DNA of 64,000 nucleotides from an uncultured Bacteroidales bacterium (GTDB lineage: Bacteria; Bacteroidota; Bacteroidia; Bacteroidales; DTU049): contig CAYRXH010000002.1 in NCBI GenBank assembly GCA_964428185.1, positions 19,651-83,650 on the forward strand. Reading direction: 5' to 3'. The translations under genes and the position numbers were made by a program. Shown here one piece after another: positions 1 through 64,000 of this stretch (within the stretch, counting starts at the first letter, position 1; the number at the start of each line of letters is the position of its first letter). Below the pieces are notes generated by a model, which searched no databases, had not been told where the DNA came from, and saw nothing but the letters and a program-made list of their open reading frames with translations.

Positions 1-3000
1 GCTCCAGCTTTAACAAAGTCATTTGCCTGTGCAAGAATCTGTTTCGAAACAGCAACAAGATATCTCTTTTCTTCACCTGTTTTTGAAGTGATGATAATTT
101 CACGATTTCCACGCTTAAGCTTGCTGCCAATTGATACAACACCATCAATTTCAGCAACAAGTGCAGGATCTGAAGGATTTCTTGCTTCAAAAAGTTCAGT
201 AACCCTAGGCAATCCACCAGTGATGTCACCTGATTTTCCAATAGTTCTTGGTATTTTAACAAGAACATCACCTGCTTTTATTTTCGATCCTTCCTGAACT
301 GCAATATGAGCTCCTACAGGAAGGTCATAAGATTTCAGGACTTCTTTTCCGGCAGATTCAATATGAATAATAGGATTTTTGTTCTTCTGGCGACTTTCAA
401 TAATAACCTTTTCATGGTATCCTGTTTGTTCGTCAGATTCTTCCTTATAGGTGATTCCCTCAAGCACATTTTCAAATCGTACAGTTCCATTGATCTCTGA
501 GAGAATAACTGCATTGTAAGGATCCCAATCACAAATCCTGTCTCCTTTTTTTACTTCATCACCGGATTTGAAATAGAGGTGTGCTCCGTAGGGAATATTA
601 GCCGAAGTGAGAGTGATTCCTGTTTTAGAATCTGTGATTTTCATTTCGGCAGAACGACCCATAACCACATAGAATTCTTTTCCATCACTGTTCACATAGT
701 TGACATAGCGGAGTTCATCAAATTCAGCAATGCCATTTTGTTTGGCAATGATACTGTTTGAAATTGAAATGTTGGACGCAGTACCACCGACATGGAATGT
801 TCTCAGTGTCAGCTGTGTACCAGGTTCCCCAATAGATTGTGCTGCAATTACTCCAACGGCTTCTCCTTTTTGAACCATCTTGCCATTTGACAGATTTCTT
901 CCGTAACATTTTGCACATACTCCACGCAATGATTCACATGTGAGAACAGAACGGATTTCCACAGTTTCAATTGGTGAGTCTTCAATAAGCATACAAATTT
1001 CTTCCGTGAGTTCTTCGCCGCTACGAACAAGCAGTTCTCCGGTGTTGGGATGATATATGTCATGAAGTGAAGTTCGTCCGAGGATCCGTTCAAAGAGAGA
1101 TTCCACAACTTCTTCGTTCTTCTTCAGAGAAGAAACAGTCAATCCCCTTAGAGTACCACAGTCAGATTCTGTGATGATAACATCCTGAGCAACATCAACA
1201 AGACGGCGGGTGAGATAACCGGCATCAGCTGTTTTCAGAGCGGTATCAGCAAGGCCCTTTCTGGCACCGTGAGTTGAGATGAAATATTCAAGTACAGATA
1301 ATCCCTCTTTAAAATTTGAAAGAATGGGGTTTTCAATAACCTCGCCACCAGTGGCAGTAGACTTCTGAGGTTTAGCCATCAATCCACGCATGCCGCTTAA
1401 CTGACGGATCTGTTCCTTGCTTCCTCTAGCTCCGGAATCAAGCATCATAAACAGAGGGTTAAAACCATCCTGATCACGGGTGAGTTTGTCAATAAGAATT
1501 TTTGTCAGTTTGGAATTTGTATGTGTCCAAACGTCAATGATCTGATTATATCTTTCATTGTTGGTGATAACACCAATATTATAGTTCATCATGATTTCCT
1601 CAACTTCCTCATTGGCATCACTCACAAGATTTTCCTTTTCATCGGGAGTAACAATATCACCGATTTTAAAAGACAATCCTCCTTCAAATGCCATTTTGAA
1701 ACCGAGGTTTTTCAAATCATCAAGAAATTTGGATGCAAGGGCAAGGTTGGTATTCTTCAGAATACTTCCAATAATGTCACGCAGTGATCGTTTGGTCAGA
1801 AGAGTATTGATGAAACCGTATTCTTTGGGAACTATTTGATTGAATAAAACTCTTCCAACGGTTGTTTCAATAATTTCTGTTTTGTCATTTCTTGTTAATT
1901 TCAATCTGATTATAGTATGCAGATTGATTTTTTTCTCATTATATGCGATAATGACTTCTTCTTCAGAATAAAACAATTTGTTTTCGCCTGCAACTTTATT
2001 GTTTTGTGTACCTGGACGGGCCTTGGTCATAAAGTACAGACCAAGGACCATATCCTGGGAGGGAACTGTAATGGGAGCCCCGTTTGCAGGGTTAAGAATA
2101 TTATGTGAGGCCAGCATAAGAAGCTGAGCTTCAAGGATTGCAGCATGTCCGAGGGGCACATGAACTGCCATCTGGTCACCATCAAAGTCCGCATTGAACG
2201 CAGTACAAACCAGAGGATGAATCTGGATGGCCTTGCCCTCAATCAGCTTTGGCTGAAATGACTGGATACCTAAACGGTGAAGGGTAGGAGCACGATTTAG
2301 CAATACAGGATGTCCTTTCAGAACATTTTCCAAAATATCCCAAACGACAGGATCTTTTCTGTCAACTATCTTTTTAGCAGATTTTACTGTTTTTACAATA
2401 CCTCTTTCAAGCATTTTTCTGATGATAAAAGGTTTAAACAGTTCGGAAGCCATTTCTTTGGGAAGCCCACATTCATTCAGATTAAGTTCCGGACCGACGA
2501 CAATCACAGAACGACCTGAATAGTCAACACGTTTACCAAGAAGATTCTGGCGAAAACGACCTTGTTTTCCTTTTAAACTGTCAGACAGTGACTTGAGTGG
2601 TCTGTTGGATTCAGTTTTAACAGCACTAGCTTTTTTTGAATTATCAAAAAGTGAATCAACTGCTTCCTGAAGCATTCTTTTTTCATTTCTTAAAATTACT
2701 TCAGGGGCTTTTACTTCAAGCAGTCTTTTCAATCGGTTATTTCTGATAATCACCCTTCGATAAAGATCATTGAGATCAGAGGATGCAAAACGTCCTCCAT
2801 CAAGAGGAACAAGAGGCCTCAGTTCAGGTGGTATGACCGGGACGATTTTTACAATCATCCACTCAGGTCTGTTTTCAATTCTGCTGTTGGCATCTCTGAA
2901 TGCTTCAACAATATGAAGGCGCTTTAATATGTCAGCTTTTCTCTGTTGAGAGGTTTCAGTACTTGCTCTGTGGCGGAGAGAAAAGGACAAATCATCAAGA

Positions 3001-3602
3001 TCAAGTTTGCACAGGAGATCATGAATCGCATCTGCGCCCATTTTCGCAATAAACTTGTCGGGATGAGAATCATCAAGCAGAAAATTTTCTTTAGGAAGTT
3101 TTTCCAAAATATCCAGATATTCATCTTCAGTGATGAAATCCAGAAATTTCTTATCTTCCATAATCCCGGGATTGATTACTACATAGTTTTCATAGTATAT
3201 AATCTGCTCAAGTTTTTTGGTTGGGAGTCCAATAAGACTTCCGATTTTATTTGGGAGAGATCTGAAAAACCAGATGTGTGCAACCGGAACAACAAGCTGA
3301 ATATGTCCGATGCGTTCGCGTCTGACTTTTTTCTCAGTTACCTCAACACCACAGCGGTCACAGACTATACCACGATAACGGATTCTTTTATATTTACCGC
3401 AATGACATTCCCAGTCCTTTACAGGACCAAAGATACGCTCGCAGAATAATCCGTTGGGCTCGGGCTTGTATGTTCTATAATTGATCGTTTCAGGCTTTGT
3501 CACTTCGCCGTTTGACATTGCAAGAACTTTATCCGGAGATACAAGGCTTATGGTAATGCTTGTAAAATTACTTTTTGGTTGAGTTTCCTTTCTGAATGCC
3601 AT
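1..3602 (-). CDS. rpoC: DNA-directed RNA polymerase subunit beta' (N-terminal ~1200 aa; C-terminus lies beyond window start)
   Basis: Absent from the ORF track because it runs off the edge. My translation from the ATG at 3602-3600 gives [88 protein letters not shown], the zinc-binding beta' N-terminus. Nt 1-320 translate to ...[19 protein letters not shown].... It lies directly downstream of rpoB. Confidence 0.95.
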
Positions 3603-3636
3603 ATGGAAAACGTATTATAATTTTTGATAATAAAAA

Positions 3637-6600
3637 CTATTTCTGATCAAATGTGATATCAAGTCCCAGACCTCTCAGTTCATGTGAAAGTACATTGAAT
3701 GATTCGGGAATACCTGGAACAGGAAGATTTTCACCTTTGACAATTGATTCGTATGCTTTGGAACGACCAGTTACATCATCAGATTTGATAGTAAGAACCT
3801 CCTGTAGAATATTGGCAGCACCAAAGGCTTCAAGAGCCCAAACTTCCATTTCACCAAATCGCTGTCCTCCAAACTGTGCTTTTCCACCAAGAGGTTGTTG
3901 TGTGATCAATGAATATGGGCCTATTGAACGAGCATGCATTTTGTCATCAACAAGGTGGTGAAGCTTCATCATGTAGATGACACCGACAGTGACTTTCTGG
4001 GTAAATTTGTTTCCTGTAAGTCCGTCGAAAAGTTCAACTTCGCCATTTTTAGGAAGCCCTGCATTAGACAAATAGTCATTGATTTCATCAAGTGAAGCAC
4101 CGTCAAAAATCGGAGTAGAAAAATGTAAGCCCAGTTTTTTCCCAGCCCATCCCAGAACAGATTCATAAATTTGCCCCAGATTCATACGTGATGGTACACC
4201 GAGAGGATTGAGTACGATGTCAACAGGAGTGCCATCTTCTAAAAATGGCATATCTTCAGGTCGTACAATCTTTGCAACAATCCCTTTGTTTCCGTGGCGT
4301 CCGGCCATTTTGTCCCCAACTTTAAGTTTTCGTTTCTTGGCAATAAATACCTTTGCCAGCTGAACTATTCCTGCAGGCAATTCATCACCCACCTGTGCCA
4401 CAAATTTCTCACGGGTATATGTTCCGAAAAACTCCTTATACTTGATGTCATAGTTGTGGAGAATCCTCTGAATAACTTCATTCTTTGCTTTGTCCGAAGT
4501 CCATTTGGTTGGGTTGATTTCAATATAGTCAATAGATTCAAGGACCTTTTTTGAAAACTTGGATCCTTTTGGGATCAGTTCCTGTTTGATTGTATTGAAA
4601 ACGCCCTGAGATGTTTTACCATCAATGACTTTCATCAGTTTGTCTATCAACTTTGCTTTCAGTTCAGCGGTATCTTTTTTGAAGTTGTTTTCGAGTTGAT
4701 CAAGAATAATTTTTTCTTTTGTTTTTGATTTTTTATCTTTGATTACACGGGCAAAGAGTTTTTTGTCAATGACAACACCCTTGAGTGAGGGAGGTGCTTT
4801 GAGTGAAGCATCCTTTACATCTCCTGCTTTGTCACCGAAAATGGCACGAAGCAGTTTTTCTTCTGGCGTTGGATCACTTTCCCCCTTTGGAGTAATTTTT
4901 CCAATAAGAAGATCTCCTTCTTTAACATTCGCTCCGATGCGTATCATCCCGTTTTCATCCAATTCTTTAAGAGCCTCTGAACTAACATTGGGAATATCTC
5001 TTGTAAGTTCTTCAAGTCCAATTTTCGTGTCTCTTACTTCCATGGAAAATTCTTCGATATGAACTGAAGTAAACCAGTCATCACGAACAACTTTTTCAGA
5101 AATTACAATTGCATCCTCAAAGTTATATCCTCTCCATGGCATAAATGCGACAAGAAGATTTCGACCCAAAGCAAGTTCACCATCTTGTGTTGCGTACCCT
5201 TCGCAGAGCACCTGCCCTCGGGTAACCTTCTGGCCTTTTTTCACAATTGGCTTCAGGTTTATGCTTGTATTCTGGTTGGTTCTCTGAAATTTTGTCAGGT
5301 AATAGGTTTTGATATCATTATCAAAACTGACTAGACGTTCTTCTTCAGTACGAATATGTTTGATTACAATCTTTTGAGCATCAACATATTCCACTACACC
5401 GTCGGATTCTGAATTGATAAGAACGCGACTGTGCTGAGCAACTGTAGGTTCAAGCCCTGTCCCTACGATAGGTTTTTGAGGTTGCATAAGAGGGACTGCC
5501 TGTCTCATCATGTTGGAACCCATGAGTGCACGGTTTGCATCATCATGCTCCAGGAATGGAATCAGTGATGCAGCAACAGAAGCAATCTGATTTGTCGCGA
5601 TATCAATATAATTGACACGTTCAGGTTCAACATAGGGATAATCAGCTTCAAAACGGACTTTTACTTTTTCGTTGACAAATTCTCCGTTCTGTTCATATGG
5701 TTCAACAGCCTGAGCAATGATCTTATCTTCTTCTTCTTCAGCTGAAAGATACATGGGGTGAAGGTCGGTTTTCACCAGACCGTCTTCAACTTTATAGTAT
5801 GGTGTTTCAATAAACCCAAGTTCATTGATTTTAGCATATACACAAAGAGAAGAAATCAACCCGATATTTGGACCTTCCGGGGTTTCAATAGTACAAAGTC
5901 TGCCGTAATGGGTATAATGAACGTCACGGACTTCAAACCCTGCACGTTCTCGTGATAACCCTCCGGGGCCCAGGGCTGAAATCCTGCGTTTGTGTGTCAG
6001 TTCAGACAATGGATTGGTTTGGTCCATAAACTGAGACAGCTGATTGGTGCCAAAAAACGAATTAATCACAGATGATAATGTTTTGGCATTTATCAGGTCC
6101 ATTGGTGCAAACACTTCGTTGTCACGAACATTCATGCGTTCCCTGATAGTTCTTGCCATACGGGCCAGGCCAACTCCAAACTGTGCTGAAAGTTGTTCCC
6201 CTACTGTTCGTACGCGTCTGTTGCTCAGGTGGTCAATGTCATCAATGTCAGTTTTGCTGTTAATCAACTCGATGAGATACTTGATAATATCAATGATGTC
6301 ATCTTTTGTAAGAACTTTCCCTACGTTTGGAGTATCTTCAGGACGATTGAGTTTTTTATTAATTCGGTATCTTCCCACATCACCAAGATCATATCTTTTA
6401 TCTGAGAAGAATAGCTTGTCGATGATTCCACGGGCAGTTTCCTCATCAGGTGGTTCTGCGTTCCGAAGTTGCTGATAAATATATTCGATTGCTTCTTTTT
6501 CACTGTTTGCAGGGTCTTTCTGCATCGTGTTAAAGATGATGGAATAATCTGCGATATTAATTCCTTCTTTATGAACAAGAATGGTTTCAACCCCTGAATC

Positions 6601-7458
6601 AATGATAGGTTGAATATGACCCTCTTCAAGGACAGTTTCTCTTTCAAGAATGACTTCAACGCGATTGATTGATACAAGTTCTCCGGTATCTTCATCAACG
6701 AAGTCTTCAACCCAACTTTTAACGACTCTGGCTGCGAGTGTGCTTCCGATAAGTTTTTTTAGACCTGCTTTAGAGACTTTAATTTCTTCAGCCAGTTCAA
6801 AAACATCAAGGATTTGTTTGTCTGTTTCATATCCGATTGCACGAAGCAATGTAGTAACAGGGACTTTCTTTTTTCTGTCAATGTAGGCATACATGACATT
6901 ATTGATGTCAGTGGCAAATTCCATCCAAGAACCCTTAAAGGGGATAATACGTGCAGAATAAAGGATGCTGCCATTCGGGTGGCGACTATGGCCAAAGAAC
7001 ACCCCGGGAGAACGATGAAGCTGAGAAACAATGACTCTTTCGGCTCCATTGATTATAAAGGTGCCTTTTGGGGTCATATAGGGAATTTGTCCCAGATAGA
7101 CATCTTGAATAATGGTTTTAAAATCTTCATGTTCTTCGTCAGTACAATAAAGCTTGAGTTTGGCTTTGAAAGGGACAGAATATGTCAGACCCCGTTCAAG
7201 ACATTCTTCGATAGAATATCGGGGAGGATCAATGAAATAATCTATGAACTCAAGCACAAATTGATTTCTGGCATCAGAAATGGGAAAGTTTTCAGCAAAA
7301 ACTTTAAATAAACCTTCATTTTTACGATTTTCCGGAGTTGTTTCCAATTGAAAAAAGTCCTGAAATGACTTGATTTGAATTTCAAGCAAATCAGGATACT
7401 CCGGCTGTAAGGTATTTGCAAAACTTATTCGTTGATGATGTGCAGCCAAGGTATTCAC
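3637..7458 (-). CDS. rpoB: DNA-directed RNA polymerase subunit beta
   Basis: 1273-aa ORF with canonical RpoB motifs ([52 protein letters not shown]). Position is between rplL and rpoC. Confidence 0.99.
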
Positions 7459-7500
7459 GTTTTAAATTATAAAAAATTGAATTACTTTAAAAAAGTTAAT

Positions 7501-7529
7501 AACTTCTGCTTCTCCGTGAAGCAGAAGTT
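7501..7529 (-). terminator. rplL-rpoB intergenic hairpin (attenuator-type partial terminator)
   Basis: Perfect 12-bp stem aacttctgcttc / gaagcagaagtt with a 5-nt loop. On the minus strand it is followed after 5 nt by T6. It occupies the classical attenuator position between rplL and rpoB. Confidence 0.55.
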
Positions 7530-7553
7530 AATTTTTTGGTTAGCAAAGAACGT

Positions 7554-7934
7554 TTATTTGAGTTCTACTTCAGCACCTGCTTCTTCAAGTGCTTTTTTGA
7601 GAGCTTCGGCTTCGTCTTTGGTAATTCCTTCCTTTACAGCGTTGGGAGCCTGATCAACAAGATCTTTGGCTTCTTTGAGACCAAGACTGGTGAGTTCTTT
7701 CACGAGTTTAACAACAGCAAGTTTTTGAGGACCAGCGGCTTTCAGAATAACGTCAAATTGAGTTTTTTCTTCAACTGCAGGTGCATCTCCACCAGCTGCG
7801 CCAACTGCTGCAACTGCAACAGGAGCTGCAGCTGGTTCAATGCCATACTCATCTTTTAAAATCTGAGCAAGCTCGTTAACTTCTTTTACTGTAAGGTTAA
7901 CCAATTGTTCTGCGATAGCTTTTAAATCTGCCAT
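7554..7934 (-). CDS. rplL: 50S ribosomal protein L7/L12
   Basis: 126 aa with an Ala/Glu/Lys-rich hinge and the C-terminal domain LKEAKDLVD...[19 protein letters not shown]. Confidence 0.98.
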
Positions 7935-7973
7935 GATATTTTTCGATTTAAATGGTTTTTAAATAATTAATAA

Positions 7974-8492
7974 TTAGTTTTTTTCTGACATAGTTTTGAG
8001 AATTCCCGCAATTTTTCCGCCACCAGATTGCAGACCTGAAATCAGGTTGCGCGCTGGTGATTGAAGAAGTGCGATCAGCTCGCCAAGAAGTTCTTCTTTT
8101 GATTTGATAGCAATAAGTGCATCCAGTTCATGATCGCCGATAAAATGCATGTCCATGACATAGGCTCCCTTGAGTACTGGTTTGTCAAACTTTTTGCGAA
8201 ATTCTTTAATAACTTTGGCAGGTTCGGTAACATTTTCAGAAAACATTAAGGATGTGTTTTCTTTTAAAATGTCATACAGGGGAGAAAAATCTTTTTCAGA
8301 ACGCTCCATTGCCTTTTTTAGCAAGGTGTTTTTAACGATCTGAAGTCGGATATCTCTTCTGAAACATAAGCGACGCAACTGTGAAGTAACATCTGCATTC
8401 AGAGCTGATATATCAGCAAGATACAGAGAATTGGCTTCATTGAGCTGCCTGGTTAATGTTTCAATAAACTGATCCTTTTCTTCTTTTTTCAT
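7974..8492 (-). CDS. rplJ: 50S ribosomal protein L10
   Basis: 172 aa, in conserved synteny upstream of rplL, with an L10-like sequence. Confidence 0.95.
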   Translation of the reverse strand: MKKEEKDQFIETLTRQLNEANSLYLADISALNADVTSQLRRLCFRRDIRLQIVKNTLLKKAMERSEKDFSPLYDILKENTSLMFSENVTEPAKVIKEFRKKFDKPVLKGAYVMDMHFIGDHELDALIAIKSKEELLGELIALLQSPARNLISGLQSGGGKIAGILKTMSEKN

Positions 8493-8513
8493 AGTGAATG
8501 ATAAACGTTAAGT

Positions 8514-9209
8514 TTACATTGTGATGGATTTCGAGTCAATTCTGACTCCCGGGCTCATAGTGCTGGAAACAAAAACGCTTTTAACGTATGTTCCTTTTGC
8601 TGCAGATGGTTTAAGCTTGATAATTGTAGTCAGCAATTCTTTGGCATTATCTTCAAGTTGCTTCAGATCAAAATTGACCTTGCCAATACTTGAATGAATA
8701 ATTCCATACTTGTCAACTTTAAAATCAATTTTACCACCTTTGGCATCCTGAACGGCTTTTCCAACCTCCATGGTTACAGTACCGGTTTTCGGATTTGGCA
8801 TCAATCCTCTTGGTCCAAGAATTTTTCCTAAAGCACCTACTTTAGGCATTACGTTGGGAGTAGTGATGATAACATCGACATCTGTCCATCCCTGTTTAAT
8901 TTTCTCAACGTAGTCATCAAGGCCCACAAAGTCAGCGCCCGCACTTTTGGCTTCTTCTTCCTTGTCAGGAGTACATAAAACCAGAATGCGAACCTGTTTC
9001 CCTGTCCCATGTGGAAGCGTCACGGAACCACGAACCATCTGATTCGCTTTTCGGGGATCAACACCCAAACGAACATCAATATCTACTGAAGCATCGAATG
9101 ACGTGTAGGTAATATCTTTTACAACTTGTAATCCCTGAGGTAAAGTGTAGGCAGCATCTTTGTCAAATTTTTCCAAAGCAGCTTTCCGTTTTTTGCTAAT
9201 TCGTGCCAT
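8514..9209 (-). CDS. rplA: 50S ribosomal protein L1
   Basis: 231 aa with L1 motifs ([29 protein letters not shown]). Confidence 0.98.
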
Positions 9210-9253
9210 TTCGTTTTATCCTCTTTTGAATTTTATATTATTGAATTTGTTTA

Positions 9254-9691
9254 CTAAAAAGGGGCATTGCCGGTTACTTTTATACCCATGCTTCGTGCTG
9301 TACCGGCGACCATTTTCATGGCTGATTCAACGGTGAAGCAGTTTAGGTCATTCATTTTGTCTTCAGCAATTACTTTCACCTGATCCCATGAAACAGTTCC
9401 AATCTTATTTCTGTTTGGTTCTGCTGATCCTTTGCCCAGTTTTGTTGCTTCAAGCAGCTGAACAGGCACCGGTGGCGATTTTAAAATGAAATCAAATGAT
9501 TTGTCGCTGTAAACTGTAATAATTGCAGGAATTACTTTTCCCGGTTTATCCTGAGTACGTGCGTTAAACTGTTTGCAAAACTCCATGATATTCACACCCT
9601 TGGCTCCCAAAGCAGGACCTACTGGAGGTGAAGGGTTTGCTGATCCGCCCTTGATTTGCAATTTAATGATTGCACTTACTTGTTTTGCCAT
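9254..9691 (-). CDS. rplK: 50S ribosomal protein L11
   Basis: 145 aa with the L11 N-terminal motif [20 protein letters not shown]. Confidence 0.98.
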
Positions 9692-9715
9692 TGTATATAA
9701 GTTTTATTCGTTTTG

Positions 9716-10258
9716 TTATTCTTTTTCTACTTGAAGAAATCCGAGCTCAAGAGGTGTCTTGCGTCCGAATATTTTTACCATTACTTTCAGTTTTTTCTTT
9801 TCTTCATTGACCTCTTCAATGATTCCTGTAAAACTGTTGAAAGGACCATCAGTCACTTTTACTGTCTCTCCTACAATGAATGGTTCATTCAGTTCTTCAT
9901 CCTTATCAAGAAGTTCGTCCATTTGCCCGAGAATGCGTCTGACTTCTGCAGGGCGCATAGGTACCGGTTCGCCTTTGGTTCCCAAAAAACCCATGACACC
10001 AGGAATACCTCTGATAATATGAATAATTTCACCACTGAGGATTGCCTCTATAAGAACATAACCGGGAAAATAATTCTTTTCCTGACTGATTTTTTTGCCC
10101 TTACGGATTTGATACACCTTTTCTGTAGGCACAAGAACCTGAGTAACAACGTTTTGCAGGCCGAGTCTTGAGATTTCATTCTCAATGTACTGCTTTACCT
10201 TTTTTTCGCTGCCACTGATAGCTCTGACAACATACCATTTTAATGCACTTTCACTCAT
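9716..10258 (-). CDS. nusG: transcription termination/antitermination factor NusG
   Basis: [21 protein letters not shown]-terminal domain and a KOW-like C-terminus. The ORF track starts at a TTG at 10267; the ATG at 10258 ([11 protein letters not shown]) is the more likely start. Confidence 0.95.
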
Positions 10259-10288
10259 TGTTAGCAATCTCCCCTGTGTGTGGCTAAT

Positions 10289-10477
10289 TTAAACTCCGTA
10301 CCATAAGTTCATTCCGTTCTGAAAAATGATATCCATGAGCAGAACCACCAATGCTATAATTATTGATGCTATGGATACGACTATTGAGCTGCTTTGCAGT
10401 TCTGACCATGTGGGCCATGAAACTTTATTTTTCATTTCATCGACCACATCGGCTACATATCGTCTGAGTTTTTTCAT
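10289..10477 (-). CDS. secE: preprotein translocase subunit SecE
   Basis: 62 aa with a single C-terminal TM helix, in the conserved position between tRNA-Trp and nusG. Confidence 0.85.
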   Translation of the reverse strand: MKKLRRYVADVVDEMKNKVSWPTWSELQSSSIVVSIASIIIALVVLLMDIIFQNGMNLWYGV

Positions 10478-10498
10478 ATTTCTTTTTCAGTGATTTAG

Positions 10499-10571
10499 CG
10501 CGGGCGGAAGGACTCGAACCCTCAGCCTATGGTTTTGGAGACCACCACTCTACCAGTTGAGCTACACCCGC
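10499..10571 (-). tRNA. tRNA-Trp (anticodon CCA)
   Basis: Hand-folded cloverleaf: acceptor GCGGGTG/CGCCCGC, anticodon loop CTCCAAA, T-loop GGTTCGAGTCC. Sits in the conserved tuf-tRNA-Trp-secE position. Ends are +/-2 nt. Confidence 0.9.
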
Positions 10572-10616
10572 CAGAAACCAAGAAAGAGCCATGCTCTTTC
10601 CTGAATTGAGGTGAGA

Positions 10617-11804
10617 TTAATCAATAATTTCAATGACCTGTCCTGCACCTACTGTGCGACCACCTTCACGGATTGCAAAACGCAGGTTTTTGTTCAATGC
10701 GATTTCAGCAATCAGTTTTACATGAATAGTGAGGTTGTCACCGGGCATAACCATTTCAACTCCGTCTGGAAGATGAATTTCACCGGTTACGTCAGTGGTG
10801 CGGAAGTAGAACTGAGGACGATATTTGTTCTGGAAAGGAGTGTGGCGTCCACCTTCTTCTTTCTTCAGAATATAAACTTCAGCTTTAAAATCTTTATGAG
10901 GTTTTACAGATCCTTGTTTTGCAACAACCATTCCTCTGCGGATTTCGTCTTTGTCAATACCTCTGAGCAAAAGACCAACGTTGTCACCTGCTTCACCACG
11001 GTCAAGAATCTTACGGAACATTTCAACACCAGTTACAACTGATTTTAGTTTTTCAGCTCCAAAACCAATGATATCTACAGGATCACCTGAGTTGATAACA
11101 CCTGTTTCAATTCTTCCGGTTGCAACTGTTCCACGTCCTGTAATTGAAAAGACATCTTCAACGGGCATCAGGAAATCCTTATCACGGTCACGTTCGGGTG
11201 TTGGGATATATGTATCAACAGCATCCATCAATTCTAAAATTTTGTCAACCCACTTTGGTTCTTTGTTGAGGCCACCAAGAGCTGATCCCTGAATAACAGG
11301 TGCATTATCTCCATCAAATCCGTAGAATGTTAACAGTTCACGAATATCCATTTCAACCAGTTCAAGTAGTTCCGGGTCATCAACAAGGTCAACTTTGTTC
11401 ATAAATACGACAAGTTTAGGAACACCAACCTGCCGAGCAAGAAGGATATGTTCTCTTGTCTGAGGCATAGGACCATCAGTAGCTGCAACAACGAGTATTG
11501 CACCGTCCATCTGGGCAGCACCTGTAACCATGTTCTTAACATAGTCAGCGTGACCGGGACAGTCAACATGTGCATAGTGACGGGCAGCTGTCTGATACTC
11601 AACATGCGCAGTGTTAATAGTAATACCCCTTTCTTTTTCTTCAGGAGCGTTGTCAATCGAGTCAAAGGAACGGAATTCGGAAAGACCCTTTTCTGCAAGA
11701 ATTAATGTGATGGCTGCAGTAAGAGTGGTCTTGCCATGATCAACGTGTCCGATAGTACCTATGTTCACGTGTTCCTTATCTCGTACGAATTTTTCTTTTG
11801 CCAT
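10617..11804 (-). CDS. tuf: elongation factor Tu
   Basis: 395 aa with [18 protein letters not shown] and NKVD GTPase motifs. Confidence 0.99.
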
Positions 11805-11855
11805 ATGTTTTTATTTTAGGTTAATAAAATATAGTTCGTCTAAAAAAAATTTCAG

Positions 11856-11927
11856 AGCCATTGATGAGATTTGAACTCATGACCCCTTCCTTACCAAGGA
11901 AGTGCTCTACCCCTGAGCTACAACGGC
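11856..11927 (-). tRNA. tRNA-Thr (anticodon GGT)
   Basis: Acceptor GCCGTTG/CAATGGC, anticodon stem-loop CTTCC-TTGGTAA-GGAAG, T-loop GGTTCAAATC. Hand-folded. Confidence 0.88.
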
Positions 11928-11935
11928 TTTGCATG

Positions 11936-12008
11936 AGCGGAAGACGGGATTCGAACCCGCCACCTAAAGCTTGGAAGGCTTTCGCTCTACCAAATGAGCT
12001 ACTTCCGC
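11936..12008 (-). tRNA. tRNA-Gly (anticodon TCC)
   Basis: Acceptor GCGGAAG/CTTCCGC, anticodon loop CTTCCAA, T-loop GGTTCGAATCC. Hand-folded. Confidence 0.88.
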
Positions 12009-12020
12009 TAATTTTCTGAG

Positions 12021-12102
12021 TGGGGAGAGAAGGATTCGAACCTCCGAAGGCGTCGCCAACAGATTTACAGTCTGCCCCATTTAACCACTCTGGAATCTCC
12101 CC
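12021..12102 (-). tRNA. tRNA-Tyr (anticodon GTA), long variable arm
   Basis: Acceptor GGGGAGA/TCTCCCC, anticodon loop CTGTAAA, extra arm, T-loop GGTTCGAATCC. Hand-folded. Confidence 0.88.
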
Positions 12103-12109
12103 CTGTTTG

Positions 12110-12183
12110 AGCCGATGGAGGGATTCGAACCCCCGACCAGCTGATTACAAATCAGCTGCTCTGGCCAGCTGAGCTACATCGGC
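12110..12183 (-). tRNA. tRNA-Thr (anticodon TGT)
   Basis: Acceptor GCCGATG/CATCGGC, anticodon stem-loop CAGCTGA-TTTGTAA-TCAGCTG, T-loop GGTTCGAATCC. The Thr-Tyr-Gly-Thr-tuf order matches the E. coli thrU-tyrU-glyT-thrT-tufB operon. Confidence 0.88.
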
Positions 12184-12253
12184 TTTTCTCCTCAAAGAAC
12201 GCAAACCCTTGACCATCACCGTGTTTCATGTTTAGGGCCAAAAATTCGGACTG

Positions 12254-12261
12254 CAAAAATA
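12254..12261 (-). promoter_or_regulatory. candidate -7 box (TATTTTTG) for the tRNA-tuf operon
   Basis: Reverse complement of caaaaata matches the Bacteroidota TAnnTTTG consensus. A second identical match sits at 12281-12288. I cannot tell which is used. Confidence 0.3.
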
Positions 12262-12343
12262 GTAAGTATTTCTGATATGACAAAAATATTTTGCCTTTTT
12301 TTGTGTTTTTCAGAAAAAATTCATTGCGATTGCTCTCTTCTGT

Positions 12344-12613
12344 TTATTTTGAACTCAGATTGCTTACATATAAACGTTTGTAAGCATCTCCATAATATTG
12401 CTTATACAAAAAGAAAAGATTTCCGTTGTAAAATCTGATATTTTCAATGTGTGAGTATCCACTTAGTTTTGTTTCTTCTCCTGCTTCACCTGTCTCTATG
12501 TTAATCGGGACAATATATGTCGTGCTTTTTCTGATGATTGATGTGTAAAACATATCCTTAACAGGATCATAATAAAAATCACCTGACCATTGCTTGTCTT
12601 TTATAAACTGCAT
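12344..12613 (-). CDS. hypothetical protein; in-frame continuation of 12656..13573 across a single TAG
   Basis: 89-aa ORF. The 14 codons upstream of its ATG are open and in the same frame as the preceding ORF's TAG (12656-12658). Confidence 0.5.
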   Translation of the reverse strand: MQFIKDKQWSGDFYYDPVKDMFYTSIIRKSTTYIVPINIETGEAGEETKLSGYSHIENIRFYNGNLFFLYKQYYGDAYKRLYVSNLSSK

Positions 12614-12655
12614 CTCTGTTTCATCGGTCAGTGAGCCCGTTAAACCTGAATAATG

Positions 12656-13573
12656 CTAAATATTACCTGTGATACAATTAAATACAAGTACTTCTGAATC
12701 CCGCACAAATACAGGTGCCTGTATGGGTTTGAAAAATATCTGACTTGCAAAGCGATTATCAAATTCTTTGCCGTCAAAAAATGCACCCCATGACATCATT
12801 TCAATTCCTTCATCATTAATATATGTCTTGAATTCTTCAGCATTCCTTTTCTCGTTTTTCCATGAATAATAGCTTAGTATCTGGTTGTTATAGTAATATT
12901 TCTTGAGCAGAAGAGTGTATAGAGTGGCAGCAAAAGAATTTCTTGCAGTATTAATAATTGATGCATCAATTGCTTCAGAAAAGCTGAACAGACTGTCCCT
13001 GAAAAAAATCTGATGTCCGTTACCGTTCAGTACAATATAACAATAATTATCCGGATCCTGATAGAGTCCGCCGTTGTTTTCAATTTCTTGTTCAGCCAGT
13101 TTTTCTCCTGCAGTTGAAAACATTATAAGATATTGTCTTGAAAACATTCTGTTTTTATATGCCACAGCCAGAATATTGCCATCCATTATCCGATAATCTG
13201 TAATAAAATATTGATCTTCAGGGTTGATACACCTGATTTGTTCAGCCCATACACTAAACTCCGGAAGTACTTTTGATGACTTTGAAAGGAGTACAGTAGA
13301 ATGTCCTGTTTGATTTGGCTTCACTGTTATTGAATCTGATGAATAACTGATATGCGAAATGCTTAAGACACATGGTGTATGATGAATTCTGAGGCTAAAA
13401 TTTCCTGAATAATCGCTGACAGTCCCTGATGTGGTTCCTTCAATGAAGATATTAGCTCCCTGCAAAGGTTGCATGCTGGCTGAATCAATAACTGTTCCCG
13501 TGAATATGAATGTCTGGGAAAAACACATGGAATGCAATAAAATTATTCCTAAAATCAGTATAAGTTTCTTCAT
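12656..13573 (-). CDS. secreted protein with N-terminal CarboxypepD_reg-like domain (possibly truncated by a nonsense codon)
   Basis: Signal peptide MKKLILILGIILLHSMCFSQ, followed by TGTVIDSASMQPLQGANIFIEGTTSGTVSDYSGNFSL, typical of the carboxypeptidase-regulatory-like fold. Confidence 0.7.
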   Translation of the reverse strand: MKKLILILGIILLHSMCFSQTFIFTGTVIDSASMQPLQGANIFIEGTTSGTVSDYSGNFSLRIHHTPCVLSISHISYSSDSITVKPNQTGHSTVLLSKSSKVLPEFSVWAEQIRCINPEDQYFITDYRIMDGNILAVAYKNRMFSRQYLIMFSTAGEKLAEQEIENNGGLYQDPDNYCYIVLNGNGHQIFFRDSLFSFSEAIDASIINTARNSFAATLYTLLLKKYYYNNQILSYYSWKNEKRNAEEFKTYINDEGIEMMSWGAFFDGKEFDNRFASQIFFKPIQAPVFVRDSEVLVFNCITGNI

Positions 13574-13575
13574 GG

Positions 13576-13902
13576 CTATTGTGCATTTAGGATTTTTAAT
13601 TTTATCTGTATGGCAATGTCTGAAAAAGGACTTTGTTCAGAAAGCATGCTTTCTATGAGGGTCAGAGCCTCAATGGTGTTCCCTTCCTGATGGAACATGT
13701 ATAGTTTATGAAGGCGGGATTCATGATAAAATGTCCTGAATGTCGAATGTTCACAATGATGAAAATAGGAAAATGCTGTTTCATATCGCCCAAGCTGAAA
13801 TAATATGAGTCCTTTGTAATAGATTCCGTTTTCATCATCAGGTCGCTGATTGAGTAAAATATCGGTTAGCCTGAGCGCTTCTTTCAGATGCCCTGATTCC
13901 AT
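13576..13902 (-). CDS. TPR-like repeat protein (possibly the C-terminal part of the upstream membrane protein)
   Basis: 108 aa with TPR-like spacing (EALRLTDILLNQRPDDENGIYYKGLILFQLGRYETAFSYF). Overlaps the upstream ORF by 65 nt, offset by one frame. Confidence 0.55.
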   Translation of the reverse strand: MESGHLKEALRLTDILLNQRPDDENGIYYKGLILFQLGRYETAFSYFHHCEHSTFRTFYHESRLHKLYMFHQEGNTIEALTLIESMLSEQSPFSDIAIQIKLKILNAQ

Positions 13903-14623
13903 AAATATTGAAATTTTTTTTCATGTAGTCAAGATATGCAATGGTGTCTTGCATAAGAAATGTTTCATGAAGCCTGACTGCATCCTGGTTTTCATATTTA
14001 GCCTCAAGTCCGGTAAGTGTAGGAAGTAGCAGGGGGTTATTTTTTTCATATATGGAAGTGAAATCAAAAAATTTATATTGACCGTAATTGACAGAAGGGA
14101 AACTTGAATAATGTGGAACAGTTGGACTAAAATCCGGAATAGTCAGTCTGTCTGATGAGATTGCTTTCATAGGCTGCATTTCAGAACATGCTGGTTTGTT
14201 CATGCAAGTATTGTATGGACGTGAATGTTGATTGGTAATTTTAAAGTTCTCAGTTTCACTTTGAGCATCACTCACAATATTGCTCACTGAATGAGTGATG
14301 ATTTTTCCTTCAGAAGAATATTCCTTGTGCATTTGCTCAAATGAGGAGCGAAGGATGTGAATGAATATTATACCTGTTGTTGCAGCAGCAACCAAACCTG
14401 TAATGGCAGCTGCTTTGATAGGTAGCGTAAGTGCAATCCAAGTTGTTTTAAGAATAAGAAATCTGAGTTTAAAACGAATTCTGGGAATTCTGGATACACT
14501 CCAGGGAAATAAACTGAATCCTTCTGATGCATCCCTGCTGAAATCATCGTCATCAATCATGTTTATTCTGTATTGAATGAATCCAAGAAATGGCAACATA
14601 CATTTATAATTGTTATTTTTCAT
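13838..14623 (-). CDS. single-pass membrane protein, putative anti-sigma factor
   Basis: 261 aa with one TM segment (WIALTLPIKAAAITGLVAAATTGIIFIHIL). Its start overlaps the stop of the ECF sigma gene by 11 nt, suggesting translational coupling. No recognisable FecR or zinc-finger motif. Confidence 0.5.
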   Translation of the reverse strand: MKNNNYKCMLPFLGFIQYRINMIDDDDFSRDASEGFSLFPWSVSRIPRIRFKLRFLILKTTWIALTLPIKAAAITGLVAAATTGIIFIHILRSSFEQMHKEYSSEGKIITHSVSNIVSDAQSETENFKITNQHSRPYNTCMNKPACSEMQPMKAISSDRLTIPDFSPTVPHYSSFPSVNYGQYKFFDFTSIYEKNNPLLLPTLTGLEAKYENQDAVRLHETFLMQDTIAYLDYMKKNFNIYGIRASERSAQANRYFTQSAT

Positions 14624-15200
14624 TGTTGTTTTCTGTGACTTTGTAAAGACTGATTCTCAGATTTCTCTTCCCGTTCTGTATATGGCTTTTTACTTCACTG
14701 AGGGAGTATCCGGTATGGGATGAAACATCGTTATAGCTGAGGTGTTCAAGATAAAAGAGCCGGATGCATTTCTGCTGTTCAGGTTTGAGCTTTGAAAGAA
14801 GATGATTCAATGTATGAATTAAAGTTTCGGTTGTGTGTTGTGGATCTGATTCTGATGTATAAGTTTCAGATGCAATAGTCTCGGCAATAAGATCAACAAA
14901 GTATGGTTTCTTTTTTCTCAAAATCATCAGACAATGGTTGTTACAGTATGTGTGGAGCCAGGCTCTGAAACATTCTATCTGGTATTTTCGGATATCAGAT
15001 ATCAGTCGTTCAAATATTGCCATTGTTTCATCTTCAGCAGTATTGAAGTCTTTCAGGTATTTCAGGAAGAGACCGAAAACAAGCCGGGCATATCTGTTAT
15101 ACAGGATGCCAAGAACAGCAGGATTGCCCGATTCAATGAACCGGGCAATGACTGCTTCGTCACTGAGATCTTTGAGCCTGTTATTCCCTGTGAGCTTCAT
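14613..15200 (-). CDS. RNA polymerase ECF-type sigma-70 family factor
   Basis: 195 aa. Region 2 is like ...AEDETMAIFERLISDIRKY...FRAWLHTYCNNHCLMILRKKK. Region 4 HTH is LKPEQQKCIRLFYLEHLSYNDVSSHTGYSLSEVKSHIQNGKRNLR. Confidence 0.85.
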   Translation of the reverse strand: MKLTGNNRLKDLSDEAVIARFIESGNPAVLGILYNRYARLVFGLFLKYLKDFNTAEDETMAIFERLISDIRKYQIECFRAWLHTYCNNHCLMILRKKKPYFVDLIAETIASETYTSESDPQHTTETLIHTLNHLLSKLKPEQQKCIRLFYLEHLSYNDVSSHTGYSLSEVKSHIQNGKRNLRISLYKVTENNNEK

Positions 15201-15202
15201 CT

Positions 15203-15964
15203 TTATTTATTCATAAGTTCTCTTGAGCGTTCTTTTGACAACCAACTGAAATATCCTTCTGATTCAATAATGATGACACCACCGGTAAAGTCTCCGTATT
15301 TTGCTGGAATTCCTCCCGAATATACTGTCATATTTCCAATTCCCCGCGTGGGAATCATGGCTGTTGTATTCACCATTTTCACACCATCAACAATATACAC
15401 TGCATCATTGGCCCGTGAACCTCTGAAGTGGATTTCTCTCTGATCTTCTGAAGAGTAGATGTCACTTGTTGTAGCAGTAAGCAGCATATTGAAATTGCTT
15501 GAACCAGGGATTTTTTTTGCGACAATCATGTCCATGGTTTTCTTTGATGGATCTTCTGCATCTACAAGATCTTTTTCCCAAGTGATATAAACCGTTGGCA
15601 AATTGTTGCCCTGAGGGAGTTGTACTTGCTTGATATAGGTAATTTTGTCAGCATCAACAATGACCCCGACAGTTTCAACTTCTCCGTAACCAATAAGTGA
15701 GGCTGTAACAATGAAGGTTCCCACCGGGACAGGTTTCATCCTGAAGTATCCGTCGAAATCAGCAACTGTACCTACCAGTATTGTTCCGTCAATTTTAATA
15801 TAGACATTTGCCAGCGGAACTGGGTCTCCTGTTTCTGCATCAATGATTTGTCCGTGAATTTCTCCGCTGCTCTGTGAATATAATGAAGGAGTGTACAGAA
15901 CAAGACAAGTGATAAACAGATAATGTAAAATTGAAATTTGAATGGGAAGTCTGAACTTTTTCAT
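15203..15964 (-). CDS. secreted CarboxypepD_reg-like + TonB-dependent-receptor plug domain protein lacking a beta-barrel
   Basis: Signal peptide MKKFRLPIQISILHYLFITCLVLYTPSLYSQ, then IHGQIIDAETGDPVPLANVYI.., then a plug-like IHFRGSRANDAVYIVDGVKM...VYSGGIPAKYGDFTGGVIIIES, after which the protein ends. The ORF track starts earlier, at 16000. Confidence 0.7.
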   Translation of the reverse strand: MKKFRLPIQISILHYLFITCLVLYTPSLYSQSSGEIHGQIIDAETGDPVPLANVYIKIDGTILVGTVADFDGYFRMKPVPVGTFIVTASLIGYGEVETVGVIVDADKITYIKQVQLPQGNNLPTVYITWEKDLVDAEDPSKKTMDMIVAKKIPGSSNFNMLLTATTSDIYSSEDQREIHFRGSRANDAVYIVDGVKMVNTTAMIPTRGIGNMTVYSGGIPAKYGDFTGGVIIIESEGYFSWLSKERSRELMNK

Positions 15965-16190
15965 AAGGCATTTGGTTTTCATGTTTTCATAGGGATGCAT
16001 CAGTTTTTGTTTTTCACAAGTCTGTTGTTCAATTTATTCTTAAAGTTATAATTATTCATAACCAAAGACAACAAACATCAAACAAAAGGTAGAGATGAAG
16101 CAGTTTGTGGTAGAAGCTGAAAAAGAGTTTTATTTAAATTCATAGGTGTTTTTATAAGAAAAAATGTAATTTTACAAAAAAGAAGCATGT

Positions 16191-17039
16191 ATGGACAGAG
16201 TGGGATCTGTTGATAAACTTCAGAGAATTGCATTTGATATACGCATAAGCGTTATTCATTCGCTGGCTGCGGCAGGTTCAGGACATCTGGGTGGATCCCT
16301 TGGTCTTGCAGATGTTTTTACGGTATTGTATTTTCAAGTTTTAAACCATAAACCTTCCTGTCCTGATTGGGAACATCGCGACAGACTCATATTGTCTGTG
16401 GGTCATCTGGCTCCTTTACTTTATGCTACTCTGGCAAAGTCAGGGTATTTTAATGAATCTGAGCTCTCTACCCTCAGACAGCTTGATTCACGATTGCAAG
16501 GTCATCCTAGCAAGGAGTTCGGATTGCCGGGGATTGAAATATCCTCTGGAAGTCTTGGACAGGGACTATCGGTATCTGTGGGGATTGCTCTGGCTGCAAG
16601 AATGGACAACAGGAATATGCATGTGTATACTGTCATGGGTGATGGTGAATTGCAGGAAGGCAGTGTATGGGAAGCGGCAATGAGTGCTGGCTTTTACAAG
16701 CTTGATAACCTGATTGCCATTGTTGACAGAAACTACAAACAGATAGACGGAGATACTGAGCAGGTGATGGCGCTTGAACCCCTATCTGCCAAATGGCAAT
16801 CTTTCGGATGGGAGTGTTTCAGTTGTAATGGAAATAATATCAGGGAGTTAACAGACGTTTTTGCCAAAATGAAATCTGTGAAAGGCAAGCCTTGTGTGTT
16901 GTTGGCAAGGACGGTGATGGGAAAAGGAATTCCATCAATCGAAAACAATCATCTTTGGCATGGAAAAGCTCCAGATACAATGCAGATTAAGCAATTCATA
17001 AAAGAACTTGAGGATTATGCCCATGAAGGAAATCATTAA
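16191..17039 (+). CDS. tkt: transketolase, N-terminal (TPP-binding) subunit
   Basis: 282 aa: GSGHLGGSLGLADVFTVLYF, GHLAPLLYA, GSLGQGLSVSVG, GDGELQEGSVWEA. This is the split-transketolase arrangement. Confidence 0.93.
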   Translation: MDRVGSVDKLQRIAFDIRISVIHSLAAAGSGHLGGSLGLADVFTVLYFQVLNHKPSCPDWEHRDRLILSVGHLAPLLYATLAKSGYFNESELSTLRQLDSRLQGHPSKEFGLPGIEISSGSLGQGLSVSVGIALAARMDNRNMHVYTVMGDGELQEGSVWEAAMSAGFYKLDNLIAIVDRNYKQIDGDTEQVMALEPLSAKWQSFGWECFSCNGNNIRELTDVFAKMKSVKGKPCVLLARTVMGKGIPSIENNHLWHGKAPDTMQIKQFIKELEDYAHEGNH

Positions 17040-17988
17040 ATATAGGGAAATTATTCCAACGAAGGTAGGTTTTGCCCGAGGTCTTGTGAGCGCTGGCAGA
17101 AACAATCCTGAACTGGTTTGTCTGGGAACTGATATAACTTCATCAGTTGGAATGGATGGTTTTGCTTCTGAATTTCCAGATCGGTTTTTTTCAATTGGTA
17201 TTGCGGAACAGAATGCAACAGGGGTGGCTGCCGGAATGGCATTAATGAAAAAAATACCCGTTTTTTCAACCTATGGTGTTTTTTCTGCATTCAGAGCTGC
17301 AGACCAGATCAGGGTCTCTGTCTGTTACAATAATTTGCATGTAATTATCGGAGGAGCTCATGCCGGAGTATCAGTAGGGGCAGATGGTGCAACACATCAG
17401 GCACTCGAAGATATTGCTGTTATGAGAGTATTGCCGAACATGACTGTTTTATCACCTTGTGATGCAACTCAGACAGAAAAAGCTGTTCTTGAAGCAGTTG
17501 AAAATATCAACGGACCAGTATATATCAGGTATGGTCGGGATGGGGTTCCCGATTTTACAAGTCCGGATCAGATTTTTGAAGTTGGAAAGGGGCAAATTTT
17601 AAAGTCTGGCAAGGATGTTTGCATAATTGCAACCGGTCATTTGACATGGCATGCACTTGTCGCTGCAGATCAGTTGGCAGACTCAGGTATTCGTGCAATG
17701 GTTGTTAATATTCATACAATTAAACCTCTTGACAGGGAACTTGTGCTGAGTGCTGCTGAATATTGTGGTGCAGTGGTTTGCTGTGAAGAGCATCAGATGG
17801 CTTGTGGTCTTGGATCAACTGTTGCAGAAGTTCTGAGTCAGCATTATCCAGTACCAGTTGGTTTTGTTGGAGTCAATGATACTTTCGGTGAATCCGGTCG
17901 CCCTGCTGAACTGATGGAAAGATACGGATTGACTGATAAGGCAATTGTTAGTAAAGTATTGAATGTGCTGAAAATGAAACGAAAATGA
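17023..17988 (+). CDS. tkt: transketolase, C-terminal (pyrimidine-binding) subunit
   Basis: FFSIGIAEQNATGVAAGMAL, GATHQALEDIAVMRVLPNM. The track ORF begins at a TTG at 17008; ATGs at 17017 or 17023 are more likely starts. Confidence 0.93.
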   Translation: MKEIIKYREIIPTKVGFARGLVSAGRNNPELVCLGTDITSSVGMDGFASEFPDRFFSIGIAEQNATGVAAGMALMKKIPVFSTYGVFSAFRAADQIRVSVCYNNLHVIIGGAHAGVSVGADGATHQALEDIAVMRVLPNMTVLSPCDATQTEKAVLEAVENINGPVYIRYGRDGVPDFTSPDQIFEVGKGQILKSGKDVCIIATGHLTWHALVAADQLADSGIRAMVVNIHTIKPLDRELVLSAAEYCGAVVCCEEHQMACGLGSTVAEVLSQHYPVPVGFVGVNDTFGESGRPAELMERYGLTDKAIVSKVLNVLKMKRK

Positions 17989-18734
17989 TAAAATGGATGT
18001 TTTTGTATTTATTGTTTGTGATTGGAATTTTTCCCACTCAGAAAAACACTATGAAAAACACAAATGATATGAAGGAATTACTGCTTGGAAAATTTAATCC
18101 AGCTGAACATGAGAATTTTAAAATGGCACAATATCCATATACCCAGAAGGATGGAGTATGGCTCCAGACAGAAGTATTACTGGCTTTTCAGAAAATGCAT
18201 GACGCAGCAAAAATGGATGGCATCAATTTATATATTGTGTCAGCGACTCGAACTTTTTACAGACAGAAGCAAATCTGGGAGAATAAATGGACCGGAAAAA
18301 CCCTTGTGGGAGGAAAAAACCTTAAAACGACAGTTACTGATCCTCTTGAGCGTGCAAAGATTATCCTCAGATATTCTTCAATGCCCGGAACATCTCGACA
18401 TCACTGGGGAACAGATATTGACATCAATAGTGTTGACCCTTCTTATTTTAAAACAGAGAAAGGCTTGAAGGAATACCAGTGGCTTTGTCAGAATGCTGCC
18501 ACCTATGGATTTTGTCAGCCATATAAAAACAAGGGGACTGATAGGCAAACAGGATATGAGGATGAGGCATGGCACTGGTCCTATATTCCGGTTTCTTCAG
18601 TACTTGCTGAACAATTTCAACTCAACATAAGTTATGAAGATATCACAGGTTTTATGGGCTGTGAGACTGCCCGGGAAGCTCAGGTTATCGAAAATTATGT
18701 GTTTGGAATCCATCCGGATTGTCTGCCAGAATAA
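17985..18734 (+). CDS. peptidase M15 family D-alanyl-D-alanine carboxypeptidase (VanY-like)
   Basis: N-terminal hydrophobic signal and a zinc site SRHHWGTDIDIN ... EAWHWSY. ATGA overlap with the tkt stop. Confidence 0.8.
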   Translation: MIKWMFLYLLFVIGIFPTQKNTMKNTNDMKELLLGKFNPAEHENFKMAQYPYTQKDGVWLQTEVLLAFQKMHDAAKMDGINLYIVSATRTFYRQKQIWENKWTGKTLVGGKNLKTTVTDPLERAKIILRYSSMPGTSRHHWGTDIDINSVDPSYFKTEKGLKEYQWLCQNAATYGFCQPYKNKGTDRQTGYEDEAWHWSYIPVSSVLAEQFQLNISYEDITGFMGCETAREAQVIENYVFGIHPDCLPE

Positions 18735-18743
18735 AAAAAAAAA

Positions 18744-18765
18744 GAGCCTGAACAATCAGGCTCTT
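18744..18765. terminator. bidirectional rho-independent terminator
   Basis: Stem agagcctga / tcaggctct (9 bp, loop acaa), flanked by A11 on the left and T8 on the right. Lies between convergent genes. Confidence 0.85.
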
Positions 18766-18784
18766 TTTTTTGTGCTTAATTTAC

Positions 18785-21220
18785 TTATTGTACGATGAGT
18801 TTTTTAATTGTATTCCCGTTTTCAGAATGAACAGTAACCATATATACACCTGCAGCAAACAAAGAGCAGTCGATATTCAGACTGTTTGTTCCTGAACTGA
18901 TGTTTTGGCTGTAAACTGTTTTTCCGTTGATGTCACGAATAGTGATGAGATCAAAGTTGTGGTCGGTTTTTGTGAAAGCAAGAGTAAACTGATCTTTGGC
19001 AGGATTTGGGTGTAAAATAATTCCTGCTGTTTGTTGCTCTTCATCAATGCCCACTGTTGTACCGTCAATCAGCACATCATCAACACAAACACCATATCCG
19101 TAATTGGCATATCCTTCAAAAGCGACCCAGTATGTTGCAGTTACACTTGGGAGTGAAATTGTGCGTAAAGTCCAGCTTGTTGTGTTGGTATTATATGTTT
19201 GCAACAGATTCCAACTTCCAGAAGCGCTGTTTTTGTAGTAAACTCTTAGTTCATCAAGGTCCCCTAACCAGTCTGCCATAGCATGGTAAAATGTCAGAGT
19301 AGCACTTGTCATACTGCTCAAATTCAGCTGGGGTGTGATAAGTTTTGAAACAGGAGCTGTATAATTGTTGATATAGAACAATGCGTTATATGAGCCTGAG
19401 TATGCAGCAGAAGGATTTCCATTAACTCCGCCATAAGCAAGGTACCAAGGTGTAGTTCCGTAGACGTATTCAATTGACCAGCAATCAACAGAGCCAGTTT
19501 CAAAATCTTCAAAGAAAGGAATTGAGAAGCTGAATACTTCAACATTCTGAGTCAGTGAATTGTTGGCAGGGTTTACATCTGTTGTGCCGTTGGGATTGGA
19601 AACTGTGGACACAAAAGTGTGAGTTCCAACACCAATTGGTATCTGCGGAAAAGTAACTGTTGCAGTTGCTCCGGTTGCCAATGAGCCTGTCCAGTTTTGG
19701 TTCACAGGAGCGCCACCGTTCAAAGTATAACTTACAGTTGCAGAAGTGAGAGTAATTGTTCCTGCATTTCTGATAACTACTTCAGGGGTTATGTTTCCGG
19801 TGCTGCAATAGGTTTCTTCAGGAACAGTAACAGCATTCATTTGGGCATCAACGCCTGCAACTTGATTCGGGTCAAATCCATCAAGAACTAAAGGTGCTGT
19901 TCCCAGTGGGTCAAGCCAGTTGCTGAGACGTGTGGCATTAGTACCGCCACCTGTCCATGAAACTCCGAGTTTGCCATACCAGTCGGATGTCATGCTAGAG
20001 CATGATGCATAGCCTCCGTGTAACTGCCCAATAATATGTCCATTGGAGTCAAATAAGGGAGAGCCTGAAGATCCTCCTTCAGTTGTTGTGCCGTCACTCC
20101 ATTGGGTGACGCGCCAATGAGTTCCGTCGCCGGGAACTGGGTTCTGCAAATATGATGTTGTTGAAACACCAAGGTCTGACCAGCTGATTTTTTTAATATC
20201 ACCTGAAGGATGATGAATTCCCCATGCCGTTCCTGTGAGGGTATTATTGAGAGTTCTGTTCCATCCTGAATAATAGACATTCCATGAAGCTAGAGGTGCT
20301 GAACTGAGTTCTACAAGCCAGAAGTCTGTTGCGGCATTTCTTGCTATCTGTGTTGCTCCACTAATGGAATTGTATGGAGGTGAACTCCCAGGATTTGAAC
20401 ATGTTGCACTTTGCCAGTTAAACCAGTAGACTACAGAAGAAGGATTGGAATAGCAGTGGTCAGCACTGAGAACATAAGGTGTGCCGTCGTTTGCTGTATT
20501 ATTGATCAAAGAACCTGAACAGAATCCGCTTCCTCCTGAAACAAGCATACAGACTCCTCTGATCTGATCAGCCATAGGTGCTGCTTCGGGACAGGCAACA
20601 TTGACGTTGCAGGAACCGGAACTGCCGAAGGATTTAATAAATTCTTCCGGGCCACGGTATCCGTGAGTCACTGTGCTTAAATGCAGTGTGCCTTCAAAAG
20701 CTGCATCTTCAGGTTCGTAATATTCCAGAGTAATATGATCACCGCGAATCAAGGTGGTGGCAAAAATCCTGTCATCCCGATTGTTGAACTCTGTAAACGC
20801 TCCCAATACCTCGCTGCGATCCTGATTGTAAATAAACAATGTGGAACCTTCGGGAATCTGAAAATTATCAAACTGGAAATTTAAAGATAATGCTCCGGGT
20901 GATACAATGTCAATTCTCCACAATGTGCCACCGTCAAACAATTCATCTTTGGTCCCCATGGTTTTCACATCAATGGCTACTTCAATGTTCTGTCCGAATC
21001 TCCAGGGAATATCTTTCCGCTGATCAAGTACAATGTCTTCGGCTTTGAGTGCATCAACATCAACATAAGGCATCACCTGCATAGGCACATTTTGTGTCAG
21101 GCTTTTTTCTCCCAAGGTGAATGAAATGGGAGTACCTCCCTGACTGATCTGAGCAGCAGAATAGTGAACAAAAACTGCCATCAGAACAGAAAATACTGTC
21201 AAATTGATAAATTTCTTCAT
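18785..21220 (-). CDS. T9SS-secreted trypsin-like (S1 family) serine endopeptidase with extra beta-sandwich domains
   Basis: 811 aa with a signal peptide. Has LSADHC (His) and GGSSGSPLF (Ser) motifs. C-terminal T9SS sorting domain: ...HPNPAKDQFTL...INGKTVY...AAGVYMVTVHSENGNTIKKLIVQ. Confidence 0.85.
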   Translation of the reverse strand: MKKFINLTVFSVLMAVFVHYSAAQISQGGTPISFTLGEKSLTQNVPMQVMPYVDVDALKAEDIVLDQRKDIPWRFGQNIEVAIDVKTMGTKDELFDGGTLWRIDIVSPGALSLNFQFDNFQIPEGSTLFIYNQDRSEVLGAFTEFNNRDDRIFATTLIRGDHITLEYYEPEDAAFEGTLHLSTVTHGYRGPEEFIKSFGSSGSCNVNVACPEAAPMADQIRGVCMLVSGGSGFCSGSLINNTANDGTPYVLSADHCYSNPSSVVYWFNWQSATCSNPGSSPPYNSISGATQIARNAATDFWLVELSSAPLASWNVYYSGWNRTLNNTLTGTAWGIHHPSGDIKKISWSDLGVSTTSYLQNPVPGDGTHWRVTQWSDGTTTEGGSSGSPLFDSNGHIIGQLHGGYASCSSMTSDWYGKLGVSWTGGGTNATRLSNWLDPLGTAPLVLDGFDPNQVAGVDAQMNAVTVPEETYCSTGNITPEVVIRNAGTITLTSATVSYTLNGGAPVNQNWTGSLATGATATVTFPQIPIGVGTHTFVSTVSNPNGTTDVNPANNSLTQNVEVFSFSIPFFEDFETGSVDCWSIEYVYGTTPWYLAYGGVNGNPSAAYSGSYNALFYINNYTAPVSKLITPQLNLSSMTSATLTFYHAMADWLGDLDELRVYYKNSASGSWNLLQTYNTNTTSWTLRTISLPSVTATYWVAFEGYANYGYGVCVDDVLIDGTTVGIDEEQQTAGIILHPNPAKDQFTLAFTKTDHNFDLITIRDINGKTVYSQNISSGTNSLNIDCSLFAAGVYMVTVHSENGNTIKKLIVQ

Positions 21221-21333
21221 AATGGATTTGATTTTAATTAAAAAAAAGTTAAATAATTTTTACAAATATCAGAATTTTTTTTAGAACTCAAGTAATAGAT
21301 TTAATTTTTTACAATTTGGTTGCGTATTTTTTT

Positions 21334-21341
21334 TAATTTTG
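21334..21341 (+). promoter_or_regulatory. candidate -7 box TAATTTTG for fbaA
   Basis: Exact TAnnTTTG match 15 nt upstream of the ATG. Confidence 0.4.
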
Positions 21342-21355
21342 AAAAAAAATAACAC

Positions 21356-22429
21356 ATGAAATTATCAGAAATAGTAAAACCAGGCGTAGCAACCGGCAGT
21401 GTTGTGAAAACAATTCTTGATTATGCAAAAGATAATGAGTTTGCTCTCCCAGCAGTAAATGTTGTTGGTACAGATTCGGTGAACGCAGTGCTGGAGGCTG
21501 GCAAGGTGGTTAACTCACCTGTCATTGTTCAGTTTTCAAACGGAGGTGGTCAGTTTTTTGCAGGGAAAGGCATTGCTGACTCCATGAAGGCATCTGTTGC
21601 AGGAACGATTTCAGGAGCCTATCATATTCATAGAGTGGCAGAATTGTATGAAATTCCTGTAATTCTTCACACAGACCATGCAGCAAAGAAACTGCTTCCA
21701 TGGATTGATGCAATGCTTGATGAAGGGGAAAGGTTTTTTAAGATTACCGGAAAACCATTGTTCAGTTCTCATATGCTCGATTTGTCAGAGGAATCTCTTG
21801 AAGAAAACATTGACATCTGCAGTAGATATCTTGAACGCATGTCTAAAATGGGAATGACACTTGAAATTGAACTTGGTGTTACAGGAGGTGAAGAGGATGG
21901 TGTTGACAATTCAGGAATTGAAAGTTCAAAATTATATACTCAACCGGAACATGTGGCTTATGCTTATGAAAAGCTGATAAAAATCAGCGAGAACTTTACT
22001 ATTGCCGCATCTTTCGGGAATGTTCATGGTGTATACAAACCAGGGAATGTGAAGCTGGAACCACGAATATTAAATAATTCCCAGAAATATGTCCGTGAGC
22101 ATTTTGGTCTGTCTGAAGAGAAACCACTGAATTTTGTATTCCATGGAGGTTCAGGTTCTTCAAGGGAAGAGATCCGTGAAGCTATTTCATACGGGGTTAT
22201 TAAAATGAACATTGATACTGACACCCAGTGGGCGTTTTGGGATGGAGTTCATAAATTCTATCTTTCAAGAAAGGAGTATCTTCAGGGTCAAATCGGGAAT
22301 CCTGAAGGAGAAGACAAACCAAATAAAAAGTTTTACGATCCCCGCACATGGTTGCGTGAAGGTGAAAAAGGAATTATAGACAGGCTGAAGATTGCGTTTG
22401 AAGACCTGAATGCTTTGAACAGATACTAA
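21356..22429 (+). CDS. fbaA: class II fructose-bisphosphate aldolase
   Basis: 357 aa: PAVNVVGTDSVNAVLEAG, ILHTDHAAK, FGNVHGVYKPGNVKL, FVFHGGSGS. Confidence 0.95.
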   Translation: MKLSEIVKPGVATGSVVKTILDYAKDNEFALPAVNVVGTDSVNAVLEAGKVVNSPVIVQFSNGGGQFFAGKGIADSMKASVAGTISGAYHIHRVAELYEIPVILHTDHAAKKLLPWIDAMLDEGERFFKITGKPLFSSHMLDLSEESLEENIDICSRYLERMSKMGMTLEIELGVTGGEEDGVDNSGIESSKLYTQPEHVAYAYEKLIKISENFTIAASFGNVHGVYKPGNVKLEPRILNNSQKYVREHFGLSEEKPLNFVFHGGSGSSREEIREAISYGVIKMNIDTDTQWAFWDGVHKFYLSRKEYLQGQIGNPEGEDKPNKKFYDPRTWLREGEKGIIDRLKIAFEDLNALNRY

Positions 22430-22474
22430 TCTAGTAGGTTTTATTGAGATTCTGAAATTGATTTTTAAATTTTT

Positions 22475-23371
22475 TCACGCCGGATCAACATGAATCACAA
22501 CATGGGTTGCTTCTCCGAACCTGTCTTTGAGTTTTTTTTCAACATCAAGTGTCACTTCGTGTGAATTATACACACTCATCTTGGGATCAATCTTAATGTG
22601 AATTTCAATAGCTATGTTATTTCCTATATTTCTGGTTCTTAGTCCGTGAGGCTGTTGTACATGGTCTACTGAAGAAATGATTGCACAGATTTCTTTTCTG
22701 GTTTTTTCAGGCAATGATTTTTCTAACAGATCATTTACCGCGGGGAGTATTATTTTCAGGGCAACCCTGATGATCATAAAACTGACAATTGCTGCAGCAA
22801 GAGGATCCAAAATTTGCCAATGACCACCTAAATAAACAGCTCCGCCAATTCCAAGTAAAGTGGCAACAGAAGAGAGGGCGTCTGATCGATGATGCCAGGC
22901 ATTGGCTCTCAAAACCTGACTGTTGTGGCGTCGTGCAGCAAAAATAGTGTACCAGAACAAAATCTCCTTGACAATGATTGAACCTGCAGCAGAATACAAT
23001 GCGATGGTTTTTGGAGGCTCTGATATCGCACCGATGCTGTAAAGATAAATATTGTTTCCCGCATCCCAGAGTATGCCTAATCCTGCCACTGCAAGCAATG
23101 TTCCAACTACAAATGTTGAAAATGTCTCAAATTTGCCATGCCCATATCTGTGGTTATCATCCACAGGTCGTGCAGAAATTTTTACAAAAATCAACACAAT
23201 AATGTCTGAAATCAGATCTGACAGCGAATGTGTGGCATCGGCAATCATTGCACTGCTGCGACCCACAATGCCTGCAAAGTATTTTATTGTAGTAAGTATA
23301 ACATTGACTATCAGCCCGGTCAGCGTGACTTTTACAATTTCCTGAGTTGTAATTTGAACTTTTTTGTGCAT
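22475..23371 (-). CDS. cation diffusion facilitator (CDF) family metal efflux transporter
   Basis: 298 aa with six TM segments. Motifs ADATHSLSDLISD and HRSDALSS, plus a C-terminal cytoplasmic domain ending IHVDPA. Confidence 0.88.
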   Translation of the reverse strand: MHKKVQITTQEIVKVTLTGLIVNVILTTIKYFAGIVGRSSAMIADATHSLSDLISDIIVLIFVKISARPVDDNHRYGHGKFETFSTFVVGTLLAVAGLGILWDAGNNIYLYSIGAISEPPKTIALYSAAGSIIVKEILFWYTIFAARRHNSQVLRANAWHHRSDALSSVATLLGIGGAVYLGGHWQILDPLAAAIVSFMIIRVALKIILPAVNDLLEKSLPEKTRKEICAIISSVDHVQQPHGLRTRNIGNNIAIEIHIKIDPKMSVYNSHEVTLDVEKKLKDRFGEATHVVIHVDPA

Positions 23372-23506
23372 CCGAAACTGAATCTATTTGGCAAAATTAA
23401 AGATTTTACCACAGGAAAATGTGCTGTTACCTCAAAAAAAGAGGATTGTTCAAGAAATCAAATACTTTTGAATGATGATTTTCATTAGAATTATGAGTGA
23501 TAAAGT

Positions 23507-23720
23507 GAAAAGCTTTTTAATTTTTTTTCACTATTGTCAGGAAAAAATGTTTAAAGTTTGAAAAGCCTTGAAAATATTGTGTTTTAGAGATTCTTATGCG
23601 AGCTGGGGCTTACTTATGAAAGTGGCAAATTTGTAAATCATAAAATACTCACATTCAAAATATTATGTTTTGAAAAAACAAAATATTTATTTTTATCGGA
23701 CAATAATGATTAAAAGATTG
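23507..23720 (+). repeat. ~215-nt intergenic repeat, copy 1 (second copy inverted at 57938..58151)
   Basis: Shared blocks with the reverse complement of 57938-58151: ttcactattgtc, tttaaagtttgaaaagccttgaaaatattgtgtttt, agctggg, tggcaaatttg, tatgttttg, tttatttttatcg, acaataatgatt. Confidence 0.75.
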
Positions 23721-23816
23721 GAAGATTCTTAGATTGCGTGATGGTGTTGTGCTTGTGACTGGCTATTAGTGATTGGTGAGGGGTAAAAAACACTTCGACA
23801 TTCGATATTTCATGGA

Positions 23817-24140
23817 GGGACTCCTTTGGAGCAATATTCATTATTCTATACCTTATACTTTATCCTTTAGAAAATAGAAAATATTTCCTTTTGCCTTGTA
23901 CATTTTCCCTTATACCCTTATACCCTTATACCCTCCACCTCTATACCTCTATACCCATATACCCCTAACCCGCCTGTCAGTTCGAGTAGACCACGTAGAG
24001 GTCGTATTGAGAACATGTAGCCACTTCTCGATACTCCCTCCTGCGTCGGGCACTCGAAGTGACACAACTGTCATACAGAGGGATTGATAGACGAAAATCA
24101 TACTATGGCGTTATTTCTGCAATCCCGAAGTATCTCATAC
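23817..24140 (+). repeat. structured intergenic element, copy A (88-nt four-helix core 23976-24063, flanking hairpin 24073-24133)
   Basis: Aligns with 39907-40106. Its right flank aligns with the reverse complement of 40256-40371. See findings. Confidence 0.75.
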
Positions 24141-24228
24141 AAGATGATGCAATGACCCGCCACATTCAAAGCTTCATGACTACTATGAATCCATTCTTCA
24201 GTAATTGGTATGTTAGACATAAGAAAAA

Positions 24229-24258
24229 AGTGTAAAGCGAGATAACTCACTTCACACT
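24229..24258. terminator. imperfect hairpin terminator downstream of the AOR gene
   Basis: agtgtaaagcgag-ataa-ctcacttcacact (11 of 13 pairs), flanked by A6 and T4. On the minus strand it follows the AOR stop by ~30 nt. Confidence 0.5.
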
Positions 24259-24288
24259 TTTATCTTTTCACTTTCACCTTTCACCTTT

Positions 24289-26445
24289 CTACTGAAGAGG
24301 AGTAACAACTTCAAGAACTTCAGGAAGGTCCATTCCCAGATCTTTCAGTCTTTCGATGGTAGGAACCCCGTTGGGTGTCCAGCCACGTCTTTTATACACA
24401 GCGTCGAGGAGTTTTTCGTACTGATCTTCGCGGTGTTTTCTGAGAAATGCCATTTTTTCCTGAGTGCTTTTTCCAGCGGGATCAATACCAAGAAGGTCTT
24501 TCAGTTGACCATCATAACGCTCTTGCCGTGATTCATATTCTTCAACTGTAACAGGGCCTGCAGCACGATAAGGCTGTGCGTCATGTTTTCTTAGTCCGTA
24601 TCCGCGGCGGATGTTAAAAATCCTCTGGAACTGATATACCCTTTCACTCTGGCGGATGAGTTCCTCTTTGGTAAAATCGTTGCCGGTAACTGCTTTGTAT
24701 ATGGTAACATAATTATCAACGTGCTCGGGCACCTTGGCAGGTTCAGCCTGAAGGTGGTTGTCGGCAGGTTCTACATCATTCCATGGCAGTTTGCACAATC
24801 CTTGAAGTCCGAACCATGTTCTGAACATGGGGAAATAATACAAGGCCTCGGCTTTCTTTTCAAATGTAGGAATCTGATTGTTGACCATATCCATGAAAAT
24901 CAGCCAGGCTTCGTCATGCTGCGGACCTTTGTTGGTCATTGCATATCCACCCTGTTGTGCCAGTGATTCTTTGGAGATATATTGGCTGTATTCAAGACCT
25001 TTGTTTTCCATAGCTATATCTGTAATAAACATTGGATCTCCCCAGCCTTTTTCGATAAACATTTCTTTCATCTTGCGGACACCCATTCCGGCAATCACAC
25101 CAAAACCCTCACTGCGTGCCAACTGATGCAATAGTTCCATGGCATCATTTTCACTGCCAAAACTCAGATCCAGACCACAGGTGCGTTCTTTATTGAGGAT
25201 ACCGTTTTCATAACATTCCATGACAAAACCCATGATGGTTCCCCATGTTATTGTACAGATACCGTAAGTGTCACAGTAGAAGTTTGCTTCGATGGTCCAT
25301 TCGGGATTGAAAATTCCCATGTTTGACCCCAGCGATGAAGTTGTTTCATATTCGGGACCGTCAACAATGACCTTTTGTCCCTTGTAGGGACCGGTTTTCA
25401 GTTCAAAATTATCAACACCCTTAGCACAGCTCATATTACAACCAATCCAGCAACCGTCAGGAACTCCCTGTGTGAAATAACTCATCCACACATCACCGTG
25501 AATTTTATAAGCGTCAGGGTGAATTCCGAATTTGAAATTGTGAACTGGAAGCAAATCATAGTCATTCATGATGTTTGTAAGGTGAGCTGTCCCCTTTTTG
25601 CGCATTTCACACTGTGAATCATCAAGCTCACGCATTTCTTTGTTAAAGCGGCGACCGCGTTCCATGATGGCTTCAATGTCAACAACATTGTTGATGTTTC
25701 CTGTAATACCAGGGATTTTTGCAACGATGGCTCTGATTTTTTTGTCACGGAGGACAGTCCCTGTACCCCCGCGTCCGGCCTGTTTCAGTCTGATTTTTTT
25801 ACGCTTGTTGTCGTAAAAAGTAAAGTTCAACATTCCAATCAGTGAATGGTCAGCAGCATCTCCTGCAGAGACAATTCCGATATTTTTCTTGTCCTTTTCG
25901 TCAGTTGCGAAAAGATCAGTCAGTTCTTCAGCAAGCAGGTGAGAGTCATGAGAAAATCCGGGATCTTCAAAAATCTCAATTCTGCCTGTTACTCCGTCAA
26001 GATAAATCACCACATCCTTTTCTGCTTTGCCCTGAATCTCAATTGCATCAAAACCGCACACCTTGAGAAAAGGACCAAAGAATCCACCCACATTACTGTC
26101 GATGGGGATGTCCGTCTGGGGAGATATGGTAACGACTATGGACTTGCCTGCCCCTGAATATTGGGTAATACCACAGATGGGACCTCCGGAGATAACTAAT
26201 TCATTTTCAGGATCATTCCATTTTGTTGTGGGGAGTGTGGCTTCCCACAACAATTTTAAACCATACCCCTTCCCTCCAATGAATTTTTCTTTCATCATGG
26301 GGGGAACATCCTTAATACTGAATTCAGTATTGCCAACATTCACATAGAGAACTTTGTCTGTATATCCCTTGTTAATGGAAGTCTTTTCATAGGTTAGCTC
26401 TTTCAGAATGTGTCGGCTCTTTTTAATTTCTTCAATGTTAATCAT
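24289..26445 (-). CDS. aor: aldehyde:ferredoxin oxidoreductase family (tungsto/molybdopterin) enzyme
   Basis: 718 aa with an AOR N-terminal domain (GYTDKVLYVNVGN...KFIGGKGYGLKLLWE) and a long alpha-helical AOR C-domain. Confidence 0.88.
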   Translation of the reverse strand: MINIEEIKKSRHILKELTYEKTSINKGYTDKVLYVNVGNTEFSIKDVPPMMKEKFIGGKGYGLKLLWEATLPTTKWNDPENELVISGGPICGITQYSGAGKSIVVTISPQTDIPIDSNVGGFFGPFLKVCGFDAIEIQGKAEKDVVIYLDGVTGRIEIFEDPGFSHDSHLLAEELTDLFATDEKDKKNIGIVSAGDAADHSLIGMLNFTFYDNKRKKIRLKQAGRGGTGTVLRDKKIRAIVAKIPGITGNINNVVDIEAIMERGRRFNKEMRELDDSQCEMRKKGTAHLTNIMNDYDLLPVHNFKFGIHPDAYKIHGDVWMSYFTQGVPDGCWIGCNMSCAKGVDNFELKTGPYKGQKVIVDGPEYETTSSLGSNMGIFNPEWTIEANFYCDTYGICTITWGTIMGFVMECYENGILNKERTCGLDLSFGSENDAMELLHQLARSEGFGVIAGMGVRKMKEMFIEKGWGDPMFITDIAMENKGLEYSQYISKESLAQQGGYAMTNKGPQHDEAWLIFMDMVNNQIPTFEKKAEALYYFPMFRTWFGLQGLCKLPWNDVEPADNHLQAEPAKVPEHVDNYVTIYKAVTGNDFTKEELIRQSERVYQFQRIFNIRRGYGLRKHDAQPYRAAGPVTVEEYESRQERYDGQLKDLLGIDPAGKSTQEKMAFLRKHREDQYEKLLDAVYKRRGWTPNGVPTIERLKDLGMDLPEVLEVVTPLQ

Positions 26446-26474
26446 ATTGTTGTTGTTTGATTTTGTCTGAGCGG

Positions 26475-26482
26475 CAAAATTA
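26475..26482 (-). promoter_or_regulatory. candidate -7 box TAATTTTG for aor
   Basis: Exact TAnnTTTG match on the minus strand, about 30 nt upstream of the ATG. Confidence 0.4.
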
Positions 26483-26668
26483 TGAAATTATTCTGCATTT
26501 TCAAACTTTAGGAACTCCAAATTTTTGGAATTTGATTTTGATGTTTATCATAACTGATATGGACAAAGAACTTTATATTTTACGTTATCAGAGTATTATA
26601 AAAAATATTTTCTGGCTGTTTCCAAATTTCAGATAGTGATTTTATATATTTTCTCTATAAAAAGTAAA

Positions 26669-26742
26669 GAGTAGAGAGTGCAAGTGATGAGAAACTGCAA
26701 TTTCTTTCTCTATCTCTACTTACTACTTGCTACTTTTTTTTT
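26669..26742 (+). repeat. hairpin + T9 module, copy 1 (copy 2 at 60771..60841)
   Basis: The shared consensus, with copy 1 / copy 2 variants in brackets, is gtagagagtgcaagtg[atgag/cag]aaaaactgcaatttct...ctctactt[a/c]ctacttg[c/a]tac followed by T9. Confidence 0.75.
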
Positions 26743-26754
26743 CGGTTGTGTGTA

Positions 26755-26778
26755 AATTAAAATGTTCATGTAAATTTG
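26755..26778 (+). promoter_or_regulatory. promoter cassette copy 1 (-7 box TAAATTTG at 26771-26778)
   Basis: gtgtgtaaattaaaatgttcatgtaaatttgta matches the cassettes at 60907-60939 and 62607-62639 at 30 of 33 positions by my count. Confidence 0.6.
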
Positions 26779-26798
26779 TAGAAATATTTAATTTAAAA

Positions 26799-27389
26799 AT
26801 GACATTTTCAGAACTGAAGAACAAATTATCAGGTTATACTGTAGGCATTGCAGGAGCCGGTGGTCTTGGGTCCAACTGCGCCGTTTCTTTGGCCAGAGTG
26901 GGAGTGGGGACATTAATTATTGCCGATTTTGATAAAGTAACAGAATCCAATCTCAACAGGCAGTATTATTTTTACGATCAGATTGGCCGACAGAAAGTGG
27001 ATGCCCTGAGAGAAAATATTCAGAGGATCAATCCCGAAGTTCAAGTGATTCCAATTGATGAAAAGCTCACTGCTGAAAGTATTGCTCTTAATTTTGGCGA
27101 ATGTGATGTGATAGTTGAGGCATTTGACAAGGCTGAAATGAAACTAATGATTATTGAAGCTGTTGAAATGTATTTTCCCGACAAACCTCTGGTGAGTGCA
27201 ATGGGACTGGCAGGGTTTGGCAATCTGAATCAGATGAAAGTTGAGCATTATGGAAACTTGTGGGTTTGTGGCGATCTCATCTGGGAAGTGACCGAAGACA
27301 ATCCACCCATCGCTCCACGTGTTTGCATCGCAGCCAATATGCAGGCCGATGTAGTAATTGAACTGCTAATCACCAATCACACACTATGA
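26799..27389 (+). CDS. ThiF/MoeB/HesA-family E1-like adenylyltransferase (short form)
   Basis: Nucleotide-binding motif VGIAGAGGLGSNCAVSLARVGVGTLIIADFDKV...NLNRQ. The ATG at 26799 follows the promoter. The track ORF starts upstream at 26727, inside the repeat. Confidence 0.85.
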   Translation: MTFSELKNKLSGYTVGIAGAGGLGSNCAVSLARVGVGTLIIADFDKVTESNLNRQYYFYDQIGRQKVDALRENIQRINPEVQVIPIDEKLTAESIALNFGECDVIVEAFDKAEMKLMIIEAVEMYFPDKPLVSAMGLAGFGNLNQMKVEHYGNLWVCGDLIWEVTEDNPPIAPRVCIAANMQADVVIELLITNHTL

Positions 27390-27592
27390 AAATACAACTG
27401 AACAACAAACCCGAGGAGTTTTCAGGGACTGAGAAGATGACAGTTTCGGAACTACTGAAGAAAAAGAATTTTACCTTTAAGTTGCTGGTAGTAAGAATCA
27501 ACAATAAAAGTGTTTTGCGTGAGCATTTTGATACTACTGTGATACATGATGGAGATGAAGTGATGGTGTTGCATTTGATTTCAGGTGGATAA
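27386..27592 (+). CDS. thiS: ThiS/MoaD-family sulfur-carrier protein
   Basis: 68 aa, beta-grasp-like, with C-terminal ...HLISGG (diglycine). ATGA overlap with the ThiF-like gene. Confidence 0.85.
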   Translation: MKIQLNNKPEEFSGTEKMTVSELLKKKNFTFKLLVVRINNKSVLREHFDTTVIHDGDEVMVLHLISGG

Positions 27593-27611
27593 AAAAAATT
27601 ACATTTTTTTC

Positions 27612-27641
27612 TTTGCAGATTAAAAATAACTATTATATTTG
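27612..27641 (+). promoter_or_regulatory. promoter of tRNA-Val (-33 TTTG 27612-27615, -7 TATATTTG 27634-27641)
   Basis: Both Bacteroidota consensus boxes are present with an 18-nt spacer. The -7 box ends 13 nt before the tRNA 5' end. Confidence 0.6.
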
Positions 27642-27654
27642 CACCCTCAAATAA

Positions 27655-27729
27655 GGGAGCATAGCTCAGCTGGTTCAGAGCACCTGCCTTACAAGCAGGG
27701 GGTCACAGGTTCGAATCCTGTTGCTCCCA
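27655..27729 (+). tRNA. tRNA-Val (anticodon TAC)
   Basis: Acceptor GGGAGCA/TGCTCCC, anticodon stem-loop CCTGC-CTTACAA-GCAGG, T-loop GGTTCGAATCC. Hand-folded. Confidence 0.9.
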
Positions 27730-27733
27730 CTCC

Positions 27734-27810
27734 AAACAGAGCGAGTGTGAGAGTTAGTGTGAAGCACTTACGACCACTCTCGCTCTGTTTCTCTAAACTC
27801 ACACTCACAC
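27734..27810 (+). repeat. tRNA-trailing hairpin plus conserved CA-rich tail, copy 1
   Basis: aaacagagcgag...ctcgctctgttt (12 bp plus 3 more), followed by ctctaaactcacactcacac. The homologous module lies on the minus strand at 58208-58285. Confidence 0.75.
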
Positions 27811-27985
27811 TGATGGGGAAACACCAGAATATATCGTTCCATACGGGACTTAATTTATTATGCGGTGGTTGAGTTATCGATTTTTTCCCTACGGGACAAA
27901 AAAAACATTTAGCGGTACTGCCAATTAACCAAGCAGTTATGAATTTTCAGATCTTCATCCTCATGCTGGAACAAGTTATTACCTT

Positions 27986-28321
27986 TTGGTTCAAACTGAC
28001 TATCACGAAAAAAATACTGTATATAATGTTGTTGCATTTAACGACCATTGTGAAAATAATCAACTGCAGACCCGGCTTTATCACAATCCGGTTTTTGAAT
28101 CTGATCTGAAACTTGAGTTTGTGCTGACAATAGATATAGGGACAGATATCAGAATCATCTGCACCATGGGTGAAGTTGTTTCTAAAGTGCAGACAGTTAT
28201 TGTTCTCGACAAACGATTTCATCAGATCAGCCTTGATGCTGATCATCTTAATTCAGGAATGTATTGCCAAATCATCTCTGCCAATGGAGAAAACATCTAT
28301 CTGCAGTTTGTGAAGAAGTAG
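27986..28321 (+). pseudogene. orphan T9SS C-terminal sorting domain (remnant of a secreted protein gene)
   Basis: 111-aa ORF ending ...RLYHNPVFESDLKLEFVL...IICTMGEVVSKVQ...LNSGMYCQIISANGENIYLQFVKK. This has the CTD pattern but no signal peptide or upstream domain. Confidence 0.5.
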
Positions 28322-28377
28322 GGCATTGTTCATAAATGCCTTAATGATAAGCATTGACTAATTAAAGATTATAAAAA

Positions 28378-30774
28378 TCAAAACTCAGGTTCTTCAAATT
28401 CGGGCATGCCTTTTCGTATTTCTTTTTTTCTGATGCCGAAATTGTATCTGATATTGATGCCGAAACGGCGGTTATCGGTATATCTGTCTCCTGTGTTCCT
28501 GATTGATCCCTGATTGAACTCAAACCTATTTACATTGGTTTTGAAAATATCTCTGGCATTCAGTGTTACCGTCAGTTTTTTGTTGAGAAAGGTTTGGGTG
28601 AGCCCTGCATTGATCTGTCCGAAATCTTCAAGTTCGTAAAAATTCCACACTCCGTTTTTCATCATAAAGCCACTCACTGTGAATTTGGTGTTTTCAGTGA
28701 TGTTGAGTGAGTGAAAGGTGAAAAATCTCCAGCTGTTGTTGGTAAATGTCAGAGGTTCGTTTTCATACATCCCGTCGTATTCATTCATATTGTATTGAGC
28801 TCCAAGAGCAAAGAAGTAGATCCCTCCGGGAGGAATTCCCACCATTCCTCTCAGGTACTTTTCACGGCTGGTTCCCACATTATCATAGGTTCTGACAAGC
28901 ACCTCTGGATAATCATCATCCCGATACATCACCATTGAAAAAATATCGGTGGTAACATTTTGTCCCACTGCAAACACCGGAAAATCGTTGAAGCTGACAT
29001 TTAGTTCCACATTATCGGTGAACTGTGGTTTCAGTGACGGATTTCCGGTTTCGTACATAAACTGGTCTATGAATCTGATGTATGGATTCAGATCATCATA
29101 ATCCGGTCTGCTGATGGTGCGGCGGTAGATTGCATAACCAAACAACTCAATGCCCATCAAATCAAGCACTTTTCTGCTGAGATACACGTATGGGAACCAA
29201 TCTGCCCTGTTGACCAGAAAACTGGTGTCAGCAGGTACAGTTTGCTGTCCGTTCATGGATGTGTGCTCCATACGAACACCTGCCTTCAGTTGGAATCCGG
29301 CAAACAGGGGTCGGGAGGCCTGCACATAGAACGCATTGATGTTCTCTGTATAGGTATATGCATTGGTCCGGCTGTCGTCAGTGATCTGAACTCCGTTGTT
29401 GTCCAGATAATACTTCGCATCACTATTATACAACTGCCATGATGTTTTGATGCCTGCTTCCATTTTAAATTTCCATGGAAGCTGTTGTGTCAGGTCTGAC
29501 TGAAAAACAATAAAATGGCGGTTTTGAAGATTATCTCCGCTGGTTGCATAGGCAGTGTCAATGGGAGAGACATATTCTGTCAGGTATTCCTGGTCTGAAC
29601 CTCTGGTATTGAACGAATAGTTGAGTTTTGTATCAATCTGAGAGCCTGAGGTATCTGTTTTTATGATCATTCCCCAGTCCTGCTGAATATTCAGAAATTG
29701 GACATGGTTATTGGTAAAGTTATCGCTTTCTGACAGGATGACTTCTCCGGGTGCAGTGATCAGGTTGGTGTTTTTTGATTCAGAATTCCGAAGACTTCCA
29801 TTGATACGCCCGTCGTACGAAAAGCTTGTCTTTCTGCCGGGGTCATAGGTGAACCCGTATCCCAGATAAAGCTGGTGCCGTTTCCGCACATCTTCTGACG
29901 ACTGTTCGAGGTTCGTGTCATTCTGAAGATATCGCACAGAATTGATTTCGTCAAGCCGTTCATCATTATTGTAATTAACATTGATGTAGCCGGTGTACAT
30001 GTCTCCACTGTTGTTGAAGGTGAATCCCCCGAAACGGTTGCCATACACTCCCTGATTCATCCCTCCGCTGACAGAACCGAATTTCCCGATTTTCACTCCT
30101 TTCTTCAACACAATATTGATAATTCCTCCGGAGCTGGAAGCATCATATTTCGAAGACGGAGTGCGGATGATCTCAATTTTTTCAACACTATGGGGAGGCA
30201 GGCTGCGCAGGATGGTGTTGATGTCTTCGGTACTCATTTTCTGTTCACGCCCGTTGATATAAACAGTGGCAGGGGTGGCTCCCGTAAGGAAAATACCTCC
30301 GTCCTGATCCACATAAATCCCCGGAGTACTTTCTATAATTTCGAGAGCATTGGTGCTGGTGTTTGCAAGTGGCTCAGGGTCAATGATCATTTTGTCGTCT
30401 TCCTGCCTGATGAGTGGCTTTTTGGCAGTAATGGTCACACCTCCCAGCGCAATGGCATCAGCTGACATCATAATGTCAAAGCGGCGGTTGTCGTCATCAA
30501 CAATGATTGTCTGTGAAACAGGGTTAAAACCAATATACGTCACATTCATCAGGTATGCTCCGGAAAGAATATTATTGAATGTGGCCACACCCTGAAGATC
30601 TGATATTGAATGAACTGTTGTGCTGTCGCCGGTTGAAGTGAGAAGAACGGCAGCACCTGGGAGCAGATTATTTTCTGTATCAATCACTCTGACTGTCAGT
30701 TGCTGGGCACTTCCGTAAAAAACAGACAGGTGAAACGATGAAATTAAAAAAATCCGGAAACAGAGTGTTTTCAT
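28378..30774 (-). CDS. TonB-dependent-receptor-like outer-membrane beta-barrel protein with N-terminal CarboxypepD_reg-like domain
   Basis: 798 aa with a signal peptide, VRVIDTENNLLPGAAVLL..., and a plug-like region ALEIIESTPGIYVDQDGGIFLTG...VYINGRE...IEIIRTPSSKYDASSSGGIINIVLKKG. A long beta-rich C-terminus ends in F. Confidence 0.8.
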   Translation of the reverse strand: MKTLCFRIFLISSFHLSVFYGSAQQLTVRVIDTENNLLPGAAVLLTSTGDSTTVHSISDLQGVATFNNILSGAYLMNVTYIGFNPVSQTIIVDDDNRRFDIMMSADAIALGGVTITAKKPLIRQEDDKMIIDPEPLANTSTNALEIIESTPGIYVDQDGGIFLTGATPATVYINGREQKMSTEDINTILRSLPPHSVEKIEIIRTPSSKYDASSSGGIINIVLKKGVKIGKFGSVSGGMNQGVYGNRFGGFTFNNSGDMYTGYINVNYNNDERLDEINSVRYLQNDTNLEQSSEDVRKRHQLYLGYGFTYDPGRKTSFSYDGRINGSLRNSESKNTNLITAPGEVILSESDNFTNNHVQFLNIQQDWGMIIKTDTSGSQIDTKLNYSFNTRGSDQEYLTEYVSPIDTAYATSGDNLQNRHFIVFQSDLTQQLPWKFKMEAGIKTSWQLYNSDAKYYLDNNGVQITDDSRTNAYTYTENINAFYVQASRPLFAGFQLKAGVRMEHTSMNGQQTVPADTSFLVNRADWFPYVYLSRKVLDLMGIELFGYAIYRRTISRPDYDDLNPYIRFIDQFMYETGNPSLKPQFTDNVELNVSFNDFPVFAVGQNVTTDIFSMVMYRDDDYPEVLVRTYDNVGTSREKYLRGMVGIPPGGIYFFALGAQYNMNEYDGMYENEPLTFTNNSWRFFTFHSLNITENTKFTVSGFMMKNGVWNFYELEDFGQINAGLTQTFLNKKLTVTLNARDIFKTNVNRFEFNQGSIRNTGDRYTDNRRFGINIRYNFGIRKKEIRKGMPEFEEPEF

Positions 30775-30888
30775 GGCACTGTTGTAACTAACGAAGATAA
30801 TCGAATATTTTCGTTTTTGTTGGTAAAATTAAATAAAACCTCAACTTCTAAAACCAAAAAAACAAAAAAGGAATTGTTAAAAAAATAT

Positions 30889-31452
30889 TCAGATAACAGG
30901 GACATGTATATTTACTGCACCTGCATCTGAAATCACAACATTGTTCTGTTGTGCCATAGTCATATATCTGAAACTGAGGAGGCTGTCCATTCCTTCATAA
31001 GTGCATACCGGGGGGCCAGCTGCTGTAAAAATAAGCATCCCAGTTTTTTTCTTCCCCAGGTCATAAAAAACATGTTTTCGGCACATGGATTCTGCACATT
31101 GATAAGACTGTCAAGAATGGCAGCATAAGAATAAACATCCTGTTCCACAACTAAGACCTGAAGTGAGTAACGGTGGCTTTGTTCCTGCAAAACGACATAG
31201 TCCCATCATCCGGTTGATATCTTTGCCAGTGTTGTTGTATTTGAGCAATGAGCTTTAAAAAGTATAACCTCAGGGAGTGTTGCTGTCATAGATCAAAGTA
31301 TCACCGCAACTGAGTGCAATTTGAGAAACAAGCTGTGGCAGATTGTTGGAAGCAGTATAGCTGTTGCCTATAAAGAGGGCTTTTATTGTTTCCTGTGCCC
31401 TGACAGAAATGATAAAGAATATAAGAAGCAGAAAGCAAATATTATTCATCAT
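30889..31452 (-). pseudogene. SGNH/DUF4886-like hydrolase pseudogene (2 in-frame TGA, 3 homopolymer frameshifts)
   Basis: Signal peptide MMNNICFLLLIFFIISVRAQ, then ALFIGNSYTASNNLPQLV. The reading frame can only be followed (..GYTF-KAHCSNTTTLAKISTG*WDYVVLQEQS..MTWGRK-NWDAYFYSSWPP-VCTYEGMDSLL..) by hopping frames at T6, A7 and C6 runs and reading through TGA at 31270 and 31205. Confidence 0.75.
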
Positions 31453-31456
31453 AGGA

Positions 31457-31834
31457 TCATTCCGTTTCTTTGATGAGCAAATACTGAAAATACTTTTTCC
31501 CTGCCACATCAGTGACTTCAACATTGTTAAGAGAGAATCCGTAAAAAGAAGCAACAGTAAGAAAATCCACTTCAGTTCTGACCACTGTTGATTTTCCGTT
31601 ATCATTAAAAATAACAGTTCCCGATTCACCGTTTGATAAGATTCCTTTCAGGGAATGGCTGTTCATGTTGCCGATGTTTACTTCGAGCCTTGATTCCATT
31701 CCGGTTTGTTTCAGGATGTGCGTAACCCACAATACCATGTACTCAGGGTTTTTTATACTACTTGTTGTTTGTGAATTGCCCTGAAAAGGAACAATGATGG
31801 ATGATATAAACAGAATATAAATTAGCTTTTTCAT
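31457..31834 (-). CDS. small secreted hypothetical protein
   Basis: 125 aa with signal peptide MKKLIYILFISSIIVPFQGNSQ. No recognisable domain. Confidence 0.6.
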   Translation of the reverse strand: MKKLIYILFISSIIVPFQGNSQTTSSIKNPEYMVLWVTHILKQTGMESRLEVNIGNMNSHSLKGILSNGESGTVIFNDNGKSTVVRTEVDFLTVASFYGFSLNNVEVTDVAGKKYFQYLLIKETE

Positions 31835-31920
31835 GAGAATAAAATTTCAGACAAATATACAAATGAAAAAAATCTCACACACTGAAGTGAGTGAGACTTG
31901 GGAAAGAATATTCAAAATAA

Positions 31921-32532
31921 TTAGAATCTGGTGGTAATGCCGAATGAAAGCAAGGGTCCGCCCAGTCCCATTTCAGCTCCAATGCCAATATTTTCTGTGA
32001 AGTAATAGCGGGTTCCGATACAAATACGCAGACCGACAGGAATCAGTGAATCAATCTCTCCTTCGTCAAAATTGGGGTCGTTGGTTGTAAATTTATAATT
32101 TCTGTTTCTGTATCCCACGCCAAATCCACCATAAGCATCCACTTTGTCACTTTTGGCAAAGTGGAAATTCATTCTAAACAATGAATGAATTTTGGGCACT
32201 GAAACTTTGTAGTCATAGACTAAACTAGTGCTCACATCTTCTTCTTTATATTCCACCCATGTATTGACATATCCTGCATCCAGACCAACACCCACAACAT
32301 CAGAGATCATGTATTCAAAACGGAGTCCGAGAGGTCCCAGTGTCCCGATTTTAACACTATTATCAACTGCGTTTTCTGCATAGAGCTCTTTCAATACTGT
32401 TGTATACAGGTTTGGCCAGCCGTAATAGAGATCTACAACAACATTTCCTTCTTCAACAATTTGTGCTTTTGTCGTAGTGGTGCCGGCCATCATACAAATC
32501 AAAGCAATCATAATGAATAGTTTTCCTTTCAT
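31921..32532 (-). CDS. small outer-membrane beta-barrel protein
   Basis: 203 aa with a signal peptide ending TKAQ, alternating hydrophobic beta-strand pattern, and C-terminal ...FGITTRF (terminal Phe). Confidence 0.7.
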   Translation of the reverse strand: MKGKLFIMIALICMMAGTTTTKAQIVEEGNVVVDLYYGWPNLYTTVLKELYAENAVDNSVKIGTLGPLGLRFEYMISDVVGVGLDAGYVNTWVEYKEEDVSTSLVYDYKVSVPKIHSLFRMNFHFAKSDKVDAYGGFGVGYRNRNYKFTTNDPNFDEGEIDSLIPVGLRICIGTRYYFTENIGIGAEMGLGGPLLSFGITTRF

Positions 32533-32612
32533 AATTTTTTTTAGTTTTTAGGTTTCACTTGCAAATAAACGAAAAAAAATGAATGAAGTTTCTGTTTTTA
32601 CAATTTTTAACG

Positions 32613-32620
32613 TAAATTTG
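32613..32620 (+). promoter_or_regulatory. candidate -7 box TAAATTTG for the 32.7-37.0 kb operon
   Basis: Exact TAnnTTTG match about 40-70 nt upstream of the possible starts. Confidence 0.45.
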
Positions 32621-32660
32621 CACTTTTTTCTGTCTTTCGTGCAACGAAATTTTATGGAAA

Positions 32661-34277
32661 TTGTTCTTCATACACATAACACACAACACATTGAATAAGC
32701 TTTTAAAATTGTTATTGCCATGTTTGCTGATGACTGTCATAGTTTCATGCAAGCCTGATTTTCCCTCCTGGGAAACGGAAGCCGTATTCCCGGCTTTTCA
32801 TGCAAGAATGACACTGACTGATATTGACAAGGATTCTTTGCTTGTTTCTGATCCTGATAGTATGCTCCGTGTGTTTTATGAGTATTCACTGACTGATTTT
32901 GACATTGATTCTCTGATTATAGGGCTTGATACCATTGCCAGTTACACATATACGTCTCCCATTACAATCACATTGCCTCCGGGTGCTCAGGTTCTTGACA
33001 AAGCAGAAATGAAAAGACTGGGTGTTTCAGGTGTCTATCTGAGCGATATGTTTATAGGCAGTGGTTTTCTGAAAGTAAAGGCATTGAACAAGTATACTCA
33101 GCCAATTGTCATTGAATATACGATCCCTTCGGCAACAATCGGAGGTTCTGCATTTTCCATAATCCGTGAAATTCCTGCGGCGCCTTCTACCGGACAAAAT
33201 TATGTCTATGAGGAGCTGATTGATATTACTTCAATGGACTGGGACTTATATACCATAGGCATTAATCAGTATAATTGCTTTGATACTCAGTTTAAAGTGT
33301 GGATCAGTCCCAATGCCACAGAAAATGTTCAGGTAAACTTTGGCGATCCGTTTATCTTCTATATTGGTTTTGAAGATATCGTCATTGGTTATGCGCGCGG
33401 ATGGTTTGGGCAGCAATCAACAGTATTTGTTGAAAATGAATCACTGGATATTTTTAAAAATATTTCAGCCGATGATTTTTCGATTGAAGATGTGGATCTG
33501 ATTTTTGAAGTGACCAATAATATGGGTGTTGATTTTCAGTTGAAAATTACAGAATTTTCGGGAACTAATACTCACAGCGGGACTGTGGTCACTTATGCAG
33601 GGCCTGTTTTGAATAAACCGATTCAGATTACACGTGCAACGGAAGTATTCCCTGAGCAGGGAATTGCCTATGCCCCTCATCTTGAAATTGACCTTGAAGA
33701 GAATTCAAATCTGAAGGATTTTATTGAAAATATGCCCGGTGAGATCAGCCTCAAGGTGAATCTCGATATCAATCCTCTTGGAAATCCAAGCGCAGGAAAT
33801 GATTTCTATTATGGCATTCCCCTGGATGCAAAACTCAGCCTAAGCATGCCCCTGTTTGCTTCAGTGACTAACCTTTCATTTTCAGATACCACGGATTTTT
33901 CGGGTGATATTTTTAATAAACCTGTCAACGGAATTCTGCTCAGGACAATCGTCAACAATTGCTTTCCTTATGAACTGGATATGTCAATGACCTTTGCTGA
34001 TAGCCTGGGAAATATTCTTTTCCTTCTTCCTTTCAGTAAGCCTGTTGCTGCAGCAGTGATTTCTGGAGGAGACCGTACTGATGGCCCGAGATCAACAACC
34101 ATATATACAGAAATTCCCGTTTCAAACATTGAAGCCCTTCGGCAGGCTGAACAGATTATCCTTCATGCAAGCTTATCAAGTTTACCTTATGGTCAGAACG
34201 TCAAAATATTCTCCGATTATTATATTGATATTCAGTCGTTTGCTGTATTAAATCTGCTGATAAACTCTGATGAATAA
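32661..34277 (+). CDS. hypothetical lipoprotein
   Basis: Lipobox ...LLLPCLLMTVIVSC-KPDF. The true start is probably the TTG at 32691 (MNKLLKLLLPCLL...). No recognisable catalytic motif. Confidence 0.65.
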   Translation: MFFIHITHNTLNKLLKLLLPCLLMTVIVSCKPDFPSWETEAVFPAFHARMTLTDIDKDSLLVSDPDSMLRVFYEYSLTDFDIDSLIIGLDTIASYTYTSPITITLPPGAQVLDKAEMKRLGVSGVYLSDMFIGSGFLKVKALNKYTQPIVIEYTIPSATIGGSAFSIIREIPAAPSTGQNYVYEELIDITSMDWDLYTIGINQYNCFDTQFKVWISPNATENVQVNFGDPFIFYIGFEDIVIGYARGWFGQQSTVFVENESLDIFKNISADDFSIEDVDLIFEVTNNMGVDFQLKITEFSGTNTHSGTVVTYAGPVLNKPIQITRATEVFPEQGIAYAPHLEIDLEENSNLKDFIENMPGEISLKVNLDINPLGNPSAGNDFYYGIPLDAKLSLSMPLFASVTNLSFSDTTDFSGDIFNKPVNGILLRTIVNNCFPYELDMSMTFADSLGNILFLLPFSKPVAAAVISGGDRTDGPRSTTIYTEIPVSNIEALRQAEQIILHASLSSLPYGQNVKIFSDYYIDIQSFAVLNLLINSDE

Positions 34278-35517
34278 AACAATCATTTCTTTTTGTTGTG
34301 GATGTATGTTGGCAATGAGCTTCAGTGTGACAGCTCAGATCAGGGATATAGGGGATATCCAGTATGATTCACTGTCAAAATTTTCTTTTTTTGGGAATAT
34401 GGGTCTTATATCAGATCAGGTACCATTTTCTTTTTCTCAGTTGTTTTTTCAGGGAGGAAAACTTGAGGACAATGATATACAGGCCACTGTTGACAAACTG
34501 CAGCCATTCAACCGGTTCGGGTTTCAGACTACTTACGGGTTCAGATTTTCAATGAGCACCGAATACATCAATGACTCCAGGTCAAGAGTGTGTTCCTATG
34601 GTGGCTATGAATATCATAATATGCTTTTTTTATCATTCACTGACGATTTGTTCAGACTCATTTTTCAGGGGAATGAATTTACCCTGGGTAAAACAGGTGT
34701 TCTTGACAAAAGCAGATTTTCTGCCTATGCATTTCATAAAGTCTATGCAGGATCCAGAAGAACCATAGGAAAAAACAACAATATTGTATTTGGAATCGCT
34801 CCTTTTGTTTCGTTCCATAAGCCACCTATAATTTTTGAAATAGAAGAGGGTTCAATTTATACCGAGCCCGATACATCCTCTGTCAGGCTTCTGGTGGATG
34901 GGAAACTCGTATCGGGTTTGGAGATGGAGAAGCCTGTTCAGGCAATGGGTGGAGGAATTGATTTTTTTGTTGGTTCAAAGGACTTGATCCCCGGGTATTA
35001 TACTGAATTATCGTTGAATAATTTCGGGGTGTATGGTGGCTTCAGAGGACGTGTTATCAGTACATCAGGTGATAAATTTGTTGAGATTAACGGGGTTTCG
35101 CTCAGAAATCTGCAACATCCCGATAGTCTGCTGATCAATTATGCTGATTCTCTGTCCGGAGAACTGGGATTTTCTGATGATACACTGATAGTGTCTGAAA
35201 TGTTGCCATGGTCACTTCAACTTGAAATGATCAGTCTCATTGAATCTGATGTTTTTGTCAGTGGAAGGCTTTCCTGGTATCCTCAGCAACAGTGCATGCC
35301 ATTTGTTGAAGTATATCCTCAGTATAGGATTTCTCAGGCAATATCAGCCGGTATTCCTGTAGCATATGGGGGAATGGGAGGAATACAAACCGGAATTTTT
35401 TGTTCAGTCAGGACAGGAAATGTCTCATTCAGGCTGAATATGACCCATGTAAGATCATTTTCCGGCTTATATCCTACAGGGTATTATGCAGCTGCAGAAT
35501 TGAATTATAAACTTTAA
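34270..35517 (+). CDS. hypothetical secreted/outer-membrane protein
   Basis: 415 aa with signal peptide ...AMSFSVTAQ, beta-rich sequence with Gly/aromatic repeats, ending AAELNYKL. Overlaps the upstream stop by 8 nt. Confidence 0.6.
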   Translation: MNKTIISFCCGCMLAMSFSVTAQIRDIGDIQYDSLSKFSFFGNMGLISDQVPFSFSQLFFQGGKLEDNDIQATVDKLQPFNRFGFQTTYGFRFSMSTEYINDSRSRVCSYGGYEYHNMLFLSFTDDLFRLIFQGNEFTLGKTGVLDKSRFSAYAFHKVYAGSRRTIGKNNNIVFGIAPFVSFHKPPIIFEIEEGSIYTEPDTSSVRLLVDGKLVSGLEMEKPVQAMGGGIDFFVGSKDLIPGYYTELSLNNFGVYGGFRGRVISTSGDKFVEINGVSLRNLQHPDSLLINYADSLSGELGFSDDTLIVSEMLPWSLQLEMISLIESDVFVSGRLSWYPQQQCMPFVEVYPQYRISQAISAGIPVAYGGMGGIQTGIFCSVRTGNVSFRLNMTHVRSFSGLYPTGYYAAAELNYKL

Positions 35518-35525
35518 ATTAAATA

Positions 35526-36980
35526 ATGAAGAAGATTTTCTTTTTTGTTTGTATGATATCATTGCTTGGAACTTCTGCCCAAGAAGTACAGAGTTTTATC
35601 CGTTCATATGGTTACGATGGCTTTCACTACGGAAAGAGAATAGCAGTTCTGGCAGATACAAGCTATCTGATTATGGGAAACAAGTCGGGAACTGGAAGTC
35701 AGAGTAATATCTATCTGATTCATGTGGATAAAACCGGCCAGATTATAAAGGATAATGTGTTTGGCGGGACTGAACTTTTTTACGGAACGGATATGATCGT
35801 TGTAGGTGATACTGATATTTATGTGTGCGGGTATGTTTTAAATTCTTCGGAGTGGGAATATGACAACCTGGTCATCAGAGTAAATTTTAATCTGGAGCAG
35901 GAGCATATTCATGAATTTGCATTTCATGGCTGGGATTTTGCCAAAGGTATCACTGCAGACAAAAAGGGGATGAAGTATGTTGTATCGCAAAATTCAGTTG
36001 AATATGAAAGACCTTCGGTGCTTCTACATAAGTTTGATGAAAATCTGATGCTGACTGAAGAAGTGTATTTCGGAAATGATACTTTCGCTCTTGAACCTAC
36101 TGCAATTGTGCTTTCCGGTGATACAAGCCTGTTCGTTTCTGGCTTTTGTGAGACGGCTACGGGGTTTAAAAAAGGCTACATTTTTAAAGCAGATACAACC
36201 CTCATGTTTCTTGATACTCTTTATCTTTTGAAAGACAGCGCTGATGTTGAAATACTTGATATGGACACTACACATTATGGTGGTGTGGTCTTTACGGGAA
36301 AGGTGACATGCTATGATGATGATTCCCGAAGGCTAGTGTATGGTATTACTGATGAAAATCTCAATATTACACATCTGGAATGGGGTTTTCATCCCAATGA
36401 CTGGTGCAATTGTATAAAAACAGCTCCTTTTTCAGATTTAATAGTTTATGCTGGATATACTACTTCAGCAGGGTCAGGAGGTAGTGATTTTAATTATCAG
36501 TTGTTTGAGGGTGGAGTATATCAGCTTTCTTCCACAATTGGAGGAATCATGTACGATGAAGCCTTTGATTGCGCTTTTGCCCTTGATTCTACTATTGTTT
36601 TGCTTGGAACGACTAAAAGCTACGGACAAACACAAACGAGCATCATGTTTGCCAAAACATGCAAAAATTACTACTATTGTGTTTCAGATCAACAGCATAT
36701 TCTTGAGATTCAGGAAGATATGCAGGCAGAATCAGATGTGCTTTTGTATCCTGTTCCTGCTTCGATGTTTATTTATGTTACTGTAACAGAACAATTGCCC
36801 CCCGGTCGATGTTCTTTTGAACTGATTTCAATGAACGGTGCAGTTGTTGAATGTGATTATATGAACACTGATCCACAGAATTTTGTGGTTTCAGTCCCTA
36901 ACTTGCCTTCAGGAATATATGTGCTACGTTTTTCAAAAGGAAGCTGGACCTCTTCACATAAACTGATAATCAACAGATAA
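35526..36980 (+). CDS. T9SS-secreted hypothetical protein (repeat/beta-propeller-like N-region + C-terminal sorting domain)
   Basis: 484 aa with a signal peptide. C-terminus is LLYPVPASMFIYV...LISMNGAVV...LPSGIYVLRFSKGSWTSSHKLIINR. Confidence 0.7.
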   Translation: MKKIFFFVCMISLLGTSAQEVQSFIRSYGYDGFHYGKRIAVLADTSYLIMGNKSGTGSQSNIYLIHVDKTGQIIKDNVFGGTELFYGTDMIVVGDTDIYVCGYVLNSSEWEYDNLVIRVNFNLEQEHIHEFAFHGWDFAKGITADKKGMKYVVSQNSVEYERPSVLLHKFDENLMLTEEVYFGNDTFALEPTAIVLSGDTSLFVSGFCETATGFKKGYIFKADTTLMFLDTLYLLKDSADVEILDMDTTHYGGVVFTGKVTCYDDDSRRLVYGITDENLNITHLEWGFHPNDWCNCIKTAPFSDLIVYAGYTTSAGSGGSDFNYQLFEGGVYQLSSTIGGIMYDEAFDCAFALDSTIVLLGTTKSYGQTQTSIMFAKTCKNYYYCVSDQQHILEIQEDMQAESDVLLYPVPASMFIYVTVTEQLPPGRCSFELISMNGAVVECDYMNTDPQNFVVSVPNLPSGIYVLRFSKGSWTSSHKLIINR

Positions 36981-37046
36981 TTTTTTTAAATTAAAAAAAG
37001 ATTATCAGATAATTACATTAGTTGGGTAAATTTTTTTTGAAAAAAA

Positions 37047-37079
37047 TTTGTTTTTTTCAATTTAAGTGTATTATATTTG
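37047..37079 (+). promoter_or_regulatory. promoter of the ABC-GntR operon (-33 TTTG 37047-37050, -7 TATATTTG 37072-37079)
   Basis: Both consensus boxes are present with a 21-nt spacer. Confidence 0.6.
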
Positions 37080-37081
37080 CA

Positions 37082-37103
37082 GTGTATTAGTAAAGTAATA
37101 CAC
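37082..37103. promoter_or_regulatory. candidate GntR/YtrA operator: GTGTATTA-N6-TAATACAC
   Basis: Perfect 8-bp inverted repeat starting 3 nt after the -7 box. The GT...AC half-site style is typical of GntR operators, and the operon encodes a GntR regulator. Confidence 0.5.
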
Positions 37104-37128
37104 AAAACAAACAAATACATTGTATATT

Positions 37129-37968
37129 ATGGTACACATTGAATCACTACAATTTGGATATCGCAAGGGGATGTATCTCTTTGATGATCTCAATCTGAGC
37201 CTAAGGCGGGGTTGTGTTTACGGTCTGTTCGGGGTGAATGGTGCTGGTAAGACCACATTGATCAGACATATTGCCGGCTTGCTATTTCCCACCTCCGGAA
37301 GAGTGCTTGTTAACGGGCGCGTATCAGGACGCAGGGATGTGCAAACAATGATGGAATTGTTTATTATCCCTGAAGAGTTCTGGTTGCCATCAGCAACGAT
37401 GAAGGAGTATGTTTCCATCCATAAGGGATTTTATCCCTTATTCAATTCTGAAGTTTTCGGGAAGATCATTTCGGAGTTTGAACTTTCTGAGCTAACAAAT
37501 CTGGAACATTTGTCTTATGGTCAGAAGAAAAAATTCATGATTGCTTTTGGGATTGCTTCAAATTGCAAACTGTTGTTAATGGATGAACCGACCAACGGGC
37601 TTGACATTCCCTCCAAAAGTCAGTTTCGAAAGATCATGGCATCATACATCAATGATGAGCGTTGTGTTTTAATTTCGACACATCAGGTCAGAGACTTGTC
37701 AAGCATCATTGATCATGTGATAGTCCTTGACAGGGGGAATATTCGTTTTGCAGAGAGTACTGAAGACATTATGAATAGTTTTTCTTTCGGGATGCTTGGA
37801 TCTGCTGACGACGGAAATATGATTTATGGTGAAAAGGTCTTTGGAGGTTTTGCAGGGATGTATATGAACAGGGGAAAAGACACTGAGATTGACTTTGAAA
37901 TTCTTTTCAATGCTGTTATCAGTGATTTTCAGAAGGTAACCAATTCTTTAAAAAGGAGGTCAGAATGA
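37129..37968 (+). CDS. ABC transporter ATP-binding protein
   Basis: Walker A GVNGAGKTT, signature LSYGQKKK, Walker B LLLMDEPTNGLD, H-loop STHQ. The track start at 37120 is a TTG; the ATG at 37129 is more likely. Confidence 0.9.
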   Translation: MVHIESLQFGYRKGMYLFDDLNLSLRRGCVYGLFGVNGAGKTTLIRHIAGLLFPTSGRVLVNGRVSGRRDVQTMMELFIIPEEFWLPSATMKEYVSIHKGFYPLFNSEVFGKIISEFELSELTNLEHLSYGQKKKFMIAFGIASNCKLLLMDEPTNGLDIPSKSQFRKIMASYINDERCVLISTHQVRDLSSIIDHVIVLDRGNIRFAESTEDIMNSFSFGMLGSADDGNMIYGEKVFGGFAGMYMNRGKDTEIDFEILFNAVISDFQKVTNSLKRRSE

Positions 37969-38732
37969 AAACAAGTTGTTTTTCAATGAACAGATTTTCA
38001 TTATTACTGCTCAGGCAGAAGATGCTTCATCTGAAAACATGGCTCATAGCTATGATATCGGTTGCAGGCTTTAATATGTTTATTGCATTTCTGACACAGA
38101 TGTCATCATCTGTGCCCGATGGCTGGATCAGTCCGTTTACAAATTTCGGAACAATAGCCTTTGTGATTATGGGATTGGTTTTTGCTTCAATGTCTTTTTC
38201 TGAGATGGGGACCTATTCCAGGAGTCTGCAGTTTGTAACCCTTCCGGCAAGCAGGTTTGAAAAATTTTTTACAGCATGGCTTGTTTCATCAGTCTTTTAC
38301 ATCATTTTTTCAATGGTGACTCTCTTTGCAACTTCTCTTGTCATGGCATTGATATCCATGGGGCTTTATGAAGGATCATTTCTCGTATTCAATCCTATAA
38401 CCCCCGAATTTGGAAAAGCGGTTATTGCGTTTTTTATTGCACATTCATTTTTCTTTCTTGGGGCTGTATGGTTTCGCAAGGCTGCTTTTTTTAAAACCTT
38501 GCTTGCATTATTTGTTATCAACATCATTATGAATGTCTGGATGACTATTTTATTCTTTCTCATCATTAATCCGTTTAAGTTGTTTACAAAAATGGGGCAG
38601 GTGGTTTATAAATTTGAAGGAATGATTTTTTCAGAGCATCTGATTTCGACTTTTGTGCTTGGATATTTCGGCATACTTGCTGCATTTATGCTACTTATTG
38701 CATGGGTGCGTTTTAAAGAAAGGGAGGTGTAA
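37965..38732 (+). CDS. multi-pass membrane protein (ABC-associated permease-like)
   Basis: 255 aa with about six hydrophobic helices. ATGA overlap with the ATPase stop. Confidence 0.65.
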   Translation: MKTSCFSMNRFSLLLLRQKMLHLKTWLIAMISVAGFNMFIAFLTQMSSSVPDGWISPFTNFGTIAFVIMGLVFASMSFSEMGTYSRSLQFVTLPASRFEKFFTAWLVSSVFYIIFSMVTLFATSLVMALISMGLYEGSFLVFNPITPEFGKAVIAFFIAHSFFFLGAVWFRKAAFFKTLLALFVINIIMNVWMTILFFLIINPFKLFTKMGQVVYKFEGMIFSEHLISTFVLGYFGILAAFMLLIAWVRFKEREV

Positions 38733-38733
38733 G

Positions 38734-39093
38734 ATGGAATTTGCCGATAAGCAAGCAATTTATCTGCAGATTGCCGAAAGGGTGTGTGAGTTCATTCTGT
38801 CAGGGCAATGGAAGGATGGAGAACGGATCCCGTCTGTCAGGGAAATTGCCGTAATGATGGAAGTGAATCCAAACACTGCAAACCGGGCGTATGATTATCT
38901 GCAGAGCAGGGGAGTCATTTTCAATAGAAGAGGAATCGGATATTTTGTTGCTGAGGATGGATATGTGAGGACCATAGAACTTCGCAGAACAGAATTCCTT
39001 GAAAATGATGTTCCCGCGTTTTTTAAAATGATGAAACTGTTGGGTTATTCCTGCAGCGATCTTGAAGAAATCTTGAAAAAATTAGATCACTAA
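38734..39093 (+). CDS. GntR family (YtrA-like, short) transcriptional regulator
   Basis: Winged-HTH IPSVREIAVMMEVNPNTANRAYDYLQSRGVIFNRRGIGYFV with a short C-terminal tail. The ATG lies 1 nt after the permease stop. Confidence 0.88.
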   Translation: MEFADKQAIYLQIAERVCEFILSGQWKDGERIPSVREIAVMMEVNPNTANRAYDYLQSRGVIFNRRGIGYFVAEDGYVRTIELRRTEFLENDVPAFFKMMKLLGYSCSDLEEILKKLDH

Positions 39094-39105
39094 AAATATT
39101 CAGCT

Positions 39106-39852
39106 ATGAAAAAAAGTACTGTAATGTTGTTGTCTGCACTTGTGGTAACAATGCTGGCAATGCTCGTTGCCATATTGTTGATTAACAGGTATGTTGAGAG
39201 AAATATTGAATATGGTAGCGGAAATTTTATTAAAAAGGAATATCAACAGGGAGAGTTTCAGAACATATCAGTTGCAGGATTGTTTGAGATTACGCTTAAA
39301 CAGGCATCTGTTCCAAAGGTCACTGTGACAACCCATGATAATTTTCAGAAGTATATTGCAGTTTCTGTCAGAAACAACACATTATTTGTGAGCAACAAAA
39401 ATGTTTTTCAGCCACTGGGATGCAAAATTGACATTCAAAGTCCGCAATTCAGCAGAATCAATCTGCAGGGAGGAACGCAATTGATTGTTCAGGACAGTAT
39501 TGTTTCCGAGAACTTATATATTTCTGCAGATGGTGGAGTTAATGCTAAAGTTACCGGAGTTTTCCAAAGTCTCAATGTGATCGTTTCAGCCGGTTCTTCA
39601 GTCACACTGAGGGGGAGTTCAGAGTTTGCTGAATTTGATATTTCAGCAGGATCAAATCTGATGGCTGTTCAAATGCCTGTCGATTCGTGCAATATTACTT
39701 CTAATGCAGGCTCTGATGCTGAGATTTTTGTAACAGGAATTCTCAGTGCAAATGTGCTTGCCGGAAGTACAGTGATCTATCATGGAAATCCTGAAACAGG
39801 TGCAATGAATGTGGAATCAGGAGGATCTTTGGTGCCGAAGAGGGATGATTAA
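39106..39852 (+). CDS. DUF2807/GIN-domain (putative auto-transporter adhesin head-like) protein
   Basis: 248 aa with an N-terminal TM anchor, followed by repetitive beta-strand units (...GSSVTLRGSSEFAEFDISAGSNL...AGSTVIYHGNPE). Confidence 0.65.
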   Translation: MKKSTVMLLSALVVTMLAMLVAILLINRYVERNIEYGSGNFIKKEYQQGEFQNISVAGLFEITLKQASVPKVTVTTHDNFQKYIAVSVRNNTLFVSNKNVFQPLGCKIDIQSPQFSRINLQGGTQLIVQDSIVSENLYISADGGVNAKVTGVFQSLNVIVSAGSSVTLRGSSEFAEFDISAGSNLMAVQMPVDSCNITSNAGSDAEIFVTGILSANVLAGSTVIYHGNPETGAMNVESGGSLVPKRDD

Positions 39853-40106
39853 AAGATTAAGCCTAAGGCTTCACTTATCCCAAGCCAAAGGCTTCCCTAT
39901 GGGATAGGGACTCCTTTGTAGCAATATTCAATATTCATGATTCTATACCTTTTCCCTTATACACTTATACTTTATACCCTTTTACCACCTCTATACCCAT
40001 ATACCCCTTACCCGCCTGTCAGTTCGAGTAGACCACGTTGTGGTCGTATCGAGAACATGTTGCCACTTCTCGATACACCCGCTGATGCGGGTACTCGAAG
40101 TGACAC
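39846..40106 (+). repeat. structured intergenic element, copy B (87-nt four-helix core 40018-40104)
   Basis: Aligns with 23707-24065. The core differs from copy A at 4 of the first 59 nt plus a replaced fourth hairpin. Confidence 0.75.
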
Positions 40107-40255
40107 TTTAAGTAGCTTTTGATTTTTACCCTCACAATGCCATTTCCCCTTTAGGGGCAAGTGGCAAATGCGAATGTTCAAAAAAATCAAAAACATATCA
40201 TCGCCTTATAGTTTGGCAAAACAAGACCACGGAAAGAGAAGGATCTCATTCATTT

Positions 40256-40371
40256 GTGATACTTCGGGATTGAGAATATTCAGCCATAGGCTAGGTTTCT
40301 CGCAACAATCCCTATGTATGACAACAGTGTCAGTTCGTTTAGATGCAAAATATCGTATCGAGAAGTGTCAC
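40256..40371 (-). repeat. inverted, truncated third copy of the same element (flanking hairpin 40259-40319 plus partial core)
   Basis: Matches the reverse complement of 24061-24140 (atacttcgggattg, gccatag, caatccct.tgtatgaca) and continues into gtgtcagttcg...gtatcgagaagtg. Confidence 0.65.
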
Positions 40372-40400
40372 TTATTGGATATATAAATAGGTTATTAAAT

Positions 40401-40430
40401 AAAAAGGTTGCAGGAAACGGCAACCTTTTT
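40401..40430. terminator. bidirectional rho-independent terminator
   Basis: aaaaaggttgc-aggaaacg-gcaaccttttt. Lies 20 nt downstream of the giant gene's stop, between convergent transcription units. Confidence 0.85.
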
Positions 40431-40449
40431 GTTGGTTGTTATTGTCGTA

Positions 40450-43400
40450 TTATTCTTTTACCATTTTTCGTGTAAGTTGTTTTTGGTCAAAAGTAATAGA
40501 GTAGTAGTAGAGACCGGCTGCCATTGAACGTGTATTCAGAAGAATTGCATGTTGTCCTGTAGCATAGTCAGCACTTTCAGAGTAAATGGTTTCACCAAGA
40601 ATATTAGTCACTGTGAAAACAACCTGTCCTGCTTCCGGGATGGTGAATCCGATAGTTGTTTCATCAGCAGCGGGATTTGGTATGTTCTGCATCAGAATAA
40701 TTCCGTCAAGGCTGAGTTCTTCCACTCCGATAATCATTCCCTGGCAGAACTGATCATTAGTGGTAATGGCGTCACCTGCTATTGCAGTTTTTGCGCAAAG
40801 CTGGTAGTCAGCCGAAGGACTTGTAAATGTAGTAACAAAAGTATAATCGGTTTCAGCTCCGGGAGCCAAAGGTGTGGTAATCAGTTCGGTTGTTTGAGGA
40901 ACTCCGTCAATAAGGAACTGAACAGGGACTGAGTTGAGTGTTTGCAATCCATGGTTTTTCACACGAATAGTAACAGTGACATTCTGACCTGCCCAGGTGA
41001 AACCTGAAGGACTGATAATTGAGATCACTCCACCATCAATATTTGCGGGTCCTGCATTTAAGGTAACACATGTAGTGTCATTGAAATCGTATGTATCACC
41101 GCTGAGGTTTGTCCAAGAGCATAGGTCATAGACACTCTGGAACGGGCCTGTAAATGTAGTTGGGAAGGTGAATGATGTTTCAGCATCAGGAGCCAGCGAA
41201 CCAGTCCATGTACCGTTCACCGGAGGTGCACCTGTCATCAGTCTGTAAGTTACAGGAATTGATGTCAGAGTTTGAGTACCGAAGTTTTTCAGTCTTACAG
41301 TCACCTGATTCTGTGCGCCTGTTGCAGATTGTCCCACGGGAGCTTCAATTGCAATCACACCTGCATCATTGGGTATCTGAGGCTGGTAGATTGTAAAGTC
41401 ATCAACAGCCCATCCATTATATGTTACAGATGCATTTGAAAAGAAATGGAATCTGAACTGAACAGGAAGCGGGAAGTAATCAAATGCAGAAAGGCTGATT
41501 TCTGAATACTGCCATCCTGCAGATGAACCTGAGAATCCGGGAGCACTTGCAATGTTAGCAGTATTATACCAGTTGGTTCCTGTTGGATCATTGAGAACAC
41601 CCAAAGTGAGCCATGTGGAACCACCGTTGGTTGAATACTGAATCTTGCCACCGTCAACACCGTTTTCAGTGTCAAGCCAGTGCCAGAATCCAAGAGCCAT
41701 ATTGTTTACATTGCTGAAATTAAACTTGGGAGTGTATAAATAGTAGTTGCTGTTGTTATTGTAGTTCCCATTGAGTAGAGTTGCCCAGGCATTAACGGGG
41801 CTGTAGGCAGAATCAATCACTGTTGCACTTGGTATTCCAAGTTGCCACTGATTGTTGGTTCCGGCAATATACCAGTAATTTGTTGATTCAAAATCATCAA
41901 AGTATGGTACTGACAATACAGGAAGTCCGTATCTGTTTTCGCAGATTTCGTTGTTGCCGGGAATGCCGTCGCCTGCCAGATCTGTTCTTACACAGATTGT
42001 GTAATCGCCATCAGGGACAGTAAACGGAGTAGTAAATGTATAAATGTCTTCCTCATCAGCGGCAATTGATCCTGTCCATGTTTCGGTCACAGGTATGCCG
42101 CCATTGATTGTATATGATACAGGAACAGATGTGAGTGTGGAAGAACCGTAGTTTTTAATGGTAATCTGCATATTGATAGCTGATCCGCCATCTTCCATAG
42201 CATCCACGTTGTCAATTGATACGGCTCCTGCATCCAGAGGAGCAAGGATACGGATGTTGATGTCATCAATGTATGAATACCAGTTTGCAGCAGGGCTATA
42301 TGCATACCATCCGAAGTAATATATTCCGCTGGTCGTAGGTGTATAAATTGCAGTTGCAAGCTGATGAGTTGTGTTGGTAAAGAGTTGCAGCTGAAGTAAA
42401 GTGTCAATAACTGCTGTGTTTATCGGATCAGTTGCTACAACCAGGTCAGTGTTCTGGGCATATGTTGCACTTTCAGCACGATACCAGAAGTCAATCTTGT
42501 ATGCAGTGCCGGCTTCAAGATAGAAGCATTCGCTGAAGAGATAGTCATTTCCGGGATTGGTGCTGCCATTATAGAATCGTGCTGATTTGGATCCTGTGTG
42601 AGCAAAGGTTGTACTGTTATAACCTGGTTCCCAGGTACGGGCGTCACTGTTCAGGTCGAGGACTGTCCACTGACTGTAATCTTCACCGACTTCGAATCCC
42701 ATAAAGTAATCAGATGAATAGAAGTCATGACCTGATTTAATCGTGTAGGTAAGAGTATCATTGAATGCAATTCCGTCACCTGCCAGGTCCACTTCGAAGT
42801 ATATTTCATATACGCCGGGAGCAGATAAGTCAGCAGTTTGAGTAAATGCATAGTCAGTAACATCTCCTACTACAAGAGTGTCAGACCAGACCTCTGAAAC
42901 GGGAGTGCCTCCATTGATTGAGTACGATACATTCATAGAGAAGATTGTATCAAGCCCCAGATTTTTCACTCTGACAGTGATGATTTCAGCATTGCTTAAT
43001 CCGCAGCCTGCAATGGGAGAGATTCCCTGTACAACAGCAGCATCAATGCTGGCAGGAGTGTATTCATCCGCACCGATTGCAGGAGCTACAGGATCACGAA
43101 GATCACCATCAAAGTCATCGGAAATTTCAATGATGGGAGTGCCACTAGCCCAAAGTTGTGTGGTTGAAGCATGAAGATCTGTAGGAGAATAGTAGAAAGG
43201 ATTCCCTACTTGTGAGTTGAGGTCGTTTCCTGCAGGTGCATTCACTGACTGCAAAGCTGTTAGGTCTGCTCTTGCTGCTCCGTAGTAGACAAAATTTGTT
43301 CCGGTGCTATAATAGTTATTGTAGTCATGCGCCAAATAGTTGGTTGTCCCTACTGAATAGTGAGCATAACCGGCACCTGTTCCTGTAAAGGCGAGGGAGT

Positions 43401-46400
43401 TATTGCGGAAATCTGTTTGTGTTGCAGTTGAATTAATATAAGTAGCACGTCCGGTAATTCCGTTCATATTTATACTATTATACCACACATTGACTTTTTC
43501 AACAGTGGTAATATATAACCCTGTTGCTGTTGAAGCAGTTGAAGTAAATCCACCACCAATCATATTGTTTGAAATTGTTGAAGGAATTGTAGTTGGAATT
43601 GCTGATGTTGCAGTAACATATATACCGTAGGCACCAACATTTGTGATCTTGTTTTTATTGATTTCAAAAGGAGGAGCAATATTGGAATGGTAGATGCCGT
43701 AACTTGAAGTGGTGGTTGTTGGAAGAGTTCGTCCAATAACAATGTTGCTGTTGACTTTGGCCTGATCAAGTTGCAGTACATAGATGCTATAATAATACTG
43801 GTCTTTTAAAGTATTGTTGATGATTTCCACATCCTGCATTCTGGAAGCTGAGAGACCATAAAGGATAATTCCGTAGTATCCTCCGTTGATTGTGTTGCCG
43901 TCAAGAAGCAAATCAGTGACTGCATTTCCTCCTGTTGTTGCAGAAGTGGCGCTGCCGCTGGCTACAAAGCCGGCATAGTTCGTTGAACTTGCTGTTGTGT
44001 TAGTGTTCAATGTACAATTTGTAAACTGAATATCTTCGCAGCCATTCATCAGATGAACTGCCCATCCATATGTGGCATTTGCTTCTGCCTCAATGGTCAG
44101 GTTTTCAAACCTCATGTGTTTTGCACTGTCCAGTTTTAAAACATAGCGTTCTGCATTTACTGATGGACCATAGGATAAAACTGCATTGCCGTTACCAACG
44201 AATGTAATAGTATTGGTAGCGTCTGTGCCGGGAATATCATTCAATCTGACTTGTTCATAATAAGTACCCTGTTCTACAATAAATGTAACAGGACAACTGA
44301 TCCCCCAGTTTTGCAAACCATTTACTGCTTCGTTAAATGTTGTAAAGTCAGGATTTGTACCGCCGATATGATACACACCACACAGAGGTTCGTATGCTTC
44401 AAGCTGATAGTAGGCTGTATCATTGATGTTGATCAGATCAGTTCCACCATTGGGACTTTCTGTCCATGCAATGATTTCATTGTTCCCTAATAAAAATGTT
44501 GTAGATCCGATTGTAATATCAGTGGCAGTTTCGCCGGTCGCAAGAATTCCTGTCCAGTTATATGGAGTCTGCGCTAAGCCGTTGACAGTCCAGTGAATTT
44601 CAACAGCAGTAAGAGTATCTGATCCGTAGTTCTGAATGGTAACCTTTACATCATTAGCTTGCAGGTTGGCCGGATCAAATGGTTCGTCAATTGATACTAC
44701 GCCAGCATCAAGGTTGGGGATGCTTGTTGTGTCAATAATTGCCCATACTTCGGCACGGTCACTTTCGCAACCACCAGCAACTGATTCATAGAAAAATTCA
44801 CCGTTGAACATTCTGAGGTTGTTTGTGCCTCCGAAAGGAGAGCAGAGTCCAATTCCACTTTCAAATGATAAAGTAGAGTTGGCAACTACAGTAGTTGAGG
44901 TAACATTTGTGTAATTGGCATTATACTGTACATATATTCCCATGAGTTGTTCGTTGGGGAGAATTAAATCATCACATTGAAAATAGACCGGAACATCTAT
45001 GGTTGCATTTACGGTATATGTTCCAAGAAGTGTCCAGTTACCGGGTGTGAGTTCGGATCCAAGATATGTACCTGTTTTGTAATAAATACTGACAGGGAGT
45101 GCAGCATCTGAAGAGTTGGGAAGTATTTTCATGCCTGTGATTTTAATATCACCATCAATTGCTGTTAGGTTAAACATATTTCCACCTCCGCAGCCATTGC
45201 CCATTGCATATGAAATTTCAAGAGAATCTTCAACAAAAGTACCTTCACTTGCGCCCACATAATATGGAGTATTCGCATATAGGATTGGGGTCACATACAC
45301 TGCTCCGGTATCAATTACAACATCTGAAGTTGGAGAGTCGTACCATTTGAGCATATATGTGGAAGAGGCTGTGAGGGTTGCCTGTGTTGCATAGGGGATT
45401 GTGTCATTTTCAACGAGAGGCAAGGGAGCAATAAATCCTAAAGTTGCTGATTTACTTGTTGTATCATTCAGCTGATACCAGTCACCCGGATGTTCAACCC
45501 AAGCTGTGATTGTTATTGTTGTATCCCCGGTGGTGAGGTTTAAATCAAACGTTGTTGCAAATGTATAATCTGCAGTATCTCCGGGAGCAACAGTGATTGT
45601 TACGTTTTCTGTAACAGGAGTGCCACTGTCTATCTGATAAGAAGCAGTGAGTCCTGACATAATGGTATCTGTTCCGAGATTTGTAAATCTTATGCTGACT
45701 TCATTTGCATCACTTGAACAATCTTCATTAAGAGGATTAACGACTTCAACAATGGAAGGTTCATATTGTGGAAGAGTGACGTGAGCAGTTACAGGGACCC
45801 TTTCGCTTGAGCAGCCAGGTGCACCAACCTCCCAGTTGTAAAAATAATAATAAAGATCGTTTCTCGGAGTGTTTGTGGGATGTGCTGTAAGTGTACTAGT
45901 GTTGAGGGTAATTATCCCTGGTATTGAAAACGGATAGCCATAGTTCCCGGATGGAGCTGATGCTGATGGTTCAAACAGGAGACCTGAAATACCAGTAAAA
46001 GCTGGTCGCATTTTAAGATTGGTCCCTATCTGAAGATTGAAGTCTAGCTGAATGACATGGGGAGAAGGTGTTCCTGCAGGACCACCGGTAACATTCGCAG
46101 TTGTAGTATGTAAAACAGTTCCCGTTCCATCAATAATATCAATGGTTACTGTTCCTGAAGCACTGGTTGCACTCACAGGATAAACTGTAACTGATTTCAG
46201 AAGTGTCGGTGAGAAAACATCAAAGACAATCCCGAAATTTGTAGTGCCAGTTCCACTTGTGGCAGTTGGAAGTGCAGCAGGTAATCCGATATTCTGTAGT
46301 GTGCTGTTTGATGATTCAGCCCAATAGGTTGTAGTAACAAAGAGAGGAGGTGTATTTAACGTATCTCCCTGATGAATTGATGCCTGAGATAAAGAATCGG

Positions 46401-49400
46401 GAAACCAGTAGATTGTAGAGTTTGAACTTGCAATGAGCTCAGCAGGATAGCCATAATTAATATAGTCATCCTGAACAACAGGAGTATCAGGAACAAACCT
46501 GAATGTTTTTGTGATTTGTAGAGAATCATTGTCATGATATGGGTCTCCAGAAATATTGACGAATGTATTCAGTACAAAAGTTGTATCACTTGTGATTAAT
46601 CCGAAGTTCAGAGGGGTAGTGAATGTGAAACTTGCTGTGTCATAGGTAGGAATCGTCAGAGTAACAACTTCATTAACAGGAGTTCCTCCGTCAACAGTAT
46701 AGCTTGCATTGAAAGCGAAAACGGTATCAATACCGGTATTTGTAATATTAATGGTAACAAATTCATCTTCTCCGTTATGGCACAATTCATCATCTGGTGA
46801 TGTAATATCAATGACTGACAGATTGTAAGGGGGAATGTTCACTGTAATAAATACAGTGTCAGTGAAAGTACCACATGTGTTGGTAAAGGTAGCAACGTAA
46901 TCATACTGTCCGTTCACAGTCCATGTCCCTACAACAGTATCGGTATTGTTCACACTAGTGATAATACCTTCCAGACTCCAGTCGAACCCCGATAATGAAG
47001 CCGGAGCGGGAGGTGTAACATTGTTATTGAGGATATTAGGATTCTGTGGCGAAGTTCCTGAGTTGATCCAGTTTGTAGCATCATTTGTATATGGTCCTTC
47101 CAGCCTGTTTCCGGCACTGCTGACTGCAGGAGTGGTGCCGGTCCAGATATCAGGAGTGATTCCGGCGGCAACAGGGAAAGTCATATTTCCGTAAACTACG
47201 GCATCAACGATATCACCTTCGGTGTCTTTAATGACATAACCCTGTGGAATTGTTGAACTTAAGGTTGCAGTATGTCCGGAATGGTAATAGAAATTAGCAG
47301 GACTTGGAACACTACTTCCAAGTTGTCCAGTTGCAATAATACATATTCCGTTCGGGCTTAATACAGTACCAGGGGCAAGAATTTGTGCACCTGCAAGTGC
47401 TGATGATGACCAGATTTCAAGAGTATACCCGGAGATATCAGTATTGGGAGATCCGGTAATTTCAATATAATCGTCAGCAATCAGATATGAAGGCCATCCG
47501 CCAGAAGGAGCTCCGGTTGAGGAGCCTGCGTATTGACAGACTTCAGTGATAAATACTGAAGATGAAGGAAACATATTTGAAGTAACAGATAAATCAACTG
47601 TTTCTCCGGGAAGCATGACAGTAAATGAGTCAGGTGATGCATTGAACGTATATGCAGGGACAACAATGGAAAATGCAGGAGATAATGTATCATTGATAGT
47701 AAAAAAGTTGAGCATACTTGGTTCAATGAATGCATTGAGTGTGTATGTGCCGGGAACAGACATGTCAATTCCGTCATCTGATAAAATCAAATCCGCTCCG
47801 GGATTGAGTTTTCCTGTTGAAACAGTGATGGTTCCGTTTGTATTTACCGGACCAGTGACATTCCATGTGATTTGAAGTGGGAAGATACTGAAATCTGCTG
47901 TATCACCAATGATATTGCTGATAGTAAGATATAGACTGTCGTTATTGTTTAAACAAAGACCTCTAATAAGTTCGCCGTTGGTAATGCCAAGGTCGTGAGC
48001 CACAGGTGTGTATTCAACACAACCGATATCGGGAGTTGATGGGTCTCGGGGATTACCAAAGAAGTCAACTGTAATTCCTGCAATTGGAGTAGCTTTGCCA
48101 TCAAGTTGTGGTCCCAGAGGTTGAAGATCAAGAGGAGAAGAAAACACTGGGTCACCAACATATGAATTAAGATCATTTCCTGCAGGTATATTGACAGCTT
48201 GCAGAGCTGCAAGATTTGCACGTGCTGCTCCGTAATAGACGAAGTTGGCACCGTTGCTGTAGTAGTTGTTGTAATTATGAGCTACAACACTTGCAGTTGA
48301 TTGAACATTAGTGGCGTAGCCTGTAGTGCCTCCGTAATATCCAAATGAGTTATTTCTGATGTTGAGGTTGGTAACACCTGATACGACATATAGACTTCTT
48401 CCTGCCCCGGCAATGTTCACATAAACTGTATTGTAATAAATGCCGATATTTCCGCCTGAAGATAAATAAATTCCTGAAGGGGTTGCAGCTCTGAAGCCTC
48501 CGCCAATCATGTTGTTGGCAATGATTGATTGTCCTGAAGGTGCTGTGGATGAAATCACATAAATACCATAGGTGCCGGCATTGATAATCTTATTTCTGTT
48601 TACATCAAAATTACCATAATCATAACCTACATAAATTGCATAATGTAATGTGGTTCCACCAGTAGTACGTGCATCACAGAAATTCCCAATTATTTTGGAA
48701 GAGTTGACATAAGAATTTCTTACATTGTAATAATAAGCATTGTTCAGTGTGTTGTTGAGAATCTCAATTCCTGTAAGAGGTGTTGCGCTTGCACCGTTAA
48801 AGCTTATGCTGTAGTATCCGCCATTGATAGTATTGTTTTCAATTAAAATGTTATTGGCAGAATTTCCTGTTGTAGTTGCTGAAGTAGCCGACCCTGAAGC
48901 AATAATACCTGAATGATCAGATAAAGTTGATGTGCTGTGAACATTAATAGTACAGTTTGTAATTTCAATGTATTCTGTCTGGTTGGTCATAAAAAATGCC
49001 CACCCGTACGTTGAAGTATTTGGAATTGTTACCGTCAAACTGTCAAATCTCAAGTATTTTGCTCCGTTCATGTAAATGGCGGCACGATCAGCTGAAACAG
49101 TAGTCGTATACTGAATCATTGTTCCTGTGGTACCTCTGAAAGTAATAGTATTTGTAGATGAAGCACCGGGAAAAACACCGTTAAACACCAATCGGGTGTT
49201 AAAGGTGTCAGCAGCTACTTCAAAAACTACCGGACCATTGACGCCGCAATTTGTCAAAGCCATCATTGCATCGTCAAAAGACTGGAAGTTGGTGCCACCT
49301 GTCACCATTGAACTGTCAATGGTATAGGTTCCGCTGAGGATTGACTGGCATGCCCAGAGATTGACCAATGAAGTATCATTATTATTGTTGAGGTCAATTC

Positions 49401-51219
49401 CTGCATTGGGGTTTGTTGTCCAGACTTTCAGTTCATTGTTGCCGTCGGCAAAGGTGGCAATTCCGATATTGATGTTGGCAGCGACCATATCTTCTGTAAG
49501 CCATCCGGTCCAGTTGAATGTTCCCTGAGGAACCCCGTTAACTGAATACTGAATATCAACAGCGGTAAGCGTATCAGAACCGAAATTCTTGAGAGTCACA
49601 TACACAGGAGTGGGAACACTAGTAATCTGCGTCCCTGTGGGGCCTGTGATGGCTGTAATGCCAGCATCAAGAGTGTAAACTGTTGCATCAATGAAGAATT
49701 TGGTATCTGGTCTGTATTTATAGGAGGCAATTGTTGCATTCAGCGCAGTAGCACCAGTAATAACTGTGGTTCCGGTCCTTGCAATAATTGAGGTTTCTGT
49801 TCCGCTTGAGTATTTCCAGTCAAATTTGTCGGTAGCATAAGGAGATGGTCCGGCAAAAGTTACATTGGTTGCCATTTCCAGGCTGCCTCCGGTGTAAACG
49901 AAAGGAGTTGTCAGGGTCACTTCGTGCCACCCTGATACAGCAGGCACCTGATGGTTTGCATTGCTGTATACCATTGTAAAATTATCCAGAACATACTGCC
50001 AGGTTGTTGTTGACAATGGCGGGACATTGGCTGTATTGGCTAAATAAATTGTAAAAGAAAGTGCATTTGCATTGGTTCCTCCGGCACCTGCTTTATCCCA
50101 GGCGAGTTTTGTAATGGTCATTCCCGGATATATTCCGGCTGCATTGAGCTCTGCAGCTGTCCAGACAACCACAGATGAAGCATTTGTTGTTGTAGAAGTG
50201 CTGCTGAATCTGTATATTGGACTATAAAGTGTGTTTCCCGGAATCAAGCCTTCAGTACCAACAATGGTCTCGGCAGCTGCCTTTTTGGTGTAATACCAAT
50301 AGGTTGATGTTGTTGTATTATTTGAAGCAGGTGGGTTATCAAAGGCTGAAACATACCAGTCAACATGAGTATTGAGAGGAACACTTGGAATAGATCCTTC
50401 ATAAATATCACCTGTTGTGTTTGTCATGACAATCGTGTCTGTAACGGCATTGACAGTATAAATAAGCAGTGCTTCGTCAATACCTGAAGCATCAGTGATT
50501 GTTGCTGAAACCATAAATGGTCCTGTTCCGGTGAGAGTGTCCTGGGGTATAGGTGCAATCAGCGAAATTGTCGGAGGGATAAGTTCATTTGGTGAACCGA
50601 TGATTTTTATATCATCCAGAAACCATCCGGCATGCAGGTTGGCTCCGTTTCCGTTACCGTCTTTCATGCGAAATTTAATTCTTACCTGTGACTGATTGGC
50701 CGCAATCGAAGACAGATCAAACTGTTCTTTCATCCACCAGCTGTTTGTTGGAACAGCTGGTGGTACTGAAGCCTCCCAAAGAGTGGGATAGGCTGTTGCT
50801 GTGAATTTGTCGCCACTGGTTGAGAACTGACTTCCGTTCAGATTGATATACTGAGTACTGGTCAGTTTGGTCCAGTTGGTACCGTTGTCAGTAGAAATAA
50901 AAATTTCTCCTGCATCGAAAAATTCGATTTTACAAATATGATAAAATTCCAGCAGCACAAAATTGTAACCCGTAAAATCCATCACATCAGTGATGACCCA
51001 TGATGAATCATTCAGGGCAATTGTGTTGATGTAGGAATTTGTGCCGCTCACCTGCAGAGTATTGTTGATTGACCATGCGGGAACGCCTCCGGGAGTAACG
51101 ACATAGGTGCCGCCCTCGAAATTTTCATTCAATACAGTTGTTTGTGAAAAAACACTGAATGAAAAAACGAAAATTAAAACCGGAAAAATGATGTGTCTGA
51201 AAAATGAAAATGATTTCAT
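40450..51219 (-). CDS. giant (3589 aa) T9SS-secreted cell-surface protein with duplicated CARDB-like + parallel beta-helix modules
   Basis: Single uninterrupted ORF with signal peptide MKSFSFFRHIIFPVLIFVFSFSVFSQ. Contains repeated NFGSDTLT / NYGSDTLT Ig-like (CARDB-type) domains and two ~555-aa modules rich in NNTINGGYYGI / NNMIGGGF turns (right-handed beta-helix type). Also has a lamin-tail-like segment and a C-terminal T9SS domain ...IPNPAADETTIGFTIPEAGQVVFTVTNILGETIY...AAGLYYYSITFDQKQLTRKMVKE. Confidence 0.9.
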   Translation of the reverse strand: MKSFSFFRHIIFPVLIFVFSFSVFSQTTVLNENFEGGTYVVTPGGVPAWSINNTLQVSGTNSYINTIALNDSSWVITDVMDFTGYNFVLLEFYHICKIEFFDAGEIFISTDNGTNWTKLTSTQYINLNGSQFSTSGDKFTATAYPTLWEASVPPAVPTNSWWMKEQFDLSSIAANQSQVRIKFRMKDGNGNGANLHAGWFLDDIKIIGSPNELIPPTISLIAPIPQDTLTGTGPFMVSATITDASGIDEALLIYTVNAVTDTIVMTNTTGDIYEGSIPSVPLNTHVDWYVSAFDNPPASNNTTTSTYWYYTKKAAAETIVGTEGLIPGNTLYSPIYRFSSTSTTTNASSVVVWTAAELNAAGIYPGMTITKLAWDKAGAGGTNANALSFTIYLANTANVPPLSTTTWQYVLDNFTMVYSNANHQVPAVSGWHEVTLTTPFVYTGGSLEMATNVTFAGPSPYATDKFDWKYSSGTETSIIARTGTTVITGATALNATIASYKYRPDTKFFIDATVYTLDAGITAITGPTGTQITSVPTPVYVTLKNFGSDTLTAVDIQYSVNGVPQGTFNWTGWLTEDMVAANINIGIATFADGNNELKVWTTNPNAGIDLNNNNDTSLVNLWACQSILSGTYTIDSSMVTGGTNFQSFDDAMMALTNCGVNGPVVFEVAADTFNTRLVFNGVFPGASSTNTITFRGTTGTMIQYTTTVSADRAAIYMNGAKYLRFDSLTVTIPNTSTYGWAFFMTNQTEYIEITNCTINVHSTSTLSDHSGIIASGSATSATTTGNSANNILIENNTINGGYYSISFNGASATPLTGIEILNNTLNNAYYYNVRNSYVNSSKIIGNFCDARTTGGTTLHYAIYVGYDYGNFDVNRNKIINAGTYGIYVISSTAPSGQSIIANNMIGGGFRAATPSGIYLSSGGNIGIYYNTVYVNIAGAGRSLYVVSGVTNLNIRNNSFGYYGGTTGYATNVQSTASVVAHNYNNYYSNGANFVYYGAARANLAALQAVNIPAGNDLNSYVGDPVFSSPLDLQPLGPQLDGKATPIAGITVDFFGNPRDPSTPDIGCVEYTPVAHDLGITNGELIRGLCLNNNDSLYLTISNIIGDTADFSIFPLQITWNVTGPVNTNGTITVSTGKLNPGADLILSDDGIDMSVPGTYTLNAFIEPSMLNFFTINDTLSPAFSIVVPAYTFNASPDSFTVMLPGETVDLSVTSNMFPSSSVFITEVCQYAGSSTGAPSGGWPSYLIADDYIEITGSPNTDISGYTLEIWSSSALAGAQILAPGTVLSPNGICIIATGQLGSSVPSPANFYYHSGHTATLSSTIPQGYVIKDTEGDIVDAVVYGNMTFPVAAGITPDIWTGTTPAVSSAGNRLEGPYTNDATNWINSGTSPQNPNILNNNVTPPAPASLSGFDWSLEGIITSVNNTDTVVGTWTVNGQYDYVATFTNTCGTFTDTVFITVNIPPYNLSVIDITSPDDELCHNGEDEFVTINITNTGIDTVFAFNASYTVDGGTPVNEVVTLTIPTYDTASFTFTTPLNFGLITSDTTFVLNTFVNISGDPYHDNDSLQITKTFRFVPDTPVVQDDYINYGYPAELIASSNSTIYWFPDSLSQASIHQGDTLNTPPLFVTTTYWAESSNSTLQNIGLPAALPTATSGTGTTNFGIVFDVFSPTLLKSVTVYPVSATSASGTVTIDIIDGTGTVLHTTTANVTGGPAGTPSPHVIQLDFNLQIGTNLKMRPAFTGISGLLFEPSASAPSGNYGYPFSIPGIITLNTSTLTAHPTNTPRNDLYYYFYNWEVGAPGCSSERVPVTAHVTLPQYEPSIVEVVNPLNEDCSSDANEVSIRFTNLGTDTIMSGLTASYQIDSGTPVTENVTITVAPGDTADYTFATTFDLNLTTGDTTITITAWVEHPGDWYQLNDTTSKSATLGFIAPLPLVENDTIPYATQATLTASSTYMLKWYDSPTSDVVIDTGAVYVTPILYANTPYYVGASEGTFVEDSLEISYAMGNGCGGGNMFNLTAIDGDIKITGMKILPNSSDAALPVSIYYKTGTYLGSELTPGNWTLLGTYTVNATIDVPVYFQCDDLILPNEQLMGIYVQYNANYTNVTSTTVVANSTLSFESGIGLCSPFGGTNNLRMFNGEFFYESVAGGCESDRAEVWAIIDTTSIPNLDAGVVSIDEPFDPANLQANDVKVTIQNYGSDTLTAVEIHWTVNGLAQTPYNWTGILATGETATDITIGSTTFLLGNNEIIAWTESPNGGTDLININDTAYYQLEAYEPLCGVYHIGGTNPDFTTFNEAVNGLQNWGISCPVTFIVEQGTYYEQVRLNDIPGTDATNTITFVGNGNAVLSYGPSVNAERYVLKLDSAKHMRFENLTIEAEANATYGWAVHLMNGCEDIQFTNCTLNTNTTASSTNYAGFVASGSATSATTGGNAVTDLLLDGNTINGGYYGIILYGLSASRMQDVEIINNTLKDQYYYSIYVLQLDQAKVNSNIVIGRTLPTTTTSSYGIYHSNIAPPFEINKNKITNVGAYGIYVTATSAIPTTIPSTISNNMIGGGFTSTASTATGLYITTVEKVNVWYNSINMNGITGRATYINSTATQTDFRNNSLAFTGTGAGYAHYSVGTTNYLAHDYNNYYSTGTNFVYYGAARADLTALQSVNAPAGNDLNSQVGNPFYYSPTDLHASTTQLWASGTPIIEISDDFDGDLRDPVAPAIGADEYTPASIDAAVVQGISPIAGCGLSNAEIITVRVKNLGLDTIFSMNVSYSINGGTPVSEVWSDTLVVGDVTDYAFTQTADLSAPGVYEIYFEVDLAGDGIAFNDTLTYTIKSGHDFYSSDYFMGFEVGEDYSQWTVLDLNSDARTWEPGYNSTTFAHTGSKSARFYNGSTNPGNDYLFSECFYLEAGTAYKIDFWYRAESATYAQNTDLVVATDPINTAVIDTLLQLQLFTNTTHQLATAIYTPTTSGIYYFGWYAYSPAANWYSYIDDINIRILAPLDAGAVSIDNVDAMEDGGSAINMQITIKNYGSSTLTSVPVSYTINGGIPVTETWTGSIAADEEDIYTFTTPFTVPDGDYTICVRTDLAGDGIPGNNEICENRYGLPVLSVPYFDDFESTNYWYIAGTNNQWQLGIPSATVIDSAYSPVNAWATLLNGNYNNNSNYYLYTPKFNFSNVNNMALGFWHWLDTENGVDGGKIQYSTNGGSTWLTLGVLNDPTGTNWYNTANIASAPGFSGSSAGWQYSEISLSAFDYFPLPVQFRFHFFSNASVTYNGWAVDDFTIYQPQIPNDAGVIAIEAPVGQSATGAQNQVTVRLKNFGTQTLTSIPVTYRLMTGAPPVNGTWTGSLAPDAETSFTFPTTFTGPFQSVYDLCSWTNLSGDTYDFNDTTCVTLNAGPANIDGGVISIISPSGFTWAGQNVTVTIRVKNHGLQTLNSVPVQFLIDGVPQTTELITTPLAPGAETDYTFVTTFTSPSADYQLCAKTAIAGDAITTNDQFCQGMIIGVEELSLDGIILMQNIPNPAADETTIGFTIPEAGQVVFTVTNILGETIYSESADYATGQHAILLNTRSMAAGLYYYSITFDQKQLTRKMVKE

Positions 51220-51246
51220 ATTAATAAATTATTAGGGCTGAACCTA

Positions 51247-51254
51247 CAAAATTA
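51247..51254 (-). promoter_or_regulatory. candidate -7 box TAATTTTG for the giant gene
   Basis: Exact TAnnTTTG match on the minus strand, 28 nt upstream of the ATG. Confidence 0.45.
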
Positions 51255-51436
51255 TAAAAATTTTGGAATCATCAAAGAAAAAAATATTAACAAATTGTAA
51301 ATTAACAAAATAATAATGTGAAATTTAGACAAACGAAAGCACAGGTCTGATGAAACATGCAATATCAATGAATGCGATTATATAAATAAATACATATTTT
51401 AAATGTTTAAAAACAACAGCGTGTTAAAAATTAACA

Positions 51437-52282
51437 TTATGCTTGAAGAAGTTTTTCGTAATTGTACTTTTTTCGTGCTGACTTTAACAGGAGATAATCT
51501 ATTGCAAATACAATGGCTGAAATGACGACTATCAGAATTTCATTGAGAAGAAACAAGCCTGATGCCTGGCCGATAACGATCAGAATGACAGGAATAACAA
51601 CAAAAACAACATTCTGTTGGGGCTCCTGAAAACTTTTTGCTTTGGCTGATGTTTTTACAATGATGGTCAATCCCAGAATCAGAATTGCCGGACACAAAAG
51701 AAATATCACAAGGATCCATTTAAGAGACGGAAAAACCAGATGTCCGAAGTGCAGCATTCCTCCGATATTGAGAATGATACCAATGATGACGAATCCGGCA
51801 AGTGTAAGAACAAACGCAGGAATAAAAGTACCGGCCACTTTCGCTTTGAAAAGGTCGGAAATTGAAATCGGGCAGTAGAATAATGATTCAAGCGTGTTTT
51901 TTTCTTTCTCAATCACAAAACAACCGGCTCCGATCAGACTGCTCATCATCAGAGGTACAAGCAGAAAGATGGGAGGAAGGTAGTATTCTGAAAAAATCAG
52001 AATTAACAGTTGGGCGCTATCTTTTTCAGGAAGATGAAGTTTCATCATTTCTGCCATTTCAGCAATCTCATCTGTATCAAACGAATCGGCAAAGGAAGCC
52101 AGAATGACCAAAGCAAGGGGCATAATGACCATGAAGATTGCGGGAACAATAAGCAGAGGAAGCAGGATTTGTTTGTTGCCAAGACTTTCCTTAAGGTCCT
52201 TGCGGATAATCGCTTTTGTCTGTTTGTTGAACAATTTAATTATGACTTTCTGAATTTTGATATGGGTAATAAAGGTCTTCAA
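51437..52282 (-). CDS. ABC-2 type transporter permease
   Basis: 281 aa with about six TM helices, downstream of and overlapping the ABC ATPase remnant. Confidence 0.7.
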   Translation of the reverse strand: MKTFITHIKIQKVIIKLFNKQTKAIIRKDLKESLGNKQILLPLLIVPAIFMVIMPLALVILASFADSFDTDEIAEMAEMMKLHLPEKDSAQLLILIFSEYYLPPIFLLVPLMMSSLIGAGCFVIEKEKNTLESLFYCPISISDLFKAKVAGTFIPAFVLTLAGFVIIGIILNIGGMLHFGHLVFPSLKWILVIFLLCPAILILGLTIIVKTSAKAKSFQEPQQNVVFVVIPVILIVIGQASGLFLLNEILIVVISAIVFAIDYLLLKSARKKYNYEKLLQA

Positions 52283-53128
52283 GATTTGGTCTTATGCGCC
52301 GTGCTTCATAGACTTCCTGACCTTTTTCAACCAAACTACGAATAATTAAAGCTGCCTGTCTGTCGTCCTGAATAATATGTTGTTCTGTAATCATGTGTTC
52401 AGGTTTTGCTGCAGACGAAAATCTGATTTCCAGTGTTTCCTCAAGTTCTGATTTTTTCAGCAAGTCATCAAACGTCCCCGATATGATCAGATGCCCGCTT
52501 CTTAAAATCCGTAATGTGTGCATATCTTCTCAATTTATCTGAGCTGATGAGAGCATAAAAACACAGTTTTCTGCTCTTCTTCGGCCAGTGTTTTAATGAG
52601 ATCAAGAACGTCTTTGGCAGACTCGGGATCAAGGGCAGCTGTGGGCTCATCAAGGAATAAAATGTCAGGATCATGCAACATGGCAATGGCAAGAGACAAC
52701 TTTTTCTTCATTCCTGAACTGTATGTCCGTGCTTTTCTGTCTGCTGCATCTATAAGTCCCAGATATTCAAACAAATAATCACTTCTTTCAGAAATGGTTA
52801 GCTCAGACATCAGGTGCAAGTCCCTAAAGAAACGGAGGTTTTCAATTCCACTCAGGTTTTCATACAGAGCAGCGTTTTCTGTCATTACACCGCACACAGA
52901 ATGAATGTCTGTACCCATTTCTTCCAGTGACTTCCCGCTGATTCTGATCTGGCCATTGTCGGGTTTCAGAATTCCGTTCATCAACCTGATGCAGGTAGTT
53001 TTCCCTGAGCCGTTCGGACCAAGATATCCGAATACCGATCCTCGAGGAATATGAAAACTGATATCATTCACAGCTTTTATTCCCCCGAGGAATGTTTTAC
53101 TTAGATGGTCAACATCAATAACTGACAT
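52236..53128 (-). pseudogene. ABC transporter ATP-binding protein, disrupted (in-frame TAA at 52535-52537 plus a 1-nt frameshift about 20 nt later)
   Basis: Walker A GPNGSGKTT, signature YSSGMKKKLS, Walker B ILFLDEPTAALD and H-loop CSHQLR, followed by TAA. The same frame continues IEKICTH, then the sense frame shifts to ...TLRILRSGHLIISGTFDDLL (ORF 52236-52523). Confidence 0.75.
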
Positions 53129-53209
53129 TGCTTTCGTTTTGTGTTACTCAGGCAAAAATATGAAAAAACATCATTCCATACTTCACGCTTGTTTTATTAT
53201 TTTTGCAGG

Positions 53210-53950
53210 ATGTCAGATCATCCTGAAATTATTCTGATTGAAACAACAACATCAACCAATCTGGCTATGGCTGAGATGGTGATGCATCGTATTCCTGAAA
53301 ACTATACTGTCATCAGGGCAGTGAATCAAACCCAAGGCAAAGGACAGGGAACTCGCAACTGGATTTCACAGGAAGGAAAAAATCTGACTTTGTCCATGTA
53401 TATCAATGTGTCCGGTCTTGATCCTTCAGCATTATTTGTTATTAATAAATGTGTTGCAATTTCGGTGGGCGAGTTTGCAAAGCAGTATTTATCCGGAGGG
53501 ACGATTTCTGTCAAATGGCCCAATGATATTATGGTTGAACACAAAAAACTGGCAGGAATTCTAATCGAAAATATATTTCTCAATGATCAGATTCATTGCA
53601 TTGCAGGAATAGGGATCAATGTGAATCAGGAAGTTTTCCCGGCCATGGAGAGAACTCCGGTGTCGTTCCGACTCATCACCGGACAAATCTATGATCTTGA
53701 TGAACTGACACTTATATTGTCTTCAATTCTTAGACAAAACATCAGCAAAGTATTATCCGGAAGCACTGATTTTGTAAACAAAGCCTATGATGATGTTCTC
53801 TGGAAAAAGAATGAAATGATTCATTGCTCAATTCAAGGAAATCCATACACAGGGAAGATTCTGGGTGTTGATACTACCGGAAGTTTGCAGTTTCAGATTG
53901 CGCACAACAATGACATCCTGCTTCTCGAACATGGAGAAATTCAATTTTAA
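53210..53950 (+). CDS. birA: biotin--[acetyl-CoA-carboxylase] ligase (group I, no HTH domain)
   Basis: ...NQTQGKGQGTRNWIS..., KWPNDIMVEHKKLAGILIE. The ATG at 53210 (MSDHPEIILIETTTSTN) is preferred over the track start at 53141. Confidence 0.85.
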   Translation: MSDHPEIILIETTTSTNLAMAEMVMHRIPENYTVIRAVNQTQGKGQGTRNWISQEGKNLTLSMYINVSGLDPSALFVINKCVAISVGEFAKQYLSGGTISVKWPNDIMVEHKKLAGILIENIFLNDQIHCIAGIGINVNQEVFPAMERTPVSFRLITGQIYDLDELTLILSSILRQNISKVLSGSTDFVNKAYDDVLWKKNEMIHCSIQGNPYTGKILGVDTTGSLQFQIAHNNDILLLEHGEIQF

Positions 53951-53991
53951 TGGGAATTTCGGTCTAATATTCCCGCTCTCTGCTCTCTTTC

Positions 53992-55569
53992 TCACTCTAT
54001 CTTCAATTCGTCCCAGTAGCCTCCGTCATAGATCATAACCCAGGGATGTTTTTCATAGAATTCCTCAAGGTCATGACTGTCAAAGATAACCACAGGCCGC
54101 CCGCTTTGTTTCAGGATGTCCATTTCCCGGTCGTGAGGAATGCCATTGTATGCAACATGATCAGTGTAAAACATCATTTGCGCATGATCATATTCCCTCA
54201 GATTGATAAACACTGTTTCCTTTGGAAAATTCATGTCATCAATGGTTCTGAAAACATCAGATCCCCTCATCCATTCAAGCCGGACATAGCATTGCTCAGC
54301 TTTCCAGCATGTGTGAAGTTTTTTAATATGATCCACATTGAGAAACCAAAACATTGAAGTTGTCAGAAGTGCAATTGCTGATACTTTGCCTGCATACAAC
54401 ACTTTTTTATATCTGATTCTGAACAGTAGAAACACTTTGTAGATGAGCGTTCCCATGCCCAGATAGACAACAAAGAGTCCGGGCAATGTAAATGCAGGCA
54501 TTTTGGTTTCGGCAATGCTGTAAAAAACAAATATGATTGAAAAGAACAGAATCATTCCAAGCCTCACTCTTTTATCTCTGATATTTTTCCATAGAAGTAT
54601 CAGTGCAGGGATAATCAAAAATTTCATTCCTGCAGCATAGATTGTATTCAGTTTATTGAAGTGCCAGAGCAGACCCCCGAAATGACCTTCAACAGGTTCC
54701 CAAAAGTGCCGGGCCTTTTCCAGGGCTTCAAATGCGTGTTCTGCAGGAAACTTAATCCGGCTGTATATTTCCCAGGGAAGGAATGAAACAAGAGAAACAA
54801 CAAATGAAATACTTATATCAACATACGACATTATTCGTTTCCGCATCTGACGGTCTGAAAGAACGACAATGCCCCATACTGCGAAAATAATCAGTCCTGT
54901 CAGCCACTTGGTCATCACGGCAGCCCCGACAGAAAGGCCTATGATCAGTATCCAGTAACAGGTCCTTTTATCCAGATATCTTGTCCATGCCCAGAAGGAC
55001 AGGGTGACATAGAAGATAAACACTGTGTCATTCTGCTCCGAATGATGATAGCCCGACACAAGATCAAGAATATATGATGAAAAAGTATATAGCAGAGCAG
55101 CATAAAATGCAATGTGTTTGTTGAGCCATCGCCGTCCCAGTGACCAGATCAGAAGAACTGTAAGCAGCGACATGAGTGCTCCGGGGAATCTGAGACCAAA
55201 CTCATTTACTCCGAAAATTTTCATGCTCAGTGCCATCTGCCAGAGGAACAGGGGTGGCTTGTGCAACCAGACGTGATTGTAATTCCATTCTTCCATGATA
55301 TAAGGAAGAACCGGATCCTTGTAGAGCATGGGTTTGAAGGGCTCTTCCATCATATTTTTGGCAACCACGGCATGATAGCGTTCGTCCCACAAATTCAGAT
55401 ACGGGTCGTAAGTAGTTATTGCGAAACGGATGAGACCTGCAGCAACGAGAAGGACAATCAGGGCAGCTTTGTATTTTCTGAACCCATGCCACAGCAACAC
55501 AGCAGCAAAGCCCAGTGCCGCCGAGCCAAACAAAGTGAGCATCTGAAATAAGGTATATTCTTTGTCCAC
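53992..55569 (-). CDS. glycosyltransferase family 39 (ArnT/PMT-like) membrane protein
   Basis: 525 aa with more than 10 TM helices. N-terminal loop YDPYLNLWDERYHAVVAKNM, then ...LRFPGALMSLLTVLLIWSLGRRW..., typical of undecaprenyl/dolichyl-phosphate-sugar transferases. Confidence 0.75.
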   Translation of the reverse strand: MDKEYTLFQMLTLFGSAALGFAAVLLWHGFRKYKAALIVLLVAAGLIRFAITTYDPYLNLWDERYHAVVAKNMMEEPFKPMLYKDPVLPYIMEEWNYNHVWLHKPPLFLWQMALSMKIFGVNEFGLRFPGALMSLLTVLLIWSLGRRWLNKHIAFYAALLYTFSSYILDLVSGYHHSEQNDTVFIFYVTLSFWAWTRYLDKRTCYWILIIGLSVGAAVMTKWLTGLIIFAVWGIVVLSDRQMRKRIMSYVDISISFVVSLVSFLPWEIYSRIKFPAEHAFEALEKARHFWEPVEGHFGGLLWHFNKLNTIYAAGMKFLIIPALILLWKNIRDKRVRLGMILFFSIIFVFYSIAETKMPAFTLPGLFVVYLGMGTLIYKVFLLFRIRYKKVLYAGKVSAIALLTTSMFWFLNVDHIKKLHTCWKAEQCYVRLEWMRGSDVFRTIDDMNFPKETVFINLREYDHAQMMFYTDHVAYNGIPHDREMDILKQSGRPVVIFDSHDLEEFYEKHPWVMIYDGGYWDELKIE

Positions 55570-55667
55570 CTGAACAGGAATGAAAGTTCAAAAGTAATCA
55601 AAAAAAGAAATGCAATACCTTTCGTGAGGCTGAAAAAGAATTCTCATAATTATTCACGGATACATTT

Positions 55668-56243
55668 TCATGAAAAAACGTTTTCAGCACTCAGGTAACT
55701 GACCCACACGTTTTTGTATGAATTGATGAAATATAAACCCCAGACGCTGAGACCTTCATCGGGGTCAGAACTGAACTACTGCCCGTATTCACTAAGATCC
55801 ATGAATTCACCTTTGCTGGTTCGTAAGCCTGAGGCAATTGCATCAAACCCACTGCTGCTTTGCTCTTTGAGTGCTTCATAACCAACTTTATTTACATCGC
55901 CAGCTTCTGCATCTGGGCACCCGTCACCCGTGACAAAATCTATGAGTATTTCAAAATCATTCTTTGACGTGAGTCGCCAGCCTTCGGGACACACATTGAG
56001 CGAAGTTTTCCAATCATAAAGATATCCATGCACAGGAAGCAGAGATTCATCATTATTATACATACTGCAATTGCCGTTTTCAACTTTGTAGGCCATGTTT
56101 GTTTCCTTCCAGATCTAATTTCAGATCTGAACAACAGGATAGGTTTTGCCGTCACTATTGTCGGTTAAAGTATTGTCAGTTTGACAAAAGATATTACCTG
56201 AGAAGATTGTAAGCAGGACAGTAATGAATAATGTTTGTTTCAT
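55668..56243 (-). pseudogene. FISUMP (Fibrobacter succinogenes major paralogous, TIGR02145-type) domain lipoprotein-like gene with three in-frame stops
   Basis: One frame from the ATG at 56243 reads MKQTLFITVLLTIFSGNIFCQ..DGKTYPVVQI(TGA)N(TAG)IWKETNMAY...GYLYDWKTSLNVCPEGWRLTSKNDFEIL...EYGQ(TAG)FSSDPDEG... Confidence 0.8.
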
Positions 56244-56254
56244 ATGTTTTAAAT

Positions 56255-56820
56255 TTAGTTTTTCACACAACCTACAGACAATCTCAGCACTTTCAGATTG
56301 GAGACGGTCTCAATTTTACCGAAGCCTTTTTGAAACCATGATGTAATAGGCCATCTCTGAGTCAAATTCATTATGAGTCAAGTAATTGCCGTATTCATTC
56401 AGGTTTTTGAACAGACCTTTTGGTGAACGCCATCCTCACAACTGAGCATCGAAACCGGATTTGCCACAGGGCATCAGATCTTCAAAATAGGCAGTGCCAT
56501 AACCACAGAATTGATTCACAAGAATCTCAAACTCATCGGGCGAGGGCAGATGTCAGCCATCAGGATAGGCATTGATCGCGGTATTCCAGTTGTATAAGTA
56601 CCCATATTTGTCGCCTTTGTTTTCGTTCATGTCGTAGGGTCAGTTTCCGTCACCATCATCAATCCATGCCAGATTCTAGTACATCCACTCCTGACAGCCG
56701 ATCTGAACGGTTTTTTTATGTCTTCCCGTCTCTTTTGTCTTTCATGGTTCCGGTGGTCTGTGAAAACGAGCTTGTGCCCGTAATAATCACTACTAGGAAG
56801 AACATAACTCCTGCCTTCAT
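56255..56820 (-). pseudogene. second FISUMP-domain paralog, heavily degraded (3 TGA, 1 TAG, TAA/frameshift lesions)
   Basis: MKAGVMFFLVVIITGTSSFSQ..RDGKT, with a lesion in the A7 run. It continues TVQIGCQEWMY(TAG)NLAWIDDGDGN(TGA)PYD...YLYNWNTAINAYPDG(TGA)HLPSPDEFEIL...FDAQL(TGA)GWRSPKG.... A further frameshift precedes the family-typical end LSVGCVKN. Confidence 0.8.
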
Positions 56821-56959
56821 TATATTACAATTGAATTAGAAATGGCTGATTCAAAGAAAAAGAATTATTATTCAACGAAAAATATAAAATATTTGTTTTA
56901 ATAAGATCATATACTTTGTATTTTTTTCTGAAAATAAAATCATAACAATGGAAATTGCC

Positions 56960-56967
56960 TAATTTTG
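56960..56967 (+). promoter_or_regulatory. candidate -7 box TAATTTTG for corA
   Basis: Exact TAnnTTTG match 17 nt upstream of the ATG. Confidence 0.4.
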
Positions 56968-56983
56968 ACAAAACTCATGAAAT

Positions 56984-57904
56984 ATGAAAGAAGAACAGAT
57001 GAACTCCTCTTCAGAATGGGGTAAAGTGAAAATCAACCGAACTGCATTCACACATTGTGAGTGGATTGATATTCAGAATCCCAGTCGCGAAGAATTGCTC
57101 AATCTAAAGGAACAGTATAAACTGGAGATGACTGTTTTGAACGACAGTCTTGAGCCAGGCCATTTGCCCAAGATAGAGATGACACCATCATACACATTTC
57201 TTATTCTGAGAGCCTATTCTGCAAAAAAGGATGATATTATCACTACAGTGGCAGAACTTTCAGATAAAATTGCATTTTTTATTACTGAGAATACCTTGAT
57301 AACCATTCATCGGGCATCAGTTTCCGCACTGAATGAGCATTATCCTGATACACTCTGCCCCGAGGATCTTGCATTGTCAGTTATGGACAGAATACTTCGC
57401 ACTTATGATGAACCCCTGGAGTTGCAAAGTCAGGTGATGGATGTTTTTGAAAAGGAGATTTTTTTAAAAAGCGGCAAACCCATTTCAACGGAGCAATTGT
57501 ATTACGAAAAATCAAAGGCCCGTATTTCAAAGAAAGTGCTGCTGCTCACCCAGAATGTGTTGAATCAGTTCAGTGTGAAGTCCCGCAATCTCACACATCT
57601 TCAGGATTTGCGTGAAACAGTGCAGCATTTGCTGCTGCTTTATGACGAAGTCATCGAAGATGCCAACAATCTGCTCAACACCTATCTGTCAATCACAACA
57701 AAGAAAAGCAATGACGTGATGAAGGTGCTTACAGTGTTTTCAGCCTTTTTTCTTCCGCTAACTTTCATAGCCGGTATTTACGGAATGAACTTCGAACGTA
57801 TGCCCGAACTGGGGTGGCACAACGGATATTTTATTTCCTTGGGGGGTATGGCTGGGATATCACTGATAATATTTATTTGGTTCAAGTGGAAGCGGTTTTT
57901 ATAG
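56984..57904 (+). CDS. corA: CorA family magnesium/cobalt transporter
   Basis: 306 aa with two C-terminal TM helices and the YGMNF (GMN) signature. Confidence 0.92.
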   Translation: MKEEQMNSSSEWGKVKINRTAFTHCEWIDIQNPSREELLNLKEQYKLEMTVLNDSLEPGHLPKIEMTPSYTFLILRAYSAKKDDIITTVAELSDKIAFFITENTLITIHRASVSALNEHYPDTLCPEDLALSVMDRILRTYDEPLELQSQVMDVFEKEIFLKSGKPISTEQLYYEKSKARISKKVLLLTQNVLNQFSVKSRNLTHLQDLRETVQHLLLLYDEVIEDANNLLNTYLSITTKKSNDVMKVLTVFSAFFLPLTFIAGIYGMNFERMPELGWHNGYFISLGGMAGISLIIFIWFKWKRFL

Positions 57905-57937
57905 GGGGGGGGTGTTGAAGATTATACTTTTTTTTAA

Positions 57938-58151
57938 ATCATTATTGTTCGATAAAAATAAAAAAGATGTTTTTACAAAACATAAATATCTGAATATAAG
58001 CATTATAAAATTTTGCAAATTTGCCATTTTCAAAATTAAGCCCAGCTTGTAAAAGATTCTAAAAAAACACAATATTTTCAAGGCTTTTCAAACTTTAAAT
58101 GCTTTAAATGTTTTTTTCCGGACAATAGTGAATTTTTAAAATAATCTTTTC
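57938..58151 (-). repeat. ~215-nt intergenic repeat, copy 2 (inverted relative to 23507..23720)
   Basis: See copy 1. It ends next to the corA stop and poly-G tract. Confidence 0.75.
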
Positions 58152-58207
58152 AAAAACGAAATTCTCTTGCTTTTTTAAAAACCGGAAGCGTTTTAAATCA
58201 GGAATTT

Positions 58208-58285
58208 GTGTGAGAGTGAGTTTAGAGAAACAGAGTGAGAGTGCTCGTGAGAGCGAGAGCTATCACGAGCACTCTCACTCTGTTT
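58208..58285 (-). repeat. tRNA-trailing hairpin (perfect 23-bp stem) plus conserved CA-rich tail, copy 2
   Basis: On the minus strand: aaacagagtgagagtgctcgtga-12 nt loop-tcacgagcactctcactctgttt, then ctctaaactcactctcacac. It starts at the last base of the tRNA-Leu CCA. Confidence 0.8.
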
Positions 58286-58372
58286 GGTACCCAGAGCGGG
58301 ACTTGAACCCGCACGACCTCAACGGTCACAGGATTTTAAGTCCTGCGTGTCTACCAGTTCCACCATCCGGGC
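58285..58372 (-). tRNA. tRNA-Leu (anticodon TAA), long variable arm, CCA encoded
   Basis: Acceptor GCCCGGA/TCTGGGT, anticodon stem-loop CAGGA-CTTAAAA-TCCTG, extra arm, T-loop GGTTCAAGTCC, 3' ACCA. Hand-folded. Confidence 0.88.
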
Positions 58373-58377
58373 CTTTC

Positions 58378-58405
58378 AAAAAAAAACCCTCAACGCTTTG
58401 AGAGG
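58378..58405 (-). terminator. hairpin + U9 between tRNA-Gly and tRNA-Leu
   Basis: Minus strand: cctctcaa-agcg-ttgaggg (7 bp including one G-U), followed by T9. Only about 5 nt separate the U-run from the tRNA-Leu 5' end. Confidence 0.5.
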
Positions 58406-58409
58406 TTTG

Positions 58410-58482
<73 letters not shown>

Positions 58483-58495
58483 TTTTTTCGTCATG

Positions 58496-58503
58496 CAAAG
58501 TTA
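58496..58503 (-). promoter_or_regulatory. candidate -7 box TAACTTTG for the tRNA-Gly/tRNA-Leu unit
   Basis: Exact TAnnTTTG match on the minus strand, 14 nt upstream of the tRNA-Gly 5' end. Confidence 0.5.
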
Positions 58504-58658
58504 CTATTTTTTTTGAAATGAAAAATTGTTTTTAAAAAAAATCAGAATTACGAGGTTTTTTTCTCCTAAAAATATCATGTAACTTATATTCGAGAACGGA
58601 TTTTCTGGTCTTTTACGTTCGACCATTTTCTAAACAAATTGACTCAGAAAATTTAGTG

Positions 58659-58666
58659 TAATTTTG
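58659..58666 (+). promoter_or_regulatory. candidate -7 box TAATTTTG for the TonB-dependent receptor gene
   Basis: Exact TAnnTTTG match 20 nt upstream of the first ATG. Confidence 0.45.
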
Positions 58667-58685
58667 CGGATTAATTTCCAATTCT

Positions 58686-60674
58686 ATGATTATGTTTATG
58701 AGAAAAATTACCTTATTTTTAAGTATCGTTTTTTTTGCAGGAATTGTTTTTGCCCAGCAGCCTCTACAAAGTGATTCTGTCAGGTCTTTTACAATGAATG
58801 AAGTAGTGGTAACTGCTAATCATTCACTTGCACTGTTTTCTCAAAGATCGCGGGTTGTTCTGCTTCTTACAGATGAGAAGCTGGTTCCTCTGCCCGTAGC
58901 CGGAATTGATGAGGTGCTGAAGGGACTCTCTTCAGTGGATATCAGGCAAAGAGGCGGATACGGTGTGCAGTCTGATGTGAGTATCAGAGGCGGTCATTAT
59001 GAACAAACCCTGGTTTTGCTCAATGGGGTAAATTTCAGCGATCCCCAGACAGGTCATTTTAATCTGAATCTGCCATTGAGTTTCGAGTCTGTTGGAAGGT
59101 TAGAGGTGTTATATGGCTCCTATGGACGCTCTCTTGGTGCAAATGCAATGAGTGGCGCCCTGAATATTGTGGCAACACCCAAAGATTCTTCCTTTGCAAA
59201 GGTTACACTGATGGGAGGACAACACGCACTTTTTGGTGCCGGCGTTTTGCTGAATTTTGCCTTCAAGCCTTCCCAACATCTGCTTGCAGTGAACAGAACT
59301 TCGTCTGAAGGATATATACACAACACTGATTTTAAAAATCTGAACATTTTTTATTCAGGCACTGCAGTGTGCAAAAAGGGAAATTTCGAATTTCAGACAG
59401 GCTTCACTCAGAGAGCATTTGGTGCAAACAGCTTTTATACAGCAAAATATCCGGATCAGTATGAGACTGGTAAAACTGCTATTGCAAGTGTACGATTTCA
59501 GTCAGAAGGCAGAATAAAGCTGATCCCTCTGATTTACGGACGGTTCAACACCGATCGTTTTGAGTTGTTTAGAAATTTTGAAAATGCCCCATTATGGTAT
59601 CTTGCACATAACTTCCATAAAACTCATGTGGTAGGGACTTCAGTCAGTTGTGTCGCTGAATCAGCCGCAGGAAGAACATCATTGTCAGCATCATACAGAT
59701 TTGAGGAAATTTTCAGTACTGTTTTGGGTGATGAGTTGAAAAACCCATTGTCAATCAAGGGAGAAACTGCTAGTTACAGGTATGCATATCAAAGGGATTA
59801 TTTCAGCCTTTTGTTGGATCATCAGTATTTATTTAGAAGATTATATGTATCATGCGGACTTATGGCTCTAGTCAATAGTGATCTTGAAAAATGGAAACTG
59901 CTTCCTGGGCTTGATGCATCATTTATGTTGAATGAAAACCTGAAGCTTATTGCTTCAGTTAGTACTTCGCTAAGAATGCCTACATTCACAGATCTGTTTT
60001 ACAAATCACCTGTTCTTATTGGAAATCCTTCATTAGAGCATGAAGAATCTCTGACAGGAGAGACAGGTTTTAAATTTATTGACAATAACATGAATATTCA
60101 GGTTAGCACATTTCAGCGCAGAGGGAGAAACCTTATTGACTGGATTAAATACCCAGAAGATTCTCTTTGGAGAAGCGAAAACATCACTTCAATAAATTAT
60201 ACGGGATTTGAATTTTTGGGTGAGTTTACACCAAATTTTTCCGCTTTAATTTTGAGGAGTATATCACAATTGCAGCTGAGCTATACTTATCTTCATGTCA
60301 ATAAACTCAGCAGTGGATTTGAGTCTGCATATGCCCTCGATCAGTTGAAACACAAAGCCGGATTTTCAGCAGAGTTCAGGGTTTTTGGAAACTTTGGCAT
60401 CTCTTTTCGCTTTTCCTATTGCGATCGTTACGGATCATTCATGAAATATGTAAATAATCTTGAAAGTGGATTTGTTCCTTATGATGATTTTGTATTGGCA
60501 GATTCTAGATTGTTTTTCAAAACGGACAATTTTAATGTATTTGCCGATGTGACTAATCTGTTTGATGTCACTTACTATGATATCGCCAATATTGAACCGC
60601 CGGGAAGGTGGATCAGAGCTGGTTTTTCATGGCAGATGAATTTGAAAAAATCGAGAACTAATAGTATTCACTGA
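58686..60674 (+). CDS. TonB-dependent receptor
   Basis: 662 aa with a signal peptide. Plug region VVVTAN...IDEVLKGLSSVDIRQRGGYGVQSDVSIRGGHYEQTLVLLNGVNFSDPQTGH, then a beta-barrel. Confidence 0.88.
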   Translation: MIMFMRKITLFLSIVFFAGIVFAQQPLQSDSVRSFTMNEVVVTANHSLALFSQRSRVVLLLTDEKLVPLPVAGIDEVLKGLSSVDIRQRGGYGVQSDVSIRGGHYEQTLVLLNGVNFSDPQTGHFNLNLPLSFESVGRLEVLYGSYGRSLGANAMSGALNIVATPKDSSFAKVTLMGGQHALFGAGVLLNFAFKPSQHLLAVNRTSSEGYIHNTDFKNLNIFYSGTAVCKKGNFEFQTGFTQRAFGANSFYTAKYPDQYETGKTAIASVRFQSEGRIKLIPLIYGRFNTDRFELFRNFENAPLWYLAHNFHKTHVVGTSVSCVAESAAGRTSLSASYRFEEIFSTVLGDELKNPLSIKGETASYRYAYQRDYFSLLLDHQYLFRRLYVSCGLMALVNSDLEKWKLLPGLDASFMLNENLKLIASVSTSLRMPTFTDLFYKSPVLIGNPSLEHEESLTGETGFKFIDNNMNIQVSTFQRRGRNLIDWIKYPEDSLWRSENITSINYTGFEFLGEFTPNFSALILRSISQLQLSYTYLHVNKLSSGFESAYALDQLKHKAGFSAEFRVFGNFGISFRFSYCDRYGSFMKYVNNLESGFVPYDDFVLADSRLFFKTDNFNVFADVTNLFDVTYYDIANIEPPGRWIRAGFSWQMNLKKSRTNSIH

Positions 60675-60770
60675 AGAGTTTAATGCAAATGGATGCAGTG
60701 AACATCTGCTGATCCATTTTAGACCAGTTCAGTTTTTTTTTGTATCTTTCCTCTAAAAAAAAGAAAAAGC

Positions 60771-60841
60771 GTAGAGAGTGCAAGTGCAGAAAAACTGCAA
60801 TTTCTCACTACTCTCTACTTCCTACTTGATACTTTTTTTTT
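60771..60841 (+). repeat. hairpin + T9 module, copy 2
   Basis: Outer stem gtagagagt...actctctac encloses tgcag-aaaaa-ctgca, followed by ttcctacttgatac and T9. Homologous to 26669-26742. Confidence 0.75.
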
Positions 60842-60860
60842 ATTCCCCGTTAAATAAATG

Positions 60861-60939
60861 ATTTATCCTGTTAGATTGTTTTTTTTCTAACAGGACAATT
60901 TAACGGGGTGAATGTAAATAAAATTTTCATGTAAATTTG
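60861..60939 (+). promoter_or_regulatory. palindrome + promoter cassette, copy 2 (TCCTGTTAGA 60866-60875 / TCTAACAGGA 60886-60895; -7 box 60932-60939)
   Basis: Nearly base-for-base identical to 62563-62639. Ends in TAAATTTG. Confidence 0.65.
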
Positions 60940-61016
60940 TTTACTTCTTTCCCTGGCTTGTTTATGGTAATTGCAAGTGCACTTTGTTAAAGGAAAACAG
61001 AAAAAACAGAACTGTT

Positions 61017-62423
61017 ATGAGTAAAACCAACATTGATTTTTTATATCATCCAAGACATTACAGGGAAATACCATTGTGGAAAAATGTGACTGAAGCAGAG
61101 TGGGCTGACCCGCACTGGCAACTGAAAAACAGTATCAGAAATACATCTGATCTGAATAAAGTGATATCATTGAGCAAAAAGCAGTTGTCAATGATTGAAG
61201 ATACTATCAGGCGGATGAAGGCTGAGGGCAAGGAACCTATGAGAATCACACCCTATTATACTACTTTGATGCAGGAAGATGTTTTTCACCCCCAAATGCT
61301 TGAAGGCGAAAGACAGGAAGAACGCCTTGATCCCATATTCTGGCAGAGTGTTCCCACACCTGCTCATTTGTTTTACCCCGATGCAGCAGTTGAGGGCTTC
61401 ATGGCTGAAGGCTCACGCAGTTATGGCTCAGTGTATCAGCGTTACCCAAATCGGGTAGCATTTTTTGTTGGTTCAAACATCAACTGTTCATCCTATTATA
61501 CCCACTGTCAGCGAGCAAAATCACTGGATAAGGACTCAACAGTTTCCACTGAAGATATAAAAAAAGGACTGTTTTATATCGCCTTGAATACAAATATTGA
61601 TGAAGTGCTGGTAACTGGTGGCGATGCTCTGCAGATCAACAAGCAACTGCTGGCTTCACTTCTTTCTGAATTAAGTAAAATCGGTCATGTGCGTAGTATC
61701 AGAATTGCAAGCCGTGTTCCTGTTGTGATGCACATGGGAATCAATGATGAGCTGATGGAAATGATCAAAAACAATGCAAACAAGTATAATGATGGTTCCC
61801 GGAAACATGTGTAAATTATGATGCATCTGGATCATTATCAAGAGGTTACAGAAGAGATGCAGCAGTGTATGGAACGCATTCATTCACATGGTCTGATTCC
61901 TCGCAACCAGACAGTTTTACTCAAGCATGTGAATTCATATTACCGGACTCTTGCTGAGACATTCAGGCGGATGCACTGGGCAGGATTACATCCCTATTAT
62001 TTGCTTCAGTGTCATAAGGAGCGTGGGATTGTTCACTTTATTACACCCATTCAGGTGGGAAAAATATATATGAAGCATCTTCAGGGCTGGTTGTCAGGTA
62101 TTGTACTTCCCACTTATGCTGCCAATGTGGAAGGGGGAGGAGGCAAGGTGCTTCTCATGCCATCGGGATATGATACACTGAACATGCTCCCTGATCTGGA
62201 AGCGAAAAGGAGGAAACACTATGCACGTGTGAAAACTTGGGATGGAAGAATTATTGCTGAATATGAAGCCCTTGGAAGAACAAGCCGTGATGAATTTGAT
62301 CAGTCTGTAAAAATTATGGATGAATTCATCGGCAGGAGCGGGGTTTATAAGCCAAGTCTCATTATTACAGAGAAGGACGGTACTCCTGTCAAGGTGACCA
62401 ATGTCAAATTTCCTGACCTTTAA
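61017..62423 (+). pseudogene. KamA-family (lysine 2,3-aminomutase-like) radical SAM gene, apparently inactivated
   Basis: Two ORFs in the same frame are separated by a TAA at 61812-61814 (..SRKHV*IMMHLDHYQEVT..). The family CxxxCxxC cluster motif reads CSSYYTHC, with the second Cys a Tyr codon at 61497-61499. The C-terminal part has NQTVLLKHVN, HPYYLLQCHKERGIVHF and EGGGGKVLLMP. Confidence 0.7.
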
Positions 62424-62562
62424 AATGAAAAGAAATCATGTTTGCTTGATTATGACATACAGGATAAGGAAAAGGGCCTGCCGTGGACAAATCCTGCACT
62501 GATCAGCAACATTCTTGATGAAAAGTACAAAAAGTTGCATTTATAACTTGAATTCAACAATT

Positions 62563-62639
62563 ATTTATCCTGTTAGATTGTTTTTTATCTAACAGGACAA
62601 TTTAACGTGAATGTAAATTAAAATTTTCATGTAAATTTG
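62563..62639 (+). promoter_or_regulatory. palindrome + promoter cassette, copy 3 (TCCTGTTAGA 62568-62577 / TCTAACAGGA 62588-62597; -7 box 62632-62639)
   Basis: See 60861-60939. The -7 box lies 40 nt upstream of the ppdK ATG. Confidence 0.65.
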
Positions 62640-62678
62640 TAAATTCAAAAAGATATAATCATAAATACTCTATAGAAA

Positions 62679-64000
62679 ATGGGAACATTGAAACGCGTTT
62701 ACACATTTGGCAACAGAAAAGCCGAAGGCAAAGCAGAAATGAAAAATTTACTGGGTGGAAAAGGTGCGAATCTGGCTGAAATGAGCCTGATCGGAGTGCC
62801 TGTACCTCCGGGACTAACAATTACAACCGAAGTTTGTACTGAATACAATCAAATAGGAAAAGAGAAGGTGATTGAACTTCTTCTGGATGATGTCCGTTCA
62901 GGGATCAGGAATATGGAAGACATCATGGGAAGCCGGTTCTGTGATTCACAAAATCCATTGCTTGTTTCGGTACGTTCAGGAGCTAGGGCATCCATGCCAG
63001 GGATGATGGATACCATCCTTAATCTTGGTCTGAATGATGAATCCGTGGAAGGAATTGCCCGTAAATCAGGGAATGAGCGTTTTGCATGGGATTCATACCG
63101 CCGGTTTGTTCAGATGTATGGCGACGTTGTTCTTGGAATGAAACCTGTTTCCAAAGAAGATCATGATCCGTTTGAAGAAATCATTGACCACATGAAGGAA
63201 GAGAAGGGTGTTGAACTGGATACTCAGCTGACAACTGATGATTTGAAAGAACTGGTCAGGCGTTTTAAAACAGCAGTGAAAAACAGCACCGGCAGAGATT
63301 TTCCTGCAGATCCCTGGGAACAACTCTGGGGAGCAGTGATTGCCGTGTTTGAAAGCTGGAATAATGAGCGCGCTCGCTTATACCGGAGACTGAACAATAT
63401 CCCTGACGAATGGGGCACTGCAGTTAATGTACAGGCCATGGTTTTTGGAAACATGGGCGATACCAGCGGAACAGGAGTGTGTTTTACCAGAGATTCAGCC
63501 ACCGGAGAAAATATTCTGACAGGTGAATATCTTATGAATGCGCAGGGGGAAGATGTGGTTGCCGGAATCAGAACACCTCAGCAGATATCAATTGAACAGT
63601 CAAAACGCTGGGCGCAGCTTGCACAGGTTTCTGAAGATGAGCGTCGCGGCAGATATCCATCACTTGAAGAAGTGATGCCACAGTCATATCAAGAACTTGT
63701 GGACATTCTTAATAAACTGGAGAACCATTACAAAGACATGCAGGATATTGAGTTTACAATCCAGGAAGGGAAACTCTGGATGCTTCAGACAAGAAACGGA
63801 AAACGTACAGGTGCTTCCATGCTCAGAATTGCCATGGATTTTTACCGTGAAGGCAGACTGACAGAGCAGGAAGTGCTGAAACGTATGGATCCTGCCAAGC
63901 TGGATGAGTTATTGCATCCTGTATTTGATACATCAGCTCTTGCAAGTGCACATGTTATTGCAAAAGGACTCCCTGCATCTCCGGGTGCAGCAACAGGACA
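62679..64000 (+). CDS. ppdK: pyruvate, phosphate dikinase (N-terminal ~440 aa; continues beyond window end)
   Basis: Absent from the ORF track because it runs off the edge. My translation gives [53 protein letters not shown]...[25 protein letters not shown]...[23 protein letters not shown]. Confidence 0.93.

Follow-up and report, generated by a model that had tools for sequence, protein, structure and literature searches.

Cloverleaf-like intergenic repeats of a Bacteroidales bacterium are probably paired REP-like hairpin units from a family that brackets GIY-YIG nuclease genes

Ssn proteins are single-domain GIY-YIG nucleases that cleave single-stranded DNA beside flanking hairpin repeats, and these repeats number in the hundreds (Chenal et al. 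2025, PMC11893778). The published Ssn enzymes cut only single-stranded DNA and not double-stranded DNA (Chenal et al., Nat Commun 2025, PMC11893778). REPs carrying a CGTC or TGTC tag, with a preference for heterodimers, are known from Bacteroidetes and Chlorobi (Di Nocera et al. 2013, PMC3733652), and the species listed as CGTC-positive include G. forsetii (Di Nocera et al., BMC Genomics 2013, PMC3733652). No dedicated enzyme was found for these repeats, which never adjoin Y1 transposase genes (Di Nocera et al. 2013, PMC3733652).

We analyzed a stretch of 64,000 nucleotides from an uncultured Bacteroidales bacterium (the window), in which a preliminary description had reported a repeated 88-nt core, drawn as a cloverleaf of four helices (P1 to P4) and ascribed to an ncRNA, a MITE-like repeat or a protein-recognized DNA structure. 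The latter two come close to the evidence presented below, whereas the ncRNA is unsupported. We consider it likely that the cloverleaf consists of two back-to-back units of about 40 nt from a REP-like hairpin DNA repeat family, whose full form brackets the gene of an Ssn-like GIY-YIG nuclease. The 88-nt element would then be a tail-to-tail doublet that lacks the gene, much as a REPIN or MITE does.

The core is present twice in the window, at 23976-24063 (copy A) and 40018-40104 (copy B), and can be folded on paper as described; a partial, inverted third copy spans 40258-40365. A repeat search of the window matched 23945-24038 with 39987-40080 (94 nt, 94%) and 23816-23869 with 39906-39959 (54 nt, 80%). 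MAFFT aligned the two copies as a single block (23816-24065 versus 39906-40106) with a 43-nt indel within the pyrimidine tract, and agreed with the four differences previously counted over the first 59 nt of the core. Exact matches to the 19-mer GTCAGTTCGAGTAGACCAC number two across the window, against 0.00 expected by chance, and CACTTCTCGATAC has three matches, against 0.05 expected. Copy A lies in a non-coding gap, whose reported length of 917 nt agrees with the boundaries of the flanking ORFs (22475-23371 and 24289-26445, both on the minus strand). Upstream of copy A lies a separate terminator that serves the AOR gene (24261-24226, minus strand). The block includes the following features besides the core:

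23816-23846, plus strand: left arm of copy A (AGGGACTCCTTTGGAGCAATATTCA...), counterpart of 39906-39936
39906-39936, plus strand: left arm of copy B, from the repeat search and the MAFFT alignment
23907-23964, plus strand: tandem octamer array of copy A, 7.4 copies of CCCTTATA (TRF)
39954-40006, plus strand: tandem octamer array of copy B, 6.4 copies of CCCTTATA (TRF)

The array at 23907-23964 is what had been described as a pyrimidine-rich TATACC tract 5' of the core, and in both copies this tract proved to be a tandem (CCCTTATA)n. We rejected it as a component of the element, since such arrays are not enriched near units elsewhere: in other genomes, period-7/8 arrays beside units made up 2.9% of intergenic bases, versus 2.0%. 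The octamer array is inside the duplicated block, yet probably outside the hairpin-repeat system. The left arm and the HP2 sequences are lineage-specific; among the fetched loci, the left arm was found only in L124, whose sequence is the same.

The two halves of the 88-nt core are reverse complements, i.e. one unit and its inversion. The unit, of about 40 nt, reads YGTC-A-S-TTC-GAG-[variable hairpin]-TAT-CGA-GAA-S'-T, and comprises the YGTC tag, an outer stem of 5-6 bp (A-S-TTC / GAA-S'-T), a conserved internal loop with GAG at its start and CGA at its end, and an inner hairpin whose sequence is free. As the halves are reverse-complementary, and as units are found solo as well as in long arrays, we conclude that the selected entity is the unit of about 40 nt and not the 88-nt cloverleaf; the single four-helix architecture is replaced by a tail-to-tail pair of one unit. 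The window contains the following units:

23975-24015, plus strand: U1a, G:C type, TGTC-AGTTC-GAG-TA[GACCAC GTA GAGGTC]G-TAT-TGA-GAAC, one mismatch to the family boxes
24023-24064, minus strand: U2a, C:G type, minus-strand reading TGTC-ACTTC-GAG-TG[CCCGACGCAGGAGGG]AG-TAT-CGA-GAAGT, no box mismatches
24069-24133, plus strand: U3a, a probable unit, TGTC-ATACA-GAG-[GGATTG-33 nt-CAATCC]-CGA-AGTAT by direct sequence reading, with its inverted counterpart at 40259-40323
40017-40057, plus strand: U1b, G:C type, boxes intact, perfect inner hairpin GACCAC-GTT-GTGGTC
40065-40105, minus strand: U2b, C:G type, boxes intact, perfect inner hairpin ACCCGC-ATCA-GCGGGT (minus strand)
40259-40323, minus strand: U3b', HP2 subtype, GAG changed to TAG, inverted copy of U3a (inverted repeat I1)
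40328-40365, plus strand: U2b', degenerate, TGTCAGTTCGtt...TATCGAGAAG, S/S' being G/G, two box mismatches

U1a corresponds to the former P1-5', P2 and P3-5', and U2a to P3-3', P4 and P1-3'. These two units are tail-to-tail partners with a linker of 7-8 nt. In U1a the conserved CGA is mutated to TGA; the U-G to C-G difference that had been taken for a compensatory change in P3 is, in the unit model, this mutation in copy A. P4 is indeed unrelated between the copies, and folding confirmed the perfect hairpin of copy B (ACCCGC-TGAT-GCGGGT). U3a stands head-to-head with U2a across a 4-nt spacer, and its grammar (tag / stem / GAG...CGA / stem) matches that of the units flanking GIY-YIG genes. Judged by this likeness, the 'second hairpin' of the preliminary description is probably a third unit of a related subtype. 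That hairpin (24069-24133) does recur, although not in the same place, as the copy-B counterpart is inverted and lies about 150 nt from the core (40259-40323). The inverted repeat I1, which links U3a and U3b', covers 83 nt at 72% (alignment A3, mean column identity 80%), and U2b' and U3b' are head-to-head with a 4-nt spacer, a layout like that of U2a and U3a. Copy A is thus read as a short array of three units alternating in orientation (U1 forward, U2 reverse, U3 forward) and copy B as a U1/U2 pair, near which lies a decayed pair, U3'/U2'.

The pairing within units was apparent from S/S' in 282 unique units: C/G in 153, G/C in 115, T/A in 2, A/T in 2 and non-Watson-Crick in 10. This sole variable position of the stem is Watson-Crick within the unit in 272 of 282 cases, and mismatched between units. 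Adjacent units alternate in orientation and in type, and 83 of 96 tail-to-tail pairs were G:C plus C:G heterodimers, with a single homodimer. The 'G-G mismatch' of P1 arises because the variable position pairs inside units and heterodimers of the two types are juxtaposed; in the cloverleaf this position is mismatched both in P1 and where P3 meets its loop. P1 and P3 are invariant and therefore show no covariation (RNAalifold covariation term -0.09). P2 and P4 are swapped for unrelated sequences with hairpin potential kept across the family, and covariation is seen in P4, bearing out the earlier suggestion that the substitution pattern reflects selection on structure. Inner hairpins had a mean MFE of -6.3 kcal/mol versus -2.4 kcal/mol for shuffles, with 89% of units beating their own shuffles. 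Of 527 units, 77% had T and 21% had C directly before GTC; the insert within the unit ranged from 9 to 70 nt and, beyond one T, there is no conserved tail.

The preliminary description had proposed a search for copies in related Bacteroidota. A scan of GTDB genomes with a 21.5-base pattern from the core matched at least 119 stretches and, among the matches listed, the hosts are mostly Flavobacteriales or other Bacteroidota, together with a few CPR and Chlorobiota MAGs. In these listed matches, the four boxes occur in the order 1-2-3-4 without exception, and arrays that repeat about every 160 nt are frequent. Within arrays, units often meet tail-to-tail and often head-to-head. Some arrays hold 16-27 units in 2-3 kb, and those of marine Flavobacteriia reach 27 units in 2.6 kb. 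Units are almost always intergenic: only 23 of 316 lay in open frames of at least 150 codons, though such frames cover 80% of the loci, and many doublets and solo units directly follow stop codons. The core pattern had no match in the viral contigs scanned, and the P3 loop specific to the window, GAGAACATGTNGCCACTTCTCGATAC, was not found in the metagenomes scanned; a full-text literature search for the box sequences returned unrelated primer matches only.

The most recurrent neighbor of the repeat, among these listed matches, is a protein of 95-100 amino acids found in 13 loci, in each of which its gene (about 96 codons) lies exactly between two inverted units, forward and then reverse. The protein matched Pfam PF01541 (GIY-YIG) with E = 5e-17 and 4e-19 and no other Pfam domain. 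Its catalytic residues, Y7, Y17, G19, R27, H31 and E65, are invariant. The closest solved relatives are UPF0213 proteins (1zg2, E = 4e-13), and the protein may belong either to the Ssn family (CDD cd10448) or to its neighbor, UPF0213/YhbQ; neither NCBIfam nor PADLOC provided a specific family. The association also held in the reverse direction, from gene to repeat. Among 80 metagenomic loci encoding relatives of the protein, 44 had the specific unit within 200 nt and 38 had it on both sides; in the usual layout the forward unit lies at -60 to -110 and the reverse one at +6 to +40. A further 25 of the 80 carried GTC-stem-GAG...CGA-stem units with different stems, bringing specific or generic units to 69 of 80. 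In a non-circular test of stem complementarity at loci without a specific unit, 72 matches had 5/5 and 59 had 4/5 complementary positions, compared with about 0 and 0.15, respectively, for shuffles. Protein clades co-vary with unit stems, and the gene always sits inside a doublet, whichever way it faces with respect to the two unit types (G:C and C:G). The flanks of plasmid-borne homologues (37-47% identity) follow the same grammar, for example TGTC-ATCCC-GAG-GAA-CGA-GGGAT-C on a Spirosoma plasmid. The 64-kb window contains no GIY-YIG gene (tblastn best E = 4.4), so that a cognate nuclease gene would have to lie elsewhere in this genome.

These features invite a mechanism modeled on Ssn and its NTS repeats (PMC11893778). 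In the full form, two inverted units bracket a gene for a single-domain GIY-YIG nuclease of about 96 amino acids. A unit would fold on its own strand once the DNA becomes single-stranded, as in replication, transformation or conjugation, and the cognate nuclease would bind the folded unit and nick a few nucleotides 5' of the tag; the cut would therefore fall, for a tail-to-tail doublet, outside the doublet on either strand. By the same analogy, the system would act on single-stranded DNA, and copies would be mobile. In 51 isolated doublets, direct repeats in the outer flanks were no longer than in re-paired controls, and thus gave no sign of a target-site duplication. A clean empty site was sought in the nearest relative and none was found; at the closest AOR locus (90% amino acid identity), a different gene lies between AOR and CDF, and there are no units.

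Several features place the repeat close to Ssn (PMC11893778): a single-domain GIY-YIG protein of about 95 amino acids, found in related loci and not in the window; inverted hairpin repeats bracketing its gene, as in NTS-ssnA-NTS; a directional 5' (C/T)GTC(A) tag like that of the SRM/NTS repeats; and multi-copy, clustered, intergenic repeats that co-vary with the protein. Unlike the NTS, a simple 28-nt hairpin, the unit described here is two-tiered, 40-60 nt in all, with a short outer stem, an internal loop conserved as GAG...CGA and an inner hairpin free in sequence, and its G:C and C:G types strictly alternate. Its hosts, Bacteroidota, CPR and Chlorobiota, go unmentioned in the main text of the Ssn paper (PMC11893778). 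The published SRM pattern, HGTCWYN(0-2)YYVSBRHN(0-5)WNVSBRGN(0-2)RNCYNB, which is a search pattern and not a biochemical definition, had no match in the window and none to canonical units, and only two in 886,627 bp of loci L001-L119. Surveys with this pattern probably under-count two-tier GAG...CGA systems, which it misses.

With the CGTC REPs (PMC3733652), the unit shares an unpaired CGTC/TGTC tag at one end, an A-T pair opening the stem, and inverted dimers, preferably heterodimers, without an associated transposase. The CGTC REPs have an uninterrupted stem of 8-9 bp, a loop of 4-5 nt, a CCA tail and predominantly head-to-head dimers (PMC3733652), whereas the stem here is interrupted by the conserved internal loop and a long variable insert, and no CCA-like tail follows. 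By its sequence features, the repeat groups with the published Ssn/SRM and CGTC-REP class; the novelty originally suggested stands in so far as Rfam has no match, but not against these published repeats. The Proteobacteria REP/REPIN/BIME systems with RAYT (TnpA-REP) likewise have hairpin units, inverted doublets foldable as one long hairpin, two subtypes (the Y and Z REPs of BIMEs) alternating in orientation within arrays, mostly gene-less copies with few gene-bearing ones, and no target-site duplication. They differ in pairing a GTAG tag with an HUH/Y1 transposase, in place of the YGTC tag and GIY-YIG nuclease found here. The inverted ends recall a cut-and-paste MITE, from which the absence of a target-site duplication sets the element apart.

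Among the alternatives, the units could be REP-like elements maintained by the host, as 3'-end or terminator structures, mRNA stabilizers or nucleoid-protein sites, with the GIY-YIG gene a homing-type parasite that takes the repeat as its target and inserts between two units, rather than encoding the enzyme behind the repeat. The invariable position of the gene within a doublet, regardless of its orientation relative to the unit types, would agree with this, as would the many doublets and solo units just past stop codons; a preprint also reports RNA-level roles in 3'UTRs for E. coli REPs. The co-variation of protein clades with unit stems is what a homing nuclease and its target would show, but is equally expected if the nuclease services the repeat. 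Moreover, U-tracts are missing from the units, arrays packing 16-27 of them into 2-3 kb hardly fit terminators, and the single-strand-only activity of the published Ssn enzymes is unlike that of homing GIY-YIG enzymes. We consider this explanation unlikely.

We also considered whether the doublet as a whole is the functional substrate. Its thermodynamic optimum is a four-way junction or a long hairpin rather than two separate units: the MFE of copy B is the four-way fold, as single-stranded DNA and as RNA and on both strands (z = -6.8 to -8.5), and that of copy A is a longer imperfect hairpin in which P2 pairs with P4. On these predicted folds, the junction form may be the relevant substrate. 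The conserved G-G/C-C mismatch would then mark both strand and side in an extruded four-way junction, single-stranded or cruciform, which a GIY-YIG nuclease related to Slx1/YhbQ would resolve, thereby copying or moving the element. The ends of IS200/IS605 and integron attC sites also rely on imperfect single-strand hairpins, whose mismatches and extrahelical bases set strand choice, and such a choice could by analogy explain the mismatch; unlike in those systems, there is no TnpA, TnpB or IntI gene and no cassettes between sites, and the sequences are unrelated. If this proposal, to which we give a low probability, were true, the doublets would represent a junction-dependent class of mobile elements common to Bacteroidota and CPR bacteria, and cleavage would differ in specificity from that of the Ssn enzymes characterized so far.

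A structured ncRNA, i.e. a transcribed 88-nt four-way junction acting as an sRNA, cis-regulator or ribozyme, would account for the very stable RNA fold (z = -6 to -7), for the intergenic location and for P2 and P4 changing sequence while keeping hairpin potential. Both strands fold equally well, however, because the element is an inverted repeat, and the halves are reverse-complementary even in the conserved unpaired GAG/CGA, which an RNA motif would not maintain. A kink-turn or loop-E motif in the GAG/CGA internal loop was dropped as a candidate, since its reverse complement is equally conserved. Also against an ncRNA, half-elements are found solo, array units lie in either orientation, P1 and P3 lack covariation and have their sole variable position mismatched, copy A lies downstream of the AOR terminator with no conserved promoter seen, and the linkage of the repeat to a DNA nuclease gene is tight. 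Rfam 15, searched with the gathering threshold and also with E values of up to 10, had no match for either element or for arrays from 15 other loci, apart from spurious miRNA/snoRNA hits or genuine tRNA/tmRNA. ARAGORN made no tRNA-like call at the elements, finding eight genuine tRNAs only, in agreement with the earlier view that no tRNA or other known RNA is recognizable. We regard an ncRNA as very improbable.

Mobilization by a Y1 (HUH) transposase such as RAYT or TnpA, as a classical REP/REPIN or an IS200/IS605-derived element, would explain the hairpin units, inverted doublets, BIME-like arrays of two subtypes and lack of target-site duplication. The tag is YGTC, not GTAG, and CGTC-type REPs never adjoin Y1 transposase genes (Di Nocera et al., PMC3733652). 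Across at least 119 loci, the 25 most recurrent neighbor clusters, judged by sequence and not by Pfam scan, include no transposase-like family, GIY-YIG being the only strongly recurrent family among them. Such an origin hardly seems credible. Finally, plain segmental duplication of an inert intergenic segment with chance palindromes has next to no probability: it would fit the presence of only two full copies in the window with common lineage-specific flanks (left arm, octamer array), and may explain the within-genome copying of the 250-nt composite of left arm, octamers and doublet, but is refuted for the core by boxes identical to the family in at least 119 loci of several phyla, with matches far above chance.

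The paired REP-like units thus remove one candidate 'novel ncRNA', and the elements of the window should be annotated as repeat units, not genes. The CGTC/TGTC-tagged repeats of Bacteroidota are now tied to a GIY-YIG gene, and the family accounts for conspicuous intergenic palindromes in Bacteroidota, marine Flavobacteriia included. As Ssn enzymes are under development as site-specific cutters of single-stranded DNA, the longer, modular recognition element described here could offer new specificity.

A non-coding gap of 917 nt separates ORF 22475-23371(-), whose homologue at the AOR-CDF locus of the closest relative (L205) has a Cation_efflux domain, from ORF 24289-26445(-), the AOR gene (domains AFOR_N and AFOR_C). 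The preliminary description placed one of two copies of a repeated element in this gap, and both the repeat search and MAFFT confirmed it: 23945-24038 pairs with 39987-40080 (94 nt, 94%), 23816-23869 also pairs with 39906-39959, and MAFFT gave one block common to both copies (23816-24065 versus 39906-40106), with a 43-nt indel within the pyrimidine tract. The alignment also bore out the four differences between copies A and B within the core's first 59 nt and the unrelated P4 (P1 being the helix that encloses hairpins P2, P3 and P4). In the window, the 19-mer that opens the core has exactly two occurrences, against 0.00 expected by chance. The proposed four-way fold held for copy B, which as ssDNA or RNA folds into a four-way junction whichever strand is taken (z = -6.8 to -8.5), but not for copy A, which gave a longer imperfect hairpin instead. 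The second conserved hairpin, downstream of the core in copy A, does recur, but near copy B it is inverted (40259-40323), adjoined by a third, degenerate half-core at 40328-40365.

We scanned GTDB species genomes with the part common to all three window copies, ACTTCTCGATAC-N8-32-CGAASTGACA. This core pattern matched at least 119 stretches. Among the matches listed, the majority came from Flavobacteriaceae and other Bacteroidota, with further carriers in Chryseobacterium, Sphingobacteriaceae, a Chlorobiota MAG (L002), CPR MAGs (Peribacteria L016, L025, L026 and L032; Dojkabacteria L018, L063 and L073) and one "Akkermansia"-labelled MAG (L011); many of these loci had several tandem copies. First described from the window, the element represents a family of wide distribution rather than something peculiar to this locus. 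In line with the earlier failure to recognise a known RNA in it, Rfam returned no match for the window elements, at gathering threshold or E up to 10, or for the arrays of 15 matched loci, and ARAGORN made no tRNA-like call on the window elements.

The anatomy of the repeat was obtained by listing the flanks and mapping four conserved boxes, which stand in constant order on each strand (box 1 GTCAGTTCGAGT, box 2 GTATCGAGAAC, box 3 CTTCTCGATAC, box 4 ACTCGAAGTGAC) with an array period of ~160 nt; solitary 1-2 or 3-4 halves occur too. Apart from one position, reverse-complementing boxes 1-2 gives boxes 3-4. Read in its own orientation, the unit, a hairpin of ~40 nt, is Y-GTC-A-S-TTC-GAG-T-R-[variable hairpin]-Y-G-TAT-CGA-GAA-S'-T. 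Among the matches listed, S/S' in 282 unique units was C/G in 153, G/C in 115, T/A in 2, A/T in 2 and non-Watson-Crick in 10. Therefore, S pairs with S' within the unit, in the outer stem A-S-TTC / GAA-S'-T. Between the boxes, an insert of 9-70 nt (commonly 19-31) shows no sequence conservation and folds better than its shuffles in 89% of units (mean -6.3 versus -2.4 kcal/mol). The base preceding GTC is T in 77% and C in 21%, and further upstream there is no conservation. The units are strongly intergenic: 23 of 316 lie inside open frames of at least 150 codons, though such frames span 80% of the loci. Box sequences in the CPR and other-phylum units are identical to those of Bacteroidota, which suggests horizontal spread, or mis-binning of some MAGs. 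Another array type, of tandem half-units GATAC-hairpin-TACTCGAAGTGACA every ~38 nt without a box 1-2 partner, was seen at L025 ~4149-4270, L027 ~198-280 and L112 ~3468-3560 (minus strand).

Parsed in this way, the window contains the units listed below.

Hairpin units in the window (position, orientation, description)
23975-24015, forward: U1a, copy A; CGA mutated to TGA
24023-24064, reverse: U2a, copy A
24069-24133, forward: U3a, copy A; probable unit of the second subtype (the second hairpin)
Copy B, forward: U1b, intact, inner hairpin perfect
Copy B, reverse: U2b, intact, inner hairpin perfect
~150 nt beyond the copy B pair, reverse: U3b', probably of the second subtype
Beside U3b', forward: U2b', decayed

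The second hairpin parses by the unit grammar, as TGTC-ATACA-GAG-[GGATTG-33 nt-CAATCC]-CGA-AGTAT, and is therefore probably a unit of a second subtype; it stands head-to-head with U2a, 4 nt away, an arrangement repeated by U3b' and U2b'. A left arm and a (CCCTTATA)n tandem array (period 7-8; 23907-23964 and 39954-40006), specific to this lineage, are common to copies A and B and show that a composite of ~250 nt (left arm, octamer array and doublet, that is, two units tail-to-tail) was duplicated in this genome. At related Bacteroidota loci, period-7 arrays account for 2-3% of intergenic bases (at most 18 copies) and are not enriched beside hairpin units; we do not count the left arm and array as part of the hairpin-repeat system. 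A further array, (TCACTTT/TTTCACC)n at 24247-24289, abuts the AOR stop codon. A long imperfect hairpin (40128-40190), with a spurious mir-320 match (E = 0.0011), occupies the unique spacer that separates the two halves of the copy-B region; one of its arms resembles 10087-10111, inverted.

From one unit to the next, both orientation and type (G:C or C:G, according to the S/S' pair) alternate. Among the matches listed, 83 of 96 tail-to-tail pairs were G:C + C:G heterodimers and 1 was a homodimer, and 58 of 66 head-to-head neighbours were heterotypic. On either strand, two units placed tail-to-tail across a short linker make an inverted repeat, in which box 1 can pair with box 4 (P1) and box 2 with box 3 (P3), the inner hairpins being P2 and P4. 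Type alternation leaves a G-G (or C-C) mismatch in P1 and a C-C mismatch where P3 meets its loop; the "one G-G mismatch" reported in P1 is thus a product of this alternation. As Di Nocera et al. (2013; PMC3733652) proposed for heterodimers, the conserved mismatch may do no more than limit the instability of long palindromes; alternatively, it may distinguish strand and side in a junction substrate. RNAalifold on 34 doublets returned P1, P3 and P4, since most of the energy comes from these helices. P1 and P3 were invariant (covariation term -0.09 kcal/mol), and compensatory changes fell only in P4 and in two junction-adjacent pairs that differ between sub-families. These comparative data back the unit with both of its hairpin tiers, and speak neither for nor against the junction. 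In other genomes, 51 isolated doublets like those of the window had sharp YGTC...GACR ends and no target-site duplication.

A strong terminator belonging to the AOR gene itself (24261-24226, minus strand) precedes copy A, and copy B is flanked by the 3' ends of convergent genes, close to a terminator-like hairpin (40398-40433). Thus, there is no sign that the repeats form a transcription unit. A single four-helix ncRNA, as entertained in the preliminary description, is not supported: the unit is used in both orientations, both strands fold, Rfam has no match, and the P1/P3 covariation term adds nothing in its favour. In L205, whose AOR is the nearest relative obtained (90% aa identity), a T9SS-secreted BNR-repeat gene (3061-4620) fills the AOR-CDF interval, without units; in the window the same interval (23372-24288) is a non-coding repeat mosaic with no detectable remnant of that gene. 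Comparison with this one relative indicates that the mosaic is not ancestral to the locus.

Other repeats were seen in the window. A giant 3589-aa ORF (40450-51219, minus strand), whose end adjoins copy B, has an internal 161-nt repeat (43172-43332 / 48122-48282, 72%). An AT-rich segment of ~90 nt upstream of the CDF gene (23550-23637) recurs inverted at 58012-58099, near tRNA-Leu/tRNA-Gly, in blocks of 36 nt at 100% and 32 nt at 88% with Bacteroidota promoter-like TTTG motifs. Two mutually related, near-perfect long hairpins (26-27-nt arms, AAACAGAG...CTCTGTTT), directly 3' of tRNA-Val (27734-27790) and tRNA-Leu (58228-58285), probably represent a family of terminators or repeats associated with tRNA genes. 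Repeated 30-80-nt segments, e.g. TGTAAATTAAAATGTTCATGTAAATTTGTA, at 26628-26780, 60728-60941 and 62559-62641 lie upstream of several plus-strand ORFs or overlap their starts, which suggests a shared promoter or leader.

We clustered all ORFs of at least 90 aa from the 119 loci matched. Among the matches listed, one recurrent neighbour was outstanding, a 95-100-aa protein at 13 loci that matches Pfam GIY-YIG only (E = 5e-17 and 4e-19), with the UPF0213 proteins 1zg2 and 1ywl as closest solved relatives and the GIY-YIG catalytic set (Y7, Y17, G19, R27, H31, E65) invariant. Its gene always lies among units, mostly right downstream of a forward unit and in 7 of the 13 loci exactly between a forward and a reverse unit, the place of the P3 "loop" in the miniature form; it runs either way relative to the G:C and C:G labels. 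No GIY-YIG gene was found in the 64-kb window. On four marine metagenome contigs (L134, L136, L137 and L138), 16-27 units occupy 2-3.3 kb around the GIY-YIG gene. Reciprocally, at 80 metagenomic loci encoding relatives of the gene (53-92% identity), a specific unit lay within 200 nt of the gene in 44 and on both sides in 38, usually with the forward unit between -60 and -110 and the reverse one between +6 and +40. Above ~60% identity, nearly all relatives had a specific unit; a further 25 of the 80 loci, mainly of more distant relatives, had units whose grammar was the same but whose outer stems differed (AGGCT, ATGCT, ATCCT, ACGCT and more). When GTC-N5-GAG...CGA-N5 was matched at those loci with pairing not demanded, stem positions were complementary at 5/5 in 72 matches and 4/5 in 59 (shuffles, ~0 and 0.15). 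Plasmid-borne homologues (37-47% identity) also have flanking units of this grammar: on a Spirosoma plasmid, two copies of TGTC-ATCCC-GAG-GAA-CGA-GGGAT-C, inverted relative to each other, lie upstream of the gene, and related forms accompany plasmid homologues in Methylobacterium and Sphingomonas. The grammar shared by specific, generic and plasmid units points to a superfamily core of tag (YGTC in the specific units), short covarying stem and loop opening with GAG and closing with CGA; in the Bacteroidota type, the mid-loop has grown into a free hairpin.

The unit family and its link to the GIY-YIG gene make the other early reading, a structured MITE-like repeat or protein-recognised DNA structure, essentially right. 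The matching published system is Ssn, single-domain GIY-YIG proteins of ~94 aa (CDD cd10448) whose genes are bracketed by hairpin repeats (NTS/SRM; CGTCA tag; hundreds of copies) (Chenal et al. 2025, PMC11893778). For the Neisseria, N. elongata, N. wadsworthii and Wolbachia enzymes, binding to the folded repeat is restricted to ssDNA and to one of the strands, and the cut falls a few nucleotides upstream of the repeat; cutting modulates transformation in N. meningitidis, and the authors liken NTS-ssnA-NTS to IS elements and REP/RAYT/BIME (PMC11893778). CGTC/TGTC-tagged REPs, with Bacteroidetes and Chlorobi among the hosts, were catalogued as inverted dimers, heterodimers preferred, with no associated transposase (Di Nocera et al. 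2013, PMC3733652). The unit-gene-unit element resembles NTS-ssnA-NTS, and its GIY-YIG protein, with UPF0213 proteins as nearest solved relatives, may fall in cd10448 or in the adjacent UPF0213/YhbQ group. The published degenerate SRM pattern did not match these units, and no account of the Bacteroidota form turned up in the papers searched. On the Ssn and CGTC-REP precedents, we infer that the window units would serve as hairpins recognised in ssDNA by a cognate GIY-YIG nuclease whose gene lies elsewhere in the genome or has been lost; the doublets would be derivatives of the unit-gene-unit element that lack the gene. The window repeats probably belong with the Ssn/SRM-type, CGTC-REP-like repeats, in a host range previously unremarked and with an elaborated unit.

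Follow-up and report, generated by a model that had tools for sequence, protein, structure and literature searches.

REP and REPIN sequences are short, imperfect intergenic palindromes that occur in many copies, frequently as inverted doublets, with the copies of one genome forming a related population; the associated RAYT gene is a small nuclease-type gene flanked by the repeats, and target-site duplications are lacking. These traits recur in a repeat family that is represented twice in full (copies A and B) and once as an inverted remnant (copy C) in the DNA analysed here, a stretch of 64,000 nucleotides from an uncultured Bacteroidales bacterium (contig CAYRXH010000002.1, positions 19,651 to 83,650), hereafter called the window. 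The family is built from two related half-units, L (TGTCAGTTCGAGT-[hairpin]-GTATCGAGAAC) and R (ACTTCTCGATAC-[hairpin]-ACTCGAAGTGACA). It differs from REP sequences in its ends, which read TGTCA...TGACA with no GTAG or CGTC tag in the consensus, in the conserved asymmetric internal loop and hypervariable palindrome of its units, and in the placing of L and R on one strand in alternating arrays. The partner gene also differs, since it encodes a 96-aa Slx1-family GIY-YIG nuclease and not an HUH/Y1 transposase. Clustering of the ORFs from the 118 listed loci brought to light no RAYT (Y1/HUH) gene flanked by repeats, the GIY-YIG gene being the only one that is tightly linked.

MITEs (Correia/NEMIS, RUP and MITEAba12) resemble the family in having terminal inverted repeats around a short non-coding interior (here TGTCAGTTCGAGT and ACTCGAAGTGACA, 13 nt with one mismatch), in occupying intergenic sites near gene ends and in varying in presence between relatives. 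As with a MITE and its parent IS, there is also a longer relative in which these ends enclose a gene, in this case as L-GIY-R. In contrast to MITEs, the family shows no target-site duplication, the gene between its ends is not a known transposase, and its half-units also occur solo and in long tandem arrays. Hairpin ends with unpaired bases and the lack of a target duplication are likewise features of IS200/IS605 elements and PATEs, and by analogy recognition of the units as single-stranded DNA is plausible. Unlike in that system, no TnpA(Y1) or TnpB is associated, and the orientation of units does not follow the local GC or AT skew (51 of 102 loci among the matches listed).

Small GIY-YIG cassettes that are present or absent at a given junction are also found among homing endonuclease genes, and fungal mitochondrial DNA contains double-hairpin elements, short and mobile, with a likeness to the L/R units. 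The nuclease considered here, however, belongs to the Slx1/UPF0213 branch and not to that of I-TevI/UvrC, and it consists of the catalytic domain alone, lacking a DNA-binding module; the cassette is chromosomal in bacteria, and the unit pattern is absent from the viral contigs searched (0 matches among 2.9 million). Eukaryotic Slx1, whose catalytic domain is of the same family, cuts branched DNA, and the L-R composite is predicted to fold as ssDNA into a four-way junction; the bacterial nuclease differs in being without a RING domain and a known Slx4-like partner. Integron attC sites were considered and rejected, as the unit ends do not fit GTTRRRY (R''/R' = RYYYAAC / GTTRRRY), nor is any recombinase family overrepresented around the units listed.

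Layout of the copies in the window

Table 1. Features of the three repeat copies and of the gap downstream of the DUF2807 gene (window coordinates).
Feature	Position	Strand	Remarks
Copy A	23706-24140	+	counterpart of copy B within the same window
Copy A L-R composite	23975-24064	+	L 23975-24014, R 24023-24064
Copy A accessory GGGATTG hairpin	24073-24133	+	directly 3' of R; reference arrangement for copy C
Copy B	39846-40106	+	complete lineage-specific composite: 5' block, heptamer tract, L-R double-hairpin core
14-mer ATGATTAAAAGATT	39846-39859	+	common to copy A (23706-23719); possible left border
5' block (AGGGACTCCTTTG.AGCAATATTCA...)	39906-39959	+	lineage-specific; copy A counterpart 23816-23869
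Pyrimidine-rich tandem tract, period 7-8 (TATACCT / CCCTTATA)	39944-40006	+	TRF; copy A counterpart 23907-23964
Copy B L half-unit: TGTCAGTTCGAGT, hairpin GACCAC-GTT-GTGGTC, GTATCGAGAAC	40017-40056	+	
Copy B R half-unit: ACTTCTCGATAC, hairpin ACCCGC-TGAT-GCGGGT, ACTCGAAGTGACA	40065-40105	+	
Inverted 11-mer CGAAGTGACAC	40096-40106		partner of the next 11-mer
Inverted 11-mer GTGTCAGTTCG	40329-40339		partner of the preceding 11-mer
Spacer between copies B and C	40107-40255	.	unique; holds modest hairpin 40138-40167
Copy C, inverted decayed partial copy	40258-40366	-	solo unit plus accessory hairpin
Copy C accessory hairpin: GATAC-N3-GGGATTG, 33-nt loop, CAATCCC-N3-GTAT	40258-40319	-	z -3.05
Copy C decayed solo unit: ACTTCTCGATAC-17 nt-CGAACTGACA	40328-40366	-	non-folding, z +0.55
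Terminator-like hairpin	40398-40433	.	A and T runs on both sides; z -4.5

The initial annotation had described the element between the DUF2807 gene and the giant gene as a repetition of copy A with the best-paired core, and both points were borne out. A 94-nt block (39987-40080 against 23945-24038) is 94% identical between the copies, the 54 nt of the 5' block are 80% identical, and the pyrimidine tract is shared. As ssDNA, the core of copy B folds at -31.5 kcal/mol (z -9.0) compared with -23.8 kcal/mol (z -5.9) for copy A, in which the L-R pairing is weaker; a 265-nt RNA gives z -5.9. Both units of copy B have perfect 6-bp stems, and together they form an L-R composite with a linker of 8-9 nt. 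Homology had further been said to begin exactly at ATGATTAAAAGATT, on the DUF2807 stop codon. This 14-mer is indeed shared and overlaps the stop codon (39850-39852), but it is isolated (blastn-short E about 0.04), and homology is unbroken only from 39906 onwards. In copy A it overlaps the end of a different repeat of ~200 nt (23510-23711 vs 57937-58140). It may be regarded as a weak candidate for the left border of copy B.

The reverse-oriented, partial third copy is also real, 40255-40337 being complementary to 24055-24137 (72% over 83 nt) with the GATAC...GTAT hairpin kept; this lineage-specific hairpin is homologous to the accessory hairpin of copy A. Its loop (40273-40305) has the same length as that of copy A (24087-24119), as reported, but the two sequences are not wholly different, a central CTATGGC being common to both. 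A remnant of the core is likewise present; it has lost the stem of the variable palindrome and does not fold, and its outer arms, a 5' arm of L type (GTTC) joined with GAAG of R type, form a non-complementary chimera. R5 is exact in this remnant, whereas the last 10 nt of R3 include one mismatch, and ACT is missing. Mixed arms of this kind were seen in 1-2 of 288 units elsewhere (among the matches listed).

The hairpin noted in the spacer exists and is unremarkable (z -2.0, with 7 of 200 shuffles folding equally well). No homology to the spacer was found elsewhere by blastn, including about 120 loci of other genomes, and its Rfam match to mir-320 (26 bits vs a cut-off of 55) was dismissed as noise. 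The gap was thought to end at a bidirectional terminator, and a terminator-like hairpin does lie beside the giant gene's end (stop at 40450), the single one closing the gap. Besides this hairpin, the terminator scan marked a weak 7-pair site with 3 G-C pairs at 39894-39910, in the 5' part of copy B; the L-R core and the GGGATTG hairpin were not flagged as intrinsic terminators. A pattern for the tract/L junction had no match in the metagenome scan and the non-core parts had none in about 120 loci of other genomes (blastn), so the 5' block, tract and GGGATTG hairpin are traced only to this contig. Within 150 nt of units the density of short tandem tracts is ~3-fold higher, but coding sequence forms part of this comparison and the figure is therefore given no weight.

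A widespread repeat family and its behaviour

Copies A, B and C belong to a widespread, mainly Bacteroidota, intergenic repeat family. The family was defined by four conserved 11-mers in order, L GTCAGTTCGAG...GTATCGAGAAC and R CTTCTCGATAC...CTCGAAGTGAC, all of which are exact in copy B, with one mismatch (GTATTGAGAAC) in copy A. Each half-unit has a short outer stem (N4/N4'), then a conserved internal loop that is asymmetric (GAGT / GTATCGA), and lastly a near-perfect palindrome of variable sequence; the outer-arm complementarity is present in L and R of both copies. L and R are inverted relatives of each other, and an L-R pair therefore has TGTCA...TGACA terminal inverted repeats. The pattern ACTTCTCGATAC-N8-30-CGAASTGACA occurs at exactly three sites in the window against 0.00 expected (100 shuffles), and when one genome per species was scanned, the module turned up in at least 118 genome loci, mostly of Bacteroidota. 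Units are almost always intergenic and often arrayed. The matches listed comprise 154 R and 90 L units, 50 pairs of which form L-R composites; 230 of the 244 units are intergenic, with divergent gaps depleted, and in 117 of 119 loci all units lie on one strand. CPR, Akkermansia and Chlorobiota MAG matches, which among those listed have no nuclease gene nearby, could be binning contaminants.

No published description of the repeat was found in the searchable literature, either by sequence strings or by topic. Rfam 15 gave no match for the window (gathering threshold), for both loci (E up to 10) or for 18 unit-rich loci elsewhere; its output comprised only tRNA, tmRNA and sub-threshold noise, with Bacteroidota motifs such as Flavo-1 included in the search.

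Relatives that share the gene order of the window provide a view of the locus without the element. In one of them, Por_Secre_tail, ABC, the 255-aa gene, GntR, DUF2807 and the minus-strand giant gene follow one another as in the window, and the gap between the last two is 81 nt with a single terminator, to which the hairpin at 40398-40433 corresponds, compared with 597 nt in the window. The DUF2807 protein ends in ...VPKRDD* in the window and in ...APL* in the relative, so that the element border appears to supply a new stop codon. At locus A, a relative with a 90% identical AOR is without copy A and without the adjoining repeat. Repeated insertion and decay of a small mobile or recombinogenic element had been proposed from the outset, with presence or absence in orthologous intergenic regions set beforehand as the test, and the relatives lack the element at both loci, an outcome that favours insertion; at only 63-90% protein identity this comparison would strictly also admit deletion in the relatives. 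No precise empty/filled junction was recovered at their orthologous loci.

Elsewhere, the junction between MoeA and MoaC is, depending on the relative, empty or occupied by a solo L, a decayed L+R or L-GIY-R. Array length differs between Xanthomarina strains, which could reflect plain unequal recombination. The variable hairpins of one genome resemble each other more closely than those of different genomes do (0.26 vs 0.47, P = 4e-6, among the matches listed). Of the two insertion marks that were to be looked for, the terminal inverted repeats are present, as given above, whereas no target-site duplications were evident on inspecting the flanks of L-R composites in the 155 pattern matches listed, in which most composites are counted twice, once per strand. 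Only T and A adjoin the composite ends (T-GTCA...TGAC-A) among the matches listed. Judged from sequence comparison, the behaviour of the family fits that of a mobile or recombinogenic repeat.

The nuclease partner

The repeat family and a 96-aa Slx1-family GIY-YIG gene are tightly and reciprocally associated. The gene lies near units in 12 of the 118 motif-selected loci (among the matches listed), and in all 12 it is found within about 100 nt of a unit, distances of 4-66 nt being recorded, apart from one locus at about 150 nt. Conversely, all five genera picked via the protein alone have units flanking the gene, in four different gene neighbourhoods. The commonest order is L-[GIY]-R, gene orientation and flanking unit types not being uniform. 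These associations come from loci of other genomes; a profile search of the six-frame translation detected neither a GIY-YIG gene nor a remnant of one in the 64 kb of the window. When ORFs of at least 100 aa in the 118 listed loci were clustered, no family was present in more than five loci and there was no transposase-like cluster; no other protein family, and no recombinase family, is enriched near the units among the matches listed.

The protein matches PF01541 as well as PDB 1zg2 (E = 4e-13), which has been classed as a bacterial Slx1-family member (PMC1564403). It belongs to UPF0213, a large protein family with no assigned function in the literature and database sources searched. The gene is found at the same syntenic site in two genera, a placement as compatible with domestication as with mobility.

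Weighing the explanations

Whether the units act as DNA or as RNA can be judged from their variation. Among the matches listed, 275 of 288 units have N4 and N4' arms that complement each other, 9 pair types being represented, and the variable hairpin covaries: 88% of cells pair, and 67 double-sided changes were counted vs 22 in shuffles, none of 500 shuffles reaching 67. The same matches contain 16 G.T pairs and 11 A.C mismatches among 1256 Watson-Crick pairs, and relative to flanking genes 53 units are co-directional and 49 antisense. With their own outer stems, near-pure Watson-Crick palindromes and no gene-orientation preference, the units are suggested to be a DNA-level repeat rather than RNA. 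The four-way junction is the minimum-energy fold, yet it was rejected as the conserved structure; its L5/R3 helix carries a systematic G.G mismatch and the covariation backs two independent hairpins, which also disfavours the single RNA-like structured element of the initial annotation. It is thus very unlikely that a structured non-coding RNA (a 3'-UTR stabiliser, processing site or sRNA) with a functional junction is made on the plus strand from the DUF2807 operon, even if the folds are very stable, the hairpins covary and copy B, being upstream of the only terminator, is probably transcribed. The even split of orientations, stems almost without G.U in which G.T pairs equal A.C mismatches, the lack of an Rfam match, orthologous loci without the element and varying array copy number all speak against it, and neither the orientation nor the G.T counts favour the strand-specific transcript of a few hundred nt suggested earlier.

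That the likeness of the copies is mere chance or low complexity can hardly be entertained. The 5' part is pyrimidine- and AT-rich and the isolated 14-mer is only marginally significant, but the 94-nt block, the zero expectation of the pattern and the recurrence of so specific a module in the loci of other genomes already refute it for the core. It is highly improbable that copies B and C mark the two termini of a segment that is inverted or can invert, 40107-40328 having flipped between the inverted 11-mers and so separated the GGGATTG hairpin from R, which precedes it directly in copy A. Flipping the segment back restores the R-hairpin order of copy A and puts all units on one strand, as is the rule among the listed loci, and the chimeric arms of copy C are rare elsewhere; yet the repeats are short, no recombinase gene is nearby, a single arrangement was seen with no contig in the other orientation, and plain decay explains the chimera because copy C carries several other substitutions. 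Somewhat less remote, though still unlikely, is that the units are landing pads and the GIY-YIG gene a homing-type cassette targeting pre-existing L/R repeats, which would spread or persist via another transposase, replication slippage or a host function (supercoiling, termination). The gene does occur in both orientations and between L-L, L-R and R-L units, the site between MoeA and MoaC also takes unrelated small cassettes such as a 23S_rRNA_IVP gene, and many genomes and loci among the matches listed have units and no gene nearby. On the other hand, no other enzyme family is enriched near the listed units, synteny across two genera is unlike an actively homing gene, and the solo and composite units at one site resemble decay products of a cassette.

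The gap is probably best explained by two insertions of a non-coding, non-autonomous DNA repeat, REPIN/MITE-like relatives of the nuclease cassette. Copies B and C would have pushed the shared terminator about 550 nt from DUF2807 and replaced the DUF2807 stop codon, copy C being presumably a decaying copy. We infer that the units are mobilised by the nuclease, which may recognise or cut an extruded hairpin or junction, and that new sites would then receive units through repair, gene conversion or transposition; copies A and B, as L-R composites, could in that case be derivatives without the gene, comparable to the MITEs of an IS or the REPINs of a RAYT. With its palindromic core scattered in many Bacteroidota and regularly next to a very small nuclease gene, the repeat points towards a type of mobile element for which we have found no description. 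More tentatively, and with a chance slightly short of even, the L/R hairpins and the 96-aa nuclease together may be a bacterial mobile or hosted replicator, also not found described, and a GIY-YIG equivalent of the REPIN-RAYT or IS-MITE pairs. In it the bare, structure-selective nuclease would cut hairpin or junction DNA made by its own flanking repeats and so spread gene-less copies in Bacteroidota and possibly beyond.

The repeat accounts for about 550 nt of puzzling intergenic sequence and an altered gene end in the window, and it represents a conspicuous Bacteroidota family that apparently has neither an Rfam entry nor a description in the searchable literature. Such repeats lengthen intergenic regions, shift terminators, give rise to spurious ORFs and interrupt assemblies, and their recognition aids annotation. 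If the nuclease acts on the hairpins, the UPF0213 nuclease would gain a substrate and a role and, if this is true, it would be a third enzyme class, after the DDE and HUH transposases, that maintains miniature repeats in bacteria.

Repeat copies at the end of the DUF2807 gene

The gap of 597 nt between the DUF2807 gene and the T9SS gene was shown to hold a complete copy and a decayed copy of a repeat of the L/R family, a non-coding DNA repeat inserted, or at least variably present, at a gene end. L and R are two related half-units, each with conserved arms and a hairpin, and the L-R composite forms the repeat core. Copy B lies across the first part of the gap and resembles copy A, 16 kb upstream, in a 94-nt block (94% identity), a 54-nt block (80%) and a period-7/8 pyrimidine tract. 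As the initial annotation proposed, it has the best-paired core, with a fold energy of -31.5 kcal/mol (z -9.0) against -23.8 kcal/mol (z -5.9) for copy A. The suggested reverse-oriented copy, copy C, was recovered as an inverted match to copy A (Table), and no fold was found for its remnant core. Its hairpin, GATAC-N3-GGGATTG with CAATCCC-N3-GTAT around a 33-nt loop, is present, but the loops described as different share a central CTATGGC. A spacer hairpin also exists but was unremarkable in the folding test, and the proposed start of homology at ATGATTAAAAGATT is an isolated 14-mer only, which in copy A overlaps the end of another repeat. Chance similarity is a much less likely explanation for the copies; the pattern common to the three cores gave three matches in 64 kb against 0.00 expected, and relaxed searches of the window found no further units.

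Table. Repeat features and neighbouring genes in the window
Feature	Position	Strand	Remark
DUF2807 gene	39106-39852	+	
T9SS gene	40450-51219	-	3589 aa
Copy A	23706-24140		
Copy B	39846-40106		
Copy C	40258-40366		inverted, decayed, partial
Inverted match, copies C and A	40255-40337; 24055-24137		reverse complements, 83 nt, 72%
R hairpin, copy A	24035-24052		TCCCTCCTGCGTCGGGC
R hairpin, copy B	40077-40093		ACCCGCTGATGCGGGT
Inverted 11-mers	40096-40106; 40329-40339		
Second repeat (~200 nt)	23510-23711	+	abuts copy A directly, ending ...TATCGGACAATAATGATT
Second repeat, other copy	57937-58140	-	downstream of two tRNA genes
Long near-perfect hairpins	27734-27810; 58208-58285		just downstream of tRNA genes; arms 26-27 nt
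Dispersed intergenic repeats	26628-26780; 60728-60941; 62559-62641		families D4, D6, D9, D18; 74-97% identity
Tandem 7-8-nt tracts	23907-23964; 39944-40006; 24247-24289		

The closest relative of the DUF2807 protein (63% identity) comes from a locus with the same gene order, in which the gap to the giant gene is 81 nt with one terminator and the protein ends in APL rather than the VPKRDD of the window. Copy B, the spacer and copy C are therefore extra in the window, where the stop codon of the gene comes from the element border. The relative used for locus A, whose aldehyde:ferredoxin oxidoreductase (AOR) is 90% identical, shows a gap of 52 nt and a T9SS gene in place of copy A and the adjoining repeat, and no L/R units at all were found in the three relatives' contigs (~28 kb in total). 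The insertion claimed initially is supported by the lack of the element at both loci in these relatives, which are not very close (63% and 90% protein identity). No target-site duplication was seen at the unit ends, which read T/GTCA...TGAC/A. A historical inversion between the inverted 11-mers is a much less likely origin of the arrangement in the gap.

Other repeats were noticed in the window. The two inverted copies of the second repeat share 36 nt at 100% identity (TTTAAAGTTTGAAAAGCCTTGAAAATATTGTGTTTT), and this repeat was absent from a relative (L145). The long hairpins near tRNA genes have in common a 47-nt CTCTC/CACAC-rich block (89%), and the dispersed D-family repeats look like a repeated promoter or leader region.

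Architecture of the half-units

The L half-unit reads TGTCAGTTCGAGT-[hairpin]-GTATCGAGAAC and the R half-unit ACTTCTCGATAC-[hairpin]-ACTCGAAGTGACA; they are reverse complements, save that one base pair is flipped and the central hairpins are unrelated. Folded at minimum energy, L-R forms a four-way junction, but comparative data favour two separate hairpins. The 4-nt arms are complementary within a unit in 275 of 288 cases, with nine pair types, while the inter-unit helix has a systematic G.G mismatch. Mixed GTTC/GAAG arms inside one unit are almost absent, copy C being such a chimera. The central hairpins vary in sequence with pairing kept (88% of cells in 31 equal-length units), and carry 67 double-sided changes against 22 in shuffles (0/500 shuffles), a signal that collapses on sliding the partners.

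Although the L-R cores of copies A and B are 94% identical, the R hairpin of one is replaced entirely in the other, and the version in copy A, whose loop is CCTCC..CGTCGG, is found again in distant genomes (L019, L027, L096 and L101), including a Dojkabacteria MAG. This suggests that the R hairpin may be a swappable or hypervariable module. Tandem 7-8-nt tracts often adjoin units, with a motif that differs per genome (elsewhere at L037 1-88, L136 1251-1317, L016 2982-3039 and in L028); they are about three times denser within 150 nt of units, a comparison confounded by coding sequence.

A functional RNA is a much less likely reading of these stems. Structural selection on an RNA would be expected to leave many G.U pairs on one strand only; Watson-Crick pairs make up 97% of the variable stems, with 16 G.T pairs and 11 A.C mismatches, and flanking genes are co-directional with the unit strand in 53 cases and antisense in 49. 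Since G.T is no commoner than A.C and no strand is preferred, DNA is indicated rather than RNA. Unit-bearing gaps are convergent in 51 cases against 15 divergent, a distribution that fits elements tolerated where genes end rather than a strand-specific transcript. No orientation rule by local GC skew was found, and Rfam gave no family match in the window or in 18 unit-rich loci.

Spread of the family and an associated nuclease gene

A scan of one genome per species gave more than 118 loci with the L/R module. Among the matches listed, most are from Flavobacteriaceae and other Bacteroidota, with a few in MAGs labelled Peribacteria, Dojkabacteria, Akkermansia or Chlorobiota, which could be binning errors. 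The same matches include 154 exact R and 90 exact L units (230 of the 244 intergenic), 50 L-R composites (linker up to 56 nt, the halves abutting in one), many solo units and arrays of up to ~10, with all units of a locus on a single strand in 117 of 119 loci. None occurred on 2.9 million viral contigs. Non-core parts of the window composite (5' block, tract and GGGATTG hairpin) were found nowhere else in a metagenome scan for the tract/L junction and a blastn comparison with about 120 loci.

Clustering of all ORFs of at least 100 aa from the 118 loci revealed no strongly shared protein family, but a small GIY-YIG protein was noticed there. By tblastn and profile search its ~96-aa gene was found in 12 of the 118 loci, always 4-66 nt from a unit; for comparison, the stretches within 150 nt of units make up just 7.4% of the sequence. 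In a reciprocal test, with homologues chosen by protein search without regard to the DNA motif, units flanked the gene in all five genera: between Zn-peptidase and leuS in Mesoflavibacter and Xanthomarina, between NosD and MBOAT in Mariniflexile, inside the Moco operon in Tenacibaculum, and between RNase R and PGK in Spongiivirga. Typically one unit ends ~15-20 nt before the ATG and the next begins 0-8 nt past the stop. L-[gene]-R is the commonest order, seen in 6 of 14 loci with units on both sides (L stands on the left in 10 of the 14); the order differs elsewhere, and the gene occurs in either orientation. The protein consists of a GIY-YIG domain alone (PF01541), matches UPF0213 structures 1zg2 and 1ywl, and has no NCBIfam model. 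The window has no nuclease gene, and the link was seen chiefly in Flavobacteriaceae and a few Bacteroidia MAGs.

Variation between relatives and a possible role of the nuclease

Among 80 metagenomic relatives of the Tenacibaculum MoaC locus, the MoeA-MoaC junction was empty (1-nt overlap) in ~30; others had a solo L unit (L164, L151), a decayed L+R (L162), the full L-GIY-R cassette (L161, L163, L198, L204), as in the Tenacibaculum reference locus L137, or unrelated small genes. This junction in marine Flavobacteriaceae (L147-L226) is a hotspot for small insertions: besides L/R units and the cassette, it takes up a 23S_rRNA_IVP gene (111 aa, four-helix bundle) that has flanking repeats of its own (L160, L165, L179, L196) and small membrane-protein-like ORFs (L147, L152, L169). 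In Xanthomarina strains the copies of a ~95-nt repeat after the GIY-YIG gene vary (340 against 850 nt); in X. gelatinilytica (L128, L129, L132) this sub-repeat, ending CTCGAACTGAC, ranges from 2 to ~8 copies, a natural variable-number tandem repeat composed of half-units. Variable hairpins from separate loci of one genome are much closer to each other than those of different genomes (median distance 0.26 against 0.47, P = 4e-6), as expected for copies propagating in a lineage.

The copying of the units would be driven by the Slx1-like nuclease acting on their hairpin or junction DNA, a reading with about an even chance of being right. In its main rival, a homing-type nuclease cassette simply prefers to land in these repeats. 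Elements made of miniature palindromic repeats and a single gene flanked by them are known, and no description of this family was found in the searchable literature, by sequence string or topic; as far as Rfam 15 and that literature extend, what is new is the enzyme partner, the architecture of the units and the apparent absence of a description. If the nuclease does drive copying, the L-R composites would be gene-less derivatives, like MITEs or REPINs.

Follow-up and report, generated by a model that had tools for sequence, protein, structure and literature searches.

Putative mobile promoters (PMPs) are stretches of non-coding DNA that precede non-homologous genes of the same genome and resemble one another closely, with a similarity of at least 80% across 50 nt or more (Nijveen et al. 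2012, PMC3575422); their families mostly have two members, which are about 92% identical (Matus-Garcia, Nijveen & van Passel 2012, NAR 40:10032; PMC3575422). Promoter-bearing repeats are also known, for example Correia, ERIC, and REPIN (PMC3575422). In Bacteroidota, sigma-ABfr promoters have a -7 box with the consensus TAnnTTTG and a -33 TTTG (Bayley et al. 2000, as summarised in PMC7366714), of which the -33 motif is frequently missing (PMC7366714).

Here, we describe a cassette, composed of a palindrome and a promoter core, that precedes both a kamA-like gene and ppdK in a 64,000-nt stretch of DNA, the whole of which we call the window. The pair qualifies as a PMP by the published definition. 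The regions upstream of kamA and ppdK, compared in their -150 to -50 intervals, are 92.2% identical over 64 nt (E = 3e-23), while a third, partial copy before a thiF-like gene lies at -48 to -19, outside the interval used for that comparison. The downstream genes are non-paralogous, encoding a KamA-family radical SAM protein, a PPDK_N protein, and a ThiF protein, in line with an earlier note on this DNA that had called the first two unrelated. On balance, we favor the view that the cassette is a lineage-specific duplication of non-coding DNA, that is, promoter reuse, either recent or gene-converted, rather than the footprint of a shared regulator.

Cassette copies and their assembly support

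Copy 1 of the cassette (60857..60941, plus strand) lies upstream of the kamA-like gene, and copy 2 (62559..62641, plus strand) occupies nearly the whole kamA-ppdK spacer, with its left edge about 10 nt past the ancestral kamA stop codon. The copies are direct repeats on either side of the kamA-like gene, 1.7 kb apart, and they share 92.9% identity over 85 columns (window-level BLAST, E = 7e-24), so that the near-identical regulatory DNA reported in the earlier note extends slightly further than it had stated. Its count of one substitution and two short indels between 60861-60939 and 62563-62639 was reproduced by our alignment; the substitution is T/A at 60885/62587, the final base of the palindrome loop, and the indels are GGG (60906-60908) and a single T. 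The third promoter core, which has no palindrome, is at 26751..26780 (plus strand), 19 nt upstream of the ATG at 26799. Of its 30 positions, 29 are the same as in the ppdK core, and the recurrence of 30 out of 33 in the longer alignment described previously also holds. In each of the three copies, homology extends no further than 1-2 nt past the -7 box. The genes that follow the second and third cores are the 5' part of ppdK (pyruvate, phosphate dikinase; 62679..64000, plus strand; PPDK_N, 1.5e-66), which runs off the window, and the ThiF-family gene (26799..27389, plus strand; PF00899, 1.3e-34), for which exact-protein look-ups returned no match.

An argument could be made that the second copy arose from a mis-join or a collapsed repeat during assembly. 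A contig from another run, Logan assembly contig L035 from SRR11582162, which like SRR11582163 carries this organism, matches the window at 100% from 60890 to 62537 and then departs from it at 62537/38 without copy 2, and Logan contigs break at 60800 and 60890, within the repeat region. Yet T8-T10 homopolymers are found where these contigs break, four differences and unique flanks set the copies apart, and the adjacency of kamA and ppdK is ancestral, being found at five loci of relatives. Moreover, no exact 31-mer is common to the copies, and k = 31 graphs would therefore not confuse them. Contig L035 also confirms the junction between copy 1 and kamA, and as an independent sequence it supports the right half of copy 1 as well; the junctions of copy 2 are read from the window itself together with the kamA-ppdK synteny kept in relatives. 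Given this evidence, we consider an assembly artefact highly improbable.

The gene between the copies

The kamA-like gene (61017..62546, plus strand; ancestral stop at 62544-62546) is pseudogene-like. In its CxxxCxxC motif, a Cys -> Tyr change at codon 61497-61499 removes an Fe-S cysteine, giving CSSYYTHC where the closest relative, P0001, has CASYCTHC. Two in-frame TAA codons, at 61812-61814 and 62421-62423, stand where relatives have Tyr (TAT -> TAA and TAC -> TAA), and both are reproduced in the independent contig L035. In addition, the sequence deviates at nine columns whose conservation is 97% or higher. Recoding of TAA was ruled out, as this codon ends 21 of the 35 genes in the window. 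Judged from these lesions, the kamA-like gene is decaying, which makes selection for co-regulation with ppdK unlikely.

Promoter positions in the window and in relatives

The earlier note had described a perfect Bacteroidota -7 box in each copy, and this is what we find. The sequence TAAATTTG, which matches TAnnTTTG, is present at 60932..60939 in copy 1 and at 62632..62639 in copy 2 (both on the plus strand), with predicted transcription starts near 60945 and, for ppdK, near 62645. A third TAAATTTG is at 26771 in the thiF copy, for which the start is predicted near 26785, and the positions of the boxes agree with those of the promoters of relatives. Each copy would be expected to fire sigma-ABfr transcription about 6-8 nt downstream of TAAATTTG. 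A -33 TTTG is absent from the region 19-21 nt upstream of the -7 box, where GAAT/AATG occurs. The core also holds ATGTAAAT twice per copy, as had been noted, with a spacing of 17 nt in copy 1 and of 18 nt in copy 2.

The order kamA then ppdK is conserved in relatives L031, L032, L033, L034, and L038, and in L036 the gene after kamA is long and truncated where the contig stops. The closest relative, L002 (82% KamA identity), has the same TonB-receptor-kamA synteny and an ordinary TATCTTTG promoter without the cassette. Native kamA promoters are TTTTTTGTATCTTTG or TATCTTTG, 73-76 nt from the ATG, in L002, L031, and L032, and TATATTTG, 38 nt from the ATG, in L033. The L002 5'UTR aligns to 60955-61019 of the window, a score reached by 0 of 500 shuffles, and the orthologous kamA 5'UTR here spans 60955..61016 (plus strand). 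This alignment places the -7 box of the cassette at the native kamA position, within 1 nt. On the ppdK side, a -7 box of their own precedes the downstream ATG by 37-46 nt in four relatives (39 nt here) and is missing in L032, and the flanks of copy 2, TTTTCA...AAAyTCAA, resemble the ppdK promoters of L031 and L038. From these comparisons, both copies are at native promoter positions, the ppdK copy itself looks native, and copy 2 is probably the original. The cassette also aligned to the kamA leader of L032, at a non-significant score (53/500 shuffles), and this match was set aside.

Neither the palindrome nor the cassette was present upstream of kamA and ppdK in L002, L030, L031, L032, L033, L036, or L038. 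Because the cassette brackets a decaying gene and is absent from relatives, it looks like the product of recent promoter copying; however, the nearest relatives are distant (77-82% protein identity), and absence from them does not date the event. Beyond relatives, no further cassette copies were found in 596 Gb of species-representative genomes, JGI metagenomes, and IMG/VR. Scans for the palindrome returned 19 loci in genomes and 8 in metagenomes, all of them unrelated hairpins without the cassette flanks and most of them flanked by A- and T-runs in the manner of terminators. When viral contigs were scanned for module A (described below), for the core, and for the palindrome flank, every match was coding or unrelated. 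The wider palindrome search that had been proposed as a way to define a regulon thus yielded no additional copy with cassette flanks in the 64 kb or the public collections; within this genome, the search for a family or regulon covered the 64 kb only.

The palindrome as an operator or an RNA hairpin

In copy 1, the palindrome (60866..60895) has perfect 10-bp inverted arms around a T-rich spacer of 10 nt. In copy 2 (62568..62597), the loop substitution lengthens the arms to 11 bp and shortens the spacer to 8 nt; with one mismatch, the repeat can be read as 14-8-14. The arrangement TCCTGTTAGA-N10-TCTAACAGGA has exactly two occurrences in 64 kb, where none is expected (100 shuffles), even with 3 mismatches. 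It had been placed about 50 nt upstream of the -7 box, and we measured 51.5 nt from its center in copy 1 and 49.5 nt in copy 2. Only in copy 1 is the palindrome enclosed by an outer perfect 11-bp inverted repeat, CCCCGTTAAAT / ATTTAACGGGG (60845..60908), which takes in the GGG that copy 2 lacks. Such a repeat arises in 24 of 2000 shuffles, and the nested fold of outer repeat and palindrome has an energy of -27.2 kcal/mol. Copy 1 also contains four related half-sites, CCyGTTArAT, in the order two forward and then two reverse.

These features could be taken to mean that the palindrome serves as an operator for a dimeric transcription factor that binds near -62/-64 and activates or represses both promoters, with selection keeping the copies identical. 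The 10-bp arms are perfect in both copies, none of the four differences touches them or the -7 box, the position is one that an upstream activator could occupy, and the half-sites of copy 1 could be an operator array. Nevertheless, differences would spare the arms with p ~0.34 under neutrality. The geometry is unusual, with half-site centers 20 bp apart, and one copy has its palindrome 2 nt closer to the -7 box than the other. Even with 3 mismatches allowed, the 64 kb contain no third palindrome, the thiF copy has none, and the palindrome is not kept upstream of kamA or ppdK in any relative. The 8-mer CCTGTTAG, considered and rejected as an ancestral half-site, is found upstream of the L002 kamA and inside the kamA coding region of L033/34, at chance frequency. 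Finally, one of the two targets is the pseudogene-like kamA. The strong constraint by a shared regulator that the earlier note had offered as one explanation is not supported, given a pseudogene-like target, the lack of any further palindrome in 64 kb, and the absence of the palindrome from orthologous promoters, and we regard an operator as quite improbable. Its other explanation, recent duplication or gene conversion, fares better, since homology stops at the -7 box, the upstream similarity is at PMP level, and the cassette is lineage specific.

Alternatively, the palindrome may act in RNA. It folds at -13.6 kcal/mol in copy 1 and -15.4 kcal/mol in copy 2, with z about -5 to -6 relative to shuffles, and in copy 2 the hairpin begins 21 nt past the ancestral kamA stop codon. 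The copy 2 palindrome might then be a kamA 3' stem-loop (terminator, pause, or stabiliser) that insulates the ppdK promoter, with that of copy 1 a passenger. Identical arms form ordinary terminators in other phyla, and unrelated hairpins occupy the same spacer in L033/34 (a 12-bp stem) and L036 (an A/T hairpin with a T-run). Against this, L031, L032, and L038 lack a comparable spacer hairpin, the loop of 8-10 nt is long, and a consensus scan gave only a weak minus-strand match at copy 2. Furthermore, a U-tract is absent after the palindrome on either strand (CAATTTAAC / TAAATCATT), unlike the clear terminators of this genome, which consist of an A-run, a G+C-containing stem, and a T-run. Here, a stem of 40% G+C is followed by CAATTTAAC, and the combination of a stable G+C-rich stem-loop with a U-tract that marks intrinsic terminators is lacking despite the stable stem. 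We view an RNA role as possible, if rather unlikely; it is compatible with duplication of the cassette.

Other identities for the palindrome were explored. In gathering mode, Rfam found only tRNAs in the window, and permissive scans of both intergenic regions gave chance-level matches only. The motifs GTTAGAT / ATCTAAC fit the GTTRRRY / RYYYAAC of integron attC sites, but attC stems have the opposite internal order, and this resemblance was dropped. A conserved small ORF was likewise rejected, as the ATG at 60859 in copy 1 is ATT in copy 2.

Module A and the case for a mobile element

Directly upstream of copy 1 is a second repeated unit, module A (60754..60841), a long hairpin (GTAGAGAGT...ACTCTCTAC) with an A-run on one side and a T10 run, at 60832-60841, on the other. 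Its other copy (26655..26742) is directly upstream of the thiF core; the two have 84% identity over 106 columns at 26640-26742 (E = 1e-21), without a match to any Rfam family. As the second copy lies between divergent genes, module A is not needed there as a terminator. The three loci therefore form a mosaic, in which thiF has module A and core, kamA has module A, palindrome, and core, and ppdK has palindrome and core. At kamA, the cassette copy and module A together make up a lineage-specific insertion of about 190 nt. Immediately before it, TTTTTGTATCTTTC (60741..60753, plus strand) may be what is left of the native kamA promoter after displacement, its last base changed from G to C, although its local match to L002 is marginal (13/500 shuffles) and the T-rich stretch there shows a weak alignment to module A of the thiF locus as well. 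At both loci, module A is preceded by a degenerate -7-like box (TATCTTTC / TATATTTTC). Module A, like the direct repeats that bracket kamA and the closeness of copy 2 to the kamA stop, had escaped the earlier note. A further dispersed intergenic repeat in the window is a 250-nt family at 23.8 kb and 39.9 kb.

This organization raises the possibility that module A, the nested palindrome, and the outward-facing core constitute a small non-autonomous repeat (MITE- or Correia-like, or of the REP/PATE hairpin type) that has reached several intergenic positions and supplies a promoter rightward. It is consistent with the modular mosaic, the outer 11-bp repeat around the copy 1 palindrome, a right boundary that is always the -7 box, and the degenerate box before module A, as if the element had landed just after a native promoter. 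It also has precedent in the promoter-bearing repeats introduced above, and other repeats are dispersed in the window. In addition, the L035 strain variant breaks by the left edge of copy 2, where L035 and the window have in common a 28-mer ending at 62554, inverted in L035, which hints that this edge is the recombination junction of a discrete element. The 14-8-14 reading of copy 2 can be compared with tyrosine-recombinase core sites (lox/FRT/dif-like), in which inverted arms of about 11-14 bp enclose a 6-8-bp spacer and a cognate recombinase is encoded nearby; the palindromes of the two copies are direct repeats around kamA, and the L035 break lies 30 nt outside the copy 2 site. Yet the terminal inverted repeats and per-copy target-site duplications of MITEs and Correia elements were not found: terminal repeats are inconsistent across copies, and the outer one is restricted to copy 1. 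A candidate target-site duplication at copy 2, AATTCAA, was rejected because its left side belongs to a local palindrome, TTGAATTCAA, and its right side to the conserved ppdK leader. Among 28 window proteins scanned there was no transposase or recombinase, and no copy appeared in any public collection scanned. Finally, both the -7 box of ppdK and the sequence around it look like orthologs of the promoters of relatives, which argues that copy 2 is native and not inserted. Taken together, we consider a mobile element unlikely. A more specific version is a long shot, namely that module A, the nested palindrome, and the 30-nt core are a new promoter-swapping repeat of uncultivated Bacteroidales that would integrate at or by sigma-ABfr -7 boxes and swap promoters in single-nucleotide register, maybe via a hairpin-recognising enzyme encoded elsewhere.

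A model of promoter reuse

Under the promoter duplication that we favor, the source would be the kamA-ppdK spacer, with its hairpin-forming palindrome and the native ppdK promoter up to the -7 box. A copy of this spacer, together with module A, would have become the insertion of about 190 nt between the apparent old kamA promoter and the conserved kamA 5'UTR, bringing TAAATTTG to within 1 nt of the former native kamA -7 box. The palindrome-less 30-nt core, again after module A, would serve the thiF-like gene. Copying would thus have run from ppdK to kamA and thiF, with junctions that may have formed by illegitimate recombination or conversion at -7-box microhomology. If active, the palindrome would be an RNA or DNA hairpin that acts on kamA read-through before it reaches the ppdK promoter, as a barrier or a 3'-end structure. 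Contrary to a ppdK origin, copy 1 has the more elaborate structure, including the outer 11-bp repeat with its GGG, a feature more readily accounted for by an older copy 1 or by an older, unseen master copy.

If this model is true, the locus is a clean and unusually well-delimited case of promoter reuse in Bacteroidota, in which a housekeeping promoter was copied to the native -7 position of a neighbor within 1 nt and, in part, to a third gene. It also carries a caution: near-identical upstream DNA within a genome should not be equated with a regulon before gene integrity and orthologous promoters have been checked. Should the whole genome hold a family of such modules, they would represent a route for rewiring transcription in a phylum whose promoters are not of the E. 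coli type.

Comparison with known systems

In our view, the cassette is a real but ordinary non-coding duplication or gene conversion, with a promoter-carrying mobile element as an outside possibility. It is most like PMPs, in level of similarity, pairing, and identity of about 92%, and for both either recency or selection may maintain the similarity. It differs from PMPs in that its copies are only 1.7 kb apart around a single decaying gene, its homology stops exactly at a Bacteroidota -7 box, and its regions are made mosaic by a third partial copy and module A. With sigma-ABfr promoters it shares a perfect TAAATTTG, the expected distance to the start codon, and positions orthologous to the promoters of relatives. 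However, it lacks the -33 TTTG, its 30-nt core common to the copies is unusually long, and, unlike the typical sigma-ABfr promoter, it has a second, degenerate TAAATT box 17-18 nt upstream. Like intrinsic terminators, it has a stable stem-loop shortly after a stop codon, with arms identical to those of terminator-like hairpins in unrelated genomes, but without a U-tract and with a 40% G+C stem and an 8-10-nt loop. Finally, it recalls Correia (Neisseria), ERIC, and REPIN as a short intergenic hairpin repeat with an outward promoter and a terminator-like structure (PMC3575422), but with two to three copies seen and without the consistent terminal inverted repeats, target-site duplications, and cognate transposase.

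A promoter cassette in two copies

The cassette of palindrome and promoter core is present in two closely similar copies. In a BLAST search within the window, 60857-60941, upstream of the kamA-like gene (copy 1), aligned with 62559-62641, upstream of ppdK (copy 2), at 92.9% identity over 85 columns (E = 7e-24). Counted inside the narrower coordinates of the earlier note, the alignment contains exactly the one substitution and two short indels that it had described for two copies of about 80 nt: a T/A change at the final spacer base (60885/62587), a GGG indel (60906-60908), and an indel of one T within the core's A/T run. The palindrome, TCCTGTTAGA-N10-TCTAACAGGA, occurs in the window only at 60866-60895 and 62568-62597, with no occurrence expected by chance even at three mismatches. 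Its centers lie 51.5 and 49.5 nt from the -7 boxes (TAAATTTG; 60932-60939 and 62632-62639), in agreement with the reported spacing of about 50 nt upstream of a perfect box. The palindrome-less core reported near the thiF-like gene was also recovered, at 26751-26780, where it is identical to the ppdK copy at 29 of 30 positions (30 of 33 when extended). The window has 57 TAnnTTTG sites, and the extended core is absent from every other promoter-like site among them.

The core, AATGTAAATTAAAATTTTCATGTAAATT, is an imperfect palindrome in its own right, self-complementary at 22 of 28 positions (62610-62637; also 60911-60937). At ppdK it consists of two 18-nt units, ATGTAAATT...TTC, which are identical at 13 of 18 positions. 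That the second unit continues into flank specific to ppdK hints weakly at an origin of the core in place at ppdK.

The earlier note had proposed a genome-wide search for the palindrome and cassette to define a regulon; the searches made here gave the two copies in the window and public loci without the cassette flanks. Among 596 Gb of species-representative genomes, the exact palindrome with a gap of 8-12 was found at 19 loci in unrelated phyla, most with the A-run and T-run flanks typical of terminators and none (0/19) with cassette flanks. A slightly more specific pattern returned eight loci from JGI metagenomes, all unrelated, and scans of IMG/VR for the palindrome flank, the core, and module A (a hairpin-forming repeat beside copy 1 and the thiF core) gave no relevant match. 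A widespread operator is not supported by these public searches, which covered species-representative genomes, JGI metagenomes, and IMG/VR, and the host genome only within the window.

Folded as RNA, the inner hairpins of copies 1 and 2 reach -13.6 and -15.4 kcal/mol, and the whole 91-nt segments have z-scores of -6.2 and -5.2, respectively. The palindrome might thus serve as an RNA 3' structure for read-through from kamA, a doubtful possibility that is independent of how the cassette is read. A canonical intrinsic terminator was rejected, since the stem is 40% G+C and no U-tract follows the palindrome on either strand, unlike the clear terminators of the window, which are built of A-run, stem, and T-run (18736-18771, 40398-40433, and 24221-24266). 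From a terminator consensus scan, the sole match was a weak one on the minus strand of copy 2.

The loop substitution extends the repeat of copy 2 to 11 bp around an 8-nt spacer, or to 14-8-14 if one mismatch is allowed. Copy 1 alone has a perfect 11-bp outer inverted repeat (CCCCGTTAAAT, 60845-60855; ATTTAACGGGG, 60898-60908) that encloses the palindrome; shuffling the region 2000 times produced a repeat of this kind in only 24 cases. It includes the GGG missing from copy 2, and its arms are identical to the inner arms at 8 of 11 positions, making four CCyGTTArAT half-sites, two forward and two reverse. This outer repeat is the only feature that sits awkwardly with simple copying from ppdK to kamA. 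It keeps alive the reading of the half-sites as an operator array and that of the cassette as a promoter-carrying mobile repeat, the latter of which we consider unlikely.

A decaying gene between the copies

The kamA-like gene (61017-62546) is, as read from its sequence, pseudogene-like. The ORF list splits it into 60984-61814 and 61818-62423, in one frame. Relative to its closest homologue, P0001 (509 aa; 468 residues aligned at 82% identity), the Tyr codon of residue 266 has become an in-frame TAA (61812-61814), and that of residue 469 a second TAA (62421-62423), beyond which the frame runs for 40 more codons, with homology still recognizable, up to the ancestral stop at 62544-62546. The radical-SAM cluster motif (CxxxCxxC), CASYCTHC in P0001, has become CSSYYTHC through a Cys-to-Tyr change at 61497-61499, and when aligned with 120 homologues, the sequence departs from the others at nine positions of at least 97% conservation. 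Recoding of TAA was rejected because it is the normal stop in 21 of 35 genes. Its inactivation looks recent, as frameshifts are absent and 82% identity to P0001 has been retained.

An independent Logan contig from another sequencing run (L035; SRR11582162_92851, run SRR11582162) is 100% identical to 60890-62537, and its gene calls are the same two fragments (265 and 201 aa), with both stops present. The lesions are therefore not errors of one assembly, and an assembly artefact as the source of the feature is extremely improbable. After 62537, L035 departs from the window into 81 nt of unrelated sequence, followed by the reverse complement of 62527-62554 (28 nt, 100%) and more unrelated sequence, so that in the SRR11582162 sample the 3' end of kamA is not followed by copy 2. 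The variant may reflect an inversion of ~98 bp flanked by 11-bp inverted repeats (ACAAAAAGTTG / CAACTTTTTGT), an insertion, or chimeric assembly of the contig. The homology of copy 2 starts 2-5 nt after the end of the shared 28-mer (62554), a coincidence suggestive of a recombination junction at the left edge of copy 2.

Copy 2 starts only ~10 nt past the ancestral kamA stop, making the cassette copies direct repeats that bracket one decaying gene. Because of this decay, coordinated regulation of kamA and ppdK is unlikely to be the reason why selection would keep the cassettes identical, and a shared regulator acting on both copies, which an operator array would suit, is quite improbable.

Native promoters in relatives

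The host is an uncultivated bacterium of Bacteroidales type: it encodes T9SS Por_Secre_tail proteins and has TAnnTTTG-type promoters, and its homologues carry Bacteroidales MAG names. The best matches in the collections searched were 82% for KamA and 77% for PpdK, with none closer. A KamA-family gene of ~510 aa immediately upstream of ppdK (61017-64000 in the window) forms a conserved pair in several uncultivated Bacteroidales lineages (contigs L031, L032, L033/L034, and L038); in L036, kamA precedes a long gene truncated at the edge of the contig. On this comparison, the kamA-ppdK order is ancestral. The arrangement of a TonB receptor followed by kamA is also found in L002.

In relatives, a spacer of 77-158 nt separates kamA from the next gene. 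In L031, L033/L034, L036, and L038 it contains a -7 box (TAATTTTG, TACCTTTG, or TAACTTTG) located 37-46 nt from the downstream ATG (39 nt in the window); no -7 box was found in the kamA-ppdK spacer of L032. Since the flank of the window ppdK box (TTTTCATGTAAATTTGTAAATTCAA) resembles that in L031 and L038 (TTTTCATAATTTTGCAAACTCAA), we regard the core at ppdK as native. The palindrome and any sequence alignable with the cassette are absent from the kamA-downstream spacers of L031, L032, L033/L034, L036, and L038. Two relatives have unrelated hairpins there (a 12-bp stem in L033/L034; an A/T stem plus T-run in L036), and three have no comparable hairpin.

Upstream of kamA, TATCTTTG lies 73-76 nt from the ATG in L002, L031, and L032, and TATATTTG lies 38 nt from it in L033. 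The L002 kamA 5' UTR aligns significantly with 60955-61019 of the window (0/500 shuffles). Measured from this conserved leader, the cassette box at kamA falls within 1 nt of the position of the native L002 -7 box. About 186 nt further upstream, TTTTTGTATCTTTC (60741-60753) differs from the L002 promoter only at the last position, a G in L002; the match is marginal (13/500 shuffles). In L002, the closest relative, what follows kamA (4150-4370 and 4510-5730) is not ppdK but AGATTAGAAG in ~21 tandem copies, together with a Transposase_mut gene; the ppdK of this lineage sits on another contig (L030). The kamA 3' flank thus appears to have been rearranged outside the host lineage too, in one case or more.

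Mosaic upstream regions

Module A (60738-60841 versus 26640-26742; 84% identity, 106 columns, E = 1e-21) folds into a long hairpin, GTAGAGAGT...ACTCTCTAC, whose inner stem is GCAG/CTGC and which is bordered by an A-run and a T9-T10 stretch. At kamA it immediately precedes the cassette. At thiF it immediately precedes the bare core and separates thiF (plus strand) from a divergent, minus-strand AFOR gene, so that a terminator role is not needed there. It matched no Rfam family, and it may represent either a palindromic repeat element or a small transcription unit (sRNA). A degenerate -7-like box (TATCTTTC / TATATTTTC) stands before each copy. With these parts shared in different combinations, the three upstream regions are mosaics: module A and core at thiF; module A, palindrome, and core at kamA; and palindrome and core at ppdK.

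A second dispersed intergenic repeat of ~250 nt (23816-24070 and 39906-40110; core up to 94% identical) begins with short repeats of the CCCTTATAC type, continues with a GTCAGTTCGAGTAGACCACG...CACTCGAAGTGACAC segment, and has no Rfam family at gathering score. Together with module A, it indicates that this genome evidently tolerates and spreads noncoding repeats. Elsewhere, a 27-bp hairpin at 58228-58285 (96% complementary; AAACAGAGTGAGAGTGCTCGTGAGAGC / GCTATCACGAGCACTCTCACTCTGTTT), of GAGAGTGC composition like module A, abuts a tRNA-Leu (58285-58372, minus strand), and a giant minus-strand ORF of 3589 aa (40450-51219) has internal repeats ~4.95 kb apart (43172-43332 versus 48122-48282, 72%).

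Discussion

Promoter reuse by noncoding duplication or gene conversion is the best-supported account of the two cassettes, and one toward which we lean. On the simplest reading, an insertion of ~190 nt (roughly 60754 to 60939) upstream of kamA would have pushed the old kamA promoter upstream and supplied a -7 box of its own, with the register unchanged. In all three core copies, the right-hand boundary of homology is the -7 box. Together with the 1-nt register at kamA, this suggests that junctions may have formed at short homology common to all these promoters; alternatively, only in-register events may survive. A promoter-swapping repeat that targets -7 boxes is very unlikely. The earlier note had offered duplication or gene conversion on the one hand and constraint from a shared regulator on the other; the first is the better supported, and the second is weakened by a pseudogene-like kamA and by public searches that do not support a widespread operator. 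The feature is real and was accurately described, and it adds one more case to a known phenomenon, not evidence of a regulon.

The sigma-ABfr -33 TTTG is absent from the cassette, as in many Bacteroidota promoters, and the -7 box fits the sigma-ABfr consensus TAnnTTTG (PMC7366714). By the operational test for putative mobile promoters (PMC3575422), the kamA/ppdK pair qualifies, with 92.2% identity over 64 nt in the -150..-50 windows of non-homologous genes. The 92-93% identity of the cassettes is typical of such pairs (PMC3575422).
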